Part shown: in pieces, positions 1 to 32,000 of the stretch | Layout: the number at the start of each line of letters is the position of its first letter | How positions within the stretch are numbered: position 1 is the stretch's first letter | Assembly: GCA_963666345.1 (NCBI GenBank) | Contig: OY762721.1 | Location: forward strand, 3,661,258-3,693,257 | Reading direction: 5' to 3' | Source: Desulfatiglandales bacterium | Lineage (GTDB): Bacteria > Desulfobacterota > DSM-4660 > Desulfatiglandales > Desulfatiglandaceae | DNA: 32,000 bases | Position numbers and translations under genes: made by a program | The notes under the pieces: model-generated | What the model saw: the letters and a program-made list of their open reading frames with translations, nothing else | Told to the model about the DNA's origin: nothing | Database searches by the model: none

Positions 1-1
1 A

Positions 2-844
2 AAGAGAATCGTTGCTTGTTCCCCACCTGTGAAGGGTCAAGGTATGTGGCCAGCGACACTCTATTCAATGGTTGCAGCTGGAGCGGAAGAAATATACTGC
101 ATGGGAGGGGTTCACGCTCTTGCATCTATGGCTTATGGCATGGAAGGGCTCGAACCTGTCGATATGATAGTGGGAGCCGGAAACAAGTTTGTTGCTGAGG
201 CCAAAAGGCAAATTTTTGGTGATGCCGGAATTGATCTGCTTGCCGGACCAACCGAAATCTTAATTATCGCAGATGATACCGCTGACCCTGTAATTGTCGC
301 TGGAGATCTTCTAGGACAGGCAGAGCATGATCCTAATTCCAGACAGGCCCTTATAGCTCTTTCCGAAAATATTGCTGAGGCAACCATCAAGGAGGTTGAT
401 TCTCAGTTGAAAGATTTGCCTACGCGAGATGTAGCCGGGATTGCTTGGAGAGACAACGGAGAGGTCATCGTAGTTGACAGCGCTGATGAAGCAATAGAAA
501 TATCAGATAAATGGGCGCCTGAACATCTGGAGGTTCAGACAGAGGATTGGAAGTATTATTTAGATAACCTGACTAATTATGGGTCACTATTTTTGGGGGA
601 AGAAACAACCGTTGCCTATGGGGATAAAACGATCGGTACTAATCATGTGCTGCCTACTATGCGATCGGCGCGCTATACCGGGGGGTTGTATGTTGGTAAG
701 TTTGTTAAGACAGTTACATATCAGTATGCAAACAGGGAAGGTTCTGCAAAGATTGCAGATGTATGTGAAAGGGCCTGTAATTATGAAAATATGCTTGCTC
801 ATGGGATCACATGTAAAATGAGAAAGGAGAAGTATCTGGGATAA
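2..844 (+). CDS. Histidinol-dehydrogenase-family NAD-dependent dehydrogenase, 5' end outside window
   Basis: The frame is open from nt 2 (KRIVACSPPVKGQG precedes the ORF-track Met at 29). HisD-family signatures are visible: GQAEHDPNS, WAPEHLEV, GTNHVLPT. The context is a transporter/catabolic operon, not a his operon. Confidence 0.8.
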   Translation, partial: KRIVACSPPVKGQGMWPATLYSMVAAGAEEIYCMGGVHALASMAYGMEGLEPVDMIVGAGNKFVAEAKRQIFGDAGIDLLAGPTEILIIADDTADPVIVAGDLLGQAEHDPNSRQALIALSENIAEATIKEVDSQLKDLPTRDVAGIAWRDNGEVIVVDSADEAIEISDKWAPEHLEVQTEDWKYYLDNLTNYGSLFLGEETTVAYGDKTIGTNHVLPTMRSARYTGGLYVGKFVKTVTYQYANREGSAKIADVCERACNYENMLAHGITCKMRKEKYLG

Positions 845-890
845 AGCTGCTTTTAACAATAAATGCAAATTAGACAAGGAGGAATATTTC

Positions 891-1874
891 ATGAAACACA
901 TGGTTAATATCTTAGTGTTGGTGCTTGGAATTTCATTCGCCATCGGTTCCTTTGGTACAGCAATGGCAGGATCGTCCTACCCGGAAAAACCGATAAAAGC
1001 AATTATTCCATTTGGTGCTGGAGGGTTTGTCGATTCGACAGCCAGAATCCTTCAGAAATCTCTCGAAAAAATTCTTCCTCAACCCGTGGTCATATTAAAT
1101 GTTCCTGGTGGTGGTGCTGTTATCGGGAGTAGGCAAGGGAAGGATGCTGATCCAAACGGCTATACATATTTGATGCAGATTGCTGCCATGATGACGGCGC
1201 AAACACTTGGTGTAGCAGATTTTGGTCCGGAAGACTTCGAGCCAGTAGCACAAACTGGAAGGGCTCCTTGTATGATATGTGTTAGATCAGATTCTCGCTT
1301 TAAAAATCTTGAGGATTTTGTTCAAGAAGTAAAAAAGAATCCAAATACTGTAAGAGAAGCAATCAACATTGGAGCAATAGTGCACTTTATCTCGCTATCT
1401 TTCTGTGACGCAGCAGGAGGACTGAAGATGAGATATGTTCAAACTGGAGGTGGTGCGAAGAGGCTTGCTGCTATCCTAGGAGGCCACGCTGATGTTGCCA
1501 TACTTGGTACAGCAGAAGCCAAAGCAACCTATGATTCTGGAGACATTCGCATTCTTGGATATTTAGGATCAGAGCGCAATCGTTTTTATCCGAAGGTTGC
1601 AACGGCTGGAGAACAAGGATACCCAGGTAGCTTTCTAGCTATGAATCTTTGGTGGTTTGCTCCTAAGGGTACTCCAAAAGCGAAAATTGAAGTAATGGCT
1701 GATGCCCTTGAAAAGGCAATGAAAGATCCTGAAGTATTGAAATCGCTTGAGGCTAGGACTACCGACGCAATATTTTATCGTGGTGAAGATGTCATAAAAA
1801 GCATTAAAGCTGACAAAGATGCAATAGACAGACTTGCTAAAAAATACAATATCACCAAGCCAAAGAAAAAATAG
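891..1874 (+). CDS. tctC: Tripartite tricarboxylate transporter periplasmic substrate-binding protein (TctC/Bug family)
   Basis: 327 aa with an N-terminal signal peptide (MKHMVNILVLVLGISFAIGSFGTAMA). Bug/TctC-like motif IPFGAGGFVDSTARIL. AAGGAGG at 876-882, 8 nt before the ATG. Followed by tctB- and tctA-like genes. Confidence 0.85.
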   Translation: MKHMVNILVLVLGISFAIGSFGTAMAGSSYPEKPIKAIIPFGAGGFVDSTARILQKSLEKILPQPVVILNVPGGGAVIGSRQGKDADPNGYTYLMQIAAMMTAQTLGVADFGPEDFEPVAQTGRAPCMICVRSDSRFKNLEDFVQEVKKNPNTVREAINIGAIVHFISLSFCDAAGGLKMRYVQTGGGAKRLAAILGGHADVAILGTAEAKATYDSGDIRILGYLGSERNRFYPKVATAGEQGYPGSFLAMNLWWFAPKGTPKAKIEVMADALEKAMKDPEVLKSLEARTTDAIFYRGEDVIKSIKADKDAIDRLAKKYNITKPKKK

Positions 1875-1891
1875 TTGTCTAATTCACAGAG

Positions 1892-1921
1892 CGCTTCTTG
1901 CTTTTGTTAAAGCAAGGAGCG
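1892..1921 (+). promoter_or_regulatory. Intercistronic stem-loop between tctC and tctB (13-bp stem with one G-U pair, TGTT loop), no trailing T-tract
   Basis: CGCTTCTTGCTTT-TGTT-AAAGCAAGGAGCG read directly. It sits 18 nt after the tctC stop. Such hairpins after binding-protein genes often set differential mRNA stability. Confidence 0.45.
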
Positions 1922-1957
1922 TGACCTTAACCTATAAAATATTTAATCGGTGCCTCT

Positions 1958-2461
1958 ATGCTTAAAGAATATTCAAATATTATAAAGGATATAATTCTTT
2001 CTCTTTCTATCCTTTTTGTATGTGCCTTAGCATATATTGGCTGTATGAGCCTAAGTGAATCACCTTATGAGCCCCTCGGAGCAGGCTTTATTCCAAAAAC
2101 AATCAGTATTGTTCTTGCATTACTTTCACTTATATTATTGGGGAAATCAGTCCGCAATGTATTTAAAAATCACCAAGGTAATGTCGAAGGCGTTAGTCAA
2201 TCAGAGCCTTTGCCGGCGGTTTTTAAAAGGCGACCAGGACTTGCTGTTTTAGGCGTTATATTAACGATATTATATATCAATGTTCTTTACTTTAGAATAA
2301 TGGGATTCAGAATATCAACCGTTCTATTTGGTGTTTTTCTAGGGACGCTGTTGTCAAGGTTCAATTATAAGAATAGTTTGATCTCTATTATAATAGCGGT
2401 GGTTATGGGGCTTGGCTTGCATTATATATTCACAAACGTATTCATAATCGATCTTCCTTAG
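1958..2461 (+). CDS. tctB: TctB-family small membrane subunit of TTT transporter
   Basis: 167 aa with about 4 hydrophobic segments. Position between the TctC- and TctA-like genes. Confidence 0.7.
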   Translation: MLKEYSNIIKDIILSLSILFVCALAYIGCMSLSESPYEPLGAGFIPKTISIVLALLSLILLGKSVRNVFKNHQGNVEGVSQSEPLPAVFKRRPGLAVLGVILTILYINVLYFRIMGFRISTVLFGVFLGTLLSRFNYKNSLISIIIAVVMGLGLHYIFTNVFIIDLP

Positions 2462-2530
2462 GTACTTTCAAAATACAAACAAAAGCACTGGAAATATCTT
2501 AAGCAGTTAATATGAGGGGGTTGTCTATAA

Positions 2531-4006
2531 ATGCTTTTATCATCGTTACTCAGTCTATTTGCTCCTGTTCCATTTTTTTACCTGGTTATTGGTGTCGTCT
2601 TAGGTTGCACGGTAGGCGCTATTCCTGGTCTTACAGGATCAATGCTGATAGTTCTTACTTTGCCGATGACTTTTTACATGGACAGCACGCTTGCAATGAT
2701 TCTACTGGTTGCGATGTATGTTGGAGCCATTAGTGGAGGACTAATCACTGCAACATTACTTCGCATGCCTGGAACGCCTTCTTCAATAATGACCACTTTT
2801 GACGGTTATCCAATGGCCAAAAATGGAATGGCAGGAAGGGCTATAGGGATAGGAATAACCGCATCTTTTGTGGGCGGATTAGTGTCATGGATATTCCTTG
2901 CTGTGCTCGCTCCTGTACTGGGTAGACTTGCTGTAAGATTTGGACCTTTTGAATATTTTTCCATGGTTTTAATGGCGCTGGTGCTTATAGCATCTGTGAG
3001 TGAAGGGTCGTTATTAAAAGGTTTCATTGCTGGTCTTTTAGGCTTGCTTGTTGCTACGCCAGGAATAGATCCTGTAACTGCTATGCAAAGACTTGATTTC
3101 GGATTTCATGAGATGGCTGGAGGTTTTGACATTTTACCTGTGCTAATTGGGCTATTTGGTGTTAGCCAGATTATTTCGGATATGGTTAATATCGAACAAA
3201 GGCCTGAAAAAGTCCCATTTAGATTTAAAAGCATGTTTATGTCTTTCAAAGAATTGAAGAGTCAGGCAGTCAATATGATAAGATCTTCAGTTATTGGAAC
3301 ATGGATCGGCATTCTTCCCGGGATAGGTGCAAATATAGGCTCAATAATCGCGTATGGGGCTGCTAAAAACACATCGAAGTCGCCGGAAAAATTTGGGACT
3401 GGTTCTGAAGAAGGCATCGTAGCATCTGAATCTGCCAATAATGCTACCGTTGGAGGCGCATTAATTCCGCTTATTACTCTCGGGATTCCAGGAAGTATTA
3501 TTGATGCAGTTCTTCTTGGTGCCATGTTTATTCATAACGTTCAGCCAGGACCACTTTTATTCAAAACTCATCCCGAAATGGCATATGGTGTAATATCAGC
3601 CTGTCTAGTGGCTAATATAATAATGTTTATTGTAATGATTTTTGCCACTGTATTGATAGCCAAGATAATTGATGTGCCTAAAGAGTTCATTATTCCGGTT
3701 GTTATTGCTTTTTGTGTGGTAGGAGCTTTTGCTTTACATAACAGAATGTTTGATGTTTGGGTCATGTTCGGCTTTGGACTTGTGGGCTATTTATTGGAAA
3801 GGGCATCAGTTCCGCTTGCTCCTTTTATTATTGGTTTAATACTATGTCCGCTTGCAGAATTACCGTTACGTCAGGGTTTGATGGCGTCTGCCGGTGATTA
3901 TTCTCCTTTCATAACTAGACCGGTGTCTCTATTTTTCCTGATAGTAGCAGTGGGAACTTTTATCTTTAGTTTACGAAGAGAGCTTAAAGGGCAAAAAAAC
4001 AACTAA
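2531..4006 (+). CDS. tctA: TctA-family large permease subunit of TTT transporter
   Basis: 491 aa, highly hydrophobic polytopic protein. TctA-like segments (GAIPGLTGSM, GILPGIGANIGS, TLGIPGS). Operon order is tctC-B-A. Confidence 0.85.
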   Translation: MLLSSLLSLFAPVPFFYLVIGVVLGCTVGAIPGLTGSMLIVLTLPMTFYMDSTLAMILLVAMYVGAISGGLITATLLRMPGTPSSIMTTFDGYPMAKNGMAGRAIGIGITASFVGGLVSWIFLAVLAPVLGRLAVRFGPFEYFSMVLMALVLIASVSEGSLLKGFIAGLLGLLVATPGIDPVTAMQRLDFGFHEMAGGFDILPVLIGLFGVSQIISDMVNIEQRPEKVPFRFKSMFMSFKELKSQAVNMIRSSVIGTWIGILPGIGANIGSIIAYGAAKNTSKSPEKFGTGSEEGIVASESANNATVGGALIPLITLGIPGSIIDAVLLGAMFIHNVQPGPLLFKTHPEMAYGVISACLVANIIMFIVMIFATVLIAKIIDVPKEFIIPVVIAFCVVGAFALHNRMFDVWVMFGFGLVGYLLERASVPLAPFIIGLILCPLAELPLRQGLMASAGDYSPFITRPVSLFFLIVAVGTFIFSLRRELKGQKNN

Positions 4007-4056
4007 TTTAATAACTTTATAATGTTATATTTAATACTTTTGTTAAGGAGTAAAAG

Positions 4057-5445
4057 ATGAAAAATGTAATTTTAATTGTGCTTGACAGTTTAAGGAAAGA
4101 TCATGTCGGTAGCTATGGCAACGAATGGATAAAGACTCCGAACCTCGACAAATTTTATTCTGAGAGCTTCAGCTTTTCACAAGCATACCCAGAGACTCTT
4201 GCGACGTTACCCGTAAGAAGAGGTATTATGACCGGTCGGAGGGTTTACCCATTCAAAGATTGGAAAGGCTCTGCTTTAGGGGATTTTATATCAGCGCCTG
4301 GATGGCAACCATTAGCTGATGATGATGTTACATTGTCAGAAGTATTTTTTGAAGCTGGGTATCAAACTTCCTTCATTACAGATGTATATCATCTTTTTAA
4401 ACCCTCAATGAATTTTCATAGAGGTTTTTGTGAATGGAGATTCATCCGAGGACAGGAACTTGATCTCCTGGATTGCTCCCGTCCTGAGGTAAATTTGGAT
4501 CATTATATAACTCCCAGGATGAAGGGCCTGGTATCTGAAAATCAAACAGCCCAATATCTCACAAATGTTAGACACAGAAAGGGAGAAGAAGATCATTTTG
4601 CGCCAACGGTGTTCCAGGAGGCCATAAATTGGATAGATAGGAATAAAGATAACGGTCCTTTTTATCTACATTTAGATAGCTTTGATCCTCATGAACCTTG
4701 GGACCCACCAGCAAAGTATTGGGGTTTGTACCATGATCCAGATTATAAAGGTCATCAGGTCATCTGCCCTGACTATGGCGATCCTCTCACATTTATGACT
4801 GAGGAGGAATTAACTCATACAAAAGCCCTTTATGCTGGAGAGGTTACCATGGTTGATACCTGGTTCGGCAAGTTCATGGAAAAGATGTCTGAATTGGGCT
4901 TAGATGAAAATACTCTTGTAGTTGTATTGTCTGACCATGGCCATCCTCTAGGAGAGCACAATCTAATACGAAAAACTCCTGCTGCAATGTATCCCGAATT
5001 GTTGGATATCCCGCTCATGATTCGTCATCCTTCAGGCTTAAAAGCAGGTGAACAGACTGATGGTTATGTCTATAACCATGATTTGTTCACAACTATGCTT
5101 AATTTTGCAGATATACCGGTTAACTGGTCTGTGGATGGAATTGATTTGATGAATATGACGAATAAGAGAGATTACGCTACCTGTGCATTTAAGGGAACTG
5201 TCTGGGCAAAGACGAATGATTATGCGTATTTTTCACTTATGGATGGCGAAAATGCGAAACTATTTGATCTAAAAGAGGATCCGGGTCAATACGACAATAT
5301 CGCTGATAAAAAGCCGAACGTGGTAAAAGAAATGTTTGGCCTCACTCTGGCTGATGCCGACGGGGCTCTTCCCGATTTTTCCAGTCTTAAGGGGCAGCTT
5401 ACGGCGCCTAGATTTAGCACGGCTTTGAGCATAAATAGAAAGTAA
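4057..5445 (+). CDS. Sulfatase/alkaline-phosphatase-superfamily hydrolase, cytoplasmic, Thr at the nucleophile position
   Basis: 462 aa. N-terminal VLDSLRKDH metal-ligand motif and C-terminal LSDHGHPLGEH. The C/S-x-P-x-R signature reads T-L-P-V-R-RG-IM-TG in register. No signal peptide. AAGGAG RBS upstream. Confidence 0.75.
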   Translation: MKNVILIVLDSLRKDHVGSYGNEWIKTPNLDKFYSESFSFSQAYPETLATLPVRRGIMTGRRVYPFKDWKGSALGDFISAPGWQPLADDDVTLSEVFFEAGYQTSFITDVYHLFKPSMNFHRGFCEWRFIRGQELDLLDCSRPEVNLDHYITPRMKGLVSENQTAQYLTNVRHRKGEEDHFAPTVFQEAINWIDRNKDNGPFYLHLDSFDPHEPWDPPAKYWGLYHDPDYKGHQVICPDYGDPLTFMTEEELTHTKALYAGEVTMVDTWFGKFMEKMSELGLDENTLVVVLSDHGHPLGEHNLIRKTPAAMYPELLDIPLMIRHPSGLKAGEQTDGYVYNHDLFTTMLNFADIPVNWSVDGIDLMNMTNKRDYATCAFKGTVWAKTNDYAYFSLMDGENAKLFDLKEDPGQYDNIADKKPNVVKEMFGLTLADADGALPDFSSLKGQLTAPRFSTALSINRK

Positions 5446-5510
5446 GCGAAAATTTGATATGTGCTCACTGATATTGTTTGTTAAGTGTGGTAAGAGAGCA
5501 GAGGTTCAAT

Positions 5511-6266
5511 ATGTTTGATTTAGACGGAAAAGTTGCATTGGTAACCGGAGCCAATCGAGGGATAGGGCGGAAGATTGCCCTTACTCTTGCCGAGGCGGGC
5601 GCCAATATAGCTCTTGTGGCCAGAGATAAAGACAAACTCAATTTAGTCGCGGATGAAATACGGGCTTTAGGGAAAAGTGCTGAGGTGTTTTCAGCCGATT
5701 TGAATCTGATAGGGAGTTTAGCATCTTTGGCGCAAGATGTAGATAGAATGATGGGCGGTATAGATATCCTTGTCAATAACGCCGGGATCAACATACCTCA
5801 GGAATCCATAGATGTTACTGAAGATGCATGGGATGCCATAATGGATCTTAACCTTAAATCTGCATTTTTTCTAGCTCAGGCAGTTGGAAAGCTGATGATT
5901 TTGCGCGAAGGTGGGGGAAGAATAATCAATATCAGTTCGCAGACAGGATCTGTTGCACTCGCAAAAAGAGCTGTATATTGTGCCAGCAAGGCAGGAATGA
6001 ATCTTATCACAAAGGTCCTGGCAGTTGATTGGGCACAATATGGGATTCTTGTCAATGCGGTGGCCCCCACCTTTATAGAAACTGATTTTACCAAGGATGC
6101 TTTGGCTGATCCAGACTTTCGGGAATATGCATTGTCAAAAAATGTTTTAAAACGTTTGGGAAAACCCGAGGATGTAGCTGGCGCAGTTCTCTATCTTTCA
6201 ACGGATGCTGCAAAATTGGTAACGGGGCATGTGCTTATGGTAGATGGTGGCTGGACTGCACATTAA
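5511..6266 (+). CDS. Short-chain dehydrogenase/reductase (SDR, FabG-like)
   Basis: TGANRGIGRKIA Rossmann motif, NNAG, and S...YCASK catalytic motif. Start moved to ATG 5511 (MFDLDGKVALVTG), typical for SDRs; the ORF-track start at 5478 is less likely. Confidence 0.85.
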   Translation: MFDLDGKVALVTGANRGIGRKIALTLAEAGANIALVARDKDKLNLVADEIRALGKSAEVFSADLNLIGSLASLAQDVDRMMGGIDILVNNAGINIPQESIDVTEDAWDAIMDLNLKSAFFLAQAVGKLMILREGGGRIINISSQTGSVALAKRAVYCASKAGMNLITKVLAVDWAQYGILVNAVAPTFIETDFTKDALADPDFREYALSKNVLKRLGKPEDVAGAVLYLSTDAAKLVTGHVLMVDGGWTAH

Positions 6267-6330
6267 ACTTTGATTAAAGCATAGTTACTTCAAAAAAAAT
6301 CGAGAGAACAAAAAATCTAAGGGATTTGGT

Positions 6331-7299
6331 ATGATCAATAGAAAAACTGAAAAGAAAATTCAGCAGGCAACTGTAATCGGTGCTGGAGTTATGGGGCATG
6401 GTATAGCTCAGTTCCTTGCCTATAATGGTTTGAAGGTAACATTAGTTGATAATAATGAGAAAAATTTAGAGCAGGCAAAAAAATGGATTGATGACAACTT
6501 AAAAGTAATGGTTGATCTCGGAGAGATCAAAGAAACCGAAATTTCAAGTTTGTTGTCTAGAATTGTTTTCGCTACAGAATTGAGTGAAAGCATAAAAGGT
6601 TCTAAATACGTTTTAGAAGCAATTACTGAAAATTTGGAAATAAAGAAAAAGATATGGAAAATAATGGGAGAATATTCAGATGGCGATGCCATTTTGGCTT
6701 CAAATACATCATCATATGATATAAATGAACTTGGCAAAGGGGTTCCCAATGAGGAACGGGTTATTGGCACACATTGGTTCCACCCCCCACCCATTACGCC
6801 TTGTGTCGAGGTCATTCCTTCCGAAAAGACAAATGATAGCACGATTCACTTTGTAGTGGATTTTCTCAAGGATATAGGAAAAATTCCAACAAAATGCGAA
6901 AGCGCCCCAGGTTTTGTAGCTAATCGTCTCCAAATGGCACTAGCCGCAGAAGCAATCGCTTTGGTTGAAAATGGTCTTGCAACCCCAAATGAAGTAGATC
7001 AAATCGTAAAAACATCATTCGGCTTCCGTTTGAGTGCCTATGGCCCTTTTGAAATAATTGACCAAGCAGGAGCAGACACTTATCTAAGCATCTTTGAATA
7101 TCTTTATGAAAAATTGGGGAAAAAGCACTTTAAACCTCCTCGCCTTTTAACTGATCAGGTTAAGGCTGGTTGCTTAGGACTTAAAGTTTCAAAGGGTTTT
7201 TATGACTATACAGAAGGGGCTGCCGATTCTGTTAGGCGCAACCGTGATCGTAAGCTGTATGCAAGGCTAAGACTCTTTAATAAAGAGGCCATAGATTGA
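6331..7299 (+). CDS. 3-hydroxyacyl-CoA dehydrogenase family protein (Hbd-like)
   Basis: VIGAGVMGHGIAQ NAD-binding motif, SNTSS, HWFHPPP. Length of 322 aa is typical of 3-hydroxybutyryl-CoA dehydrogenases. Confidence 0.8.
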   Translation: MINRKTEKKIQQATVIGAGVMGHGIAQFLAYNGLKVTLVDNNEKNLEQAKKWIDDNLKVMVDLGEIKETEISSLLSRIVFATELSESIKGSKYVLEAITENLEIKKKIWKIMGEYSDGDAILASNTSSYDINELGKGVPNEERVIGTHWFHPPPITPCVEVIPSEKTNDSTIHFVVDFLKDIGKIPTKCESAPGFVANRLQMALAAEAIALVENGLATPNEVDQIVKTSFGFRLSAYGPFEIIDQAGADTYLSIFEYLYEKLGKKHFKPPRLLTDQVKAGCLGLKVSKGFYDYTEGAADSVRRNRDRKLYARLRLFNKEAID

Positions 7300-7634
7300 A
7301 ACAAGCTCTCTCTTAATTGGTACCCGCTCATTCATTTGGATTGATACTTTACTCCTATCATGGGAGGAATCAGGGGGAAATGAAATGCCTTTTCACCCTG
7401 ATGATATTGGATGGCCTCTTCATTAAACTGTATGCTTTTTTCTCTTTTTGGTGTATTATGGGATTATTACGGCAGTGCTCTCCTTCCTGTGGCTCAATCG
7501 TTTTTTGTCAATTCAATTGATACCACATGGGGACACTGCCGTCCCTTTCAAAAAAAGCTAAACTTGATTATACGTTATCACCAGTTGGGTTTTTCCGCAT
7601 TCTTTATCTATTCAATGTCAGGTGCCCGGCCTTC

Positions 7635-8585
7635 TCAGGCCCCCTTTACAGGCAGGGCCGGTTCCTCATTTACCGTGAGAGTGAATATGTCTGCCCTTGC
7701 GTAGTGGCCTGTTACGTCAAAATCGACCCTTGCCCTTACGACTTCGGCCATATCCAGTTCGGCATAGAGTATGCCATCCCTGTCATACAGGGGTCCTTCA
7801 ATCACCTCCCCGAACGGGGATATGATAGCGCTTCCACCTCTGGTGATTATATCAGGCTGGTCTTTTAGTTCCTCAAGATTCCTTATCTCCTCAGGATACA
7901 TATCCTTTGTCATGAACTGGTTACAGGAAAGCACAAAACAGCGGCTTTCGCACGCAATATGCCTCATGCTGGCGTGCCAGGAATCCCTTGAGTCGGCGGT
8001 GGGGGCAAGATATATGTCCAGTCCTTTGCCGTACATGGCCATTCTTGCAAGAGGCATGTAGTTTTCCCAGCATATGAGTCCGCCTACCCTTCCAAATGGG
8101 GTATCTATGACCGTCAGGGTGCTTCCGTCCCCCTCGCCCCATATGAGTCTTTCGGAACCTGTGGGTTTGAGTTTCCTGTGTTTTCCGAGCAGTTCTCCAT
8201 GGGGCCCGAAATAGACAAGGGTACAGTAAAGTGTCCCGCGGCTGAAGGTCGAATCGCGCTCAATGACCCCGATAGCAGCAAACACGCCTGCTTCCCTTGC
8301 CGCCTTTCCGATCAGCTCGGTCTGCCTGCCCGGTACGTCAACCGCTGTTTCCCAGTAACGCTGCCACACCTTTCTTCCTTCAGGACTCCTGCTTCCCACA
8401 ACCATCCCGAAATTGAGTCCCCTCGGGTAGGCGGGTATGAGCGCCTCGGGAAAGAGTATGAATTTGGCCCCTTCAGATGCGGCCTCATGAATGAGTTCGC
8501 ACACCCTATCCGTTATGGCGTCCCTGTCAAAGGGAACAGGAGCTGCCTGTACCACCGCGACCTTCACAGGAGATGGTGATGTCAT
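7635..8585 (-). CDS. Nitrilase (carbon-nitrogen hydrolase superfamily)
   Basis: 316 aa. Glu-Lys-Cys triad contexts FPEALIP, HRKLKPT, LICWENYMPLAR are typical of branch-1 nitrilases. Confidence 0.85.
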   Translation of the reverse strand: MTSPSPVKVAVVQAAPVPFDRDAITDRVCELIHEAASEGAKFILFPEALIPAYPRGLNFGMVVGSRSPEGRKVWQRYWETAVDVPGRQTELIGKAAREAGVFAAIGVIERDSTFSRGTLYCTLVYFGPHGELLGKHRKLKPTGSERLIWGEGDGSTLTVIDTPFGRVGGLICWENYMPLARMAMYGKGLDIYLAPTADSRDSWHASMRHIACESRCFVLSCNQFMTKDMYPEEIRNLEELKDQPDIITRGGSAIISPFGEVIEGPLYDRDGILYAELDMAEVVRARVDFDVTGHYARADIFTLTVNEEPALPVKGA

Positions 8586-8690
8586 ATTTTTTATTACCTC
8601 CTCGGCCCGGTCCTTAAGACCGGGATTTTTTTACTCAGTATCTCTTTAAAAAGATTTCGCATGACTTTTGCAGGGGCTTCAACTCTTTTG

Positions 8691-8940
8691 GGTTCTTCTC
8701 TCAATTAGTTGGGAGAAAGGGTCCAAGGGTTCCAGGATTCAAGAGTTTGGTTTCCAGGGATTTGATCATTGCTTTCAGCATTGTCTCGACATCCCCGATT
8801 TTCCCCCTTAATTCCTGAAGCCTCTGTTTTTTCAAATAACCCAAGTCACCTGATATCCTGGCCTGGGTTTCCAATTCACAGACTGAACCATATGCAATAT
8901 AGAGAAATCTCACATACTCTATAGTCGTTTTTCTCCCATA
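8691..8940. repeat. Left arm of about 250-bp inverted repeat (pairs with 16064-16321)
   Basis: I hand-aligned the reverse complement against 16064-16321. This gave about 22 substitutions plus one 8-nt indel over about 250 nt. Confidence 0.85.
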
Positions 8941-9102
8941 CCCTTAGGCGATATTCGATGGTATGGAAACAGCGGATCTTCTGATTCGGGAGGTCAAAGC
9001 GTACCGCTCATCTTTTGAAAAACGTTTTGTTTCCTTATAAATATGAAAACAAAGCGTATACGATTTTTGCCGAATGTTTAACTCTTTATGATTTTTAAGC
9101 AT
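8701..9102 (-). pseudogene. Four-helix-bundle protein gene (23S rRNA intervening-sequence-protein family), full length but interrupted by an in-frame TAA at 8944-8946
   Basis: My translation from ATG (complement of 9100-9102) gives MLKNHKELNIRQKSYTLCFHIYKETKRFSKDERYALTSRIRRSAVSIPSNIA*GYGRKTTIEYVRFLYIAYGSVCELETQ... It continues in frame into the ORF-track ORF 8701..8913. The stop replaces the Glu of the family motif NIAEGYGR. Confidence 0.7.
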
Positions 9103-9310
9103 TTCACTTGACCCCTTGACCCCTTGAATCCTATTTGATCACAATTAATCAAATGATGTTCCCTGAAGCTTAACAGAGCAATCCTGGATTATCAAGACCG
9201 GTCGGAAAGAGATACCGATTTGGCATTTTTCCTTTTTGATGGTACATTTATGTCTGATTTTTTTACAGGCTTACGGATCGATCCTTCATACTTCACATCA
9301 GGGGAGGACA

Positions 9311-10510
9311 ATGAACCGGATGAAGACCATAGCCGTGGTAGGCACCTTTGACTCGAAGGGGGAGGAGCATCTCTTTTTAAAGGAGCGGATAGAGAAAAGA
9401 GGCTTTTCAGCCCTCACCATAAACGTGGGCACAAAAGGACCCGGGACCTTCAAGGCGGATATCGATCTGTTCATCCGGCTTGAAAAAGTGGACGGGCTTG
9501 ACCATGAAAGCAGAGACAGAGCCATCGCAGCCATGCTTCAAAGGGCAAAGGAGCTTGTAAGACAACTCCATGAAAGAAAGGAAATCTGTGGAATAATCTC
9601 CGCCGGCGGGGGCACCGGCACGCATCTGGGCACCGGCATAATGAGGGCGGTTCCGATGGGTGTTCCCAAGGTAATGGTATCTACTGTGGCATCAAGGGAT
9701 ATGTCGAAGGTGGTGGGTACCAGGGATATCACCATGATGCACAGTGTGGCTGACCTTCTGGGGGTAAACAGCATATCAGGAGCCGTGCTTGACAGGGCCG
9801 CGGCCGCGGTCTGCGCAATGACGGGTAACGGCTGGAGTCCGGGGATTGAAAAGAAAAGGATCGCGCTCACGTTTTTCGGTTTTATCACTCCGGCGGCTGA
9901 AATGATAAAGGAGCGGCTTGAGCGGCTTGACTACGAGGTGATCGCCTTTCATGCCAACGGCACGGGCGGCATGGCAATGGAGGAGCTTGCGTCCGAAGGC
10001 TATTTCAGCGGCATTCTCGATCTTGGGACACATGAACTGGCCGATGAACTGAAAGGGGGATACTGCTCCGGCATAGGGCCTGAAAGGCTTGTCCTCCCGC
10101 CGGGCATTGTTTTGCCGAGGCTCGTGGTTCCGGGGGGTCTTGACTGCGCGGTCCTTGAGTTTACAAGAGAAAAGATCCCTGAAAAATACAGGGGCAGGAA
10201 GATATTTTTCTATGATTTCCGTTCGGCCGTCCGTTTGAATGAAAAGGAGAGTCTTTTCATTGCCGCGCAGCTTTCGGAAAAATTGAACAAGTCACCTGCC
10301 GGGACAAGGGTTCTTGTCCCCCTGGATGGATGGTCAGAGGCGGACAGGCAGGGAGGTCCTCTTTACGACCCGGCATTGAGTGGGCTTTTCCTTGATAGAT
10401 TGAAGCGGACCCTTGATCCTGAAATAGAGGTCATGGAGGTCGGGATGCATATTAATGATCCTGCGTTTGCGCGGCTTGCCGCCCGAATCATGCATAAGAT
10501 GATCGGATGA
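9311..10510 (+). CDS. UPF0261 / Tm-1-like ATP-binding domain protein, paralog 1
   Basis: Start set at ATG 9311, with GGGGAGG 5-10 nt upstream (MNRMKTIAVVGTFDSKGEE...). Central SAGGGTGTHLGT and VPKVMVST motifs are typical of the family. The ORF-track start at 9236 lies in the pseudogene flank. Confidence 0.7.
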   Translation: MNRMKTIAVVGTFDSKGEEHLFLKERIEKRGFSALTINVGTKGPGTFKADIDLFIRLEKVDGLDHESRDRAIAAMLQRAKELVRQLHERKEICGIISAGGGTGTHLGTGIMRAVPMGVPKVMVSTVASRDMSKVVGTRDITMMHSVADLLGVNSISGAVLDRAAAAVCAMTGNGWSPGIEKKRIALTFFGFITPAAEMIKERLERLDYEVIAFHANGTGGMAMEELASEGYFSGILDLGTHELADELKGGYCSGIGPERLVLPPGIVLPRLVVPGGLDCAVLEFTREKIPEKYRGRKIFFYDFRSAVRLNEKESLFIAAQLSEKLNKSPAGTRVLVPLDGWSEADRQGGPLYDPALSGLFLDRLKRTLDPEIEVMEVGMHINDPAFARLAARIMHKMIG

Positions 10511-10529
10511 TCGAACGGCGGCAGGCGAG

Positions 10530-11051
10530 TCAGGCATCATGCGCTTTCCCCTTGGATTTTAAGCCCTGTTTGAAACTTTCCCAGAACTCCTTGTCATTGT
10601 CCTGCCACGCAGCCCCGAATCTTCTTTCAAAATAGGATGAAGGCAGTTTCTCCTGCCATTTTCCCCAGGGGTCTTCCCCCTTTTTCTTGGCCTCGATAAT
10701 GTCATTTATAAAAGAGGCGATATCCGCGATCTCATCTTTCGGTATATAGGAGTCTGCACCCTGTTTTATCGATTTTACCAGGTTGTCGGGCGTAAACGCA
10801 TGGGCTGTGAGCATGACGGCCGTTGTGCCTTTACTGTTGCAGATTTCAAGAAGTCGGTAACCGTTGACCCCCATGATATCAAGCACTGCTACGTCGAATT
10901 CCTCTTTTTCAAGCAGTTCCCGCGCCTCCTCAAACGTGGAGGCACTGACCACGTCACACATGAATAAAAGTTCTTCCAGTACCTGCAGAATGTCAGGTTC
11001 ATCATCGACTATCAAGACCCTTTTACCGTCAAGCAAAGCGGTTTCAGACAT
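10530..11051 (-). CDS. Single-domain response regulator (CheY-like receiver) with about 50-aa Trp-rich C-terminal tail
   Basis: VDDEPD acidic pocket, VAVLDIMG phospho-acceptor Asp context, YIPKDE conserved Lys. No recognisable DNA-binding output. GGAGGA RBS. Confidence 0.8.
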   Translation of the reverse strand: MSETALLDGKRVLIVDDEPDILQVLEELLFMCDVVSASTFEEARELLEKEEFDVAVLDIMGVNGYRLLEICNSKGTTAVMLTAHAFTPDNLVKSIKQGADSYIPKDEIADIASFINDIIEAKKKGEDPWGKWQEKLPSSYFERRFGAAWQDNDKEFWESFKQGLKSKGKAHDA

Positions 11052-11196
11052 GAATTATCCTCCTTTTATAAAATGACGCCCGATCAGTAAACAGTCAAGC
11101 GGTCGACTCAAGAACCTATCACATGATCCGGGAATATTCCACTGAATAGATAAGCAGTCCCATGCCTGATCGTGGATGACGAACCTGTTGCCCGCC

Positions 11197-12144
11197 TTAC
11201 CTCCTTCTTGCAAGTATCCTGTTCATGAGCGCCCCTATCCCCTGGGGCGTCATGTCTTTCGGGGTCAGCTTGAGGAGTATGTCCACAAATGCCCGGGCCG
11301 CCATTGAAAGATACTGCCCCTCCAAAAAGGCGATGCTCACGTCAAGAAATATCCTGCCTCCTTCAAGGGGCACGGTTGAAAGGCTTTTCCCCTTGAGCTC
11401 AAGGGCGACCGCCTCCTTTACCAGAAAGGAGATCCCTTCTCCCCTTTGAACCAGCTGTTTGATAAATTCCGTGTTGCTGGTATCCATGAGTATGTCGGGT
11501 GTGCAGCCGTTTCGAGTGAAAAGCTCGTTTACCAGCCTCCTAGTGCCTGATCCGGTCTCCTTCATGATGACCGGCTCTCTGGCCAGATCCCTTATGGAGA
11601 CGGTCTTTTCTGCGGCCAGCGGGTGATCAGGTGCGAGTATCACGACCAGCTCTTCCTCGCTGAAGGGAATGAAACGGACATCGGGGTTTTCCTCCGCCTT
11701 GGCGATGATGGCCACTTCGTTTTTGAAGTCCAGCAGGCTGTGAATCATGTCAAGGGAGCTTCCCTCATCCAGGTAGATCCTAACCTGAGGGTAGGTTTCA
11801 TGAAAACCGGTAAGAAGATAAGGCATGAAGTAGCGGGCATAGGTCTTTGTCGTTCCAAGCCTCAGGACTCCCCTTTTGAGTTCCTTCATCTCCTCTATCA
11901 GGTGCTCAAGGTCCCTTTCATAATCAAATACCTTTACGGCGTATTCAAAAAGTGTCTTACCCTCGTCCGTAAGATATATGCTGCGGCCCTTTCTCTTAAA
12001 GAGCTTGAAGCTGCAGTGTTCTTCAAGGAGCCTTATCTGGGCGGTAACGGCCGGCTGGGTGATGTATAGACTTTTGGCTGCAAGGGTAAAACTGAGGTGC
12101 CTTGCTGTGTGGTAAAAGACCCTGAGTTGATTGAAATTGATCAT
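11197..12144 (-). CDS. LysR-type transcriptional regulator
   Basis: N-terminal wHTH (LRVFYHTARHLSFTLAAKSLYITQPAVTAQIRLLE) plus a substrate-binding domain, 315 aa. Divergent from the pps-like genes. Confidence 0.9.
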   Translation of the reverse strand: MINFNQLRVFYHTARHLSFTLAAKSLYITQPAVTAQIRLLEEHCSFKLFKRKGRSIYLTDEGKTLFEYAVKVFDYERDLEHLIEEMKELKRGVLRLGTTKTYARYFMPYLLTGFHETYPQVRIYLDEGSSLDMIHSLLDFKNEVAIIAKAEENPDVRFIPFSEEELVVILAPDHPLAAEKTVSIRDLAREPVIMKETGSGTRRLVNELFTRNGCTPDILMDTSNTEFIKQLVQRGEGISFLVKEAVALELKGKSLSTVPLEGGRIFLDVSIAFLEGQYLSMAARAFVDILLKLTPKDMTPQGIGALMNRILARRR

Positions 12145-12169
12145 GTGCCTGTCCTTTAAAAATAAAGCC

Positions 12170-12214
12170 TAAGCAAAATTTATGGATCAGGGTGATGCAT
12201 AAGTAAAATTTATG
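12170..12214. promoter_or_regulatory. Two copies of TAAG(C/T)AAAATTTATG spaced exactly 30 bp; candidate LysR boxes (ATAA-N7-TTAT fits T-N11-A)
   Basis: Read directly at 12170-12184 and 12200-12214, 26-70 bp upstream of the LysR gene start, on the divergent side. Confidence 0.45.
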
Positions 12215-12472
12215 TATATCATAAATATTATGAAGTTGACAGACACTTTTCAGTAATAAATTATAAGACTTATTTCCATAACAAGAACCTGGTACCGATC
12301 CCTCCACCAGTCCTGAGACCTTATCAAAAAGGATTCCTCATTAAGCGAAAACGCAGGTCGCTTCCTGAAAGCCTTATCTGAACGTGTTTTTTCTGTCCTG
12401 ACGTAACGGAATTCCCGGCTCTGTGGGCCTCAAAAAAACAGCAGTGCCTTAATGGAACGGGAAAAGTGAGCT

Positions 12473-12521
12473 GAAGTGACTAAAGTGACTAAAGTTGGAA
12501 GTGACTAAAGTGACTAAAGTT
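12473..12521. repeat. Tandem duplication of GAAGTGACTAAAGTGACTAAAGTT (period 25 bp), giving four GTGACTAAA 9-mers
   Basis: Read directly. 9-mers start at 12476, 12485, 12501 and 12510, in the 686-bp LysR/pps intergenic region. Confidence 0.8.
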
Positions 12522-12830
12522 ATGGAGTCGCTTCGCTCCGCTTTCTTAGAGGTTCCATAGCCCTTTGAATCTGGGTTTTTTAGGCATTGCAAAGTCCGGA
12601 AGAGCAGGGTGTTTATTTTTCCCGTCCAATTGCAGAATGCAGTTTTCCTTAAACGTAAGAACCGGAATCAAGAAAGATAAAAAGAAAAAAACAGGAAAGA
12701 GGAGCCCCTCCACCTGACCCCCCGGCCCCTCAAATCCCTGTCCCCTATTTAAGATTTATTTCCCCGGTTTGGGAGTGCATCGACGCTCCACGCAACCATT
12801 CCAACCAACAACATCACAGGAGGGGGAAAA

Positions 12831-14690
12831 ATGGCAGATCAAAAGGCAGGAAGATTTCCGGATCCTCACGATTTCAAGGTGCCTCCCGGCCTGGAGGGCT
12901 GGGAAGAGATGTATCCATCGCACTATCTTTTTTCAAAGGAGAGGGGGGAATGGGAAAAGCAGCAGTTCTGGTATCAGGACAAGATTCATGCCCCTGAACC
13001 GGTGCCCCCCCTGGACCTGATCTTCCAGGAGGCCTGGCAGATCTCCCTTTCACAGTACACCACAAGGGTGTTCTGCATCCCCCCTGCCCAGGGAATCGCC
13101 CAGAGGATGGTCGGGTGCTACATGTACATCTGTGCCATCGCGCCGCCGCCCGATAAGGTTATCGGAGAAAAGGCGGCCCATTTCGAAAAGCGCGTTTTCT
13201 ACGTGTTCGAGCACTATGACGAACTGTGGGACAAGTGGCTCAACAAATTCAAGGCCCTCGGCAACGAGATGTCCGCGGTTGAGATCCCGGAGCAGATGCC
13301 CAAATTCGTGCCTGAAGATCAGGTGCTTCCCGCGCCCAGGGGCTACTACATATCCTATGACGTGATGGAGGCATTCGACAGGCTCGTAAACATGATGTTC
13401 AAGGGATGGCAGTACCACTTCGAGATGCTTAACCTCACTTATCTTGCCTACCTCATGTTCGGCGACGTATCAAGAAAGCTCTTTCCGGGAATCAGCGAGA
13501 GTGCCATCGGCAAGATGGTGGCAGGCGCCTATGTGTCGATGTTCAGGCCGGAGGAGGAGCTGTGCAGACTCGCAAGGCTAGCCTCTTCATCCCGCGGCGT
13601 TGCGGATATTCTGAAGACCGATATGTCGGTAGGGCAGAAGGTCTCCAAGCTTAACAAGATAACCGACGGCAAACACTGGCTGGAGGAGTTTGAGAAATCA
13701 AAGGACCCCTGGTTCTACGTGTCCTGCGGAAGCGGGTGGCTGCATCATGAGGGAAGCTGGATTACCAACCTTGAAATACCCTACAGCTATATAAAGGGCT
13801 ATGTGGAAAGCCTTGAAAGGGGCGAGAAGATCGAGCGCTCCCTTGACCAGATAGACAAAGAAAGGGACCAGATAGTAGAAGAGTACCGCAAACTGATCAA
13901 AACCGATGAAGACCGAAAATCGTTTGACGACGCCTACAAGACCATCCGGACCATATACCGGTACGCGGAGGATCATCTGTTCTGGGTGGAGCACTGGTTT
14001 CACACCATCTGGTATGAAAAGATAAGGAGATTCGGAAGCCTTCTCAAAGGAAACGGAATGCTCAACGAGGTGGACGATATATTCATGTTCACCCGCTATG
14101 AGATCCCGGAGATGCTGACCGAGCTTTCCACCGGCTGGGCCCTGGGAGTGGACATACCTTTAAGGGGCGATTTTTACAAGGCAAAGGCAAAAAAGAGGAG
14201 GAAGATCCTGGATGCTGCATCCGAATGGGCACCCACCCCCGCGCTCGGCGTACCACCCGAGGAGGTGGCGGAACCCTTCACGATCATGCTCTGGGGCGTG
14301 ACGACCGATAAGGTAAAGGAATGGCTCAAGGGTGTGGAGGTCCCGAAAGGAACTGAGATCAGCGAGATAAAGGGATTTGCGGCTTCGGCAGGGGCCGCGG
14401 AAGGTCCGGCCAGGGTGCTCAAGCTCTTAAAGGAGATCGTCGACATAAAACCGGGTGAGATTATCGTGTGCCCGTCGACCAATCCCTCGTGGGCGCCGGT
14501 GTTTACCAAGATCAAGGCGGCTGTCACGGACATCGGCGGGCTTACAAGTCATGCGGCCATAGTCTGCCGGGAATACGGAGTACCATCGGTCACGGGAACG
14601 GGAGTGGCCACATCCGTGATTAAAACCGGAGACATAATCAGGGTCGACGGAGACACAGGGCTGGTAACCATAGTGAAGCGGGCGCAGTGA
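12831..14690 (+). CDS. PEP-utilising-enzyme family protein with C-terminal swivelling phospho-His domain; phenylphosphate synthase alpha-subunit-like
   Basis: 619 aa (about 70 kDa). C-terminus GGLTSHAAIVCREYGVPSVTG carries the conserved T-S-H motif. No PPDK_N ATP-grasp domain; that is encoded by the next gene. GGAGGGGG RBS. Size and split architecture match Thauera PpsA and PpsB (70 and 40 kDa). Confidence 0.65.
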   Translation: MADQKAGRFPDPHDFKVPPGLEGWEEMYPSHYLFSKERGEWEKQQFWYQDKIHAPEPVPPLDLIFQEAWQISLSQYTTRVFCIPPAQGIAQRMVGCYMYICAIAPPPDKVIGEKAAHFEKRVFYVFEHYDELWDKWLNKFKALGNEMSAVEIPEQMPKFVPEDQVLPAPRGYYISYDVMEAFDRLVNMMFKGWQYHFEMLNLTYLAYLMFGDVSRKLFPGISESAIGKMVAGAYVSMFRPEEELCRLARLASSSRGVADILKTDMSVGQKVSKLNKITDGKHWLEEFEKSKDPWFYVSCGSGWLHHEGSWITNLEIPYSYIKGYVESLERGEKIERSLDQIDKERDQIVEEYRKLIKTDEDRKSFDDAYKTIRTIYRYAEDHLFWVEHWFHTIWYEKIRRFGSLLKGNGMLNEVDDIFMFTRYEIPEMLTELSTGWALGVDIPLRGDFYKAKAKKRRKILDAASEWAPTPALGVPPEEVAEPFTIMLWGVTTDKVKEWLKGVEVPKGTEISEIKGFAASAGAAEGPARVLKLLKEIVDIKPGEIIVCPSTNPSWAPVFTKIKAAVTDIGGLTSHAAIVCREYGVPSVTGTGVATSVIKTGDIIRVDGDTGLVTIVKRAQ

Positions 14691-14778
14691 TACGAATTTA
14701 ACCGGAAAGCCCCTTTCCCATTCAGGTCACTTTTTCGCTTCCTGTCTGTTGAAAGGGGCTTCTAGGTGAAAAGAGATC

Positions 14779-15849
14779 ATGGAACATATACTCGGTTTTG
14801 AAAGACTTGACAGGGGTTCCCTCGCCCTTGTGGGGGGAAAGAACGCGAGCCTGGGTGAGATGATAAAAAGCGGGGTCCGCGTGCCTCCCGGTTTTGCCGT
14901 TACAACCGACAGTTATCTTGGTTTTATAACAAAGACCGGTATAAAGGAGAAGATCTATGAGGCCCTCGCAGGTCTTGATCCTGAGGATGTGGAATCGCTC
15001 GACCGGGCAAGCGGCAAGGCGCGCGGGCTTATCATGGATTCATCCATGACAAGGGAGGGGAGGGATGCAATCGCAGGCGGTTATAAAACACTGTGCCGGG
15101 ATTGCAATAAAGATTACCTGCCTGTGGCGGTCAGATCAAGCGCAACGGCCGAGGACCTCCCGACCGCCAGTTTCGCCGGCCAGCAGGATACATTCCTCTG
15201 GGTCCTTGGGGCGGATAAGGTCATAGGCAATGTCCAGGCCTGCTGGGCAAGCCTGTTTACCCCCCGTGCCGTCAGCTACAGGATTAGGAACAAGTTTTCC
15301 CATGAAAAGGTACTCATAAGCGTCGGTGTCCAGAAGATGGTCAATTCGAGGAGCGCCGGTGTCATGTTTACCCTCAATCCGACCAACGGGGACCCTTCAA
15401 AGGTGGTCATAGAGGCAAGCTGGGGGCTGGGCGAGACGGTTGTTTCAGGTTCGGTTAATCCGGACAAGTTCGTGGTGGACAAGGTGATGCTGGAGATCAA
15501 TGAAAGGGACATATCCAAAAAGCATATAGAATGCCTGTATGACCCGGATGAAAAAAAGGTGGTCAACATCGAGGTGGAGCCGGAAAGACAGCAGAAATGC
15601 TGCCTGGAGGGCCGTGAGGTAAGGGAACTGGCCAGACTGGCAAAGGAAATAGAGGTCCATTACGGATGCCCCATGGACATCGAGTGGGCCATAGAAGAAG
15701 ACGCGTCCTTTCCCGAGAACATATTTATCGTTCAGGCACGGCCCGAGACCGTCTGGAGCCGGAAGGAGTCAAAGCCCGTCATAGGGGCGAAGAGCGGCTA
15801 TCAGCTTTTGATGGAAAAGGCGATGACAAGGATAAAGCTGAGGACATGA
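14779..15849 (+). CDS. PEP synthase N-terminal (ATP-grasp, PPDK_N) domain protein; phenylphosphate synthase beta-subunit-like
   Basis: 356 aa (about 40 kDa). GGKNASLGEM and VAVRSSATAEDLPTASFAGQQDTFL motifs of pyruvate-phosphate-dikinase/PEP-synthase nucleotide-binding domains. Confidence 0.7.
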   Translation: MEHILGFERLDRGSLALVGGKNASLGEMIKSGVRVPPGFAVTTDSYLGFITKTGIKEKIYEALAGLDPEDVESLDRASGKARGLIMDSSMTREGRDAIAGGYKTLCRDCNKDYLPVAVRSSATAEDLPTASFAGQQDTFLWVLGADKVIGNVQACWASLFTPRAVSYRIRNKFSHEKVLISVGVQKMVNSRSAGVMFTLNPTNGDPSKVVIEASWGLGETVVSGSVNPDKFVVDKVMLEINERDISKKHIECLYDPDEKKVVNIEVEPERQQKCCLEGREVRELARLAKEIEVHYGCPMDIEWAIEEDASFPENIFIVQARPETVWSRKESKPVIGAKSGYQLLMEKAMTRIKLRT

Positions 15850-16063
15850 ATGAGATAAAATCCCCTTGTCCGATTAAGCTGGAGAAGAACCTTTTCAATA
15901 ATCCGGCATTCAGGGAAAACCAGGATAGAAGGATTTTGCATTTAAGGGTCATCTCCAAAAGAGTTGATTTAAATGAAGGAGTCTTTGCTCTTCTTATTCC
16001 TCGCTCAGTCCCACCCTTCGACAAGCTCAGGGCGGGTTCCCGGAAGGGGCCAAGGGTTCTAGG

Positions 16064-16273
16064 TATGGGAGGAAAACGAGTATAGAGTATGTGAGATTTC
16101 TCTATATTGCATATGGTTCAGTCTGTGAATCGGAAATTCGGGCCATGATATCAGCTGAATTGGGTTATTTGAAAGAAGTAAGGCTTCAGGAATTAAGGGG
16201 GAAAATCGGGGATGTCGAGACAATGCTCAAAGCGTTGATCAAATCCCCGGAAAGAAAACCCTCGAATCCTTGA
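16064..16273 (+). pseudogene. 5'-truncated four-helix-bundle protein gene fragment (C-terminal about 70 codons only)
   Basis: YGRKTSIEYVRFLYIAYGSVCESEIRAMISAELGYL... is homologous to codons 55 onward of the 8701..9102 gene. Upstream, homology is replaced by an 18-nt terminal-repeat-like sequence (16046-16063). Confidence 0.7.
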
Positions 16274-16321
16274 CTCCTGGAACCCTTGGACCCTTTCTCC
16301 CAACTAATTGGGAGAAGAACC
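16064..16321. repeat. Right arm of about 250-bp inverted repeat (pairs with 8691-8940)
   Basis: Same hand alignment as the left arm. The arm carries an 8-nt insertion (TTGACTCC) relative to the left arm. Confidence 0.85.
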
Positions 16322-16359
16322 GCATTTTTAACCGGCAGAAAGGGAGGTAAACAGGATCG

Positions 16360-17760
16360 ATGAAAGACATGAGAGATTTTATCCAAGAGGCGGAAGCCCG
16401 GGGCCTGCTCCACAGGATAAAGGCCGAGGTGGACTGGAACCTTGAGCTGTCCCATATCGCAAAACTTAACGAGGAAAACCAGGGACCGGCACTGCTTTTC
16501 GAAAACGTCAAGGATTACGACTCCCCAGTCATCACGAGCGTGTGCACCACCACCGAAAGACTTGCCCTCATAATGGGCATGCCGGGGGAATCGTCCTTGG
16601 TGGACATCATGAGGATGTGGGTGGAGAAAAATGAAGACAGGATTCCCCCCAGATATGTGGACAATGCGCCGTGCAAGGAAAACATCATGATGGGTGATGA
16701 TGTGGATCTTTTCAGGTTTCCCGCGCCCAAGTTTTATCCGATGGACGGCGGGCGTTTTTTCGGTACCGCCCATTTCGTGGTCACAAAAGACCCTGATACC
16801 GGGTGGGTCAACCTTGGCACATACAGGCTCCAGCTCCTGGACAAAAATCATCTCGGAACCCAGTTCATAAAGGGAAAGCATGCGGATATCATGCTCAAGA
16901 AATACCAGAAGCTGAAGGAGCCGATGCCTGTTGCGGTAGTGGTGGGATGCGACCCGATACTCTTTCTGATGGGGGCCTCAAGGCTCTCGGCCTTTGAAAG
17001 TGAATATGATTTCGCAGGCTCCATAAGGGGTGAGGCAATAGATGTAATAAAGGCTGAGACAAACGACCTGCCGGTTCCGGCCACGGCCGAGATCGTGGTG
17101 GAAGGGGAGGTGGACGCGGACACATTCATGGACGAAGGCCCGTTCGGCGAGTACACAGGCTACTATTCAGGTGTGGGGACCGACCCGAGAAATTTCATAG
17201 ACGTAAAGTGCGTGACCCACAGGACAAATCCCGTGTTCTGGTCCACCACGGTGGGACGCGCGGTGACGGACACCCACATGACCATGGCGCTTACCTACGG
17301 CGCGACCCTGTGGCAGCAGCTTGTCGCCATGAAAATCCCCGGCATAAAGGCGGTCTACTGCCCGCCCGAGGGCTCGGGACGCTTTCTTGCCATAATTTCC
17401 ATGACCCAGATGTATCCGGGACACGCGGATCAGGTCCTTACCGCCGCCATATCGACCGAGATGGGCGCCTACGGCCTCAAGACCGTTATCGTGGTGGATG
17501 ATGATATCGACCCGTGGGATATATCAAGGGTCATGTATGCGCTCAGCTTCAGGTTTCAGCCTAACAGGAGTCAGGTAATAAAAAGAGGGAGGTCCACCCC
17601 GCTTGATCCTTCTCTTCCCTTAAACGCAAGGGAGATCACAGGCAGGCTCCTGCTGGACGCCACCATACCGTATGACTGGAAGGAAAAGCCGATCCCTATT
17701 GAGCTTGATCCGGAGCTGGTGGAAAAGATAAAGGGCCGATGGTCTGAACTGGGGTTTTAG
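16360..17760 (+). CDS. UbiD-family prFMN-dependent (de)carboxylase
   Basis: 466 aa. N-terminus MKDMRDFIQEAEARGLLHRIKAEVDWNLELSHI...GPALLFENVKDY is typical of UbiD-family enzymes. GGGAGG RBS. Size matches the phenylphosphate carboxylase alpha/beta-type subunits. Confidence 0.85.
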   Translation: MKDMRDFIQEAEARGLLHRIKAEVDWNLELSHIAKLNEENQGPALLFENVKDYDSPVITSVCTTTERLALIMGMPGESSLVDIMRMWVEKNEDRIPPRYVDNAPCKENIMMGDDVDLFRFPAPKFYPMDGGRFFGTAHFVVTKDPDTGWVNLGTYRLQLLDKNHLGTQFIKGKHADIMLKKYQKLKEPMPVAVVVGCDPILFLMGASRLSAFESEYDFAGSIRGEAIDVIKAETNDLPVPATAEIVVEGEVDADTFMDEGPFGEYTGYYSGVGTDPRNFIDVKCVTHRTNPVFWSTTVGRAVTDTHMTMALTYGATLWQQLVAMKIPGIKAVYCPPEGSGRFLAIISMTQMYPGHADQVLTAAISTEMGAYGLKTVIVVDDDIDPWDISRVMYALSFRFQPNRSQVIKRGRSTPLDPSLPLNAREITGRLLLDATIPYDWKEKPIPIELDPELVEKIKGRWSELGF

Positions 17761-17777
17761 ACAGGGGGAGAATCGAT

Positions 17778-19439
17778 ATGAAGCCTATCCGCTATGATCC
17801 GGAAGAGATAGAGAAAAATTTGAGGGAGGGTTTCTGGGATAAGACCATCCTGCCCGACTTTTGGGAGAAAAACGCCAGGCTGTGGCCTGACAGGGAGGCC
17901 CTTGTCGATTCCCTCGGATCCAGGCTGACCTGGGCCGAGGCCGCGCAGAGGATCGACAGGATCGCGTTCGGGCTTATAAAGGAGGCGGGTGTTAAGAGGG
18001 ATGACAGGCTCATGGTGCAGCTTCCTAACTGCGTGGAGCAGGTCCTTGTTCGCCTTGCCTGTGAAAAGGCGGGGGTCCTTTCCATACCCGAGATGACCAC
18101 CTTCAGGCAGACGGAGCTTGCGGACATCGCAAAAAGGACGGACGCGGCGGGCATGGTAATTGCCAGGAGCTACAGAAACTTCGACCACCATGAAATGGCA
18201 AGGGAACTTCAGGCTCAGCTGCCGGGACTCAGGCACATCATAGTGGCGGGGGACGACGTGCCTCAAGGCTGCATCTCGTTGAACGAGATCATGGCTCACC
18301 CATATGAGAAGGAGTTCGACATCCTGGAGCTTATCGCCAGGAAGCTTGACGCGGTGGAAGAGGTGGGCTTTCTTATCACGACCACCGGCACCACAGGCCT
18401 TCCGAAGCTTATCGAGCACAGGATAGCGGCGCGCGAGATCTGGACCGCAAGATCGCATGTGAAAAACTGGAAGCTCGGCCCTGATGACTGCGTGATCGCC
18501 ATCGCCCCGCTCGCAGGGGCCGCCGGGGGCACGCCCGCCTATGTTACGGCACCGGTGGGGGGAGCCAAAATCGCCCTTGAATACCAGTACAGGGGAGAGG
18601 AAACGCTCGCCTTCATGGAACAGGAGCGGGTCACGGTGATCGCCCTTGTGCCGACCCAGCTCGCAAGGCTGCTGGAACTTCCCACCGGCAAATATGACCT
18701 TTCATCTTTAAGGATAATAAAGACCGCCGGAGGGTACCTGCCGCCCCCGCTTGCAAAGGAGGCCCAGGAGAGGTTCAACTGCCCCATCCTCGGGACATAC
18801 GGCACGCAGGATACAGGTTCCATATCAGGGGTGCCGATCGACGCACCCGAGGACCTGAGAAACTTCACCGTTGGAAGGCTTCATCCGGGAATAGAGATAA
18901 AGATACTGGATGATGAGGGAAACCGGGTTGAAAAAGGGGGCGTGGGCACCCTATGGTTCAAGGGGCCGGGAAATTCGATCGGTTATTACAGGGATATAGA
19001 TAAAACCATGAACGAGGCCTTTGACAGGGACGGTTTTGCCACGCCCGGAGACCTTGTGGAGCTTATGGATGACGGTTATATCAAGATCATGGGCAGGAAG
19101 AAGAACATCATCATAAGGGGCGGGCAGAACATATATCCAAGGGAGATAGAGGACTATCTGCTGGCGCACGAAAAGGTCACTAACGCGGCCGTCGTTCCCA
19201 TGCCTGATCCTCAGATGGGTGAGAGGGCGTGCGCCTTTGTCACGGTCAAAAAGGGAGAGATGTTCCAATTCGAGGAGATGATCGCATATCTCAAGGAAAA
19301 GAAGATCGCTCCCTTTAAGCTGCCTGAAAGGCTCGAGGTACTCGACGCCCTTCCCCTGGTCGGGGAAAGCGGCAAGATAAACAACAAGGAAATGGTCAGG
19401 ATCATAACCGAGAAGCTTAAGGAGGAGGGGAAGATCTAA
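17778..19439 (+). CDS. AMP-binding acyl/aryl-CoA ligase (adenylate-forming enzyme)
   Basis: 553 aa with the ITTTGTTGLPKL AMP-binding motif and GDLV...GRKKNIIIRGGQNIYPREIE. 18 nt after the UbiD stop, with a GGGGGAG RBS. Confidence 0.85.
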   Translation: MKPIRYDPEEIEKNLREGFWDKTILPDFWEKNARLWPDREALVDSLGSRLTWAEAAQRIDRIAFGLIKEAGVKRDDRLMVQLPNCVEQVLVRLACEKAGVLSIPEMTTFRQTELADIAKRTDAAGMVIARSYRNFDHHEMARELQAQLPGLRHIIVAGDDVPQGCISLNEIMAHPYEKEFDILELIARKLDAVEEVGFLITTTGTTGLPKLIEHRIAAREIWTARSHVKNWKLGPDDCVIAIAPLAGAAGGTPAYVTAPVGGAKIALEYQYRGEETLAFMEQERVTVIALVPTQLARLLELPTGKYDLSSLRIIKTAGGYLPPPLAKEAQERFNCPILGTYGTQDTGSISGVPIDAPEDLRNFTVGRLHPGIEIKILDDEGNRVEKGGVGTLWFKGPGNSIGYYRDIDKTMNEAFDRDGFATPGDLVELMDDGYIKIMGRKKNIIIRGGQNIYPREIEDYLLAHEKVTNAAVVPMPDPQMGERACAFVTVKKGEMFQFEEMIAYLKEKKIAPFKLPERLEVLDALPLVGESGKINNKEMVRIITEKLKEEGKI

Positions 19440-19655
19440 CGGCCTCCCCGGTTCGGGAATATAGCCGTGGTGTAGGGTTATATGTTATAGGTTATTTGAA
19501 AATGAGTGAACAGAAGCCTTGTCTTCGGCTGCGTACTCTAGTTTTCCGGCAATCTTTCTAACCAATAACGAACAACCAGATGCCTAACCAGTGTGCCATT
19601 TTAAGGAAACGTGGGCAAACGAGTGGTTGCTCCATGCCAGGAAGGAATCCCCCCC

Positions 19656-20252
19656 ATGACCCATGACGGCAAAAGGCCCCTGATCCTCTTTGTATGCTGC
19701 GGAAACAGGGAAAGGAGCGTGATAGCGGAAAACCTTTTTAAAAAGATGCTGAAAAAGGGATATCCTGATTTATCAGACCGGGTGGATGCGGCCTCAGCCG
19801 GCATATTCCCCAGGTCATATTTAGAGCATGCAGGGGAAAACGGGGTCTTTTTCGAAGAACCTTTTTTTTCAAAAAAGGCCAATACCTATGCCGTGGATTA
19901 CCTCCTGAAAAAGGGGATAGACGTAGCATCATACAGGTCAAGGCGGATTAACTCAGGTCTTGTCACAGATGCCCTTCTCATACTTGCCGTAGATCGGGTG
20001 ATAAGGGATGAGATCCTTTTCTTTTATCCGGAGGTCCAAGGCAGGGTCCATACCCTCAGGGAGTTCGTGTTCGGCCCGGAAGGGGACCTCGATATAGGTG
20101 ATCCCATGAAACTGCCCGTTGTTGATAAGGACACCGGCGCCTGGATATGGCCTGACGAATACCCCGTGAGGTATATAAAGGAGATCGAGGAGAGCCTTGA
20201 AAAGGGAATGGTCAAGATAGTGGCTTACATAATGAGCGAGGGGATGGATTAG
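19656..20252 (+). CDS. Low-molecular-weight protein-tyrosine-phosphatase-like (LMW-PTP/ArsC fold) protein with internal insertion and C-terminal extension
   Basis: P-loop LILFVCCGNRERS fits V-C-x-G-N-x-x-R-S (CX5R-S). A DIGDP Asp-Pro loop is present. The only two Cys are in the P-loop, so there is no ArsC-type redox Cys pair. Start set at ATG 19656 (AGGAAGG upstream); the GTG at 19611 is possible. Confidence 0.65.
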   Translation: MTHDGKRPLILFVCCGNRERSVIAENLFKKMLKKGYPDLSDRVDAASAGIFPRSYLEHAGENGVFFEEPFFSKKANTYAVDYLLKKGIDVASYRSRRINSGLVTDALLILAVDRVIRDEILFFYPEVQGRVHTLREFVFGPEGDLDIGDPMKLPVVDKDTGAWIWPDEYPVRYIKEIEESLEKGMVKIVAYIMSEGMD

Positions 20253-20253
20253 A

Positions 20254-21492
20254 TTGAATAGAACAAAGGGTGCGATCATAGTTCTGGTAATGGCTGAGGA
20301 AAAATGGGTGGAGGCGAATTTTTTCCGTGCTCAAATTACCTCTCTCGGCCACAGGGCCGAGATCCTTGATATGGGCCTTACCGGAGGGCCTGCCGGGCCC
20401 TGCGCTATCGGACGGGAGGAGGTGATAGCGGCAGGCGGCACAGGCGTGGACGAGGCCTCTCTTATAACGGACAGGGGCAAGAGGATGCCCCTTATGATAA
20501 AGGGGGGGAGAAAAAAGGTAAAAGAGCTTTACGAACAGGGAATGCTCACAGGGGTCGTGAGCCTTGGGGGGACCACGGGGACCCAGATGGGGACCTCCAT
20601 CATGAAGGCGCTTCCATTCGGCGTTCCCAAGCTCGCGGTGTCAAGCACGGCATCGCTTAAGGGGTTCGCCTCAAGATACCTCGGTACATCGGATGTCTCG
20701 CTCATGCACACGGTGGTCGAGATCGCGGGGCTTAACCGGTTCATGAAAAACGCGCTTGCACGCGCGGCAGGGGCCGTGTGCGGCATGGTGGAGGGGGGGC
20801 TCAGGGAGCCTGTCGCGCCGGAACAGGGGGGTGTGAGTCCGGTTGTAGCCATGACCCACTTCGGGCCGTGCGAACATTGCGCGGTAAGGGTTCGAAATCT
20901 ACTTGAGGAGCGCGGTTACCAGGTGGTGGGTTTTTCCGCTGCCGGTATCGGGGATCGGGCCATGGAGGAGATAATCGAATCGGGCGGCGTCTTTTCTGCG
21001 GTCATAGATCTTGCCACGGGCGGGGTGGGTGAGGAACTGCTGGGATTTGCCAGGGCAGCGGGGGCCTCAAGGCTTGAGGCGGCGGGAAAAAAGGGGATAC
21101 CGCAGGTGATTGCCACAAGCGGGGTCAATTTCGGCTCCCCCTGGAAGTACAGGTACAAGCCTGAATATGAGTCAAGAAAAAAAATTGAGTATGACAGAGC
21201 CCGCACCTTTATAAGGCTCTCGCAAGACGAGTTGGTCCGGGTGGCGACCGTCATGGCGGAAAAGTTGAACCGCGCAGCGGGTCCGGTGAGGGTGGTAATC
21301 CCGCTTGGCGGGTGGTCATCCGTTGATAAGAAGGGAAGCTTCTTTTATGATGGTGAGGCGGATCAGGTATTTGTCGAGACGCTGGAAAGGGAATTGCGGG
21401 ACGATATCGAGGTCAGGGAAGTGGACGCGGACCTTGAGACGGATGAATTCGCAAAGGTTATCGTGGATTCGTTTCTGGAAATTATTTCGTAG
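20254..21492 (+). CDS. UPF0261 / Tm-1-like ATP-binding domain protein, paralog 2 (divergent N-terminal motif)
   Basis: 412 aa. Central SLGGTTGTQMGT and VPKLAVSST align with paralog 1. The N-terminal GTFDSKGEE of paralog 1 is replaced by VMAEEKWVE. The TTG start at 20254 is 1 nt after the upstream stop and is uncertain. Confidence 0.65.
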   Translation: MNRTKGAIIVLVMAEEKWVEANFFRAQITSLGHRAEILDMGLTGGPAGPCAIGREEVIAAGGTGVDEASLITDRGKRMPLMIKGGRKKVKELYEQGMLTGVVSLGGTTGTQMGTSIMKALPFGVPKLAVSSTASLKGFASRYLGTSDVSLMHTVVEIAGLNRFMKNALARAAGAVCGMVEGGLREPVAPEQGGVSPVVAMTHFGPCEHCAVRVRNLLEERGYQVVGFSAAGIGDRAMEEIIESGGVFSAVIDLATGGVGEELLGFARAAGASRLEAAGKKGIPQVIATSGVNFGSPWKYRYKPEYESRKKIEYDRARTFIRLSQDELVRVATVMAEKLNRAAGPVRVVIPLGGWSSVDKKGSFFYDGEADQVFVETLERELRDDIEVREVDADLETDEFAKVIVDSFLEIIS

Positions 21493-21537
21493 AGAGAATC
21501 AGGTGCCGGTTGCCTGATAAACGCGCGGGGGCCTTAC

Positions 21538-21921
21538 ATGGAATACAGGTTCATGACGCATGAGGGGTGCTATGATCTTGTGGCGAACGCAAGACTGGTG
21601 GGAGACGATCTGCTGGTTGCCATATGGGGCGGAGACAGGCCCCATATCGGCGCTGTATCCATGGCCCAGCCCAGGGCAAGCCTCAGGGACCCTTCAAAGC
21701 TGAGTGCTACTGCTTCCGTGTTCACGTATGTGGGGCACAAGGAGGACATTCTCGCAAAACCCGCTTCAGAGACCCTGGCCTCCGCCCTGAACAAGAAGGT
21801 GGTGGTAACGGCAGGTATCCACTGGGATGATATGGAAGAAAAGGGCATTAAAAGGGTGATAAAAAACTGTGAGATTCTGATCGGGATGATTGTAAAGGAG
21901 TTTTCATCTTCAAAAAGCTGA
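21538..21921 (+). CDS. Small UbiD/UbiX-associated protein, possibly LpdD-like prenylated-flavin chaperone
   Basis: 127 aa, WGGDRPHIGAVSMAQP motif. Sits immediately upstream of ubiX. The family assignment comes from memory of LpdD-type proteins and from context only. Confidence 0.35.
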   Translation: MEYRFMTHEGCYDLVANARLVGDDLLVAIWGGDRPHIGAVSMAQPRASLRDPSKLSATASVFTYVGHKEDILAKPASETLASALNKKVVVTAGIHWDDMEEKGIKRVIKNCEILIGMIVKEFSSSKS

Positions 21922-21950
21922 CTCTGTCAGGCGTGGGGGATGGTTCTAAA

Positions 21951-22523
21951 ATGAAAAAAAGACTCATTATCGCGATAACCGGCGCAAGCGGTGTGATTTA
22001 CGGTGTGAGGATGCTCGAACTGATAAGGGAACACGGCTTTGAGACGCATCTTATAATATCAGAGGCGGGCAAGAAGAATATCGAGATCGAGACAGGCTTT
22101 AAGCTCAGGGATATAAAGGCGCTTGCCGATTACAGCCATGAAAACATGGACGTGGGGGCCCCGCTTGCAAGCGGCTCGTTTCTGACGGGGGGTATGGTGG
22201 TGGTGCCCTGTACCATCAAGACCCTGTCAGGGATTACCAATTCCTACAACGACAACCTGATCGTGAGGGCGGCAGACGTCACGTTAAAGGAGGGGCGCAA
22301 GCTGGTGCTGGTTGTAAGGGAGACCCCTCTTCACAAGGGGCATCTGAGACTCATGACCATGGCGGCCGATGTGGGCGCCCACATACTTCCCCCGGTCCCA
22401 TCCTTTTATAACAAGCCTGAAACCATCGACGACATAATCAATCAGACCATAGGAAAGATCTTCGACTACCTGGGCGTGGAGCACGATCTGTTTGCCCGCT
22501 GGGGAAGATATGACTCATGCTGA
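21951..22523 (+). CDS. ubiX: UbiX-family flavin prenyltransferase
   Basis: MKKRLIIAITGASGVIYGVRMLE... and VVPCTIKTLSGI motifs. About 190 aa. Start set at ATG 21951, with GGGGGA 11 nt upstream. Confidence 0.9.
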   Translation: MKKRLIIAITGASGVIYGVRMLELIREHGFETHLIISEAGKKNIEIETGFKLRDIKALADYSHENMDVGAPLASGSFLTGGMVVVPCTIKTLSGITNSYNDNLIVRAADVTLKEGRKLVLVVRETPLHKGHLRLMTMAADVGAHILPPVPSFYNKPETIDDIINQTIGKIFDYLGVEHDLFARWGRYDSC

Positions 22524-22537
22524 ATAAATGCTGATAG

Positions 22538-22849
22538 TCATAAAAACAGACTTGCAATGGATGGGACCCGCTCGGCAATTTTGACCGCTATTTGACCGAG
22601 CTTTTCTATCTGCGCCTTGAGTTGTGCCTGAGACAGGTTGACCCTTGAGGCCTCCTTTACAACGGTGATGAGTTCATCATATTTTTCAAGGTCCGTGGTA
22701 TCCGGCGTGATTGTGTCCACCTCGGCACGCGAGAGACCTTCCAGTTCGTTAAGCTGATCCTTGTATATCCCCTTAAATACCTCCCGTCCCTTTTCAAGGG
22801 TTTCTTCAAGGTCCGCCTCAAATCCTTCAAGATCAAAATCATCCGACAT
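22538..22849 (-). CDS. Hypothetical small acidic protein
   Basis: 103 aa, Asp/Glu-rich N-terminus. Starts 3 nt after the stop of the upstream gene 22853..23602, implying co-transcription. No recognisable motif. Confidence 0.5.
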   Translation of the reverse strand: MSDDFDLEGFEADLEETLEKGREVFKGIYKDQLNELEGLSRAEVDTITPDTTDLEKYDELITVVKEASRVNLSQAQLKAQIEKLGQIAVKIAERVPSIASLFL

Positions 22850-22852
22850 CTC

Positions 22853-23602
22853 TTATCCCTCCTTATTGCCTTTGCCGATATTATCCTTAAGTTCGTTTAT
22901 TGCCGACTTTAGATCAATGGCAAACTCCTCCGCCTTTTTGATCTTGTCATCGGCCTTCTCGGCCGTCTCAACAAGGGTTCCGATCCTCTCGGATGCCCGG
23001 GCCAGCGTGTCGCCGATATCCTTTCCGAGGTCTCGTTCAACCCCGATCTTATCCAGCAGTTCTGCCTGTGTCTCATGCACCTTTGCAACAGAGGAAAGAT
23101 GACCGGTCACAATCGAATTGGCATAATGAATCTGCTGGTAGGCCCGGTCTATGGAGCCTGTCACCTCTTTTTCCTGCGCCTTGAGCGGGTCGAGCAGCTC
23201 ACTGCGCATCGCCTCCACATCTTGTCTGATCTTGCCCACCATTATAGCCATGCCCTTTAGGACATTTTCCTGAAGTTTCGGGGAGGCATCCGGCTTGAAT
23301 GCAGCGTTTATCGCAAGAAGTAGAGACCTCTTCCTTTCCTTTTCCTTCGAACTTCTTGCCAGTTCCCACTGGCGGTTCATGGCGTTTCCGATCTGAAAGG
23401 GTGCGTAAACGTCGTCTATGAAGCGGTTCACGTCACGCCTCATCCTTGTGAAAAATAACTGTGCAAGCTCTCGATGTGCCTTGTAAACCACCGTAAGGTC
23501 CCGGCCGACCGTTGCTGAAAGCTCAACCGACTCCTTGGGAACCTGGGCGCATGAGCAGAAAATGAGGAAGGATATAAAAATGAATATCGACCTGCGTGGC
23601 AT
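22853..23602 (-). CDS. Hypothetical exported or lipoprotein-like coiled-coil protein
   Basis: 249 aa. N-terminal hydrophobic signal (MPRRSIFIFISFLIFCSCAQ) with a non-canonical Cys-containing end. The rest is helical and charged. GGAGG RBS. Confidence 0.55.
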   Translation of the reverse strand: MPRRSIFIFISFLIFCSCAQVPKESVELSATVGRDLTVVYKAHRELAQLFFTRMRRDVNRFIDDVYAPFQIGNAMNRQWELARSSKEKERKRSLLLAINAAFKPDASPKLQENVLKGMAIMVGKIRQDVEAMRSELLDPLKAQEKEVTGSIDRAYQQIHYANSIVTGHLSSVAKVHETQAELLDKIGVERDLGKDIGDTLARASERIGTLVETAEKADDKIKKAEEFAIDLKSAINELKDNIGKGNKEG

Positions 23603-23668
23603 CTCAATTCCTCCTTTTGTGGTGCTTCAAAAGTTGTGTTCAACTGTTAGGCATGATCGGGTAAAATC

Positions 23669-24079
23669 CTATTTGTGCGCGAATGCCCATGAAAAAGAGA
23701 TGCCGAATTCTTCCTTTCCGCCCACCCTGACCGCCGTTAGAAAGGCGGAGGCCAACCACTTTTTCATGCCCGCCTTGGTGACAAGGTCGCTGTAGAACTT
23801 GGCGTCCACACGCTTTTTTTCAGGGTCATTGCCCGGGTCCCCGTAGGCGTAACAGAGGTCATGGGGCAGGCAGCATTTATAGGTGATATCCTTCCAGTCA
23901 CAGCCGGTAAAAAGACCCATTACCCTGTCGGGAAGCATGGAGCAGCCATCAAAGGTCCAGTCTTTGTAGTCGTCCGGTTTCGATTCGATCCTGTCAACCA
24001 GGTAATCGAGATCAAAATGGCGGCACAGCTCAAGTGCCGCGCGAGCGTTCATGACCTCTCCTATTTCAGGCAGATCCAT
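23669..24079 (-). CDS. Phospholipase A2-like protein (CCxxHDxCY motif)
   Basis: 136 aa. YKCCLPHDLCYAYG matches the secreted-PLA2 catalytic His-Asp signature CCxxHDxCY. An upstream FDGCSMLPD could be a Ca-loop analogue. No signal peptide is seen. The assignment is motif-level only. Confidence 0.45.
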   Translation of the reverse strand: MDLPEIGEVMNARAALELCRHFDLDYLVDRIESKPDDYKDWTFDGCSMLPDRVMGLFTGCDWKDITYKCCLPHDLCYAYGDPGNDPEKKRVDAKFYSDLVTKAGMKKWLASAFLTAVRVGGKEEFGISFSWAFAHK

Positions 24080-24304
24080 TTTCCCTCCTCTTGTTTCAAT
24101 AGCTTTTCAGCATGTCCGTTACCAGAACCAGGTTTGCCCTGGCAGCCATCTGAAATCGGTAACGGTCTGTCTTTTCAAACCCTGTTTCAGACTCAAGGTG
24201 GCGGCTTTCATTATCCCTGCTCGCTGCGGTCTGTTTGCAATGGCGTATGTCACATAAAAGTGAAAGTCCTTTTCCATCTCCAGCTCATTTCCGCCTCAGG
24301 GCCT

Positions 24305-25531
24305 TTATATGGTGTGAAGACTGTCCTTTGCCTTTTTAAGCCTTTCTATGGCAAGGCTTCCACTTATGATGCAGTATGCGTTTTCAAGATACGCGGCATT
24401 AAGCCCGGTTGTCTCGGCAAGCCTTCCAAGCCTTTCCTCTTGTCCCAGGATCTTGAAACCGAGGATGGTCCTTACCCCTGCCGCCCTCAGCTTTGCCGCG
24501 TCCGAGCCGAACTGGAGGCAGAGCCTTCCCTGAAGCATCCAGTCGACAAGTTCCCTCGGCTTGAACGGGGTGTTGAGTATCAGCTCAATGAGGCTTGCCT
24601 TTACAAGGTTCTGCACGTTGTCGATCCCCTGCTCAAAGAACCTCTCCTTGTGGTAGGAGGTTATGCCCTCGAGCAGGTCGAGGGGAAGCCTTGAGGCCCT
24701 CTGCTCCGGCCTGCTTGCCGAGAATTTGAAGCGCTCCGCCATGTAGGTAAGGGCGCGCTGGGGGAAAAAGCCTATAAGAAACGAGATCACAGGGAGCATA
24801 TCCGTCAATGTATCGTCAGGCACCAGGTCCACCCTGATTTCGCCCGACATGAGCTCACCTGATGGTAGGGCCGAGATAAAGTAGTAGAATATGAGCGAGA
24901 CAAAGGTGCTCAGCACCATCCTGACACCCACCCCGTAATAGGCGGCAGGAGGAAGATCTATGGTGATAAGGCGTCTCAGGATGTAGCGTATCGACCATAT
25001 GTAGGCGCCGAGGAATGCTATGAGCATGGAAAGAAGCGCCGGCGAACAGGTAAGATCCGATCCGTCATGCTCGAGCACGAGCTTCGGCACGGAAAGGAGC
25101 CTTTTCCCTCCCTCGCAGAACATGAGGCAGAAGGCCATTAGGCTGAATATGGTCACAAACAGGAGGGGCAGGGCATAGTCCCACTGGCTGTACCTTCTGT
25201 CCGACACGATCAGGGTATGGGCATCTTCAATGTCCACGTTCTTAAGATTCTCTATTATCCTTTCGTGCTCGATCTCTTTTCTTGGAAGTCGAAGTGTGCG
25301 GTATGATACGAATGTAAAGGGTAGAAAAGAGATGAGAAGGACAATTCCCGCGTAGAAATACCAGCTCTCGGTAAAGGCCGCCACATTGGATGTCTTGACG
25401 TTGAGATAAACGATTAAAACAAGGGTTGCAAGGGTGAGCCCGAGCAGAAAGGCGAATGTCTTCCCACGCCTTTTTATGATCCCGGGCCGGTCTTTTTCCT
25501 TTTTCTGGCTCTCTTCAGGTAAGCTGTCCAT
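24305..25531 (-). CDS. Hypothetical polytopic membrane protein (about 6 TM) with about 140-aa C-terminal soluble helical domain
   Basis: 408 aa with hydrophobic segments throughout the first 270 aa. The C-terminal LPLDLLEGITSYHKERFFEQGIDNVQNLV looks helix-hairpin-helix-like. GGAGG RBS. Confidence 0.6.
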   Translation of the reverse strand: MDSLPEESQKKEKDRPGIIKRRGKTFAFLLGLTLATLVLIVYLNVKTSNVAAFTESWYFYAGIVLLISFLPFTFVSYRTLRLPRKEIEHERIIENLKNVDIEDAHTLIVSDRRYSQWDYALPLLFVTIFSLMAFCLMFCEGGKRLLSVPKLVLEHDGSDLTCSPALLSMLIAFLGAYIWSIRYILRRLITIDLPPAAYYGVGVRMVLSTFVSLIFYYFISALPSGELMSGEIRVDLVPDDTLTDMLPVISFLIGFFPQRALTYMAERFKFSASRPEQRASRLPLDLLEGITSYHKERFFEQGIDNVQNLVKASLIELILNTPFKPRELVDWMLQGRLCLQFGSDAAKLRAAGVRTILGFKILGQEERLGRLAETTGLNAAYLENAYCIISGSLAIERLKKAKDSLHTI

Positions 25532-25643
25532 TCCGGATACCTCCTTTTACGATATAAGGATGGTTTTGTTTACCAGGACAACTTCGTATCCCTCCCTACA
25601 GGGCGGCGGAGTGTTTAAGTGAGGGCGTTATTGAGACACATGA

Positions 25644-25661
25644 TGCACATAAATTTGTGCA
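25644..25661. promoter_or_regulatory. 18-bp dyad TGCACA-TAAATT-TGTGCA (extended palindrome 25640-25665)
   Basis: Read directly. It lies in the upstream region of the minus-strand gene 24305..25531. Confidence 0.6.
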
Positions 25662-25960
25662 TCATTAGGATAAGGTCCTGCCTGAAAGTTTAAAAAATCA
25701 CAAAAGCCAAATATTAAACATAATATCAATAGGTTGAATTTGTAAAAAGAACACTTACGCATGATATATGAAGCAAGTAGCGTGCCCCTTATTGTGTGCC
25801 GTGGAAAACCCAAATGGAAAAAGATGAATGAATCAGGCAGGTGCCTGTGGAAGACAGATATGGTAAGGGAATCAGTGGGTTTTGGAAAATTTTCTTATCT
25901 TGGGAGAGGGCATGAAAAATGAAGGAGGGTAAAGGGGCGATTTTGATTTTTTCGTTTTTT

Positions 25961-26000
25961 TGCACATTTTTTTGTGCATGAGTGCACATGATTATGTGCA
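25961..26000. promoter_or_regulatory. Two 18-bp dyads TGCACA-N6-TGTGCA (25961-25978, 25983-26000), centres 22 bp apart
   Basis: Read directly, about 100 bp upstream of the antitoxin gene. Confidence 0.6.
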
Positions 26001-26062
26001 AAAATCTCTGATAGTGGTGGTTACTCCCTGAAATGATATTGAAAAATGATTCAGGGCATGAT

Positions 26063-26085
26063 AGACTAGTCTGAAACTAGTCTGA
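26063..26085. promoter_or_regulatory. Candidate toxin-antitoxin operator: AGACTAGTCT palindrome, with ACTAGTCTGA repeated at 11-bp period
   Basis: ACTAGTCTGA at 26065-26074 and 26076-26085, overlapping the RBS (GAGGAG) of the antitoxin gene. Type II antitoxins commonly autoregulate through such sites. Confidence 0.45.
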
Positions 26086-26095
26086 GGAGTGAACC

Positions 26096-26335
26096 ATGGA
26101 AAAAGTAGGAGCATATGAGGCCAAGACGCACCTGCCCAAGTTGCTTGAACGGGTGATGAAAGGGGAACGCATCACAATCACAAAACATGGTATCCCTGTC
26201 GCGGTACTCCAGTCGCCTGATCCTGAAAAAATGGTGAATACCGAATCGGTTATCGCCGAAATCCGTGAATTGCGGGACATGCATCGGCTTGACGGCGTCT
26301 CAATCCGTGAGATGATTGATGAAGGAAGAAGATGA
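26096..26335 (+). CDS. Type II antitoxin, Phd/YefM-like
   Basis: 79 aa. MEKVGAYEAKTHLPKLLERVMKGERITITKHGIPVAVL is a typical Phd/YefM-type N-terminal fold. It overlaps the toxin gene by 4 nt (ATGA). Confidence 0.8.
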   Translation: MEKVGAYEAKTHLPKLLERVMKGERITITKHGIPVAVLQSPDPEKMVNTESVIAEIRELRDMHRLDGVSIREMIDEGRR

Positions 26336-26754
26336 TAATGGGCTCCTTTGTGGTGGATAATTCAATTGTGATGTCATGGTGTTTTAAAGATGAGGCAAAT
26401 CAATATGCCGATGCGGTGCTGGATTTTCTTTCCGAGGCAACCGCCTTTGTCCCGTCGATCTGGCCGTTTGAAGTAGTAAATGTATTGCTGGTGGCGGAGC
26501 GTCGAAAACGCCTCAGCGAAGCGGACAGCGTCCGGTTTATGACACTGTTGTCGCATCTGCCGATAGTTGTGGAATATGAACGTCCGGAAAGGACGATGAA
26601 GGATCTCCTGGCACTTGCAAGATCCAATAACCTTTCAAGCTATGACGCCTCCTATCTCGATCTTTCCATGAGAAAGGGCATTCCCATTGCCACATCGGAC
26701 AGACGGCTGATAGAGGCCTCAAAAAGGATCGATGTCCCGATTCTTGAAATTTGA
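26332..26754 (+). CDS. vapC: Type II toxin, VapC (PIN domain) ribonuclease
   Basis: 140 aa. N-terminal FVVDNS acidic residue, central E (WPFEV), C-terminal ATSDRRL. PIN-domain spacing. Coupled to the upstream antitoxin. Confidence 0.8.
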   Translation: MIMGSFVVDNSIVMSWCFKDEANQYADAVLDFLSEATAFVPSIWPFEVVNVLLVAERRKRLSEADSVRFMTLLSHLPIVVEYERPERTMKDLLALARSNNLSSYDASYLDLSMRKGIPIATSDRRLIEASKRIDVPILEI

Positions 26755-26823
26755 AATCTCTCTTCGATACCCATGTTTCAACTCTGTGATATTCAAAGTG
26801 AATTCAGGCCTTTGGTAAGCTAA

Positions 26824-26904
26824 TGCATGTTTTTTTTGTGCTCGGATAATTTTATGCACATAAAACTGTGCATCCTTGCTTCTCATTGCACATGTTTATG
26901 TGCA
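26824..26904. promoter_or_regulatory. Array of three dyads: degenerate TGCATG-N7-TGTGCT (26824-26842), then TGCACA-N6-TGTGCA at 26855-26872 and 26887-26904
   Basis: Read directly. Centre spacing is about 30.5 and 32 bp. The array is 157 bp upstream of the 27061 gene. Confidence 0.6.
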
Positions 26905-27060
26905 TTTAGTAAAATTAACTATATGGTGCATCTTTTTATGATTCCAGTATCGGTTACGCTTTTATGGATGCGCAAAAAAAATAGTTTCTACTGTCAAATC
27001 TCTGATATTTTTGCTAAAAATCAGAGCATCATTTATGAGTTTCAATGTCAGTGAGGTAAA

Positions 27061-27942
27061 ATGAAAACTTCAGAATCCCTGCTCATAGGAGCATTCGATA
27101 TCCACATACATGCGGGACCCGACATAGTTCCCAGGAAAATGGATGCTGTCGATCTGGTCTCAGAGGCCAGGGATGTCGGAATGGCCGGAATTCTCATAAA
27201 AGATCATGTTAAACCTACTTCTGATCGGGCATATATGTTGAGTCGTTTATTTCCGGACATTCAGGTCTTTGGAGCCCTTGCTCTCAACTATACGGTGGGT
27301 GGGATAAACCTCCATGCGGTACGTGCGGCCGTTCGTAGCGATGTCAAGCAAATCTACATGCCTACCTTCTCTGCTGCCCATGATATAAGGCAGGGGGGAG
27401 GTGTCAGGGAGTCATACAGAGATCTTGTCCCGCAAAATGAAGATGTTGGAATTAAAATCGTGGATAATGAGGGAAACTTTATGAGAGCTTTGAATGAAAT
27501 CCTGAAAACTGTTGCCGAAAGTGACACGATTCTGGGGACCGGTCATATTTCCCCTCATGAATCTTTAGGTTTAATAAAAAGAGCCAGGGCGCTTGGTGTC
27601 GATAAAATACTGGTAACTCACCCTATGAGTCACTCGGTTGACATGCCTTTGAAAGACCAGAAAGAGGCTGTCTCAATGGGTGCAATCATAGAACACTGTT
27701 ATTTTGCCTGCACACCGCTTGCGTGCAGCGAACCTTTAGAGGCTCTAAGAAAGATGGCTGCACAAATCCAAGCGGTTGGACCTGGAAATTGTATTATGTC
27801 CACCGATTTGGGCCAATCCCAAAACATTTCTCCTGTTGAGGGCATGAAGGAATTCATTGAGAAAATGCTCTCTTGCGGTATCTCAGAAGAACAAATTGAT
27901 ATAATGATAAGGAAAAATCCGAAAAAGATCCTTGGGCTGTAA
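27061..27942 (+). CDS. Amidohydrolase-superfamily (TIM-barrel metal-dependent hydrolase)-like protein
   Basis: 293 aa. N-terminal FDIHIHAGPD (HxH metal motif), later GHISPHE and VTHP. GAGG RBS. Specific function unknown. Confidence 0.55.
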   Translation: MKTSESLLIGAFDIHIHAGPDIVPRKMDAVDLVSEARDVGMAGILIKDHVKPTSDRAYMLSRLFPDIQVFGALALNYTVGGINLHAVRAAVRSDVKQIYMPTFSAAHDIRQGGGVRESYRDLVPQNEDVGIKIVDNEGNFMRALNEILKTVAESDTILGTGHISPHESLGLIKRARALGVDKILVTHPMSHSVDMPLKDQKEAVSMGAIIEHCYFACTPLACSEPLEALRKMAAQIQAVGPGNCIMSTDLGQSQNISPVEGMKEFIEKMLSCGISEEQIDIMIRKNPKKILGL

Positions 27943-28042
27943 ACGTCATTGAACGGGTTATTCCCTTAAAAGTCTTTATTGAAACGACAGACATACCCGG
28001 CGAATTAACCAATTGACAAATAATCAGGGGAGATATCAGCAA

Positions 28043-29005
28043 ATGTATGAACTCGAATTAATAGAATCGGCAGAAAAACTGGTAAGGGAAGTAATAAGGG
28101 TAAAAAAGGAAGACAGCGTGCTTGTGGTTACTGACGCTGATAAATTGAACGTTGCCAAGGCGCTTTCGCTCTCCTGCCGGGGACTTGGCTCTGAAACAGT
28201 CATCACAATTGTTCCCTTAACAGGTGAACACGGCCAGGAACCTCCGGCAACAGTTGCAGCAGCTATGAAGGCTGCCGATGTGGTATTTGCTCCTACAACC
28301 CATGCCCTTACACATACCCGGGCGAGACTGGATGCCTTTAAAGCCGGGGCCCGCGTAATAATACTGAGAGGCGTGACCGAAGACATGATGGTAAGAGGGG
28401 CGATGACCGTAGATTTTAATGAACTTAAGGAAAGGACCGGGACCATTTCAGAAAAACTTGGTAAGGCGAACAATATTTCAGTGACTTCCCATGAGGGTAC
28501 AAATGTCACTTTCAGTATTGCAGGCCGTAATGCCTTTTCGCTTGACGGTTTTTTTCATGAAGAATACGGATTTGCCACACTGCCGCCGGGAGAGGCGCCG
28601 ACCTGTCCGGTGGAAGGAACAATGGAAGGGACATTGGTTTTTGATTATTCCATGGATGGCATCGGAAAACTGAGCCAGCCCCTTAGGCTTGAAATCAGAC
28701 AGGGTGAAGTCGTTTCTGTTTCAGGCGGAATAGAAGAGGTAAGCTTTCTTGAGCAGATATTTGAAAAAGACCCGACAGCGCGAAATATAGCTGAATTTGC
28801 CGTCGGAACAAATCCCAACGCGCGACTTATCGGGAATCTTGCGGAAGACAAAAAACTGGCCGGTACGGTCCACTTTGCCGTAGGGGACAATAAGTCTCTT
28901 GGGGGAGTTGTTGAAAGCAGTGTGCATCTCGACGGACTGATGCTAAAGCCGACCGTTATTGCAGATTATGCCACCCTGGTCAGCGAAGGCAAGTTGGTTT
29001 TATAA
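28043..29005 (+). CDS. Aminopeptidase T / M29-like family protein
   Basis: About 320 aa. The fold-level resemblance (AmpS/aminopeptidase-T-like; EFAVGTNP, VHLDG motifs) is from memory. Start set at ATG 28043 (GGGGAG upstream) rather than TTG 28013. Confidence 0.5.
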   Translation: MYELELIESAEKLVREVIRVKKEDSVLVVTDADKLNVAKALSLSCRGLGSETVITIVPLTGEHGQEPPATVAAAMKAADVVFAPTTHALTHTRARLDAFKAGARVIILRGVTEDMMVRGAMTVDFNELKERTGTISEKLGKANNISVTSHEGTNVTFSIAGRNAFSLDGFFHEEYGFATLPPGEAPTCPVEGTMEGTLVFDYSMDGIGKLSQPLRLEIRQGEVVSVSGGIEEVSFLEQIFEKDPTARNIAEFAVGTNPNARLIGNLAEDKKLAGTVHFAVGDNKSLGGVVESSVHLDGLMLKPTVIADYATLVSEGKLVL

Positions 29006-29224
29006 ATACAGGGTCTTGAGTGGAGCAGATGATTAAAAGCGGTATAAGTCCTAGTCATAACTATTAAAAACAAGTACTCAAAACGCTCCAAAATTTCAGG
29101 GAAAAAACCTAGTGAAATTTTAAGATATTTTTCCATTGATCTGAATGCCTCTGGAGTTGCCCGACTCCAAGTCTCTGCAAAATCTTATAATAGTCGTTAG
29201 CTAGGCTAGAATATCCTTTTCCGC

Positions 29225-29252
29225 TTGACATGCCGCCTTTTTCTTCTATCGT
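29225..29252 (+). promoter_or_regulatory. Candidate sigma70-type promoter (TTGACA-16 nt-TATCGT) upstream of the MgtC-family gene
   Basis: Perfect -35 hexamer at 29225-29230 and a weak -10 at 29247-29252. This would give a leader of about 120 nt. Confidence 0.3.
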
Positions 29253-29379
29253 ATTAGCCGTCTTTTCATAAGGTTATTGGGGAAATGGGGACCTGAGGTA
29301 ATTCCTTGCGTCTGCTTCGGCAGCATACAGGCGGGGCGACCGCTTACACAAACAGATGTCATTTTTCAGGAGATTTCCA

Positions 29380-30075
29380 ATGTCAGTATTTTTTACCGAT
29401 TACAGCGAGTTTCTGATCAGGATACTTATAGCATCGTTGCTGGGCGGATTGATCGGTCTGGAAAGAGATATTCACGGACGCGCGGCCGGTCTCAGGACTC
29501 ATCTGCTGGTCAGCCTGGGAGCGGCGGTTTTTACGATCCTGTCCGGGGTCATTGCCGGCAGTGTCGGACCATCGGGGTTTCAAGGCGACCCGGGTCGGAT
29601 CGCGGCTCAGGTCGTGACAGGCATCGGGTTTTTGGGAGCCGGTGTGATTATAAAGGAAGGCATCAATGTCCGCGGTTTGACGACCGCCGCGTGCCTGTGG
29701 ACAGTGGCTGCAATCGGAATGGCGGCCGGAAGCGGTTGTTACCTGCTTGCCGTTTCTACTACCGGTATTGCCTTAATCGGCCTTGTAATCATTAAATATT
29801 TCGAGAGCTTGTACTCCAAGGATTCTTACAGAATCTTGTGTATCAGCACTCCGATCGAAGTTAATACCTCCCGGATAATAGATATCGTCAAGAGCAGCAG
29901 GTTAAGGGTCCTTACCTGTGACATAGAGAAAAACTATGAAACCGGCATTTCCCTTACGAGATTGTACATCCGGCTCTTTCACCGCGGCATTACAGACAAG
30001 CTTGCTCACGGCGTTATCAGTTCGCTTGAGAGTTCTTCCCTCAAGCTTAAAGAGGTTAAATGGGAGCACGCATAG
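29380..30075 (+). CDS. mgtC: MgtC/SapB-family membrane protein
   Basis: LLGGLIGLERDIHGRAAGLRTHLLVSLGAAVF and GIGFLGAGVI are hallmark MgtC motifs. A soluble C-terminal domain follows. Start set at ATG 29380 (AGGAG 7 nt upstream). Confidence 0.85.
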   Translation: MSVFFTDYSEFLIRILIASLLGGLIGLERDIHGRAAGLRTHLLVSLGAAVFTILSGVIAGSVGPSGFQGDPGRIAAQVVTGIGFLGAGVIIKEGINVRGLTTAACLWTVAAIGMAAGSGCYLLAVSTTGIALIGLVIIKYFESLYSKDSYRILCISTPIEVNTSRIIDIVKSSRLRVLTCDIEKNYETGISLTRLYIRLFHRGITDKLAHGVISSLESSSLKLKEVKWEHA

Positions 30076-30106
30076 AAGCAGGCCTGCTACGGCTCCGATA
30101 TATTTA

Positions 30107-30186
30107 TGCACATAAAAATGTGCACGGATAATTTTATGCACATGTTTTTGTGCATCCTTGTTTCACAATGCACATGTTTATGTGCA
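30107..30186. promoter_or_regulatory. Array of three perfect dyads TGCACA-N6-TGTGCA (30107-30124, 30137-30154, 30169-30186)
   Basis: Read directly. Centres are 30 and 32 bp apart. The array is followed by a TTGACA hexamer at 30231-30236. Confidence 0.6.
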
Positions 30187-30868
30187 TTCAATAAAAAATT
30201 GCAATAAATCGGCTAAAAACATGTTTTCTTCTTGACATAACCTGTCATTCCACTAACCTACCTTTCGTACCATTGCTTCAAACAGCCTTTTTATTAAAAA
30301 AGGGCCCTGACCATGACGCTTCACCTGAAATTTTGCCTATCCCCCTCCTGACGGAAGATTTCTTTTCTGCCGGGGGGTGCTTGAAAGAATCAAATATATT
30401 TTTAGAAGCTTATTTTTCGGCTCACTCGAAAAGCGGCAGGCTTTTGACTGGTAGAGTTTCAGACTGTTTGTTGAGGGTGCTTCTTTTGATTCATCTGGAG
30501 CATTTGAAGCATGCGCTAGGGAGTAAAGAGCCCCTTGGACGAGTTGTGAAGGTGAAACAATGGTCTCTTATATATAAACCATATATCACTCCTCGCTAAG
30601 GGTTGAAAACTGCTTAATTGCTTGTAATGATAAGGTTTATGCCAGTTCAGAGAAGGGATATTATGACGCGATTTTGCAGCATATAGGGTTAGGGGTCGAG
30701 CCGCGGTAACGTAATGAAATAACTTGGAAAGAATACTAAAAAGGGTCAAGAATATTGAAAAGGGCGGTATATGACTCAATAACAGGTATTTTTGGAATGA
30801 TTCTTATCCACGATCAATAGATTGTTGAGGTCCAACCGCAAGACAAACGTAGGGTCGAGGTCGAGACT

Positions 30869-31198
30869 ATGCTGATTAACGTGGAATTCTTACAGAATGA
30901 GTTAGTGAAGCCCTTCTTTGAAGTCAAAATGGTCTTCAATGAGAATGGTGCCATATTCTTCTCTGTGGACAAACATCACAGAGACATGAAAGGTCCGGGT
31001 ATCTCTTACGAAGACGATTACAAGGGCAATGCCCTGGCTGCAATGCTGGCTTTTGGGAAAGTTGAAATACGGTTTCATGGATCGTTCTCTGATGTCCGCG
31101 TCGCCTCCATTGTTTCATCCCTCATTAAAAATGAAGGTCTTATCTTTCTCGATGGCTGGCAGGTAACCTATCAAGGCAGGGTTCTTAAAATCGAATAA
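30869..31198 (+). CDS. Hypothetical protein
   Basis: 109-aa ORF with GAGG about 8 nt upstream. No recognisable motif. Confidence 0.35.
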   Translation: MLINVEFLQNELVKPFFEVKMVFNENGAIFFSVDKHHRDMKGPGISYEDDYKGNALAAMLAFGKVEIRFHGSFSDVRVASIVSSLIKNEGLIFLDGWQVTYQGRVLKIE

Positions 31199-31245
31199 CT
31201 GTGGATTGTACATATAGACATTCTGCCGAAGGTAATGAGCCGAAG

Positions 31246-31470
31246 CTACCGTGGTGAAGGTCTCCTCAGGGAGAAACGGGAAACCATCGGATCAAAATCG
31301 CGATCATCATGGAGCAGGGGCAATCCTTCCATGATGCAGAAGGTTCCGATAATTACATCAATTGGTTTTCGAACCGTAACCGCGGATTTTCGGAGTGCCC
31401 GGTAATTTTGGGCACTTTGAATAGCGATATTATATCCACCGATCTGGCGAAACGGGAGAGCGCTGAGCAA
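31246..31470 (-). pseudogene. PIN-domain (VapC-like) toxin remnant, C-terminal half only
   Basis: IIGTFCIMEGLPLLHDDRDFDP is a typical PIN C-terminal motif. The frame upstream of the TTG start stays open for only 16 more codons before a stop, so the N-terminal catalytic Asp region is absent. No antitoxin gene is adjacent. Confidence 0.5.
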
Positions 31471-31616
31471 GCCCCTGGCAGTTTTATAATGGGTCTGGGG
31501 TCGGACCGAGATAACTAGCTAAAATAACATCTAAAAGCTTGGAAATTAAGTGTTTTTCAATGCTCAAACCATCAATTTTGATGCCAAAATTGGCTGATTA
31601 AGCAAATGGTAATAAT

Positions 31617-32000
31617 ATGCCAAGGGCAAATCGTCATTATATACCTGGATATGTATGGCATATAACCCATAGGTGCCACAAGAAAGAGTTTCTCCTTAAG
31701 TTTGCCCGGGACCGTCGGCGTTGGATAGAGTGGCTCTTCGAAGCGAAAAAGAGATATGGTTTAAGCATTCTCAACTACATGGTTACATCAAACCATATTC
31801 ATTTGTTGGTCTCAGACAGTGGTAAAAGGGACACAATACCTAAATCAATTCAACTGATAGCCGGTAGAACAGGTCAGGAATATAATCACAGGAAGGGAAG
31901 GAAGGGTGCCTTTTGGGAAGACCGTTATCATGCCACTGCAGTTGCGTTGGATGAACATCTGTTCAAATGCATGGTATACATTGATATGAATATGGTAAGG
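31617..32000 (+). CDS. IS200/IS605-type Y1 HUH transposase or REP-associated tyrosine transposase (RayT)-like protein, 3' end outside window
   Basis: Not in the ORF track because there is no stop in the window. My translation gives MPRANRHYIPGYVWHITHRCHKKEFLLKF...LNYMVTSNHIHLLVSDSG...GAFWEDRYHATAV. The HIH(LL) HUH motif and FWEDRYH are hallmark features of this family. Confidence 0.75.
   Translation, partial: MPRANRHYIPGYVWHITHRCHKKEFLLKFARDRRRWIEWLFEAKKRYGLSILNYMVTSNHIHLLVSDSGKRDTIPKSIQLIAGRTGQEYNHRKGRKGAFWEDRYHATAVALDEHLFKCMVYIDMNMVR

Follow-up and report, generated by a model that had tools for sequence, protein, structure and literature searches.

A candidate phenol-activation cluster with a phenylphosphate-synthase-like pair and a single PpcB-type UbiD gene in a Desulfatiglandales bacterium

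How could a strict anaerobe carboxylate a phenolic ring with a single UbiD gene, and what do the genes that surround it contribute? The pathway of anaerobic phenol degradation in sulfate reducers is known; several tightly linked helper genes lack an explanation, and the cluster discussed here renders the carboxylase mechanism of strict anaerobes open to testing. It lies in a 32-kb stretch of a Desulfatiglandales genome (the window, i.e. the whole stretch analyzed). Judging from homology and synteny, the region from 9.3 to 22.5 kb is probably a LysR-controlled catabolic cluster of strict anaerobes (Desulfobacterota) for the activation of phenol or a very similar phenolic compound. A sequence-only reading had proposed eight same-strand genes between positions 12831 and 22523, encoding a route from aryl-OH (or aryl-NH2) through aryl-phosphate and aryl-carboxylate to aryl-CoA. 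All eight ORFs are present on the + strand at these coordinates, and their domain matches to Pfam and NCBIfam profiles are far above chance. The extent was right for the genes inside these limits but left out three conserved upstream genes: a second UPF0261 gene, a receiver-only gene and a divergent LysR gene. Gene order is kept across 80 species-level genomes: LysR, then PpsA, PpsB, UbiD, (receiver, RR), ligase, UPF0261, LpdD and UbiX; counts for individual genes given below refer to these related species-level loci. The cluster occupies a G+C-rich island (0.50-0.58, against 0.39-0.45 in the flanks), which points to its horizontal acquisition. The island also contains a nitrilase-family gene.

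The PpsA-like protein (12831..14690, +; 619 aa) carries a PEP-utilizers His domain (residues 539-610, E=6e-25), scores 861 bits with NF006153 (cut-off 578) and is 42.5% identical over 614 aa to the PpsA annotated in the pps-ppc cluster of Azoarcus KH32C. Its GGLTSHAAIV histidine motif is intact and aligns to rifampin phosphotransferase and PEP synthase. The protein thus appears phenylphosphate-synthase alpha-like, combining a substrate-binding part with a phospho-histidine domain. The PpsB-like protein (14779..15849, +; 356 aa; PPDK_N E=1e-118) is 50.7% identical to Azoarcus KH32C PpsB and seems to be the beta-like subunit, with the ATP-binding PPDK_N domain. These matches give no indication that the pair belongs with bona fide PEP synthases or antibiotic phosphotransferases, an outcome that would have spoken against the earlier reading. 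By homology and context, PpsB would move a diphosphoryl group from ATP onto the conserved PpsA histidine, and PpsA would then phosphorylate the aromatic hydroxyl (aryl-OH + ATP -> aryl-phosphate + AMP + Pi).

The next gene (16360..17760, +; 466 aa; UbiD_N, UbiD and UbiD_C domains) encodes the only UbiD paralog of the window, as had been claimed; the genome may hold others elsewhere. It passes the NCBIfam PpcB equivalog (TIGR02724, phenyl_P_beta, 502 bits, cut-off 469) and not phenyl_P_alpha (213, cut-off 565). Its identity to the Azoarcus KH32C proteins is 47.6% for PpcB, 32.9% for PpcA and 28.6% for the third UbiD, and it groups with the PpcB clade in a neighbour-joining tree. The motifs EGPFGEYTGYY and NLGTYR are found in it, and more than 120 homolog clusters at 83-89% identity exist, for which the sources give the name phenylphosphate carboxylase subunit beta. 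Two other assignments were rejected: the match to phthaloyl-CoA decarboxylase reaches only 53 bits, and that to E. coli UbiD, of the ubiquinone type, 225 bits, the PpcB cut-off being passed instead. This enzyme would introduce the carboxyl group at the ring position para to the oxygen and release the phosphate. As the earlier reading stated, the further subunits are missing: tblastn with the annotated Azoarcus KH32C proteins (E<0.1) found no homolog of PpcA, gamma, delta or PpsC in the 32-kb window, and none of the 80 related loci has gamma or delta.

UbiD, UbiX and LpdD are also the gene types of gallate and hydroxybenzoate decarboxylase systems, and the locus could be read as a non-oxidative hydroxyarylic acid decarboxylase (VdcBCD/LpdBCD-like) that works in the decarboxylation direction beside an unrelated PEP-synthase-like pair. 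This is highly improbable: the UbiD protein passes the PpcB equivalog and scores only 333 with VdcC (cut-off 650), there is no VdcD-type small subunit, and an aryl-CoA ligase lies downstream, together with 4-hydroxybenzoyl-CoA reductase (4-HBCR) genes in relatives. Moreover, the PpsB gene precedes that of UbiD in 57 of 63 species-level loci, and PpsA accompanies them in 41 of 45.

At the end of the cluster lie two genes for the prFMN cofactor. The LpdD-like protein (21538..21921, +) matches PF21758 (E=1e-35), a family that goes by PAC_bac in one copy of Pfam and by LpdD_chaperone in a second. It also matches the Lactiplantibacillus plantarum LpdD structures 8pzh, 8p4w and 8po5, with which it has a GGxxPHIG motif in common, and LpdD is a prFMNH2-binding chaperone (PMC10865409). 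It was found in 25 of the 80 related loci by tblastn. The flavin prenyltransferase UbiX (21951..22523, + after correction by gene callers of an ORF start at 21933; 190 aa; Flavoprotein E=7e-42) scores 255 bits with NF004685 (cut-off 188), is 53.6% identical to Azoarcus UbiX and lies downstream in at least 22 of 28 loci. UbiX would make the prFMN of the UbiD enzyme and the LpdD chaperone would deliver it. Since LpdD is a known prFMNH2 chaperone and UbiX a cofactor maker, both supply the cofactor and are not replacements for carboxylase subunits. The idea that uncharacterised families had taken the place of the missing subunits is therefore not supported for these two, nor for UPF0261, for which an activity as the aromatic kinase MarK has been described.

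The preferred reading also calls for a CoA ligase. The product of 17778..19439 (+; 553 aa; AMP-binding and AMP-binding_C domains) seems to be an EntE-like aryl-acid adenylating enzyme or aryl-CoA ligase; its best NCBIfam matches, all under cut-off, are medium-chain, cyclohexanecarboxylate and 2,3-dihydroxybenzoate ligases. It would convert the hydroxybenzoate to its CoA thioester, pulling the unfavourable carboxylation forward. The ligases of the related loci fall into two clades. Clade B comprises the window and seven loci (about 80% identity; more than 120 metagenomic clusters are 76-84% identical to the window ligase). Clade A, the majority, comprises the ligases adjoining 4-HBCR genes and shares only about 45% identity with clade B, so that the product acid may differ. 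In favour of the phenol reading, related loci run on into a 4-HBCR-like Mo-hydroxylase trio and BamB-like AOR genes. No 4-HBCR genes are present in the 32-kb window, which counts against phenol itself.

The ligase clade and the lack of 4-HBCR genes lend some weight to a variant with the same chemistry but a substituted phenol as substrate (cresol, catechol, hydroquinone, aminophenol or halophenol), the clade B ligase, LMW-PTP and b-type UPF0261 genes being an adaptation to a substituted hydroxybenzoate. This module is also portable, as it adjoins PpcB-type UbiDs only 53-58% identical to that of the window. We regard this variant as rather unlikely. PpsA and UbiD are 78-85% and 80-88% identical, respectively, to their counterparts in loci with ligase A and 4-HBCR, so that the two substrate-determining enzymes are alike in both cluster types; in two loci (L015 and L043), ligase B simply stands where ligase A would be, the rest of the cluster being complete.

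The LMW-PTP-fold protein (19656..20252, + after correction by gene callers of an ORF start at 19611; 198 aa; LMWPc E=6e-15) has the P-loop VCCGNRERS. All of 33 homologs share the Cys-X5-Arg-Ser loop, and the DP acid motif is mostly retained among them. The AlphaFold model (pLDDT 89.6) has as best PDB match the arginine phosphatase YwlE, followed by classical LMW-PTPs. The Cys-X5-Arg and DP catalytic residues are thus complete, and the LMW-PTP fold is modelled with confidence. The protein belongs to a dedicated subfamily of predicted phosphatases, for which 125 homolog clusters were found. Its gene follows that of ligase B in all four sampled contexts, with a b-type UPF0261 gene next in three of them; in the window, its stop lies 1 nt ahead of the UPF0261 start codon. 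Conservation of the neighbours, which the sequence-only reading took as decisive, thus differs between the two families: a UPF0261 gene comes after that of UbiD in 31 of 33 loci, but LMW-PTP is present in only 1 of 39 species-level loci. Because it is absent from most related clusters, LMW-PTP, on this distribution, cannot be an essential subunit.

The only catalytic activity known for UPF0261 is phosphorylation of phenolics, by the aromatic kinase MarK. The upstream a-type protein (9320..10510, +, gene-caller start in an ORF from 9236; Pfam UPF0261 N- and C-terminal domains) scores 364 bits with NF002674 (cut-off 335) and matches the MarK structure 9mpy (E=4e-43) and also Tm-1. Of the MarK residues it retains D14, S/T15, K16, G195 and H219, and an aromatic Tyr stands in for H304. 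Its orthologs (60-64% identity) occur in 17 loci, either ahead of LysR or behind the receiver gene. It might be a MarK-like ATP-to-ADP phenol kinase acting in parallel to PpsAB. The divergent b-type protein (20254..21492, +) has both Pfam UPF0261 domains, N- and C-terminal, and resembles the structures of Tm-1 and MarK; its gene always lies after an EntE-like ligase. In all nine members, E, E and K replace MarK D14, T15 and K16 and Ser replaces H219; this lack of the ATP-loop Asp/Thr and of the phenol-binding His counts against the phenol-activation reading. The b-type protein and LMW-PTP might handle aryl-phosphate or phosphoryl groups at the carboxylase or ligase step, a task that in denitrifiers falls to the HAD-type delta subunit.

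Alternatively, the accessory proteins (both UPF0261, LMW-PTP and an HD phosphohydrolase of relatives) would not be partners of the carboxylase or synthase; together with LpdD and UbiX they would provide prFMN under anoxic conditions or take part in its maturation, for instance by making dimethylallyl phosphate (DMAP) or FMN. UPF0261, HD and LpdD genes are nearly always contiguous with ubiX, and helper proteins such as LpdD, PhdC and YclD were discovered only recently. Moreover, beside ubiX the canonical Azoarcus cluster has genes for a DUF120 protein and a NUDIX hydrolase, which the Desulfobacterota loci largely lack and which we consider plausible FMN/DMAP supply genes. The phenol-binding His of MarK is lost in b- and c-types but kept in a-, d- and e-types, and the sole demonstrated activity of the family is phenol phosphorylation. 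Furthermore, LMW-PTP travels with the ligase and not with ubiX (L089, L091 and L092 have no ubiX near it), and in Desulfatiglans anilini the abundance of UPF0261 exceeds that of UbiX about 60-fold, which is unusual for a cofactor-supply enzyme. A role in prFMN supply is hence unlikely in our view.

The stand-alone CheY-like receiver (10530..11051, -; 173 aa; Response_reg E=1e-13) has an acidic pair, a phospho-acceptor Asp, a Thr and a Lys conserved in 41 family members. Its gene is found in 40 of the 80 loci, mostly directly behind the UbiD gene. Its conserved 55-aa C-terminal extension is confined to a small family (39 matches among 1.84 billion representatives, with no fusions). The protein might serve the synthase or the carboxylase as a phospho-acceptor partner in stoichiometric amounts. 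The divergent LysR-family regulator (11197..12144, -; HTH_1 and LysR_substrate) precedes ppsA in 30 of the 32 loci whose sequence extends far enough, and the 686-bp intergenic region holds a putative promoter-like site at 12236-12264 (+), a consensus match only.

PpsA, PpsB, PpcB and UbiX are full-length homologs of proteins of the annotated canonical Azoarcus KH32C cluster, which also has PpcA, gamma, delta and PpsC, all four missing from the window; the HAD-type delta subunit is a denitrifier feature found in none of the 80 Desulfobacterota-type loci. A known counterpart is the phenol-induced phe cluster of D. anilini (ppsA, ppsB, ppcB, EntE-like ligase, UPF0261, ubiX and CheY-like), with the same gene types and sizes as the window; orthology was judged on annotation, size, gene order and like PpsA identities. 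For instance, both PpsA proteins are about 42% identical to betaproteobacterial PpsA, and the window ligase resembles D. anilini 02058 (552 aa, '2,3-DHB-AMP ligase') in size and annotation class. In the published proteome table, the CheY-like protein (02050), UbiX (02056), UPF0261 (02057) and the ligase (02058) are most abundant in the phenol column; UPF0261, ligase and CheY-like share this maximum with PpcB, for which the paper states the highest abundance on phenol, and the CheY-like protein (175 aa) is about as abundant there as PpsA and PpsB. Extracts of D. anilini form phenylphosphate from phenol, but phenylphosphate carboxylase activity was never obtained in them, which counts against the phenol reading. 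Moreover, several UbiD paralogs occur in D. anilini, whose aniline system required two of them in vitro.

The ani cluster of D. anilini likewise has a split dikinase, together with a UbiD of the PpcB type and an acyl-CoA synthetase of 549 aa. An aniline route, with PpsAB as phenylphosphoamidate synthase, UbiD forming 4-aminobenzoate and the ligase 4-aminobenzoyl-CoA, would also agree with the P-N bond cleavage by YwlE, the nearest solved LMW-PTP relative, and with the nitrilase-family gene of the island. However, that gene is not conserved in related loci, PasA is reportedly 28% identical to Thauera PpsA (window PpsA, 42.5% to betaproteobacterial PpsA), and the order PpsA, PpsB, UbiD, ligase differs from PasB, x, ligase, PasA, PpcB in ani. 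UPF0261, ubiX and the receiver are reported for phe, and no UPF0261 entry for ani was found in the supplement text, from which gene 03873 is absent. The aryl-OH half of the substrate proposal thus fits homology, and aniline is very unlikely.

With ppcB-only clusters without gamma and delta published for D. anilini and Geobacter metallireducens, the beta-only layout is not new, and the 'undescribed variant' suggested from the sequence is not supported. What the present analysis adds to these systems is the UPF0261-UbiD linkage in 31 of 33 loci, the three conserved upstream genes, the assignment of LpdD and UbiX to cofactor supply, and the LMW-PTP, rare across species, as a dedicated subfamily in a module with ligase B and a divergent UPF0261.

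All eight forward-strand ORFs that a sequence-only reading had assigned to an island between positions 12831 and 22523 are present, and each of them belongs unambiguously to a known family. The first (12831-14690) encodes a PpsA-like protein of 619 aa (NCBIfam NF006153, 861 bits). Pfam finds a single domain in it, the phospho-histidine domain of PEP-utilizers at the C terminus (PF00391, E=6e-25), and its TSH histidine motif can be aligned with that of phosphotransferase structures. This gene is followed by genes for a PpsB-like protein of 356 aa with a PPDK_N domain (14779-15849; E=1e-118), a UbiD-family protein of 466 aa (16360-17760), an AMP-binding ligase of 553 aa (17778-19439), an LMWPc protein (LMW-PTP, 19656-20252), a two-domain UPF0261 protein (UPF0261b, 20254-21492), an LpdD-like protein of 127 aa (21538-21921; PF21758, E=1e-35, named PAC_bac or LpdD_chaperone depending on the Pfam copy) and UbiX (21951-22523; NF004685, 255 bits for a cut-off of 188). 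On identical metagenomic contigs, gene callers place the starts of the LMW-PTP and UbiX genes at 19656 and 21951, respectively. Three genes directly upstream had been missed: a second UPF0261 gene (UPF0261a, 9320-10510, forward strand), a gene for a receiver-only response-regulator protein of 173 aa (10530-11051, reverse strand) and a divergently transcribed LysR regulator gene (11197-12144, reverse strand). Related loci show that all three belong to the conserved cluster. The window carries no 4-hydroxybenzoyl-CoA reductase (4-HBCR) gene, and Rfam and tRNA scans of it found nothing.

The reference was the pps-ppc cluster annotated on plasmid pAZKH of Azoarcus sp. KH32C (locus L086), located by tblastn against plasmids. 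There the genes run in the order ppsA, ppsB, a gene encoding a CBS protein (ppsC), ppcB, ppcD, ppcA, ppcG, a third ubiD, ubiX, DUF120, NUDIX and a PaaK-like ligase gene. The window PpsA is 42.5% identical to the Azoarcus PpsA across 614 of 619 aa, a full-length homology that makes it an alpha subunit of the ~70-kDa type. The adjoining ppsB encodes a separate beta subunit of the ~40-kDa type (50.7% identity to Azoarcus PpsB), and UbiX is 53.6% identical to its Azoarcus counterpart. From this homology, PpsAB is predicted to convert phenol and ATP into phenylphosphate, AMP and Pi. Aniline is an unlikely substrate, since PasA is reported to be only 28% identical to Thauera PpsA, far from the 42.5% that the window PpsA shares with Azoarcus PpsA.

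The UbiD protein passes the equivalog model of the phenylphosphate carboxylase beta subunit (TIGR02724, 502 bits for a cut-off of 469) and fails those of PpcA (TIGR02723, 213 for 565) and VdcC (NF041204, 333 for 650). Likewise, it shares 47.6% identity with Azoarcus PpcB, 32.9% with PpcA and 28.6% with the third UbiD. In trees, which were built by neighbour-joining only, the window UbiD and its relatives fall inside the PpcB clade and PpcA falls outside it; phthaloyl-CoA decarboxylase is a remote match (53 bits). The affiliations that the sequence-only reading had named as fatal to its proposal, such as aryl-CoA decarboxylases for UbiD or PEP synthases for the PpsAB pair, are thus not those observed: UbiD is of the PpcB clade, phthaloyl-CoA decarboxylase is distant and PpsA and PpsB are homologous to the Azoarcus proteins.

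Conversely, several subunits of the Azoarcus system have no counterpart here. No second UbiD-like alpha subunit (PpcA) was detected by tblastn in the 32-kb window, and in related loci the PpcA query matches only the PpcB-type gene (33-35% identity). Neither the 10-kDa gamma subunit (PpcG) nor the 18-kDa HAD-type delta subunit (PpcD) gave a significant tblastn match in the window or in 80 related loci (the best 80 of 276). The Azoarcus PpsC, the CBS protein of ~24 kDa that stimulates the synthase, has no match in the window (tblastn, E<0.1) and was found in just two of these 80 loci (L040 and L083). Therefore, the earlier reading was correct for the window in seeing a single UbiD paralog and neither a gamma or delta subunit nor a third synthase protein. 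A second UbiD, a PpcD-like phosphatase, PpsC and the 4-HBCR genes may lie elsewhere in the genome. Small ORFs in the unusually long spacer of 510 bp between ppsB and ubiD were considered as hidden gamma or delta genes, which was rejected: the spacer holds a degenerate copy of a 23S-rRNA-IVP element and no PpcG match. Five loci (L039, L040, L068, L075 and L083) combine the same highly conserved PpcB-type UbiD with another type of PpsA, which shares 64-69% identity with Azoarcus PpsA (as seen in L040, L068 and L075) and only 42-44% with that of the window.

LpdD and UbiX can be assigned to cofactor supply. The window LpdD matches the solved L. plantarum LpdD in the PDB and has the GGxxPHIG motif; LpdD is a prFMNH2-binding chaperone (PMC10865409). 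UbiX, assigned at equivalog level, makes prFMNH2. Both proteins thus supply cofactor and do not replace gamma or delta, contrary to the suggestion that uncharacterised families sit in the place of these subunits. Carboxylation is presumably the direction in which UbiD works, given its coupling to a dikinase and a CoA ligase.

The cluster is widely conserved. More than 120 clusters of proteins (90% identity) are 83-89% identical to the window UbiD; most of them derive from Desulfobacterota MAGs, and their sources often call them phenylphosphate carboxylase subunit beta. The benzene degraders ORM2a and BzS1 were rejected as hosts of the locus, both being reported to lack pps/ppc or prFMN carboxylase genes. 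With each species represented by one genome, a scan gave 276 relatives (identity of at least 78% and at most 88%), the best 80 loci of which were analysed by crude ORF calling and tblastn, each gene being counted only in loci with enough flanking sequence. The consensus order is a divergent LysR gene followed by PpsA, PpsB, UbiD, [receiver], [EntE-like ligase], UPF0261, [HD hydrolase], LpdD and UbiX, brackets marking optional genes. PpsB is present in 57 of 63 loci, PpsA in 41 of 45, LysR in 30 of 32, a UPF0261 downstream of UbiD in 31 of 33, UbiX in at least 22 of 28 and the ligase in 35 of 48. The receiver lies downstream on the same strand in 31 of 69 loci (anywhere in 40 of 80), an HD-domain protein occurs in 5 of 30 and LMW-PTP in 1 of 39. 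Hence, of the two neighbours on whose conservation the sequence-only reading had made its proposal depend, UPF0261 is kept and LMW-PTP is not. Beyond ubiX, about six loci have a 4-hydroxybenzoyl-CoA-reductase-type trio of Mo-hydroxylase genes, and BamB-like AOR and Fe-S genes lie near several others; the family thus belongs to the anaerobic benzoyl-CoA pathway.

The window's EntE-like ligase belongs to a clade (ligase B) distinct from that of the majority (ligase A), so that a substituted phenol is possible as substrate; however, PpsA and UbiD are nearly identical between ligase-A and ligase-B clusters. Twelve loci (L021, L025, L034, L035, L042, L047, L051, L053, L054, L062, L081 and L082) lack the EntE-like ligase and have a d-type UPF0261 with an LDERE loop directly after UbiD, sometimes with a PaaK-like ligase next. 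Furthermore, a 200-aa HD-domain phosphohydrolase is encoded between UPF0261 and LpdD in L007 (whose contig ends inside the gene), L050, L060, L066, L076 and L087; besides LMW-PTP, another kind of phosphohydrolase has thus been recruited there. The idea that it and LMW-PTP are mutually exclusive analogues is weakened because both occur in L087.

The UPF0261 family has recently gained a function. Its first catalytic activity, published in 2025, is that of MarK (Saro_1862) from Novosphingobium, a kinase that phosphorylates phenolic ketones and aldehydes while turning ATP into ADP. Its ATP loop consists of D14, T15 and K16, and the phenol is bound in a pocket with G195, H219 and H304; MarK and the PpsAB-like dikinases AcvAB and HpeHI can replace each other in the acetovanillone pathway (PMC12624787). 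At these six positions, UPF0261a has D, S, K, G, H and Y. It thus retains both the ATP loop and the pocket, with an aromatic Tyr for H304, and throughout its subtype (a-type) D, S/T, K, G and H are conserved and position 304 is Tyr. UPF0261a could therefore be envisaged as a parallel and cheaper phenol kinase. UPF0261b shares the fold family and has E, E, K, G, S and Y, and so lacks three of the MarK residues: Asp14, Thr15 and His219 are replaced in all nine b-type members. The c-type, found after ligase A, keeps DTK with mostly Ser at 219, and the d-type, found directly after UbiD where the EntE-like ligase is absent, has D, E and R and keeps the His. This survey indicates that every well-covered cluster has at least one UPF0261 between UbiD and LpdD/UbiX, whatever its ligase type. 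The locus ties the new aromatic-kinase activity of UPF0261 to anaerobic UbiD-type ring carboxylation, a link for which our literature search found no paper mentioning UPF0261 together with UbiD.

Although rare across species, LMW-PTP is not a stray gene. The fold of the protein (model with pLDDT 89.6), its P-loop VCCGNRERS (Cys-X5-Arg-Ser), invariant in 33 homologs, and its DIGDP acid motif, kept in most of them, identify it as an LMW-PTP. The top PDB matches of the model are YwlE, TT1001 and Wzb (target-normalised TM-scores ~0.8), YwlE and the classical LMW-PTPs being its nearest solved relatives. It represents an unusual subfamily, ~45 residues longer than classical LMW-PTPs, with VCCGNRERS instead of CxGNxCRS and Glu for the canonical second Cys. 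About 125 homolog clusters were found. In all four contexts sampled, a clade-B ligase (76-79% identity) precedes LMW-PTP, and a b-type UPF0261 (64-68% identity) comes directly after LMW-PTP in three of the four; two of these three adjoin PpcB-type UbiDs that are just 53-58% identical to that of the window. These shared contexts indicate that ligase B, LMW-PTP and UPF0261b form a portable module. In the window, a single nucleotide separates the stop codon of LMW-PTP from the start codon of UPF0261b.

LMW-PTPs classically hydrolyse aryl phosphates via a Cys-phosphate intermediate, and UPF0261b and LMW-PTP may together handle the aryl-phosphate. A serious competing explanation would have the UPF0261, HD and LMW-PTP proteins serve prFMN supply: their genes adjoin those of LpdD and UbiX, at the position occupied by DUF120 and NUDIX in Azoarcus.

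The receiver keeps the acidic pair, phospho-acceptor Asp, Thr and Lys of CheY and has a strongly conserved C-terminal extension (PWxxWxxxLPxSYFExRWGAAWQDxDKEFW). Among 1.84 billion representatives, this extension is confined to a small receiver family, and a Rosetta-stone search of the same set found no fusions of it. The cluster has no histidine kinase gene. The counterpart of the receiver in Desulfatiglans anilini has an enzyme-like abundance (PMC7500099 supplement). The receiver might be a phospho-acceptor partner of the synthase or carboxylase.

This locus had been read as a possible undescribed variant of aromatic carboxylation. However, the phe cluster of D. anilini DSM 4660 (H567DRAFT_02049-02059; PMC6114531; PMC7500099), induced by phenol, was described by Xie and Muller as containing ppsA, ppsB and only ppcB, in a genome that has no gamma homolog and carries alpha-, delta- and ppsC-like genes outside the cluster (PMC6114531). 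The same ppcB-only situation was noted for G. metallireducens (PMC6114531). The window, with clustered ppsA, ppsB and a single ppcB and without gamma and delta, is of this strict-anaerobe type. The earlier interpretation is thus supported in part: its route was right, its novelty was overstated and the roles of the accessory genes were partly misassigned.

In the supplement to the later D. anilini paper (PMC7500099), the proteome table lists 02050 as a CheY-like receiver of 175 aa, 02056 as ubiX, 02057 as a 'UPF0261 family' protein of 403 aa, 02058 as a '2,3-dihydroxybenzoate-AMP ligase' of 552 aa and 02059 as ppcB. Compared by the annotation, gene types and lengths given in this table, the ligase, UPF0261, ubiX and receiver genes that are clustered in phe and in the window correspond almost one-to-one. 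All the listed phe products are highest in the column in which PpcB peaks, which is probably the phenol condition since the paper states that PpcB is most abundant on phenol. Signal areas in this column are 1.8e10 for PpcB, 1.26e10 for the ligase 02058, 7.4e9 for PpsA, 6.0e9 for the receiver, 4.0e9 for PpsB, 2.5e9 for UPF0261 (0 to 5e7 in the other columns), 5.8e8 for the PaaK-like ligase 02049 and 3.9e7 for UbiX. The D. anilini authors drew the accessory genes as uncharacterised, without interpretation.

The cluster lies in a G+C-rich island of ~7.6-25.5 kb (G+C of 0.50-0.58, compared with 0.39-0.45 in the flanks). Two inverted repeats of 260 bp, 88.8% identical, are found at 8691-8942, a reverse-strand gene for a 70-aa 23S-rRNA-IVP (four-helix-bundle) protein, and at 16062-16321, the degenerate IVP copy that fills the ppsB-ubiD spacer. 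A 99.5%-identical copy of the locus from another metagenome (L002) is shared only from window position 8710 rightwards, inside the IVP element, and has other genes to the left, which suggests rearrangement or mobility at the IVP repeat. At the left edge of the island, a reverse-strand nitrilase-family gene (CN_hydrolase, 7635-8585; Nit6803-like with a score below the cut-off) was rejected as a cluster member, being next to the cluster in no related locus. So were four consecutive reverse-strand genes inside the island (22538-25531; 103, 249, 136 and 408 aa), which occur in no related locus and have no NCBIfam match and only sub-threshold Pfam ones (AAA_13, phospholipase A2); the 249-aa protein starts with a lipoprotein-like signal. 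A forward-strand PhdYeFM antitoxin and PIN toxin pair (26096-26754) lies just right of the island. The low-G+C left flank (891-5445) encodes a TctC, TctB and TctA tripartite tricarboxylate transporter and a sulfatase, after which come an SDR and a 3-hydroxyacyl-CoA dehydrogenase.

To our knowledge, the four-subunit enzyme of denitrifiers is the only one for which anaerobic phenol carboxylation is biochemically understood. Sulfate reducers, iron reducers and syntrophs raise two further questions, namely how a ppcB-only enzyme works and how these organisms can afford the ATP cost (PMC6114531). By homology, PpsB and PpsA would phosphorylate phenol or a close analogue, and the PpcB-type UbiD, which would receive its prFMN through UbiX and LpdD, would carboxylate it para to the oxygen with loss of the phosphate. 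The EntE-like ligase, whose D. anilini counterpart is abundant, would then form the CoA thioester. Beyond this, strict anaerobes might use a different phenylphosphate system, in which a homomeric PpcB-type UbiD, a UPF0261 (MarK-family) aryl-phosphate binder and a CheY-like Asp phospho-acceptor, with LMW-PTP in one lineage, replace alpha, gamma, HAD-delta and PpsC, the phosphoryl group being re-routed via an ATP-to-ADP kinase or a phosphorelay and not simply hydrolysed. We consider this extension speculative and rather unlikely. If true, the re-routed phosphoryl group would lower the cost of ~4 ATP, which in the case of sulfate reducers has been a puzzle.

The ppcB-only layout itself was known; the useful points are the previously unrecognised link between UPF0261 kinases and UbiD and a list of candidates for the carboxylase of strict anaerobes. 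Conserved across the locus and its ~80 relatives, this list comprises UPF0261, the receiver, LpdD and LMW-PTP or HD phosphohydrolases. These helper genes may be required to obtain active UbiD-type carboxylases for CO2 fixation onto aromatics, hence their relevance to the expression of such enzymes.

Several known systems resemble the locus, among them phe. Both phe and the window encode PpsA (615 aa in phe, 619 aa in the window), PpsB (358 and 356 aa), a single PpcB-type UbiD (468 and 466 aa) and, immediately after it, an EntE-like ligase (552 and 553 aa) and UPF0261 (403 and 412 aa), as well as a CheY-like receiver (175 and 173 aa) and UbiX (193 aa in phe); both lack gamma, and neither cluster includes alpha, delta or PpsC. 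The two differ in gene order. Genes for a second UPF0261, for LMW-PTP and for LpdD are specific to the window, whose regulator is LysR-type, whereas only phe includes 4-HBCR subunits and a PaaK-like ligase. With the PpsABC-PpcABCD system of Thauera aromatica and Azoarcus, the window shares the order ppsA, ppsB, ppcB. Unlike Azoarcus, it has no PpsC, PpcA, PpcG or PpcD and no DUF120 or NUDIX gene beside ubiX. It has instead UPF0261, receiver, LpdD and LMW-PTP genes, an EntE-like instead of a PaaK-like ligase and a LysR instead of a sigma-54 regulator. The trio of UbiD, UbiX and LpdD, with GGxxPHIG in LpdD, is common to the window and to LpdBCD/VdcBCD (PMC10865409), but the window UbiD is PpcB-type and not VdcC- or LpdC-type, and no VdcD-like small-subunit ORF was called between or after the cluster genes. 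Finally, the logic of phosphorylating a phenol, carboxylating it, removing the phosphate and ligating CoA is also that of the acetovanillone pathway (AcvAB/HpeHI or MarK, carboxylase, phosphatase AcvF/HpeD). There, however, a biotin-dependent carboxylase acts on the acetyl side chain, whereas in the window a prFMN-dependent UbiD would act on the ring and the phosphatase, unlike that of the acetovanillone system, has the LMW-PTP fold.

Follow-up and report, generated by a model that had tools for sequence, protein, structure and literature searches.

The window, the whole 32,000-nt stretch of Desulfatiglandales DNA that was analysed, carries the gene for a 198-aa LMW-PTP-like cysteine phosphatase whose clade is found only within anaerobic phenol/aniline-type (aryl-phosphate) carboxylation operons. 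The gene keeps strictly the same partners from locus to locus and is optional, being absent from some operons of the same kind. Judged by its sequences, the clade is a distinct, previously undescribed branch of ~200-aa LMW-PTPs, marked by the P-loop CCGNRERS and two insertions. The reading that we favour, with a probability of roughly 0.45, is that the protein is an auxiliary enzyme that hydrolyses a small aryl phosphate or aryl phosphoamidate arising in the pathway. The fold, motifs, clade, synteny and optional presence are shown here, and the small-molecule substrate, the pathway step and the auxiliary role are inferred.

Gene content of the operon

The genes of the locus and the features within the phosphatase gene are listed by position in the window.

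9320..10510, + strand: UPF0261 paralogue 'a', with the canonical MarK-like motifs GTFDSKGEE and FHANGTGG
10530..11051, - strand: stand-alone receiver-domain protein, conserved across clusters (63-66% identity)
11197..12144, - strand: LysR-type regulator, divergently transcribed, conserved across clusters
12831..14690, + strand: PpsA/PasA-like dikinase subunit with His-swivel domain
14779..15849, + strand: PpsB/PasB-like ATP-binding dikinase subunit
16360..17760, + strand: UbiD-family (de)carboxylase (TIGR02724, 502 against a cut-off of 469)
17778..19439, + strand: AMP-forming aryl-acid CoA ligase, DHB-AMP-ligase-like, 76-85% identical across clusters
19656..20252, + strand: LMW-PTP-like cysteine phosphatase gene, 198 aa (ORF, Pfam, AF2, Foldseek)
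19695..19718, + strand: P-loop codons C14-C15-G-N-R-E-R20-S21 (CX5R-S), aligning to the YwlE P-loop
19818..19868, + strand: clade-specific insertion 1, residues ~55-71, after the SAG motif (17-residue gap in the YwlE 4PIC alignment)
20091..20105, + strand: D146-I-G-D149-P150 loop ('DIGDP', residues 146-150), aligning with D118-P of YwlE
20106..20159, + strand: clade-specific insertion 2, residues ~151-168, ~18 aa (alignment and AF2 model)
20254..21492, + strand: UPF0261 paralogue 'b' (UPF0261_b; MarK/Tm-1 family), divergent
21538..21921, + strand: LpdD-type prFMNH2-binding chaperone (PF21758)
21951..22523, + strand: UbiX flavin prenyltransferase

The UbiD protein scores above the cut-off of the NCBIfam model 'phenylphosphate carboxylase subunit beta'. 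UPF0261 is the family of the MarK aromatic phenol-OH kinase, which turns ATP into ADP (PMC12624787). In paralogue 'b', VMAEEKW replaces GT.DSKG at the ATP site and Ser replaces the equivalent of MarK His219 (FSAAGIGD), leaving a protein without the phenol-binding His but with the conserved Lys. Its start codon is separated by 1 nt from the stop codon of the phosphatase gene. LpdD functions as a chaperone that binds prFMNH2 (PMC10865409). Within the 216-bp spacer between the ligase and phosphatase genes, no credible sigma-70-like promoter or terminator-like site was seen, and an Rfam scan of the same spacer returned nothing credible.

Fold and active site

The 198-aa reading frame is open, with no stops in the translation of 19656..20252, and the same ORF was called independently by metagenome gene callers at two other loci (L030, 11879-12475; L032, 5866-6462). 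The protein matches Pfam LMWPc (PF01451) at E=4.4e-15, with 56.6 bits against a cut-off of 23.2, and this is the sole Pfam match at E<=1; its NCBIfam matches include no HAD-type model. The AF2 model (pLDDT 89.2, pTM 0.88) has the four-stranded parallel alpha/beta fold, and Foldseek against the PDB matched it with a probability of 1.0 to YwlE and many LMW-PTP structures, at a target-normalized TM of 0.75-0.82 (~0.8). The ORF is genuine and its product is a small, probably active cysteine phosphatase of the LMW-PTP superfamily, and the LMW-PTP-type identity proposed in the earlier note, which was made from the DNA letters, holds for family, predicted fold and catalytic motifs.

The P-loop reads V13-C14-C15-G16-N17-R18-E19-R20-S21 (VCCGNRERS), with the conserved Asn N17. 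Its CX5R-S pattern, described as intact in the same note, does not vary among the 29 family members in which the N-terminus is present, and C14 is the predicted nucleophile. The Asp-Pro loop DIGDP is likewise where a general-acid loop had been proposed, and its D149, aligned with the residue that has this role in YwlE (Asp118), is predicted to be the general acid. Position 149 is Asp in 28 of 33 family members and Asn in 5, a substitution expected to impair severely the hydrolysis of substrates with poor leaving groups, which counts against a hydrolase. C14 and C15 are indeed the only cysteines of the window protein, but 31 of the 33 family members have a third, near-invariant Cys at position 180, where the window protein has Ser. 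This Cys lies in the last helix, not at 82 or 89. The protein was rightly set apart from thioredoxin-coupled ArsC (pI258 type): TIGR02691 gives 24.6 bits against a cut-off of 174.3 and there are no equivalents of Cys82 and Cys89.

An insertion after SAG had also been claimed and is present, at ~17 aa, whereas the C-terminal extension claimed with it reads better as a second insertion, ~18 aa long, before a normal last helix. Where canonical LMW-PTPs have a short variable loop, the window protein has insertion 1, in which Y55, P69 and F71 are invariant. Insertion 2, with the invariant W163, W165 and P166, separates the DP loop from the last helix, modelled by AF2 as H169-194. The invariant aromatics Y55, F71, Y78, W163 and W165 are assigned to the two insertions by the alignment, which is compatible with a pocket for a small aromatic molecule. 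From their position in the sequence, the insertions are predicted to flank the active site and to remodel both walls of the cleft.

The best sequence and structure matches are YwlE, the protein arginine phosphatase of B. subtilis and G. stearothermophilus (4PIC, 4KK3, 4ETN), and the LMW-PTP of T. tengcongensis (4EGS). These matches have HMM E-values of 3e-13 to 7e-12, a Foldseek E-value of 2e-9 and 26-28% identity, and the fold, the CX5R-S P-loop, the SAG motif and the D-P general-acid loop are shared with the window protein. The Thr in the YwlE P-loop (CTGNTCRS) is reported (Fuhrmann et al. 2013) to confer pArg specificity; in the CCGNRERS loop of the window protein it is replaced by Arg18. 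YwlE also has neither the 17-aa insertion after SAG nor the ~18-aa insertion after DP, the His of its H-R-S is Tyr93 here, and it works in stress and protein quality control rather than in a catabolic operon. With the specificity Thr changed and an overall identity of ~26%, we rejected identity as a YwlE protein arginine phosphatase.

Classical LMW-PTPs (bovine/human ACP1, Wzb/Etp, MPtpA) hydrolyse aryl phosphates; they share PF01451 membership, and presumably the Cys-phosphate chemistry, with the window protein. Unlike them, it lacks the aromatic DPYY wall, and its gene has neither a tyrosine kinase partner nor capsule genes in its neighbourhood. A phosphotyrosine-specific LMW-PTP was rejected on the MKLPVV that follows DP and on the variable loop replaced by the 17-aa insertion. 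So was a Wzb/Etp orthologue, since the NCBIfam equivalogs reach 18-19 bits where 243-247 are needed, and the scanned ORFs contain no tyrosine kinase; orthology to a capsule or tyrosine-kinase phosphatase was an outcome on which the earlier note had said its proposal could fail. More broadly, tyrosine kinase (BY-kinase), McsB-like kinase, capsule and ars genes are absent among most window ORFs of at least 100 aa. The closest solved relatives, YwlE arginine phosphatase and bacterial LMW-PTPs, are protein phosphatases, which speaks against a small-molecule role.

A sharply bounded clade with fixed gene neighbours

The clade comprises ~125 proteins, 50-61% identical, every one of them from metagenomes or MAGs. 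Its limit is sharp: among 1.84 billion representatives searched, one 50%-identity representative matched at E=6e-99 and the next matches reached only 1e-46. Genome contigs yielded no relatives when searched with the single protein; relatives were found with the family alignment. The clade loci come from Desulfobacterota, Acidobacteriota and Dehalococcoidia MAGs. No earlier description linking LMW-PTPs with phenylphosphate or UbiD was found in the literature. A divergent member (L024) has the P-loop CYANRERS and still has UPF0261 as its immediate downstream neighbour. More distant relatives of ~190 aa (P0124, P0126, P0130) have short or unrelated contexts; the UbiD association is confined to the core clade together with P0122. 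P0123 came fourth in the representative search but was rejected as close kin because its rank reflects the summed score of five tandem LMWPc repeats. In both P0123 and P0263, a His-swivel dikinase is naturally fused to LMWPc domains.

All 28 informative clade loci place the phosphatase gene within the same type of UbiD operon, so that the co-occurrence on which the earlier note had staked its proposal extends well beyond this locus. Shared content consists of a Pps-like dikinase and/or UPF0261 (MarK-type) paralogues, a UbiD of the 'phenylphosphate carboxylase beta' type, the aryl-CoA ligase, LpdD and UbiX. Where upstream flank is available (26 loci), the ligase is the upstream neighbour in 24, all except L018 and the L023 pseudogene, and the immediate downstream neighbour is the divergent UPF0261 in all 25 loci with downstream flank, the L023 pseudogene excepted. 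The phosphatase gene never adjoins UbiD; its partners are the ligase and UPF0261_b. The order phosphatase, UPF0261_b, (LpdD), UbiX is contiguous in the window, L001, L013, L018 and L021. At L003, L015 and L035 the phosphatase is five genes from UbiX-LpdD, still between the ligase and UPF0261_b. Four loci (L013, L016, L017 and L006) retain the phosphatase with no Pps genes within the contig.

The phosphatase gene is optional

The same cluster occurs without the phosphatase at L036-L038 and L033/L034. L001 and L036, with 85-90% nucleotide identity, differ by a clean indel of the gene, and beyond these clean-indel clusters two further lineages do not have it. In a Syntrophus MAG the phosphatase copy (L023) is a pseudogene; a selenocysteine reading of the in-frame stop in its P-loop was rejected, as the codon is TAG, not TGA. 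When lineages were instead chosen by the ligase (n=4), two had the phosphatase gene and two did not; a search of metagenome contigs with the ligase found one locus only. In Desulfatiglans anilini, as read from the locus-tag order and annotations in a published supplementary table, the ligase and UPF0261 are consecutive in both the phenol- and the aniline-induced module (02057/02058 and 03869/03870), with no phosphatase between them. The existence of near-identical operons without the gene argues for a helper or auxiliary enzyme and not for an obligate carboxylase subunit.

Proposed role

If the protein is an auxiliary hydrolase, Cys14 would attack its substrate, an aryl phosphate or phosphoamidate, at the phosphorus, with the phosphate held by P-loop backbone amides and Arg20; Asp149 would protonate the leaving phenol or aniline, and the Cys14-phosphate intermediate would then be hydrolysed. 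The substrate would most likely be a small phosphorylated aromatic made by the kinases of the cluster, the Pps-like dikinase or the MarK-type UPF0261. The enzyme might remove phosphate from a pathway intermediate or from a re-phosphorylated carboxylated product (for example 4-phosphooxybenzoate or its CoA ester), or it might clean up off-target aryl phosphates from promiscuous kinases. To our knowledge, a phosphorylated carboxylated product has never been seen in UbiD-type phenol/aniline pathways, which counts against the auxiliary reading. An aryl-phosphate phosphatase co-expressed with an aryl kinase also risks a futile ATP cycle, so specificity or complex formation must be assumed.

An established precedent is the acetovanillone route, in which kinase, carboxylase and phosphatase (HpeD/AcvF) act in turn (PMC9618137). 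The acetovanillone/4-hydroxyacetophenone clusters follow the same logic as that proposed here, from an aryl kinase (HpeHI/AcvAB dikinase or MarK/UPF0261) through a carboxylase and an aryl-phosphate phosphatase to a CoA ligase in one cluster (PMC9618137; PMC12624787), and the window phosphatase gene clusters in the same way with aryl kinase, carboxylase and CoA ligase genes. The parts differ: HpeD is a NagD-like HAD enzyme, unlike the Cys phosphatase of the window, and its pathway uses a biotin-dependent carboxylase that acts on the side chain and through which the phosphate survives, while the window carboxylase is of the prFMN/UbiD type. The phe and ani modules of D. anilini, induced by phenol or aniline, have a core in common with the window cluster, namely UbiD, an AMP-ligase of ~550 aa, UPF0261 and the Pps/Pas dikinase.

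How a single UbiD-type enzyme carboxylates phenylphosphate in strict anaerobes without the Thauera gamma and delta subunits, and at what ATP cost, are open questions (PMC6114531). The clade offers a concrete candidate: it may provide the dephosphorylating activity that is missing, or it may clean up after promiscuous aryl kinases and so reduce the losses they cause. Such recruitment of an LMW-PTP-fold enzyme to the catabolism of small molecules would be unusual.

Alternative roles

The earlier note had suggested a non-orthologous replacement for PpcD, which would dock on UbiD, take the phosphoryl group from phenylphosphate and deliver the bound phenolate for para-carboxylation. PpcD, the delta subunit of Thauera aromatica, is likewise phosphatase-type, is encoded with a UbiD-type phenylphosphate carboxylase and is a candidate phenolate releaser (PMC6114531). 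It is, however, HAD/KdsC-like, with an Asp nucleophile and a metal, a fold that the window protein, with its LMW-PTP fold and Cys nucleophile, does not have. The UbiD of the beta type, its universal co-occurrence in the clade and the lack of any HAD/PpcD-like gene in the window all fit a replacement, as does the general lack of delta and gamma subunits in strict-anaerobe clusters, where phenylphosphate carboxylase activity was not demonstrable in cell-free extracts of D. anilini (PMC6114531). The two-UbiD system of that organism did not carboxylate phenylphosphate, which again counts in favour, but it did carboxylate phenylphosphoamidate with those two subunits only, which counts against an obligate further subunit (PMC7500099). 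D149N variants, moreover, would release unprotonated phenolate. Yet PpcD is required for carboxylation in Thauera, whereas the window-type gene looks dispensable: clusters 85-90% identical in DNA, two further lineages and both D. anilini modules do without it, one lineage has only a pseudogene, and its partners are the ligase and UPF0261_b, never an adjacent UbiD. Where the gene is absent, a HAD phosphatase encoded at another site in the genome could take over. What stands of the suggestion is the vacant PpcD position and the tie to UbiD, while an obligate subunit is not supported; an obligate replacement is less likely than an auxiliary hydrolase, and a PpcD-like role in the genomes that carry the gene is unlikely, if still worth some weight. 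A regulatory or repair protein phosphatase, acting on the dikinase phospho-His swivel, UPF0261, the orphan receiver or phosphoamidate-N-phosphorylated proteins, is similarly unlikely. It would suit the nearest solved structures, YwlE arginine (P-N) phosphatases and bacterial LMW-PTPs, as well as the conserved orphan receiver, the dikinase-LMWPc fusions (P0123, P0263) and an optional gene with a modulatory role. The YwlE specificity Thr is Arg here, though, the DPYY wall of phosphotyrosine phosphatases is missing, and the window ORFs scanned include no BY-kinase or McsB-like kinase; retention of the phosphatase at the four loci without Pps genes on the contig argues against PpsA-His~P as the target.

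The remaining alternatives have less in their favour. UbiX needs DMAP, which MEP-pathway bacteria must make from DMAPP or prenol, and the phosphatase could belong to a UPF0261_b-LpdD-UbiX sub-module, converting DMAPP to DMAP (or trimming other phosphates) to supply prFMN synthesis. The contiguous gene order at five loci and the presence/absence pattern, which would suit an optional booster, are compatible with this, but at the three loci where UbiX-LpdD lies five genes off it is the ligase/UPF0261_b flanking that is kept, and we know of no LMW-PTP-family enzyme that acts on allylic diphosphates; we regard cofactor supply as improbable. Very improbable, in our view, is a phosphoryl carrier, in which Cys14~P would take the phosphoryl group from an aryl phosphate or the dikinase His~P and pass it on, for example to ADP via the degenerate UPF0261_b. 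PTS EIIB Cys~P carriers have the same fold, D149N variants would stabilize Cys~P, and dikinase-LMWPc fusions exist. The gene is also strictly paired with, and ends just before, a UPF0261 that has kept the conserved Lys without the phenol-binding His, which would suit such a transfer. The case is purely inferential, however; Asp149 is retained in 85% of members, as expected of a hydrolase, and we know of no carrier precedent in the LMW-PTP family. There is an equally slight chance of a full Cys-phosphate relay, taking the phosphoryl group from the aryl phosphate, leaving phenolate to the single-subunit UbiD and handing the phosphoryl group to ADP through the coupled degenerate UPF0261; if it operated, energy-limited anaerobes would regain some of the ATP that phenol activation costs them.

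The canonical and degenerate MarK-type UPF0261 kinases are integral to these clusters and may matter more than the phosphatase; in D. anilini they are induced by phenol or aniline. Some clusters carry three UPF0261 copies and no Pps genes.

Gene, start site and operon

The phosphatase gene comprises 198 codons, open throughout. Its boundaries were reproduced by independent gene callers on metagenome contigs with the identical locus (homologous loci are numbered L001-L038; L030, 11879-12475; L032, 5866-6462), and upstream starts called in other assemblies of the same lineage give versions of 209 to 220 aa. The ATG at 19656 fits as the start, because homologues start ∼18 residues ahead of the P-loop. 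The gene belongs to a plus-strand operon, upstream of which a LysR regulator is divergently encoded; the gene order is:

plus strand, PpsA-like dikinase subunit
plus strand, PpsB-like dikinase subunit
plus strand, UbiD
plus strand, AMP-forming ligase, 553 aa
19656-20252, plus strand, LMW-PTP-like phosphatase
20254-21492, plus strand, divergent UPF0261 paralogue (UPF0261_b)
plus strand, LpdD chaperone
plus strand, UbiX

UPF0261_b starts 1 nt past the phosphatase stop codon. The spacer between ligase and phosphatase (19440-19655) measures 216 bp in the window's own lineage, compared with 29-65 bp in other lineages; scans detected no Rfam family and no promoter-like or terminator-like site there. 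The UbiD protein passes the NCBIfam ‘phenylphosphate carboxylase beta’ model (502 against a cut-off of 469). LpdD is a prFMNH2 chaperone serving UbiD enzymes (PMC10865409), and UPF0261 is the family of the aromatic kinase MarK, which phosphorylates the phenolic OH, converting ATP to ADP (PMC12624787). Scanning most of the window's ORFs of 100 aa or more turned up no HAD/PpcD-like gene, no tyrosine kinase and no capsule or ars genes.

Close by, upstream of the operon, are a second UPF0261 gene (UPF0261_a, 9320-10510, plus strand) and an orphan receiver-domain protein of 173 aa (10530-11051, minus strand) with no DNA-binding domain and no nearby histidine kinase. The receiver is kept at 63-66% identity in most clusters; in principle, aryl phosphoamidates could serve it as small-molecule phosphodonors. 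Between the PpsB-like gene and UbiD, metagenome annotators called a 79-aa ORF in the window lineage (15846-16085); it matches no Pfam family, and the corresponding gap in L001 is too short to hold it. Further upstream (891-7299) are a TctCBA tripartite transporter, a sulfatase-family protein (4057-5445), an SDR and a 3-hydroxyacyl-CoA dehydrogenase; it is conceivable that an aryl-sulfatase supplies phenols to the cluster. Four minus-strand ORFs of unknown function (22538-25531) separate the operon from a downstream PhdYeFM antitoxin and PIN toxin pair (∼26095-26754).

Protein features and clade

The protein matches Pfam LMWPc (E = 4.4e-15; 56.6 bits against a cut-off of 23.2), and an AF2 model built from a 33-sequence alignment was confident (pLDDT 89.2, pTM 0.88). 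Foldseek matched the model to LMW-PTP structures with probability 1.0 and a target-normalised TM of ∼0.8, the top match being the YwlE arginine phosphatase (4PIC). Alignment with YwlE and family members confirmed the two catalytic elements claimed in an earlier note: the CX5R-S P-loop (V13-C14-C15-G-N17-R18-E19-R20-S21) and the Asp-Pro general-acid loop (D146-I-G-D149-P150, corresponding to Asp118-Pro of YwlE). An S47-A-G motif is also present. The window protein has, as that note stated, no cysteines besides C14 and C15, and the note's exclusion of a thioredoxin-coupled ArsC agrees with the NCBIfam ArsC equivalog, which scores far under its cut-off; so do those for Wzb and Etp. Where YwlE has its specificity Thr in the P-loop, the phosphatase has Arg.

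The insertion of ∼20 aa described after SAG is present and measures 17 residues relative to YwlE (approximately residues 55-71), but the supposed C-terminal extension is actually a second internal insertion, of ∼18 residues, between the DP loop and a normal terminal helix (169-194 in the model). Judged from sequence, clade-specific insertions rich in invariant aromatics appear to take the place of both cleft walls that determine specificity in LMW-PTPs.

A search of 5.8 billion proteins gave ∼125 relatives of ∼200 aa with 50-61% identity, plus a separate 90%-identity cluster that includes the window protein, all from metagenomes or MAGs. When 1.84 billion 50%-identity representatives were searched in full with HMMER, the clade was reduced to one representative at E = 6e-99 and the next matches were at 1e-46 and weaker; thus the clade is sharply delimited. 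Its FVCCGNRERS P-loop is invariant, as are S47, A48, G49, D113, I147, G148, W163, W165 and P166; position 149 is D in 28 of 33 members and N in five. A third Cys, at position 180 in the last helix (clade motif EIEQC), occurs in 31/33 members and may serve a redox or regulatory function; the window protein (nt 20193-20195) and its 90% relative have Ser.

Two retrieved relatives, P0123 (1679 aa; L027, 18-5057, GCA_044450935.1) and P0263 (2197 aa), are natural dikinase-LMWPc fusions, combining a PEP-utiliser His-swivel domain, a PPDK_N ATP-binding domain and 2-5 tandem LMWPc domains, one repeat of which lacks the Cys. In L027 the next gene encodes another giant dikinase (2040 aa).

Clusters with and without the phosphatase

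Clade members and their flanks were taken from metagenomes and 17 GTDB species genomes (MAGs of Desulfatiglandales, Desulfobacteraceae, Thermodesulfobacteriota, Acidobacteriota, Dehalococcoidia and Syntrophus), and window proteins were mapped by tblastn. The ligase is directly upstream in 24 of the 26 loci with an upstream flank, the exceptions being L018, with UPF0261 instead, and a pseudogene in L023. A UPF0261 paralogue is directly downstream in all 25 loci with a downstream flank, the L023 pseudogene excepted, and UbiD was found in every long locus. The same arrangement holds even for P0122, a far more diverged member whose P-loop reads FVCYANRERS. Since this neighbourhood is conserved in other loci, the association of the phosphatase with UbiD clusters clearly extends beyond the window, and the refuting outcome named in the earlier note, a lack of such co-occurrence elsewhere, does not hold. 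A literature search found no paper in which LMW-PTP-like genes are tied to phenylphosphate or to UbiD clusters; this is a known kind of enzyme in a new metabolic setting.

Sampling that started from the ligase covered four lineages. The phosphatase is present in two, the window's own and L035, and absent from two, L033/L034 (Desulfatiglandaceae MAGs) and L036-L038 (Desulfobacteraceae bacterium 4484_190.3). In both of the latter the ligase directly abuts UPF0261_b and tblastn found no trace of the phosphatase. L033/L034 are 87% (UbiD), 83% (PpsA) and 80% (ligase) identical to the window proteins. L001 and L036 are collinear, with 83-91% nucleotide identity and two clean indels. L001 has, and L036 lacks, both genes concerned: the phosphatase and an HD-domain gene located between UPF0261_b and LpdD. 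The latter gene (L001, 11826-12513 vs L036, 11861-12005) encodes a 200-aa phosphohydrolase-type protein; the window has the phosphatase and lacks the HD-domain gene. The L023 copy (10001-10581, Syntrophus MAG) is broken by a TAG stop within the P-loop (CCGNS*RS) as well as by a 1-nt frameshift, and adjoins the LysR gene, apart from the ligase; in a related assembly the NCBI gene call begins past the P-loop.

The proteome table of Desulfatiglans anilini shows two relevant modules, the phenol-induced one (02056 UbiX, 02057 UPF0261, 02058 ‘DHB-AMP ligase’, 02059 Ppc-beta2) and the aniline-induced one (03868 PasB, 03869 UPF0261, 03870 ligase, 03871 PasA, 03872 UbiD; PMC7500099 supplement; PMC6114531). 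In both, judged by consecutive locus tags, ligase and UPF0261 are direct neighbours with zero genes between them.

Possible roles of the phosphatase

Together, catalytic apparatus, operon setting and the lack of any protein-kinase partner among the scanned ORFs favour a small molecule as substrate, either an aryl phosphate or an aryl phosphoamidate, which would be hydrolysed via a Cys14-phosphate intermediate. Because near-identical operons lack the gene, we tentatively favour an auxiliary enzyme (probability ∼0.45). Such an enzyme might dephosphorylate an intermediate, a re-phosphorylated product or off-target products of promiscuous kinases. Its strict pairing with a kinase-family protein resembles the kinase-carboxylase-phosphatase logic of the acetovanillone pathway, where the phosphatase step falls to HpeD, a NagD-like HAD enzyme preferring the carboxylated phosphorylated product (PMC9618137).

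The earlier proposal, that the protein replaces PpcD, the HAD-type delta subunit of Thauera phenylphosphate carboxylase, stands insofar as every long locus with the gene contains UbiD, but the near-identical clusters and D. anilini modules without it make this role unlikely, even confined to genomes that carry the gene. It is nonetheless the strongest alternative: phenylphosphate carboxylation by strict anaerobes has so far not been reconstituted, the two UbiD-type subunits of D. anilini, which sufficed to carboxylate phenylphosphoamidate in vitro (PMC7500099), rejected phenylphosphate, and gene-less genomes might rely on a HAD phosphatase encoded elsewhere. Action as a protein phosphatase on pArg or pHis is also unlikely and ranks after PpcD replacement. 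Supply of DMAP to UbiX is improbable, and a Cys~P relay more improbable still.

UPF0261 paralogues

The downstream UPF0261 is of a special type, with G-D where the FHANGTGG motif has G-G. The equivalent of MarK His219, which hydrogen-bonds the phenolic oxygen, is usually replaced by Ser, Thr or Pro, and in the window type VMAEEKW replaces the GT.DSKG ATP-site motif, as it often does among divergent copies. The other paralogue is canonical in both GT.DSKG and FHANGTGG. In D. anilini, 02057 is phenol-induced and 03869 aniline-induced in the proteome table (PMC7500099 supplement), and the text of that paper is silent on them. MarK-type UPF0261 proteins, canonical and degenerate, are a core of anaerobic phenol/aniline carboxylation modules, a more general finding that may merit attention equal to the phosphatase.

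Five clusters (L013, L016, L017, L006 and L019) have no Pps genes on the contig. Near UbiD, ligase and phosphatase, L013 and L019 carry three UPF0261 copies and L016 two; L017 and L006, on short contigs, carry one. In such clusters MarK-type kinases (ATP to ADP) may substitute for the dikinase, whose cost is higher (ATP to AMP + Pi).

Follow-up and report, generated by a model that had tools for sequence, protein, structure and literature searches.

A divergent member of the UPF0261 (Tm-1-like ATP-binding) family, here called paralog 2, is embedded in an operon that is a phenylphosphate synthase, PpcB-type UbiD carboxylase, aryl-CoA ligase and UbiX cluster. The operon was analysed within a stretch of 32,000 nucleotides from a Desulfatiglandales bacterium (contig OY762721.1), referred to below as the window. 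Judging from its sequence, paralog 2 may handle the phosphoryl group on the phenol/phenylphosphate couple for the UbiD carboxylase, together with a second UPF0261 protein (paralog 1) and a homologue of low-molecular-weight phosphatases (LMW-PTP); this is the reading that we favour, tentatively and with slightly less than even confidence.

Paralog 2 and its operon

An earlier note on this DNA described two UPF0261 reading frames, with paralog 2 flanked by the LMW-PTP homologue on one side and by LpdD and UbiX homologues on the other, and both the intact frames and the flanking genes are as it described them (Table 1). Paralog 2 belongs to the UPF0261/Tm-1-like family, with both domains at full length. 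Pfam searches match PF06792 (E 9.9e-44, profile positions 3-172 of 176) and PF23189 (E 1.3e-64, profile positions 2-217 of 218), and the NCBIfam model PRK02399.1-2 scores 357 bits (cut-off 335). The TTG start codon at 20254 is preceded, 9 nt upstream, by a GAGGGG Shine-Dalgarno sequence and lies 1 nt past the stop of the LMW-PTP gene, which is translationally coupled to paralog 2. The identical 412-aa protein is annotated on JGI metagenome contigs. The AF2 model has a pLDDT of 82.5, and Foldseek matches it both to Tm-1 (3WRW, 3WRX and 3WRY; TM 0.73-0.80) and to the bacterial kinase MarK (9MPY; E 6e-28 to about 1e-28), so that the fold is intact. Orthologues that are at least 63% identical occur in Desulfobacterota and Dehalococcoidia, with a mean column identity of 80%. 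One might suppose from its departure from the family motif that paralog 2 is a decaying, functionless duplicate. That idea is effectively refuted by the complete reading frame, the confident fold, the conservation of orthologues across phyla, the restriction of motif variation to synonymous changes, and the expression and induction of homologues in Desulfatiglans anilini (see below).

The PEP-hydrolase-like TIM barrel (PF09370) is absent from the whole window, as had been claimed. This partner is common in the UPF0261 family (and is fused to the UPF0261 domains in P0330 and P0385), but it is not universal, and MarK also lacks it. Domain fusions among the family representatives were confined to PEP-hydrolase, GNAT, cNMP-binding and TIR domains, none of them relevant to the paralog 2 clade.

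The UbiD protein of the operon scores 502.3 with the PpcB equivalog model TIGR02724 (cut-off 468.95). Domain searches found no PpcA, PpcC, HAD-type PpcD or second UbiD encoded in the operon. The LMW-PTP homologue, called by JGI as 198 aa, keeps the C-X5-R-S and D-P motifs. The receiver gene is flanked by those for UbiD and the ligase in most related loci; the best promoter-like site near the LysR and ppsA genes is at 12236-12264. A 79-aa JGI reading frame after ppsB (15846-16085) was considered as a gamma-like subunit and rejected, being inside a repeat and having no homologue in related loci; an Rfam scan of the repeat and the surrounding intergenic region gave no match.

Table 1. Features of the operon and of paralog 2 (positions are those of the window)
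Feature	Position	Strand	Basis
UPF0261 paralog 1, 399 aa, canonical MarK-like	9311..10510 (JGI start 9320)	+	Pfam, alignment
CheY-like single-domain receiver protein	10530..11051	-	window annotation
LysR-type regulator, divergent from ppsA, cluster-conserved	11197..12144	-	window ORFs, synteny
Phenylphosphate synthase alpha-like, PEP-utilizers mobile His domain	12831..14690	+	Pfam, NCBIfam
Phenylphosphate synthase beta-like, PPDK_N ATP-grasp	14779..15849	+	Pfam, NCBIfam
UbiD-family carboxylase, PpcB equivalog	16360..17760	+	TIGR02724; Pfam UbiD_N, UbiD, UbiD_C
AMP-forming aryl-CoA ligase 'type A', DHB-AMP/cyclohexanecarboxylate-CoA ligase-like	17778..19439	+	Pfam, NCBIfam
LMW-PTP/YwlE-like aryl or arginine phosphatase homologue	19657..20252	+	Pfam LMWPc; PDB 4egs, 4pic
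UPF0261/Tm-1-like paralog 2, 412 aa, class a (EEK) slot protein	20254..21492	+	Pfam, NCBIfam, AF2/Foldseek, orthologues
Codons V12-M13-A14-E15-E16-K17-W18, rewritten nucleotide-phosphate loop	20287..20307	+	model, codon comparison, family counts
Codons G204-P-C-E-H-C209, C-domain pocket segment (MarK G195-T196)	20863..20880	+	alignment
Ser228 codon, in place of MarK His219	20935..20937	+	alignment, family counts
Asn292 codon, in place of MarK Asp282	21127-21129	+	alignment, family counts
LpdD-like small protein (PF21758)	21538..21921	+	Pfam; PDB LpdD 8PZH E 1.3e-5
UbiX flavin prenyltransferase	21933..22523	+	Pfam, NCBIfam

Comparison with MarK and Tm-1

The view that the family is functionally uncharacterised in bacteria was overtaken in 2025 by the description of MarK (Saro_1862) from Novosphingobium aromaticivorans, a kinase that phosphorylates phenolic hydroxyls and converts ATP to ADP (PDB 9MPY; Hall et al., JBC 2025, PMC12624787). 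The ATP site of MarK includes D14/T15/K16, while the phenol is bound 25 Å away by G195/H219/H304, with His219 hydrogen-bonded to the phenolic oxygen; D14-T15-K16 and G195, H219 and H304 are each more than 90% conserved among MarK homologues (PMC12624787). MarK functionally replaces a PpsAB-type dikinase (AcvAB/HpeHI), and the two kinase types occur together in about 25% of genomes. Its preferred substrates are phenols with a para-carbonyl group, among which 4-hydroxybenzoyl thioesters belong.

Paralog 2 shares with MarK the two-domain UPF0261 fold (phmmer E 4.6e-47), the lysine equivalent to Lys16, the Gly-rich loop and the G-x-P-K motif, as well as a location in a catabolic operon whose logic is phenol phosphorylation followed by carboxylation. 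However, the two proteins are only 28-29% identical. MarK residues T12, D14 and T15 are replaced by M, E and E, and His219, Asp282, His304 and His348 by Ser228, Asn292, Tyr313 and Val, respectively; G195 is kept as Gly204. In addition, the host of paralog 2 is anaerobic, its carboxylase is of the UbiD/prFMN type rather than AcvCDE/HpeCBA, its operon has no AcvF/HpeD phosphatase, and its gene accompanies the PpsAB dikinase instead of replacing it.

The best sequence and structure match of paralog 2 is Tm-1, the tomato ToMV resistance protein (3WRV-3WRY; E 1.4e-50), in which Lys20 contacts the alpha-phosphate of ATP and aligns with Lys17 of paralog 2. Unlike paralog 2, Tm-1 carries a fused PEP-hydrolase-like TIM barrel and exerts its effect through binding to a viral helicase, and its G-T-x-D-T-K loop is not conserved in paralog 2.

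A rewritten loop and an altered phenol pocket

The V12-W18 loop of paralog 2 aligns with MarK C11-T12-Q13-D14-T15-K16-E17 and sits between beta-1 and helix-1 in the AF2 model. The earlier note had set VMAEEKWVE of paralog 2 opposite GTFDSKGEE of paralog 1, with a GG(G/T)TGT and VPK..VS(T/S) core common to both, and had taken the N-terminal segment to be part of the nucleotide site. The alignment stands, and so does the placement, since MarK D14-T15-K16 corresponds to Tm-1 K20; the mapping of the ATP site onto paralog 2 rests on what the MarK paper states.

The description of this motif as degenerate was wrong, because Lys17 is kept and the loop is invariant under purifying selection. V-M-A-E-E-K-W is unchanged in 29 genes that among them use all of the synonymous codons, indicating saturated synonymous change, and it is likewise invariant in separate sets of 17 and 36 sequences. 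Across the family, the EEK form is found in just 2 of 131 representatives, with D, T and K occupying the corresponding positions in 121, 115 and 119 of the 131. Phylogeny places the EEK loop at a single origin, nested within a clade whose other members retain D-T-K. The universal family residues are all kept in paralog 2, namely (in MarK numbering) K16, E19, G103/104, G121-P123-K124, S128 and D143. Because the loop is invariant despite synonymous change, and the lysine is retained, the motif has been selected and has not decayed; on these comparisons, the loop is the signature of a repurposed site and not of an inactive one.

The earlier note missed that paralog 2 also lacks the His/Asp pair with which the C-terminal domain binds phenol. 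His is found at position 219 in 110 of the 131 family representatives and Asp at position 282 in 98, whereas Ser219/Asn282 (MarK numbering) is fixed in classes a and b, the two groups of related proteins with EEK and DTK loops, respectively (see below). In the class a lineage, the change from His219/Asp282 to Ser/Asn preceded the rewriting of the loop. The pocket segment has the form G-P-C-E-x-C in both classes. It was considered as a metal site and rejected, in that its last Cys and its Glu are common in the family and only one Cys is new.

Since both MarK-type catalytic signatures are altered, paralog 2 is probably not a lone kinase of the MarK type. A phenol kinase that acts alone and forms ADP would cost less than the AMP-forming PpsAB, though with low affinity, and would ease the roughly 4-ATP cost of phenol entry, and the replacement of a dikinase by MarK, together with the genomes that carry both kinase types, provides a precedent. 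Such a role is plausible for paralog 1, in which every MarK signature is kept. For paralog 2 it is rather improbable, given the loss of T12, D14, T15, His219 and Asp282, and redundancy would fail to explain why a UPF0261 gene is present beside PpsAB in 39 of 40 operons.

Pairing of the two paralogs

Paralog 1 has both family domains (PF06792, E 1.3e-52; PF23189, E 4.5e-58), the residues G-T-F-D-S-K, His219, Asp282 and Tyr304, and orthologues at 63-70% identity. It is 34% identical to paralog 2 over the full length (E 7e-54), and the two are not recent duplicates but members of old, distinct clades.

A canonical UPF0261 partner is encoded nearby in 9 of 11 well-flanked class a loci but only 3 of 24 class b loci (Fisher p 1.4e-4, kinship ignored); many class a loci are short. 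The canonical partners of class a genes come from three clades, which differ between phyla. Mirror-tree comparison of paralog 1 with class a paralog 2 proteins gives r 0.74-0.78; the values with UbiD, whose gene separates the two paralogs in the window, are 0.23-0.49. Paralog 1, class a paralog 2 and the ligase co-vary as a trio. The enrichment of partners supports a division of labour between the UPF0261 paralogs.

The earlier note proposed an active/inactive heteromeric pair. The paired occurrence is borne out by the partner counts, but the inactivity is not, the motif being invariant. The related idea that paralog 2 is a dead scaffold or pseudoenzyme, which only stabilises or regulates paralog 1, would account for the alteration of both MarK-type signatures and for the enrichment of canonical partners near class a genes. 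It nevertheless has a low probability in our estimation: the former active-site loop is not drifting, Lys16 and all of the universal residues are kept, and class a genes occur with no partner nearby in 2 of the 11 well-flanked loci and in a further locus, L027.

A UPF0261 slot in anaerobic phenol operons

The distribution of UPF0261 genes was followed in 40 loci anchored on PpcB-type UbiD and, separately, in 80 syntenic loci anchored on UPF0261. In 39 of the 40 UbiD-anchored loci, with or without a ligase, a UPF0261 gene lies within 6 kb downstream of UbiD, so that the family is strongly non-random relative to these operons, as the earlier note had supposed. We define the slot as the position downstream of PpcB-type UbiD, with or without a receiver gene and a ligase gene, and upstream of (LpdD)-UbiX, in the PpsAB-containing operons of strict anaerobes that degrade phenol and aniline. 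Paralog 2 fits this definition and carries the class a/b signature of G-P-C-E-x-C, Ser219 and Asn282. An LMW-PTP gene lies beside class a or class c genes in 10 of 31 loci and beside class b genes in 0 of 49.

Slot proteins vary from one operon to another, with DTK, DTR, DER, DEK or EEK loops and HD, HN or SN pairs; because they differ at supposedly catalytic positions, a single common chemistry is not obvious. This variation was counted against a role in carboxylation, along with four Dehalococcoidia loci in which a ligase gene and a pair of UPF0261 genes stand alone, UbiD and Pps being absent for 7-10 kb around, the conversion of phenylphosphoamidate by lone UbiD subunits (see below), and the finding that the tightest co-inheritance of paralog 2 is with the CoA ligase rather than UbiD (mirror-tree r 0.83, versus 0.45-0.54 with UbiD, Pps and UbiX).

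The co-inheritance with the ligase and the bare ligase modules can be taken to mean that the two paralogs jointly work on the substrate or product of the ligase, at the phenolic hydroxyl of 4-hydroxybenzoate or of its CoA thioester, or that paralog 2 binds the ligase or regulates it, with no direct part in carboxylation. The type A ligase is the directly upstream neighbour of paralog 2 homologues, and in nearly all class a and b loci the gene to the left is either the ligase or LMW-PTP. The ligase stop codon overlaps the start codon of the class b gene in Desulfoferula mesophila (AP028679), the co-varying trio and the bare Dehalococcoidia modules point in the same direction, and the substrate preference of MarK covers 4-hydroxybenzoyl thioesters. 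However, 14 of the 40 UbiD-anchored operons have a slot UPF0261 gene and no ligase, and the ligase is also missing from L027, which consists of just a dikinase, UbiD and a class-a-like UPF0261 gene. On these grounds a purely ligase-coupled role, which was favoured at first, was downgraded, and we now regard it as unlikely, though with a real chance of being correct. The correlation could have arisen just because neighbouring genes are transferred together, and the His/Asp pair that MarK uses for the phenolic hydroxyl is missing from paralog 2.

In almost all cases the slot immediately precedes (LpdD)-UbiX, which invites a role in cofactor supply or maturation, either in providing dimethylallyl phosphate (DMAP) for UbiX or in anaerobic maturation of prFMN with LpdD. 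Maturation of prFMN without O2 is an open question, and this was counted in favour of such a role. The known chemistry of UPF0261 is directed at phenolic hydroxyls, however, and where UbiX is encoded elsewhere (L002, L021 and L027), the UPF0261 gene stays with the ligase or UbiD. The NUDIX gene alongside in D. mesophila could, from its inferred function, already yield DMAP from DMAPP, and an unsystematic look noticed no tie to other UbiD families. A cofactor role is therefore about as improbable as the stand-alone kinase. The suggestion in the earlier note of a role in prFMN maturation found no specific support, the operon being one for the phenylphosphate synthase/carboxylase pathway; its alternative of ATP-dependent carboxylation holds in the broad sense alone that such an operon implies.

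The genes for 4-hydroxybenzoyl-CoA reductase (hcrABC) are adjacent to 0 of 13 class a operons and 16 of 34 class b operons, and one class a operon is followed by a BamB-type reductase cluster. These observations and the bare ligase-UPF0261 modules are consistent with a more speculative scheme, in which the two paralogs and the type A ligase carry out an ATP-dependent, molybdenum-independent removal of the para-hydroxyl and so replace 4-hydroxybenzoyl-CoA reductase. In that scheme 4-hydroxybenzoyl-CoA, a para-carbonyl phenol like the substrates of MarK, would be O-phosphorylated, with the phosphate then lost as benzoyl-CoA reductase reduces the ring. Halobenzoyl-CoAs undergo reductive dehalogenation, which offers a parallel for the loss of phosphate during ring reduction. 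We consider this a long shot.

Relation to Desulfatiglans anilini and Thauera aromatica

The phe (H567DRAFT_02050-02059) and ani (03868-03872) clusters of D. anilini (PMC6114531, PMC7500099) share with the window the receiver, PpsB/A, UbiX, UPF0261, a ligase similar to DHB-AMP ligase, and PpcB. The UPF0261 protein 02057 is abundant in phenol-grown cells only, and 03869 only after growth on aniline or 4-aminobenzoate; the papers neither discuss these two proteins nor assign them a role (PMC6114531, PMC7500099). The receiver homologue 02050 is also phenol-induced. Unlike the window, the phe cluster has the class b architecture with hcr genes adjacent; the class of the D. anilini UPF0261 proteins is taken from cluster architecture only, with no exact length or molecular-weight match among the homologues. 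In D. anilini no PpcD homologue was detected, and PpcC is absent. Strict anaerobes have never yielded phenylphosphate carboxylase activity in vitro, and the roughly 4-ATP cost of phenol entry in these organisms has puzzled the field. Recombinant D. anilini UbiD subunits did not convert phenylphosphate but, alone, did convert phenylphosphoamidate, so that a UPF0261 partner is dispensable in some cases.

The window operon resembles the PpcABCD system of Thauera aromatica (Schuhle and Fuchs 2004, summarised in PMC6114531) in having a PpcB equivalog, PpsAB and UbiX, and in needing a handler for the phosphate of phenylphosphate. In contrast to T. aromatica, the operon lacks PpcA, PpcC and a HAD-type PpcD, and has UPF0261, LpdD and (at some loci) LMW-PTP. 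The UPF0261 fold is unrelated to PpcD, and paralog 2 matches UPF0261 models only, with no PpcC or PpcD homology. Any substitution of UPF0261 for PpcD/PpcC would be functional and not by descent.

Proposed role of paralog 2

In the favoured reading, of phosphoryl handling for the UbiD carboxylase, paralog 2 would be a specialised protomer descended from a phosphoryl-transfer enzyme, with the aromatic ring held in the C-domain pocket and the phosphate in the remodelled N-domain site. It would take on the handling of phenylphosphate, for which Thauera has PpcD/PpcC and these operons have neither, and the reaction could run in either direction, from ATP to phenol or as removal of phosphate from phenylphosphate. 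The canonical paralog 1 is the most likely partner of paralog 2, probably in a heterodimer, given that both MarK and Tm-1 dimerise. The translationally coupled LMW-PTP is probably a further partner, the unit being co-inherited with the adjacent ligase.

A reverse kinase, which would recover energy by transferring the phosphoryl group of phenylphosphate to ADP to form ATP, was also considered and is unlikely. Phenylphosphate should have too low a phosphoryl-transfer potential for this when carboxylation has to be driven as well.

Implications for anaerobic phenol degradation

Two questions are open in strict anaerobes, namely how phenylphosphate is carboxylated without the gamma and delta subunits of Thauera and how the costly entry of phenol is paid for. 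A literature search for Tm-1-like ATP-binding proteins, alone or with UbiD, found no papers, and induction of UPF0261 by phenol or aniline is known from the one organism with proteomes, D. anilini. The sole known chemistry of UPF0261 is the phosphorylation of phenolic hydroxyls, and its presence in nearly all of the PpcB-type operons makes it a candidate for a missing part of phenol carboxylation. For reconstitution assays, paralogs 1 and 2 and LMW-PTP are concrete additions. The nucleotide loop has been rewritten repeatedly in precisely these operons (EEK, DEK, DER and DTR), which also provides a natural set for dissecting the mechanism of UPF0261 proteins.

The UPF0261 pair and its operon

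An uninterrupted plus-strand gene series runs from a PpsA-like gene (PpsAB being the phenylphosphate synthase, Pps) through ubiX inside the high-GC block of the window, and includes the flagged UPF0261 gene, paralog 2. This gene has a TTG start with a GAGGGG ribosome-binding site, one base past the phosphatase stop codon. A second UPF0261 gene, paralog 1, is found upstream of the series, as are a divergent LysR gene and a CheY-like receiver gene. Both UPF0261 proteins are full length and share 34% identity (E 7e-54), with GTFDSKGEE of paralog 1 aligned opposite VMAEEKWVE of paralog 2, and the whole window encodes no PEP-hydrolase TIM barrel. An earlier note had recorded the two genes, the motif difference and the missing TIM barrel, an observation that is therefore borne out in every particular.

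Coordinates of the operon and other features of the window
Feature	Position	Strand	Remarks
Repeat, inverted copy	8691-8942		between nitrilase gene and paralog 1
UPF0261 (paralog 1)	9311-10510		upstream of pps-ubiX series
PpsA-like	12831-14690	+	operon gene series
PpsB-like	14779-15849	+	operon gene series
79-aa ORF (JGI call)	15846-16085		overlaps ppsB stop
Repeat copy	16062-16321		ppsB-ubiD intergenic gap
UbiD	16360-17760	+	above NCBIfam equivalog cut-off, phenylphosphate carboxylase beta (502 bits vs 469)
AMP-forming ligase	17778-19439	+	operon gene series
LMW-PTP/YwlE-like phosphatase	19657-20252	+	operon gene series
UPF0261 (paralog 2)	20254-21492	+	operon gene series
LpdD homologue	21538-21921	+	operon gene series
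UbiX	21933-22523	+	operon gene series
Four consecutive ORFs	22538-25531	-	103 aa; 249 aa; 136 aa (weak prokaryotic phospholipase-A2 match); 408-aa membrane protein

The block containing the phenol operon (~7400-25500) has a GC content of 0.50-0.57 against 0.40-0.44 in the flanks, which suggests a horizontally acquired island. The flanks carry a hisD fragment, TctCBA, sulfatase, SDR and 3-hydroxyacyl-CoA dehydrogenase genes, and PIN/antitoxin, DUF6282, M29 and MgtC genes; class a genes, the lineage of paralog 2, are mixed across phyla in the tree. The four ORFs past ubiX, also within the block, have no confident Pfam match. Two copies of a ~260-bp repeat, 88-96% identical, enclose paralog 1, the receiver gene, LysR, PpsA and PpsB (7.1 kb). 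The repeat has no Rfam match and no counterpart in related loci; a MITE-like element is one possible origin, a scar left by recombination or inversion another. Partly overlapping the repeat and without homologues at any of the related loci, the 79-aa ORF is probably not a gene.

A remodelled ligand site

The family had been considered functionally uncharacterised in bacteria, a view now overtaken. A full-text search for UPF0261 led to Hall et al. 2025 (PMC12624787), who describe MarK of Novosphingobium aromaticivorans (Saro_1862, PDB 9MPY) as an ATP-dependent, ADP-forming kinase that phosphorylates the phenolic hydroxyl group of acetovanillone and similar para-carbonyl phenols. Activity rises ~1600-fold with an E16K change in the N-terminal loop; the Tm-1 counterpart of K16 is K20, a residue in contact with the alpha-phosphate of ATP-gamma-S; and D14, T15 and K16, like the phenol-binding G195, H219 and H304, are >90% conserved (PMC12624787). 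This puts the N-terminal segment in the nucleotide site, as the earlier note had supposed.

Paralog 1 keeps all MarK signatures (G-T-F-D-S-K, His and Asp). Paralog 2 retains only the lysine of the loop signatures (T12 to Met, D14 to Glu, T15 to Glu), and its C-domain carries three changes absent from the earlier note: His219 to Ser228, Asp282 to Asn292 and His304 to Tyr313. Domains, fold and NCBIfam subfamily all place paralog 2 among UPF0261/Tm-1-like proteins, and its predicted fold is intact (pLDDT 82.5; TM 0.73-0.80 to Tm-1). It departs from MarK at 5 of 6 signature positions, so annotation as a MarK-type kinase does not fit, although the protein may work in a MarK-like way all the same. 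A stand-alone, cheap phenol kinase is improbable for paralog 2 and more plausible for paralog 1.

The loop had also been called degenerate, which the comparative data contradict. Close relatives of paralog 2 number in the hundreds, and alignments of 17 and of 36 sequences show VMAEEKW without variation; the 29 genes compared from related loci likewise all encode these seven residues, although between them they use every synonymous codon for Val, Ala, Glu, Glu and Lys. The family-universal residues (K16, E19, the GG loop, G-x-P-K, S128, D143) are all kept. Of 131 full-length sequences that represent clusters at 50% identity, 121 have Asp14, 115 Thr15, 119 Lys16 and 110 His219; just 2 have EEK. 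In a neighbour-joining tree the EEK proteins form one derived clade, nested in a larger clade that keeps S-T-L-D-T-K, with one intermediate (A-A-L-D-T-K-W). Because the motif is invariant, the universal residues are retained and the EEK clade is single and derived, the loop looks, as judged from sequence, like a repurposed ligand site and not a dead one. Paralog 2 belongs, intact and under selection, to a phosphoryl-transfer family; its own nucleotide loop and its phenol site have both been remodelled, and a canonical paralog accompanies it. Decay has a negligible probability given this conservation, and a pure scaffold, which the lost signatures would allow, is distinctly improbable beside the retained universal residues.

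Partners and neighbours

Counted as raw loci with kinship ignored, many of them fragments of metagenome-assembled genomes, a second, canonical UPF0261 gene (D-(S/T)-K, His219) lies near class a genes at 9/11 well-flanked loci versus 3/24 for class b (Fisher p 1.4e-4), LMW-PTP occurs solely beside class a or c genes (10/31 vs 0/49, p 2.7e-5), and genes for HcrABC (4-hydroxybenzoyl-CoA reductase) adjoin 16/34 class b operons and 0/13 class a operons. The canonical partner's clade differs by phylum (paralog 1, paralog-1-like, or Dehalococcoidia 'p2-prime'). Of the proposed 'active/inactive heteromeric pair', the co-occurrence of the two forms is supported, and the invariant EEK motif argues against simple inactivation.

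Again with kinship ignored, distance matrices at loci with both paralogs correlate at r 0.74-0.78 for paralog 1 against the class a protein and 0.76-0.78 for paralog 1 against the ligase, but only 0.23-0.49 with UbiD, despite UbiD sitting between both paralogs in the window. Over all loci, the slot protein (the UPF0261 protein of such operons) co-varies most strongly with the ligase (r 0.83; UbiD, Pps and UbiX 0.45-0.54). Ligases found with class a are 66-83% identical to that of the window; those with class b are of another type (43-60%).

Four Dehalococcoidia loci (L003, L007, L014, L017) carry three-gene modules of a canonical UPF0261, a ligase of the window's type and a class a UPF0261. 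UbiD, Pps and UbiX are all missing from the surrounding 7-10 kb, and the neighbours are SDRs, MFS transporters and a 4Fe-4S protein. At L083 (5785-11233) a paralog-1-type gene lies directly 3' of a divergent three-subunit, Hcr-like molybdenum hydroxylase, before LysR and the pps operon.

A conserved slot in PpcB-type UbiD operons

A motif scan of one genome per species gave 184 relatives, and the 80 best loci all show the same synteny: PpsA, PpsB, UbiD, (receiver), ligase, (LMW-PTP), UPF0261, (LpdD), UbiX. These loci belong to Desulfobacterota, Dehalococcoidia, another Chloroflexota genome and Bacillota. A random distribution of UPF0261 relative to UbiD loci, named beforehand as a possible refutation, was examined from the UbiD side: of 40 metagenomic loci with a PpcB-type UbiD and 4.5 kb or more of downstream sequence, 39 have a UPF0261 gene within 6 kb.

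Classes of UPF0261 slot proteins (MarK numbering)
Class	N-terminal loop	219	282
a	VMAEEKW	Ser	Asn
b	STLDTKG	Ser	Asn
c	AMLDEKK	His	Asn
d1	ANLDTRG	His	Asp
d2	GMLDERE	His	Asp

Met12 and Glu15 are each found in 3/131 family representatives, yet recur in classes a, c and d2. Classes d1 and d2 occupy the slot in ligase-free operons (L089-L168; e.g. L098 11437, L105 6832, L089 6419), with Arg replacing the 'essential' Lys16 and His219 and Asp282 kept.

The ligase is absent from 14/40 UbiD-anchored operons, and locus L027 consists of just a dikinase, a divergent UbiD and a class-a-like UPF0261; this makes dikinase plus PpcB-type UbiD, rather than ligase or UbiX, the common denominator. A ligase-coupled role for paralog 2, which the co-variation would favour and the ligase-free operons would not, is unlikely; supply of prFMN or DMAP, suggested by a neighbouring ubiX that is likewise not part of the common denominator, is rather more doubtful. 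No paper in the searchable literature links UPF0261 to anaerobic phenylphosphate-carboxylase operons or describes the slot-protein classes.

Cultured relatives

Two 'UPF0261 family' proteins appear in the Desulfatiglans anilini proteome tables of Xie et al. 2020 (PMC7500099, supplement). H567DRAFT_02057 is flanked by ubiX (02056) and a DHB-AMP-ligase-like gene (02058), near ppcB (02059), with abundances of 0 / 5e7 / 5e7 / 2.5e9 (PMC7500099); the last column is the peak of ppsA, ppsB and ppcB, and so is presumably the phenol condition. H567DRAFT_03869, between pasB and an acyl-CoA synthetase of the aniline cluster, is present only in the two columns where aniline proteins peak (PMC7500099). Neither protein is discussed in the D. 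anilini papers (PMC6114531, PMC7500099). These report no ppcC and no detected ppcD homologue (genes for accessory subunits of the Thauera carboxylase), phenylphosphate carboxylase activity below measurement in extracts, and recombinant UbiD subunits that convert phenylphosphoamidate but not phenylphosphate; they also raise the puzzle of how a phenol-degrading sulfate reducer affords ~4 ATP equivalents (PMC6114531, PMC7500099).

The homologue of the window's ligase, 02058, rises ~15-fold in the phenol column, to 1.26e10. It goes unmentioned in the papers, where 02049 is named as the 4-hydroxybenzoate-CoA ligase; the real ligase of the pathway is probably the one of the window type.

In cultured Desulfoferula mesophila the start of a class b gene overlaps the ligase stop, and NUDIX, CBS, UbiX, HcrBCA and ARMT1-like genes follow 3'. 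The NUDIX gene overlaps the class b stop there, and NUDIX homologues lie near LysR in ~10 other class b loci. CBS (PpsC-like) proteins and ARMT1/DUF89-like phosphatases are repeated neighbours of UPF0261 genes; the coordinates concerned are 11244-12473 and 17174-18100 of L084 (D. mesophila, AP028679) and 11356-12204 of L081.

A possible role in phosphoryl transfer

Paralog 2 has a fixed place in phenylphosphate-carboxylase operons without the Thauera accessory subunits. Tentatively, and with somewhat less than an even chance, it would serve the UbiD carboxylase by handling the phosphoryl group of the phenol/phenylphosphate couple, probably as a specialised protomer that works with paralog 1 and the coupled aryl-phosphatase homologue. 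By analogy with the description of MarK, the His to Ser and Asp to Asn changes would make room, and remove negative charge, where the phosphate of an aryl-phosphate would sit. The slot UPF0261 proteins are not a new kind of system; they narrow a gap of long standing in anaerobic phenol metabolism to a few testable proteins.

Follow-up and report, generated by a model that had tools for sequence, protein, structure and literature searches.

We identified eight perfect copies of the 18-bp dyad TGCACA-N6-TGTGCA within a 32,000-nt stretch of Desulfatiglandales DNA (the window), which on balance are probably sites for an NtrC/AtoC-like sigma-54 activator conserved in Desulfobacterales sulfate reducers and encoded elsewhere in the genome, with, far more tentatively, a repressive role at two of the arrays (B and C). 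The dyads would thus most likely be a fresh instance of a well-known type of gene switch and not a novel class of element. An initial annotation had proposed cooperative arrays of an unknown activator or repressor, which was right in kind, and the evidence now points to the enhancer (UAS) of an NtrC-family sigma-54 activator.

Dyads of the window

The repeated 18-bp palindromes are real. A pattern search of the whole window returned perfect sites at 25644, 25961, 25983, 26855, 26887, 30107, 30137 and 30169, all eight where the initial annotation had placed them, while 100 dinucleotide-preserving shuffles gave 0 matches (expected 0). Allowing up to 2 mismatches added one match in the window, at 16658 within a UbiD gene, which is chance level. 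The degenerate copy reported at 26824 is present and aligns with the perfect dyad at 30107; its arms carry 3 mismatches and its spacer (T7) is 7 nt long. Start-to-start spacings of 22 bp, 31 and 32 bp, and 30 and 32 bp reproduce the 22 and 30-32 bp described earlier. No credible coding sequence in the window contains a dyad, as had been claimed, and the arrays are intergenic, although the statement that they occupy every intergenic region was too broad, the gaps 27943-28012 and 29006-29355 being without a dyad. The features discussed below are as follows.

24305-25531, minus strand: predicted target gene, encoding a 408-aa membrane protein without Pfam or NCBIfam match
25644-25661, no strand: single perfect dyad at about +100 to +117, within what is predicted to be the 5′ leader of the minus-strand gene
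25773-25787, minus strand: sigma-54-type -24/-12 promoter GGGCACGCTACTTGC, 207 bp from the array A centre, facing the 24305-25531 gene
25961-26000, no strand: array A, two perfect dyads (25961-25978 and 25983-26000) forming a tight pair with starts 22 bp apart; putative upstream activator sequence
26824-26842, no strand: decayed first dyad of array B, TGCATG-N7-TGTGCT
26855-26904, no strand: array B, perfect dyads 26855-26872 and 26887-26904, 32 bp apart
26887-26915, plus strand: sigma-70-like promoter TGCACA-17-TAAAAT, its -35 within the last array B dyad, upstream of the DUF6282 operon
27061-27942, plus strand: DUF6282 amidohydrolase-like gene, between arrays B and C
28013-29005, plus strand: M29/NicX-like peptidase gene, between arrays B and C
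29356-30075, plus strand: MgtC gene, between arrays B and C
30107-30186, no strand: array C, perfect dyads 30107, 30137 and 30169 at spacings of 30 and 32 bp; duplicate of the array B module
30169-30197, plus strand: sigma-70-like promoter TGCACA-17-TAAAAA, overlapping the last array C dyad; weaker counterpart of that of array B

The window sites share the extended consensus ATGCACAT-N4-ATGTGCAT, and position 7 is T in 8/8 of them, in both array types, compared with only 38% of sites in related genomes among the matches listed. An Rfam scan of the entire window gave no match. The dyads lie in an island-like region of lower GC content that contains toxin-antitoxin genes and IS elements.

The dyad and a candidate activator in related genomes

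A scan for two perfect dyads 2-32 bp apart, using one genome per species, found at least 117 stretches. Among the matches listed, most come from Desulfobacterales MAGs and combine A/T-rich spacers with a spacing of 20-23 bp, and the dyad is common to many genera. Pairs at 20-23 bp predominate among at least 72 Desulfobacterales-type loci; such spacings (at least 74 cases) and those of 30-32 bp place the sites whole helical turns apart. Only 10 of 168 dyads fall inside ORFs of at least 100 aa among the matches listed, though such ORFs make up 70% of the sequence; because loci qualified only with two perfect dyads in close succession and gene calls were crude, the spacing and coding/non-coding counts carry ascertainment bias. 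The consensus among these matches is A-TGCACA-N-WWWW-N-TGTGCA-T, in which the arms are invariant by construction of the search while the A/T-rich centre and A/T flanks emerged independently. The dyad is an inverted repeat of the ~17-18 bp typical of sites for dimeric Fis-type helix-turn-helix proteins, and a protein of this kind would bind it. A search of the literature for the motif in several notations found no paper.

Tight pairs are linked to sigma-54 promoters. An outward-pointing promoter (PWM score ≥ 10) lies within 350 bp of 59 of the 73 tight pairs listed, against ~6 expected, and 7 of the 14 pairs without one are at locus edges. Also among the matches listed, a regular expression for sigma-54 promoters gave 1.19 matches per kb in the vicinity of pairs against 0.085 per kb elsewhere, and pair-to-promoter distances cluster at about 85, 142, 165 and 200-220 bp. 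The 24 arm changes in weak partner dyads comprise 0 compensatory, 2 wobble and 22 broken pairings, and the lack of compensation fits sequence-specific protein recognition. A GATAWWTTTA extension 5′ of loose-array dyads was seen at only 6 of 271 dyads. Dyad pairs at 32-33 bp in Bacteroidota and in 17 of 24 viral contigs also fit the search pattern, as do 14-nt tandem repeats in Nocardiopsis, Dehalococcoidia and Pirellulaceae; their spacers are not A/T and they lack a sigma-54 promoter, and both groups were set aside as unrelated.

As short palindromes clustered between genes, with a Y1 transposase gene in the vicinity, the dyads also recall REP/BIME elements and their RAYTs, and they could be REP/BIME- or MITE-like repeats serving as RNA or DNA hairpins (terminators, mRNA stabilisers) or as Y1 (RAYT-like) substrates, which we regard as very improbable. 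The 3′ ends of vapC and mgtC are closely followed by arrays B and C, transcribed dyads would fold well (z = -3.5 to -4.9) with two flagged as terminator-like, a Y1_Tnp gene starts near 31620 and homologous transposases occur in the dyad loci L044 and L100. The dyads differ from such repeats in that the 6-bp arms and spacer length alone are conserved while spacer and flanks vary, with 0 of 24 arm substitutions compensatory, and on these grounds the reading fails; moreover the motif spans many genera among the matches listed and is not species-specific, and pairs hold fixed distances to sigma-54 promoters. The whole-length conservation, pairing-preserving stem, species specificity and flanking RAYT gene of REP/BIME families were not found, the Y1_Tnp gene is not flanked by dyads, and no U-tract follows the dyads. 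A hairpin or terminator role in RNA was rejected, folding being expected of any palindrome and the lack of covariation arguing against a structural role.

The candidate for the binding protein is an NtrC/AtoC-like response-regulator activator (REC-AAA+-HTH_8, ~450 aa) conserved in Desulfobacterales. At least 10 dyad loci encode an orthologue, 67-94% identical and with the HTH motif LGIHRNTLL, whose gene has a pair and one additional dyad on its flanks, both divergent promoters being of sigma-54 type; in these loci of other genomes the activator gene is linked to its putative sites. Among the matches listed, this HTH_8 activator is the sole DNA-binding protein repeatedly adjacent to dyads, and the members of the orthologue group, spread over more than 120 protein clusters, are at least 73% identical. 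In the reverse test, which started from protein homology alone, 3 of the 4 orthologue contexts had a 21-22 bp pair (0-1 mismatch), in each case in the divergent promoter region; the orthologue context L134 had no dyads. In one MAG, CAZENC01, a loose array (L041) occurs alongside an activator gene accompanied by a tight pair (L025). Neighbouring genes encode an acyltransferase, a B12-radical-SAM enzyme and a GAF kinase, and the candidate falls short of the equivalog cut-offs for NtrC and AtoC. No activator gene was found in the window, where the initial annotation had likewise seen no cognate regulator, nor in the flanks (10 kb to the left and ~7.7 kb to the right); we infer that the source genome encodes the activator and that it binds the dyads.

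The closest known site is the enterobacterial NtrC (NR-I) enhancer, with consensus TGCACC(A/T)4TGGTGCA (PMC4987338, Table 1). Both share the TGCAC half-site in the same orientation and an A/T-rich centre, both occur as paired or clustered sites two to three helical turns apart, tight pairs of the dyad typically lie, like NtrC sites, ~80-220 bp upstream of sigma-54 promoters, and the binding protein, here a candidate, is a REC-AAA+-Fis-type-HTH response regulator. The window site differs in being 18 bp and not 17 bp long (TGCAC-N8-GTGCA against N7), the partner kinase of the candidate is of GAF type, and the putative dyad targets are signalling and envelope genes, not the nitrogen-assimilation genes of NtrC (gln, amt or nif). 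The canonical TGCACC-N5-GGTGCA has no match in the window even with 2 mismatches. The earlier view that the dyad matches neither NtrC nor TyrR sites holds for the consensus, yet the site is of NtrC type, its spacer being longer by a single base. The likeness to TyrR boxes (TGTAAA-N6-TTTACA) is one of geometry only, namely the 6-6-6 layout and multiple boxes per promoter; the half-site sequence differs and TyrR acts with sigma-70 promoters.

In Desulfovibrio vulgaris, a sulfate reducer of a related order, the sigma-54-dependent response regulator DVU1419 targets its own operon through sites 22-29 bp apart (PMC3333781), of the EMSA-validated form TGTGCA-N6-TGCACA (Rajeev et al. 2011, PMC3333781, supplementary file 1). 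This too is an 18-bp 6-6-6 dyad of the same two hexamers, but its half-sites are everted (tail-to-tail against head-to-head here) and form a different palindrome, which has no match in the window with ≤ 1 mismatch. The inner junctions of tight pairs are N2-N5, not the N6 of DVU1419-type sites, among the matches listed.

The analysis yields a precise motif, A-TGCACA-N-W4-N-TGTGCA-T, usually in pairs spaced 21-22 bp, together with a candidate regulator and a first outline of the regulon, in which c-di-GMP/cAMP and two-component components are enriched, as are mobile-element genes; this is useful annotation knowledge and not a new principle. Sigma-54 activators are abundant in sulfate-reducing Thermodesulfobacteriota but, to our knowledge, sites or regulons are known for almost none of them except in Desulfovibrio vulgaris. 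Motif and outline would permit reconstruction of the regulon across uncultured Desulfobacterales. The predicted responders in the window are the 408-aa membrane protein and the DUF6282-M29-MgtC operon.

Array A and the 408-aa membrane-protein gene

Array A lies 207 bp from GGGCACGCTACTTGC, within the roughly 80-250 bp at which NtrC-family sites stand from sigma-54 promoters, whereas the single dyad at 25644 and arrays B and C have no sigma-54 promoter in this range. Pair-to-promoter distances of 206-210 bp recur at seven loci of related genomes (L047, L073, L095, L059, L092, L110 and L111), and because array A matches this class, its target is probably the 408-aa gene and not vapBC. The initial annotation had placed the 25961/25983 pair ahead of vapBC, which has its own promoter-like site and repeat; the minus-strand gene, reached through the sigma-54 promoter, is the likelier partner. 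GGGCACGCTACTTGC has a PWM score of only 8.2 (training promoters: median 21, minimum 4.8), because G replaces the first T. As a classical enhancer, array A would assemble the phosphorylated activator on two dyads two helical turns apart, and looping to sigma-54 holoenzyme at GGGCACGCTACTTGC (25787-25773, minus strand) would then switch on the 408-aa gene.

The 408-aa protein family is confined to Thermodesulfobacteriota. Upstream of its homologues (33-57% identity; 7 loci, 4 protein clusters) there are no dyads and no sigma-54 promoters, and so no phylogenetic footprint for this target. No degenerate partner lies near the single dyad, whereas apparently single dyads in other loci often have a weak partner 21-22 bp away. 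The 25644-25661 dyad may be an auxiliary, looping or roadblock site.

Arrays B and C and the genes between them

Arrays B and C are copies of a duplicated ~95-bp module (26837-26914 and 30119-30196 are 86% identical over 78 nt), hence the eight dyads are not eight independent events. The homology ends where the -10-like hexamer ends. Array B precedes the DUF6282 operon (start 27061), as described earlier for the amidohydrolase operon, and the promoter of array C is followed by ~680 bp without a called gene, in agreement with the ORF-poor stretch reported past mgtC.

Together the two arrays hold 6 of the 9 sites and no sigma-54 promoter follows them in strict and PWM searches, which gave near-background matches at ~27223 (plus strand) and ~31590 (minus strand). 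As the last dyad of each overlaps a sigma-70-like -35/-10, our best guess, a weak one, is that the same protein represses these promoters: bound to three dyads per module, three helical turns apart, it would occlude the promoter and down-regulate the DUF6282-M29-MgtC operon. NtrC also represses sigma-70 promoters through overlap, and its occlusion of glnAp1 is our model here. The overlapped promoters are weak consensus matches, the array C -10 being without the final T. Similar loose arrays at L019, L023, L041 and L098 do not consistently overlap promoters, and footprinting of array B by a metagenome scan with the DUF6282 protein returned only two distant loci, neither with dyads.

Arrays B and C might alternatively be remote enhancers of distant or non-canonical sigma-54 promoters, namely GGGCATATATGTTGA (~27227, inside the DUF6282 gene; PWM score 11.8) and TTGGCATCAAAATTGA (~31586, minus strand; 15.5). 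NtrC-type enhancers can act over kilobase distances and the NtrC sites at glnAp2 are spaced 30-32 bp, as in these arrays. Matches this strong occur ~4 times per 64 kb searched, so both are near background, one lies inside a CDS and the other is 1.4 kb away facing a gene fragment, and we consider this quite improbable.

It is unlikely, if less so, that a repressor or activator of sigma-70 type, with no relation to sigma-54, uses the dyads as operators, in the manner of a phage-like repressor and its tripartite operators, which would make the activator-gene link in other genomes coincidental or the work of a second protein. This would account for the three sites of arrays B and C, without a sigma-54 promoter and with the last over a sigma-70-like -35/-10, and would suit the island-like surroundings (toxin-antitoxin genes, IS elements, lower GC) and the loose arrays found elsewhere among toxin-antitoxin modules. 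However no repressor gene was found nearby, the HTH_8 activator alone recurs beside dyads among the matches listed, and arrays B and C share half-sites and spacer length with array A and with the 59 of 73 listed pairs linked to sigma-54 promoters, as well as the window-specific T at position 7 with array A.

The two ~95-bp direct repeats also bracket a 3.2-kb three-gene segment, an IS insertion polymorphism lies beside array C and the multi-site arrays have iteron-like 30-40 bp spacing, features expected if arrays B and C were centromere-like, iteron or recombination sites around a mobile DUF6282-M29-MgtC cassette. The centromere/iteron and recombination-site readings of the initial annotation nevertheless lack their partner genes: the segment and the DNA beside it contain no par, rep, integrase or recombinase gene, Pfam scans covering all neighbouring genes gave no adjacent parAB or rep such as accompany plasmid/ICE parS sites or iterons, the arrangement is unchanged in 5/5 related contigs and the same dyad is promoter-associated elsewhere. 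We give this reading very little credence.

Returning to the sigma-54 activator, it is possible, though we hold it only tentatively, that it is a global regulator with a large plastic regulon and two site grammars, tight pairs serving sigma-54 promoters and loose arrays being sigma-54-independent. Targets of tight pairs would be second-messenger and two-component genes (PilZ, MshEN ATPase, HD-GYP, VpsT-like, cyclase and stand-alone receivers) and mobile-element genes, whereas loose arrays of 3-7 dyads in toxin-antitoxin-rich islands might act in sigma-70 repression, island insulation or titration of the regulator. In some strains of the window's lineage an IS is inserted at 30735-30743, and an anaerobic phenol-degradation cluster adjoins the predicted responding genes.

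Recurrent dyads within the window

All eight perfect copies of the 18-bp dyad TGCACA-N6-TGTGCA reported in the initial annotation were recovered from the window, while none occurred in any of 100 dinucleotide-preserving shuffles. Permitting two mismatches added a single match only, at chance level and within the UbiD gene. The reported degenerate copy is also present (TGCATG-T7-TGTGCT) and can be aligned with the perfect first dyad of array C, so named below. The observation of repeated dyads is solid. Every site is intergenic, as had been seen by eye, although the claim that dyads occupy every intergenic region was overstated, since the gaps 27943-28012 and 29006-29355 contain none. The sites and neighbouring genes are:

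12831-22523: phenol-type anaerobic degradation cluster (PEP-utilising, PPDK_N/PPDK-like, UbiD-like carboxylase, CoA ligase, UbiX flavoprotein)
24305-25531, minus strand: 408-aa membrane protein
25644: single dyad
25961 and 25983: array A
26824-26842 (degenerate), 26855 and 26887: array B
30107, 30137 and 30169: array C
31620-32000 and beyond (16063-16863 in L118, the right flank): IS200/Y1_Tnp (RAYT-like) transposase, 266 aa
Lower-GC stretch, other genes: Phd/PIN pair (vapBC), DUF6282 amidohydrolase-like, M29-like peptidase, MgtC

From about 22.5 kb onward the window has a lower GC content and hypothetical genes. The degradation cluster also encodes two UPF0261 proteins and an LpdD/PAC_bac-like chaperone, a make-up typical of anaerobic phenol/hydroxybenzoate activation, and is preceded by a LysR regulator and a stand-alone receiver protein; TctABC genes are also present in the window. 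Near-identical copies of the locus were found in several metagenome assemblies and in one 4.16-Mb NCBI contig. The initial annotation saw no cognate regulator gene in the window, which was borne out: no sigma-54 activator gene was found there, in 10 kb to the left (L137) or in approximately 7.7 kb to the right (L118), and these flanks hold no further dyads.

Position 7 of the dyad is T in all eight window copies, across both array types, but at only 38% of dyads in related genomes among the matches listed, which fits a single protein reading all of the window dyads.

Dyad pairs and sigma-54 promoters in other genomes

A scan for two dyads separated by 2-32 bp, in which each species was represented by one genome and for which some 0.07 chance matches were estimated, identified at least 117 stretches. 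Among the matches listed the majority came from Desulfobacterales/Desulfobacteraceae MAGs, many of which contributed several loci, and the Desulfobacterales-type spacing (start to start) was 20-23 bp in at least 74 cases with few at 30-32 bp. The logo of 167 sites among these listed matches reads A-TGCACA-N-WWWW-N-TGTGCA-T, its four central bases being A or T at approximately 90-98% by position. Only 10 of 168 listed dyads fell within ORFs of at least 100 amino acids, which make up 70% of the sequence, a count that depends on crude gene calls and on loci chosen for their possession of pairs.

Scan matches with non-A/T spacers and no sigma-54 promoter appear unrelated to the Desulfobacterales motif. 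Dyads of the Bacteroidota have such spacers, are 32-33 bp apart and lie at most a few bp from AAA_14/DUF4143 ATPase genes, and no sigma-54 promoter was found at their pairs. This 32-33 bp arrangement is a separate system with the same hexamers (L004, L007, L032, L038, L039, L049, L080, L085, L097 and L101), and pairs so spaced were also present in 17 of 24 viral contigs (L141-L162). Other unrelated-looking matches were 14-nt tandem repeats in Nocardiopsis, Dehalococcoidia and Pirellulaceae, and a Nitrospirales repeat. The latter, from one MAG (L014, L037, L065, L079), comprises TGCACACTTAAGTGTGCA pairs 30 bp apart within a longer sequence recurring in both orientations, and resembles the terminus of a repeated mobile element.

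It is unlikely that the dyads are hairpin, REP or terminator elements. They fold, as any palindrome does, but of 24 arm changes in weak partner dyads 0 are compensatory, spacers and flanks are variable, and the motif is found across many genera. The initial annotation proposed centromere, iteron or recombination sites, an alternative against which the absence of the partner genes argues.

Upstream regions of the recurrent neighbour genes contain textbook -24/-12 promoters 85-220 bp past the pair (e.g. TGGCACATATGTTGA and TGGCACGTTTTTTGA). At the loci listed, matches to a promoter regular expression numbered 1.19 per kb up to 350 bp from pairs versus 0.085 per kb elsewhere. Using a weight matrix (PWM) built from the pair-linked promoters themselves, an outward-pointing promoter was found within 350 bp of 59 of the 73 pairs among the matches listed, where about 6 would be expected. 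Of the 14 pairs without one, seven are at locus edges. The distances separating the -12 element from the centre of the pair form clusters near 85, 142, 165 and 200-220 bp. Such a promoter can also go with a lone dyad, as at L132/L133 (6474-6600), where about 95 bp separate a single perfect dyad from a sigma-54 promoter that precedes an operon for a PAS kinase, a receiver, an HD-GYP protein, a PilZ protein and a cyclase.

A candidate regulator and its possible gene set

Among the matches listed, the commonest neighbour of the dyads encodes a REC-AAA+-HTH_8 response regulator of approximately 450 amino acids. At least ten copies form one orthologue group (67-94% identical) with the HTH motif LGIHRNTLL. 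The gene is typically divergent from an operon for a lipid-A-type acyltransferase, a B12-radical-SAM enzyme, a GAF histidine kinase and an enolase-like protein, and the dyad pair there has a sigma-54 promoter on each side; another dyad, often with a weak partner 21-22 bp off, is present at the gene's other end. By NCBIfam the activator is nearest to AtoC and NtrC, although under every equivalog cut-off, and its DNA-binding domain is similar to those of Aquifex NtrC4/NtrC1 and of NtrX, which are of the Fis type. The group is abundant in metagenomes, where more than 120 listed protein clusters share at least 73% identity with the query, all under generic names only.

In a reverse test, four orthologue contexts were selected on protein homology alone. 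The divergent region of each of L132/L133 (82% identity), L135 (73%) and L136 (74%) holds a pair of 21-22 bp spacing (0-1 mismatch), adjoined by strong sigma-54 promoters in L132/L133 and L136; PWM hits scoring at least 13 in L135 fall elsewhere in the locus (6651 and 2868). L134 (76%), with a different gene context, contained no dyads. The motif is best explained as a putative NtrC-family enhancer of an uncharacterised, widely conserved Desulfobacterales two-component system.

The enteric NtrC enhancer, TGCACC(A/T)4TGGTGCA (PMC4987338), resembles the dyad in half-site, orientation and A/T centre but is one base shorter, and canonical NtrC sites are absent from the window, in agreement with the initial annotation. 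In D. vulgaris, the sigma-54 regulator DVU1419 recognises TGTGCA-N6-TGCACA, a site validated by EMSA whose pairs are spaced 22-29 bp (PMC3333781, main text and supplementary file 1). It has the same hexamers in everted order, which makes it a different palindrome, and it too is absent from the window. Our literature search found no paper describing TGCACA-N6-TGTGCA.

Among the matches listed, we collected 38 genes that stand first after a pair-linked sigma-54 promoter. Eleven encode receiver-domain proteins (five being the activator itself), seven acyltransferases and three ParB-like/N6_N4 DNA methylases, with one each of PilZ, GAF-MshEN-T2SSE ATPase, HDOD, adenylate/guanylate cyclase, VpsT-like LuxR regulator, TIG/beta-propeller protein, RelE and integrase N-terminal domain. 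REC-REC-HD (HD-GYP-type) regulators lie approximately 70-140 bp from tight pairs in L047 and L073. We infer that this gene set points to control of second-messenger and envelope functions by a module that mobile elements may have captured. A paralogous module, consisting of a dyad pair, a 164-165 bp spacer, a sigma-54 promoter and a ParB-like/N6_N4 DNA methylase or RelE-type gene, recurs in L001, L012, L015, L018 and L064, four of them from MAG MFD02416.bin.2.25, which suggests mobile elements wired into the same regulator.

Use of the motif in the window

Array A, with its 22 bp spacing, lies 207 bp from the candidate sigma-54 promoter GGGCACGCTACTTGC (minus strand, 25787-25773), which has G for the first T, a PWM score of 8.2 and is directed at the 408-aa membrane-protein gene. 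The same distance class is found in L047, L073, L095, L059, L092, L110 and L111; the intervening sequence has no homology to these seven loci, so the likeness is one of architecture and not of common descent. In other Thermodesulfobacteriota, genes homologous to that for the 408-aa protein have neither dyads nor sigma-54 promoters. The single dyad at 25644 has no partner and lies near +100 of the leader predicted for the minus-strand gene. The initial annotation saw array A ahead of vapBC, on its other side; the array more probably serves the minus-strand gene, and vapBC has a sigma-70-like site (TTGAAA-17-TAGACT) and a repeat (ACTAGTCTGA) of its own. A repeat just upstream of the Phd/PIN pair, ACTAGTCTGAAACTAGTCTGA (26060-26090), is plausibly the operator of the toxin-antitoxin pair itself, apart from the dyads. 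Array A would be the window's one classical enhancer use of the motif.

Arrays B and C (26824-26915 and 30107-30197) are two copies of a single module of approximately 95 bp, 86% identical over 78 nt, and no sigma-54 promoter was found at either. Homology stops about 10 bp past the third dyad and the module ends exactly on a -10-like hexamer (TAAAAT, 26910-26915; TAAAAA, 30192-30197), the third dyad containing a -35-like TGCACA or TTGCAC. Binding of a protein to this dyad would block access to a sigma-70 promoter, in the manner of NtrC at glnAp1. The two modules, of uncertain function, are possibly repressive, the explanation's least secure step; they may instead be operators of an unrelated sigma-70 repressor. 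Loose arrays of this kind, with 3-7 dyads 30-50 bp apart and no sigma-54 promoter, occur in L019, L023, L041 and L098 beside toxin-antitoxin modules, an MFS transporter gene and a DUF3999 gene, and one MAG combines a loose array (L041) with a copy of the activator that has a tight pair (L025).

No gene was called in the approximately 680 bp after array C. Strains differ here: some near-identical metagenome contigs have an insertion sequence (L118 13684-15172; also L121) at 30735-30743, between array C and a 109-aa ORF, with a DDE_Tnp_1/DUF772 transposase of 436 aa and a 9-bp overlap at the junction. The Y1_Tnp gene (31620 on) is not flanked by dyads; homologues with approximately 70% DNA identity are present in two other dyad-bearing loci (L044 and L100). 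The best sigma-54 promoter match of the window, ATTTTGGCATCAAAATTGATGG (31567-31590, minus strand, PWM 15.5), is 1.4 kb from array C and directed at a short PIN-like gene fragment (31246-31470).
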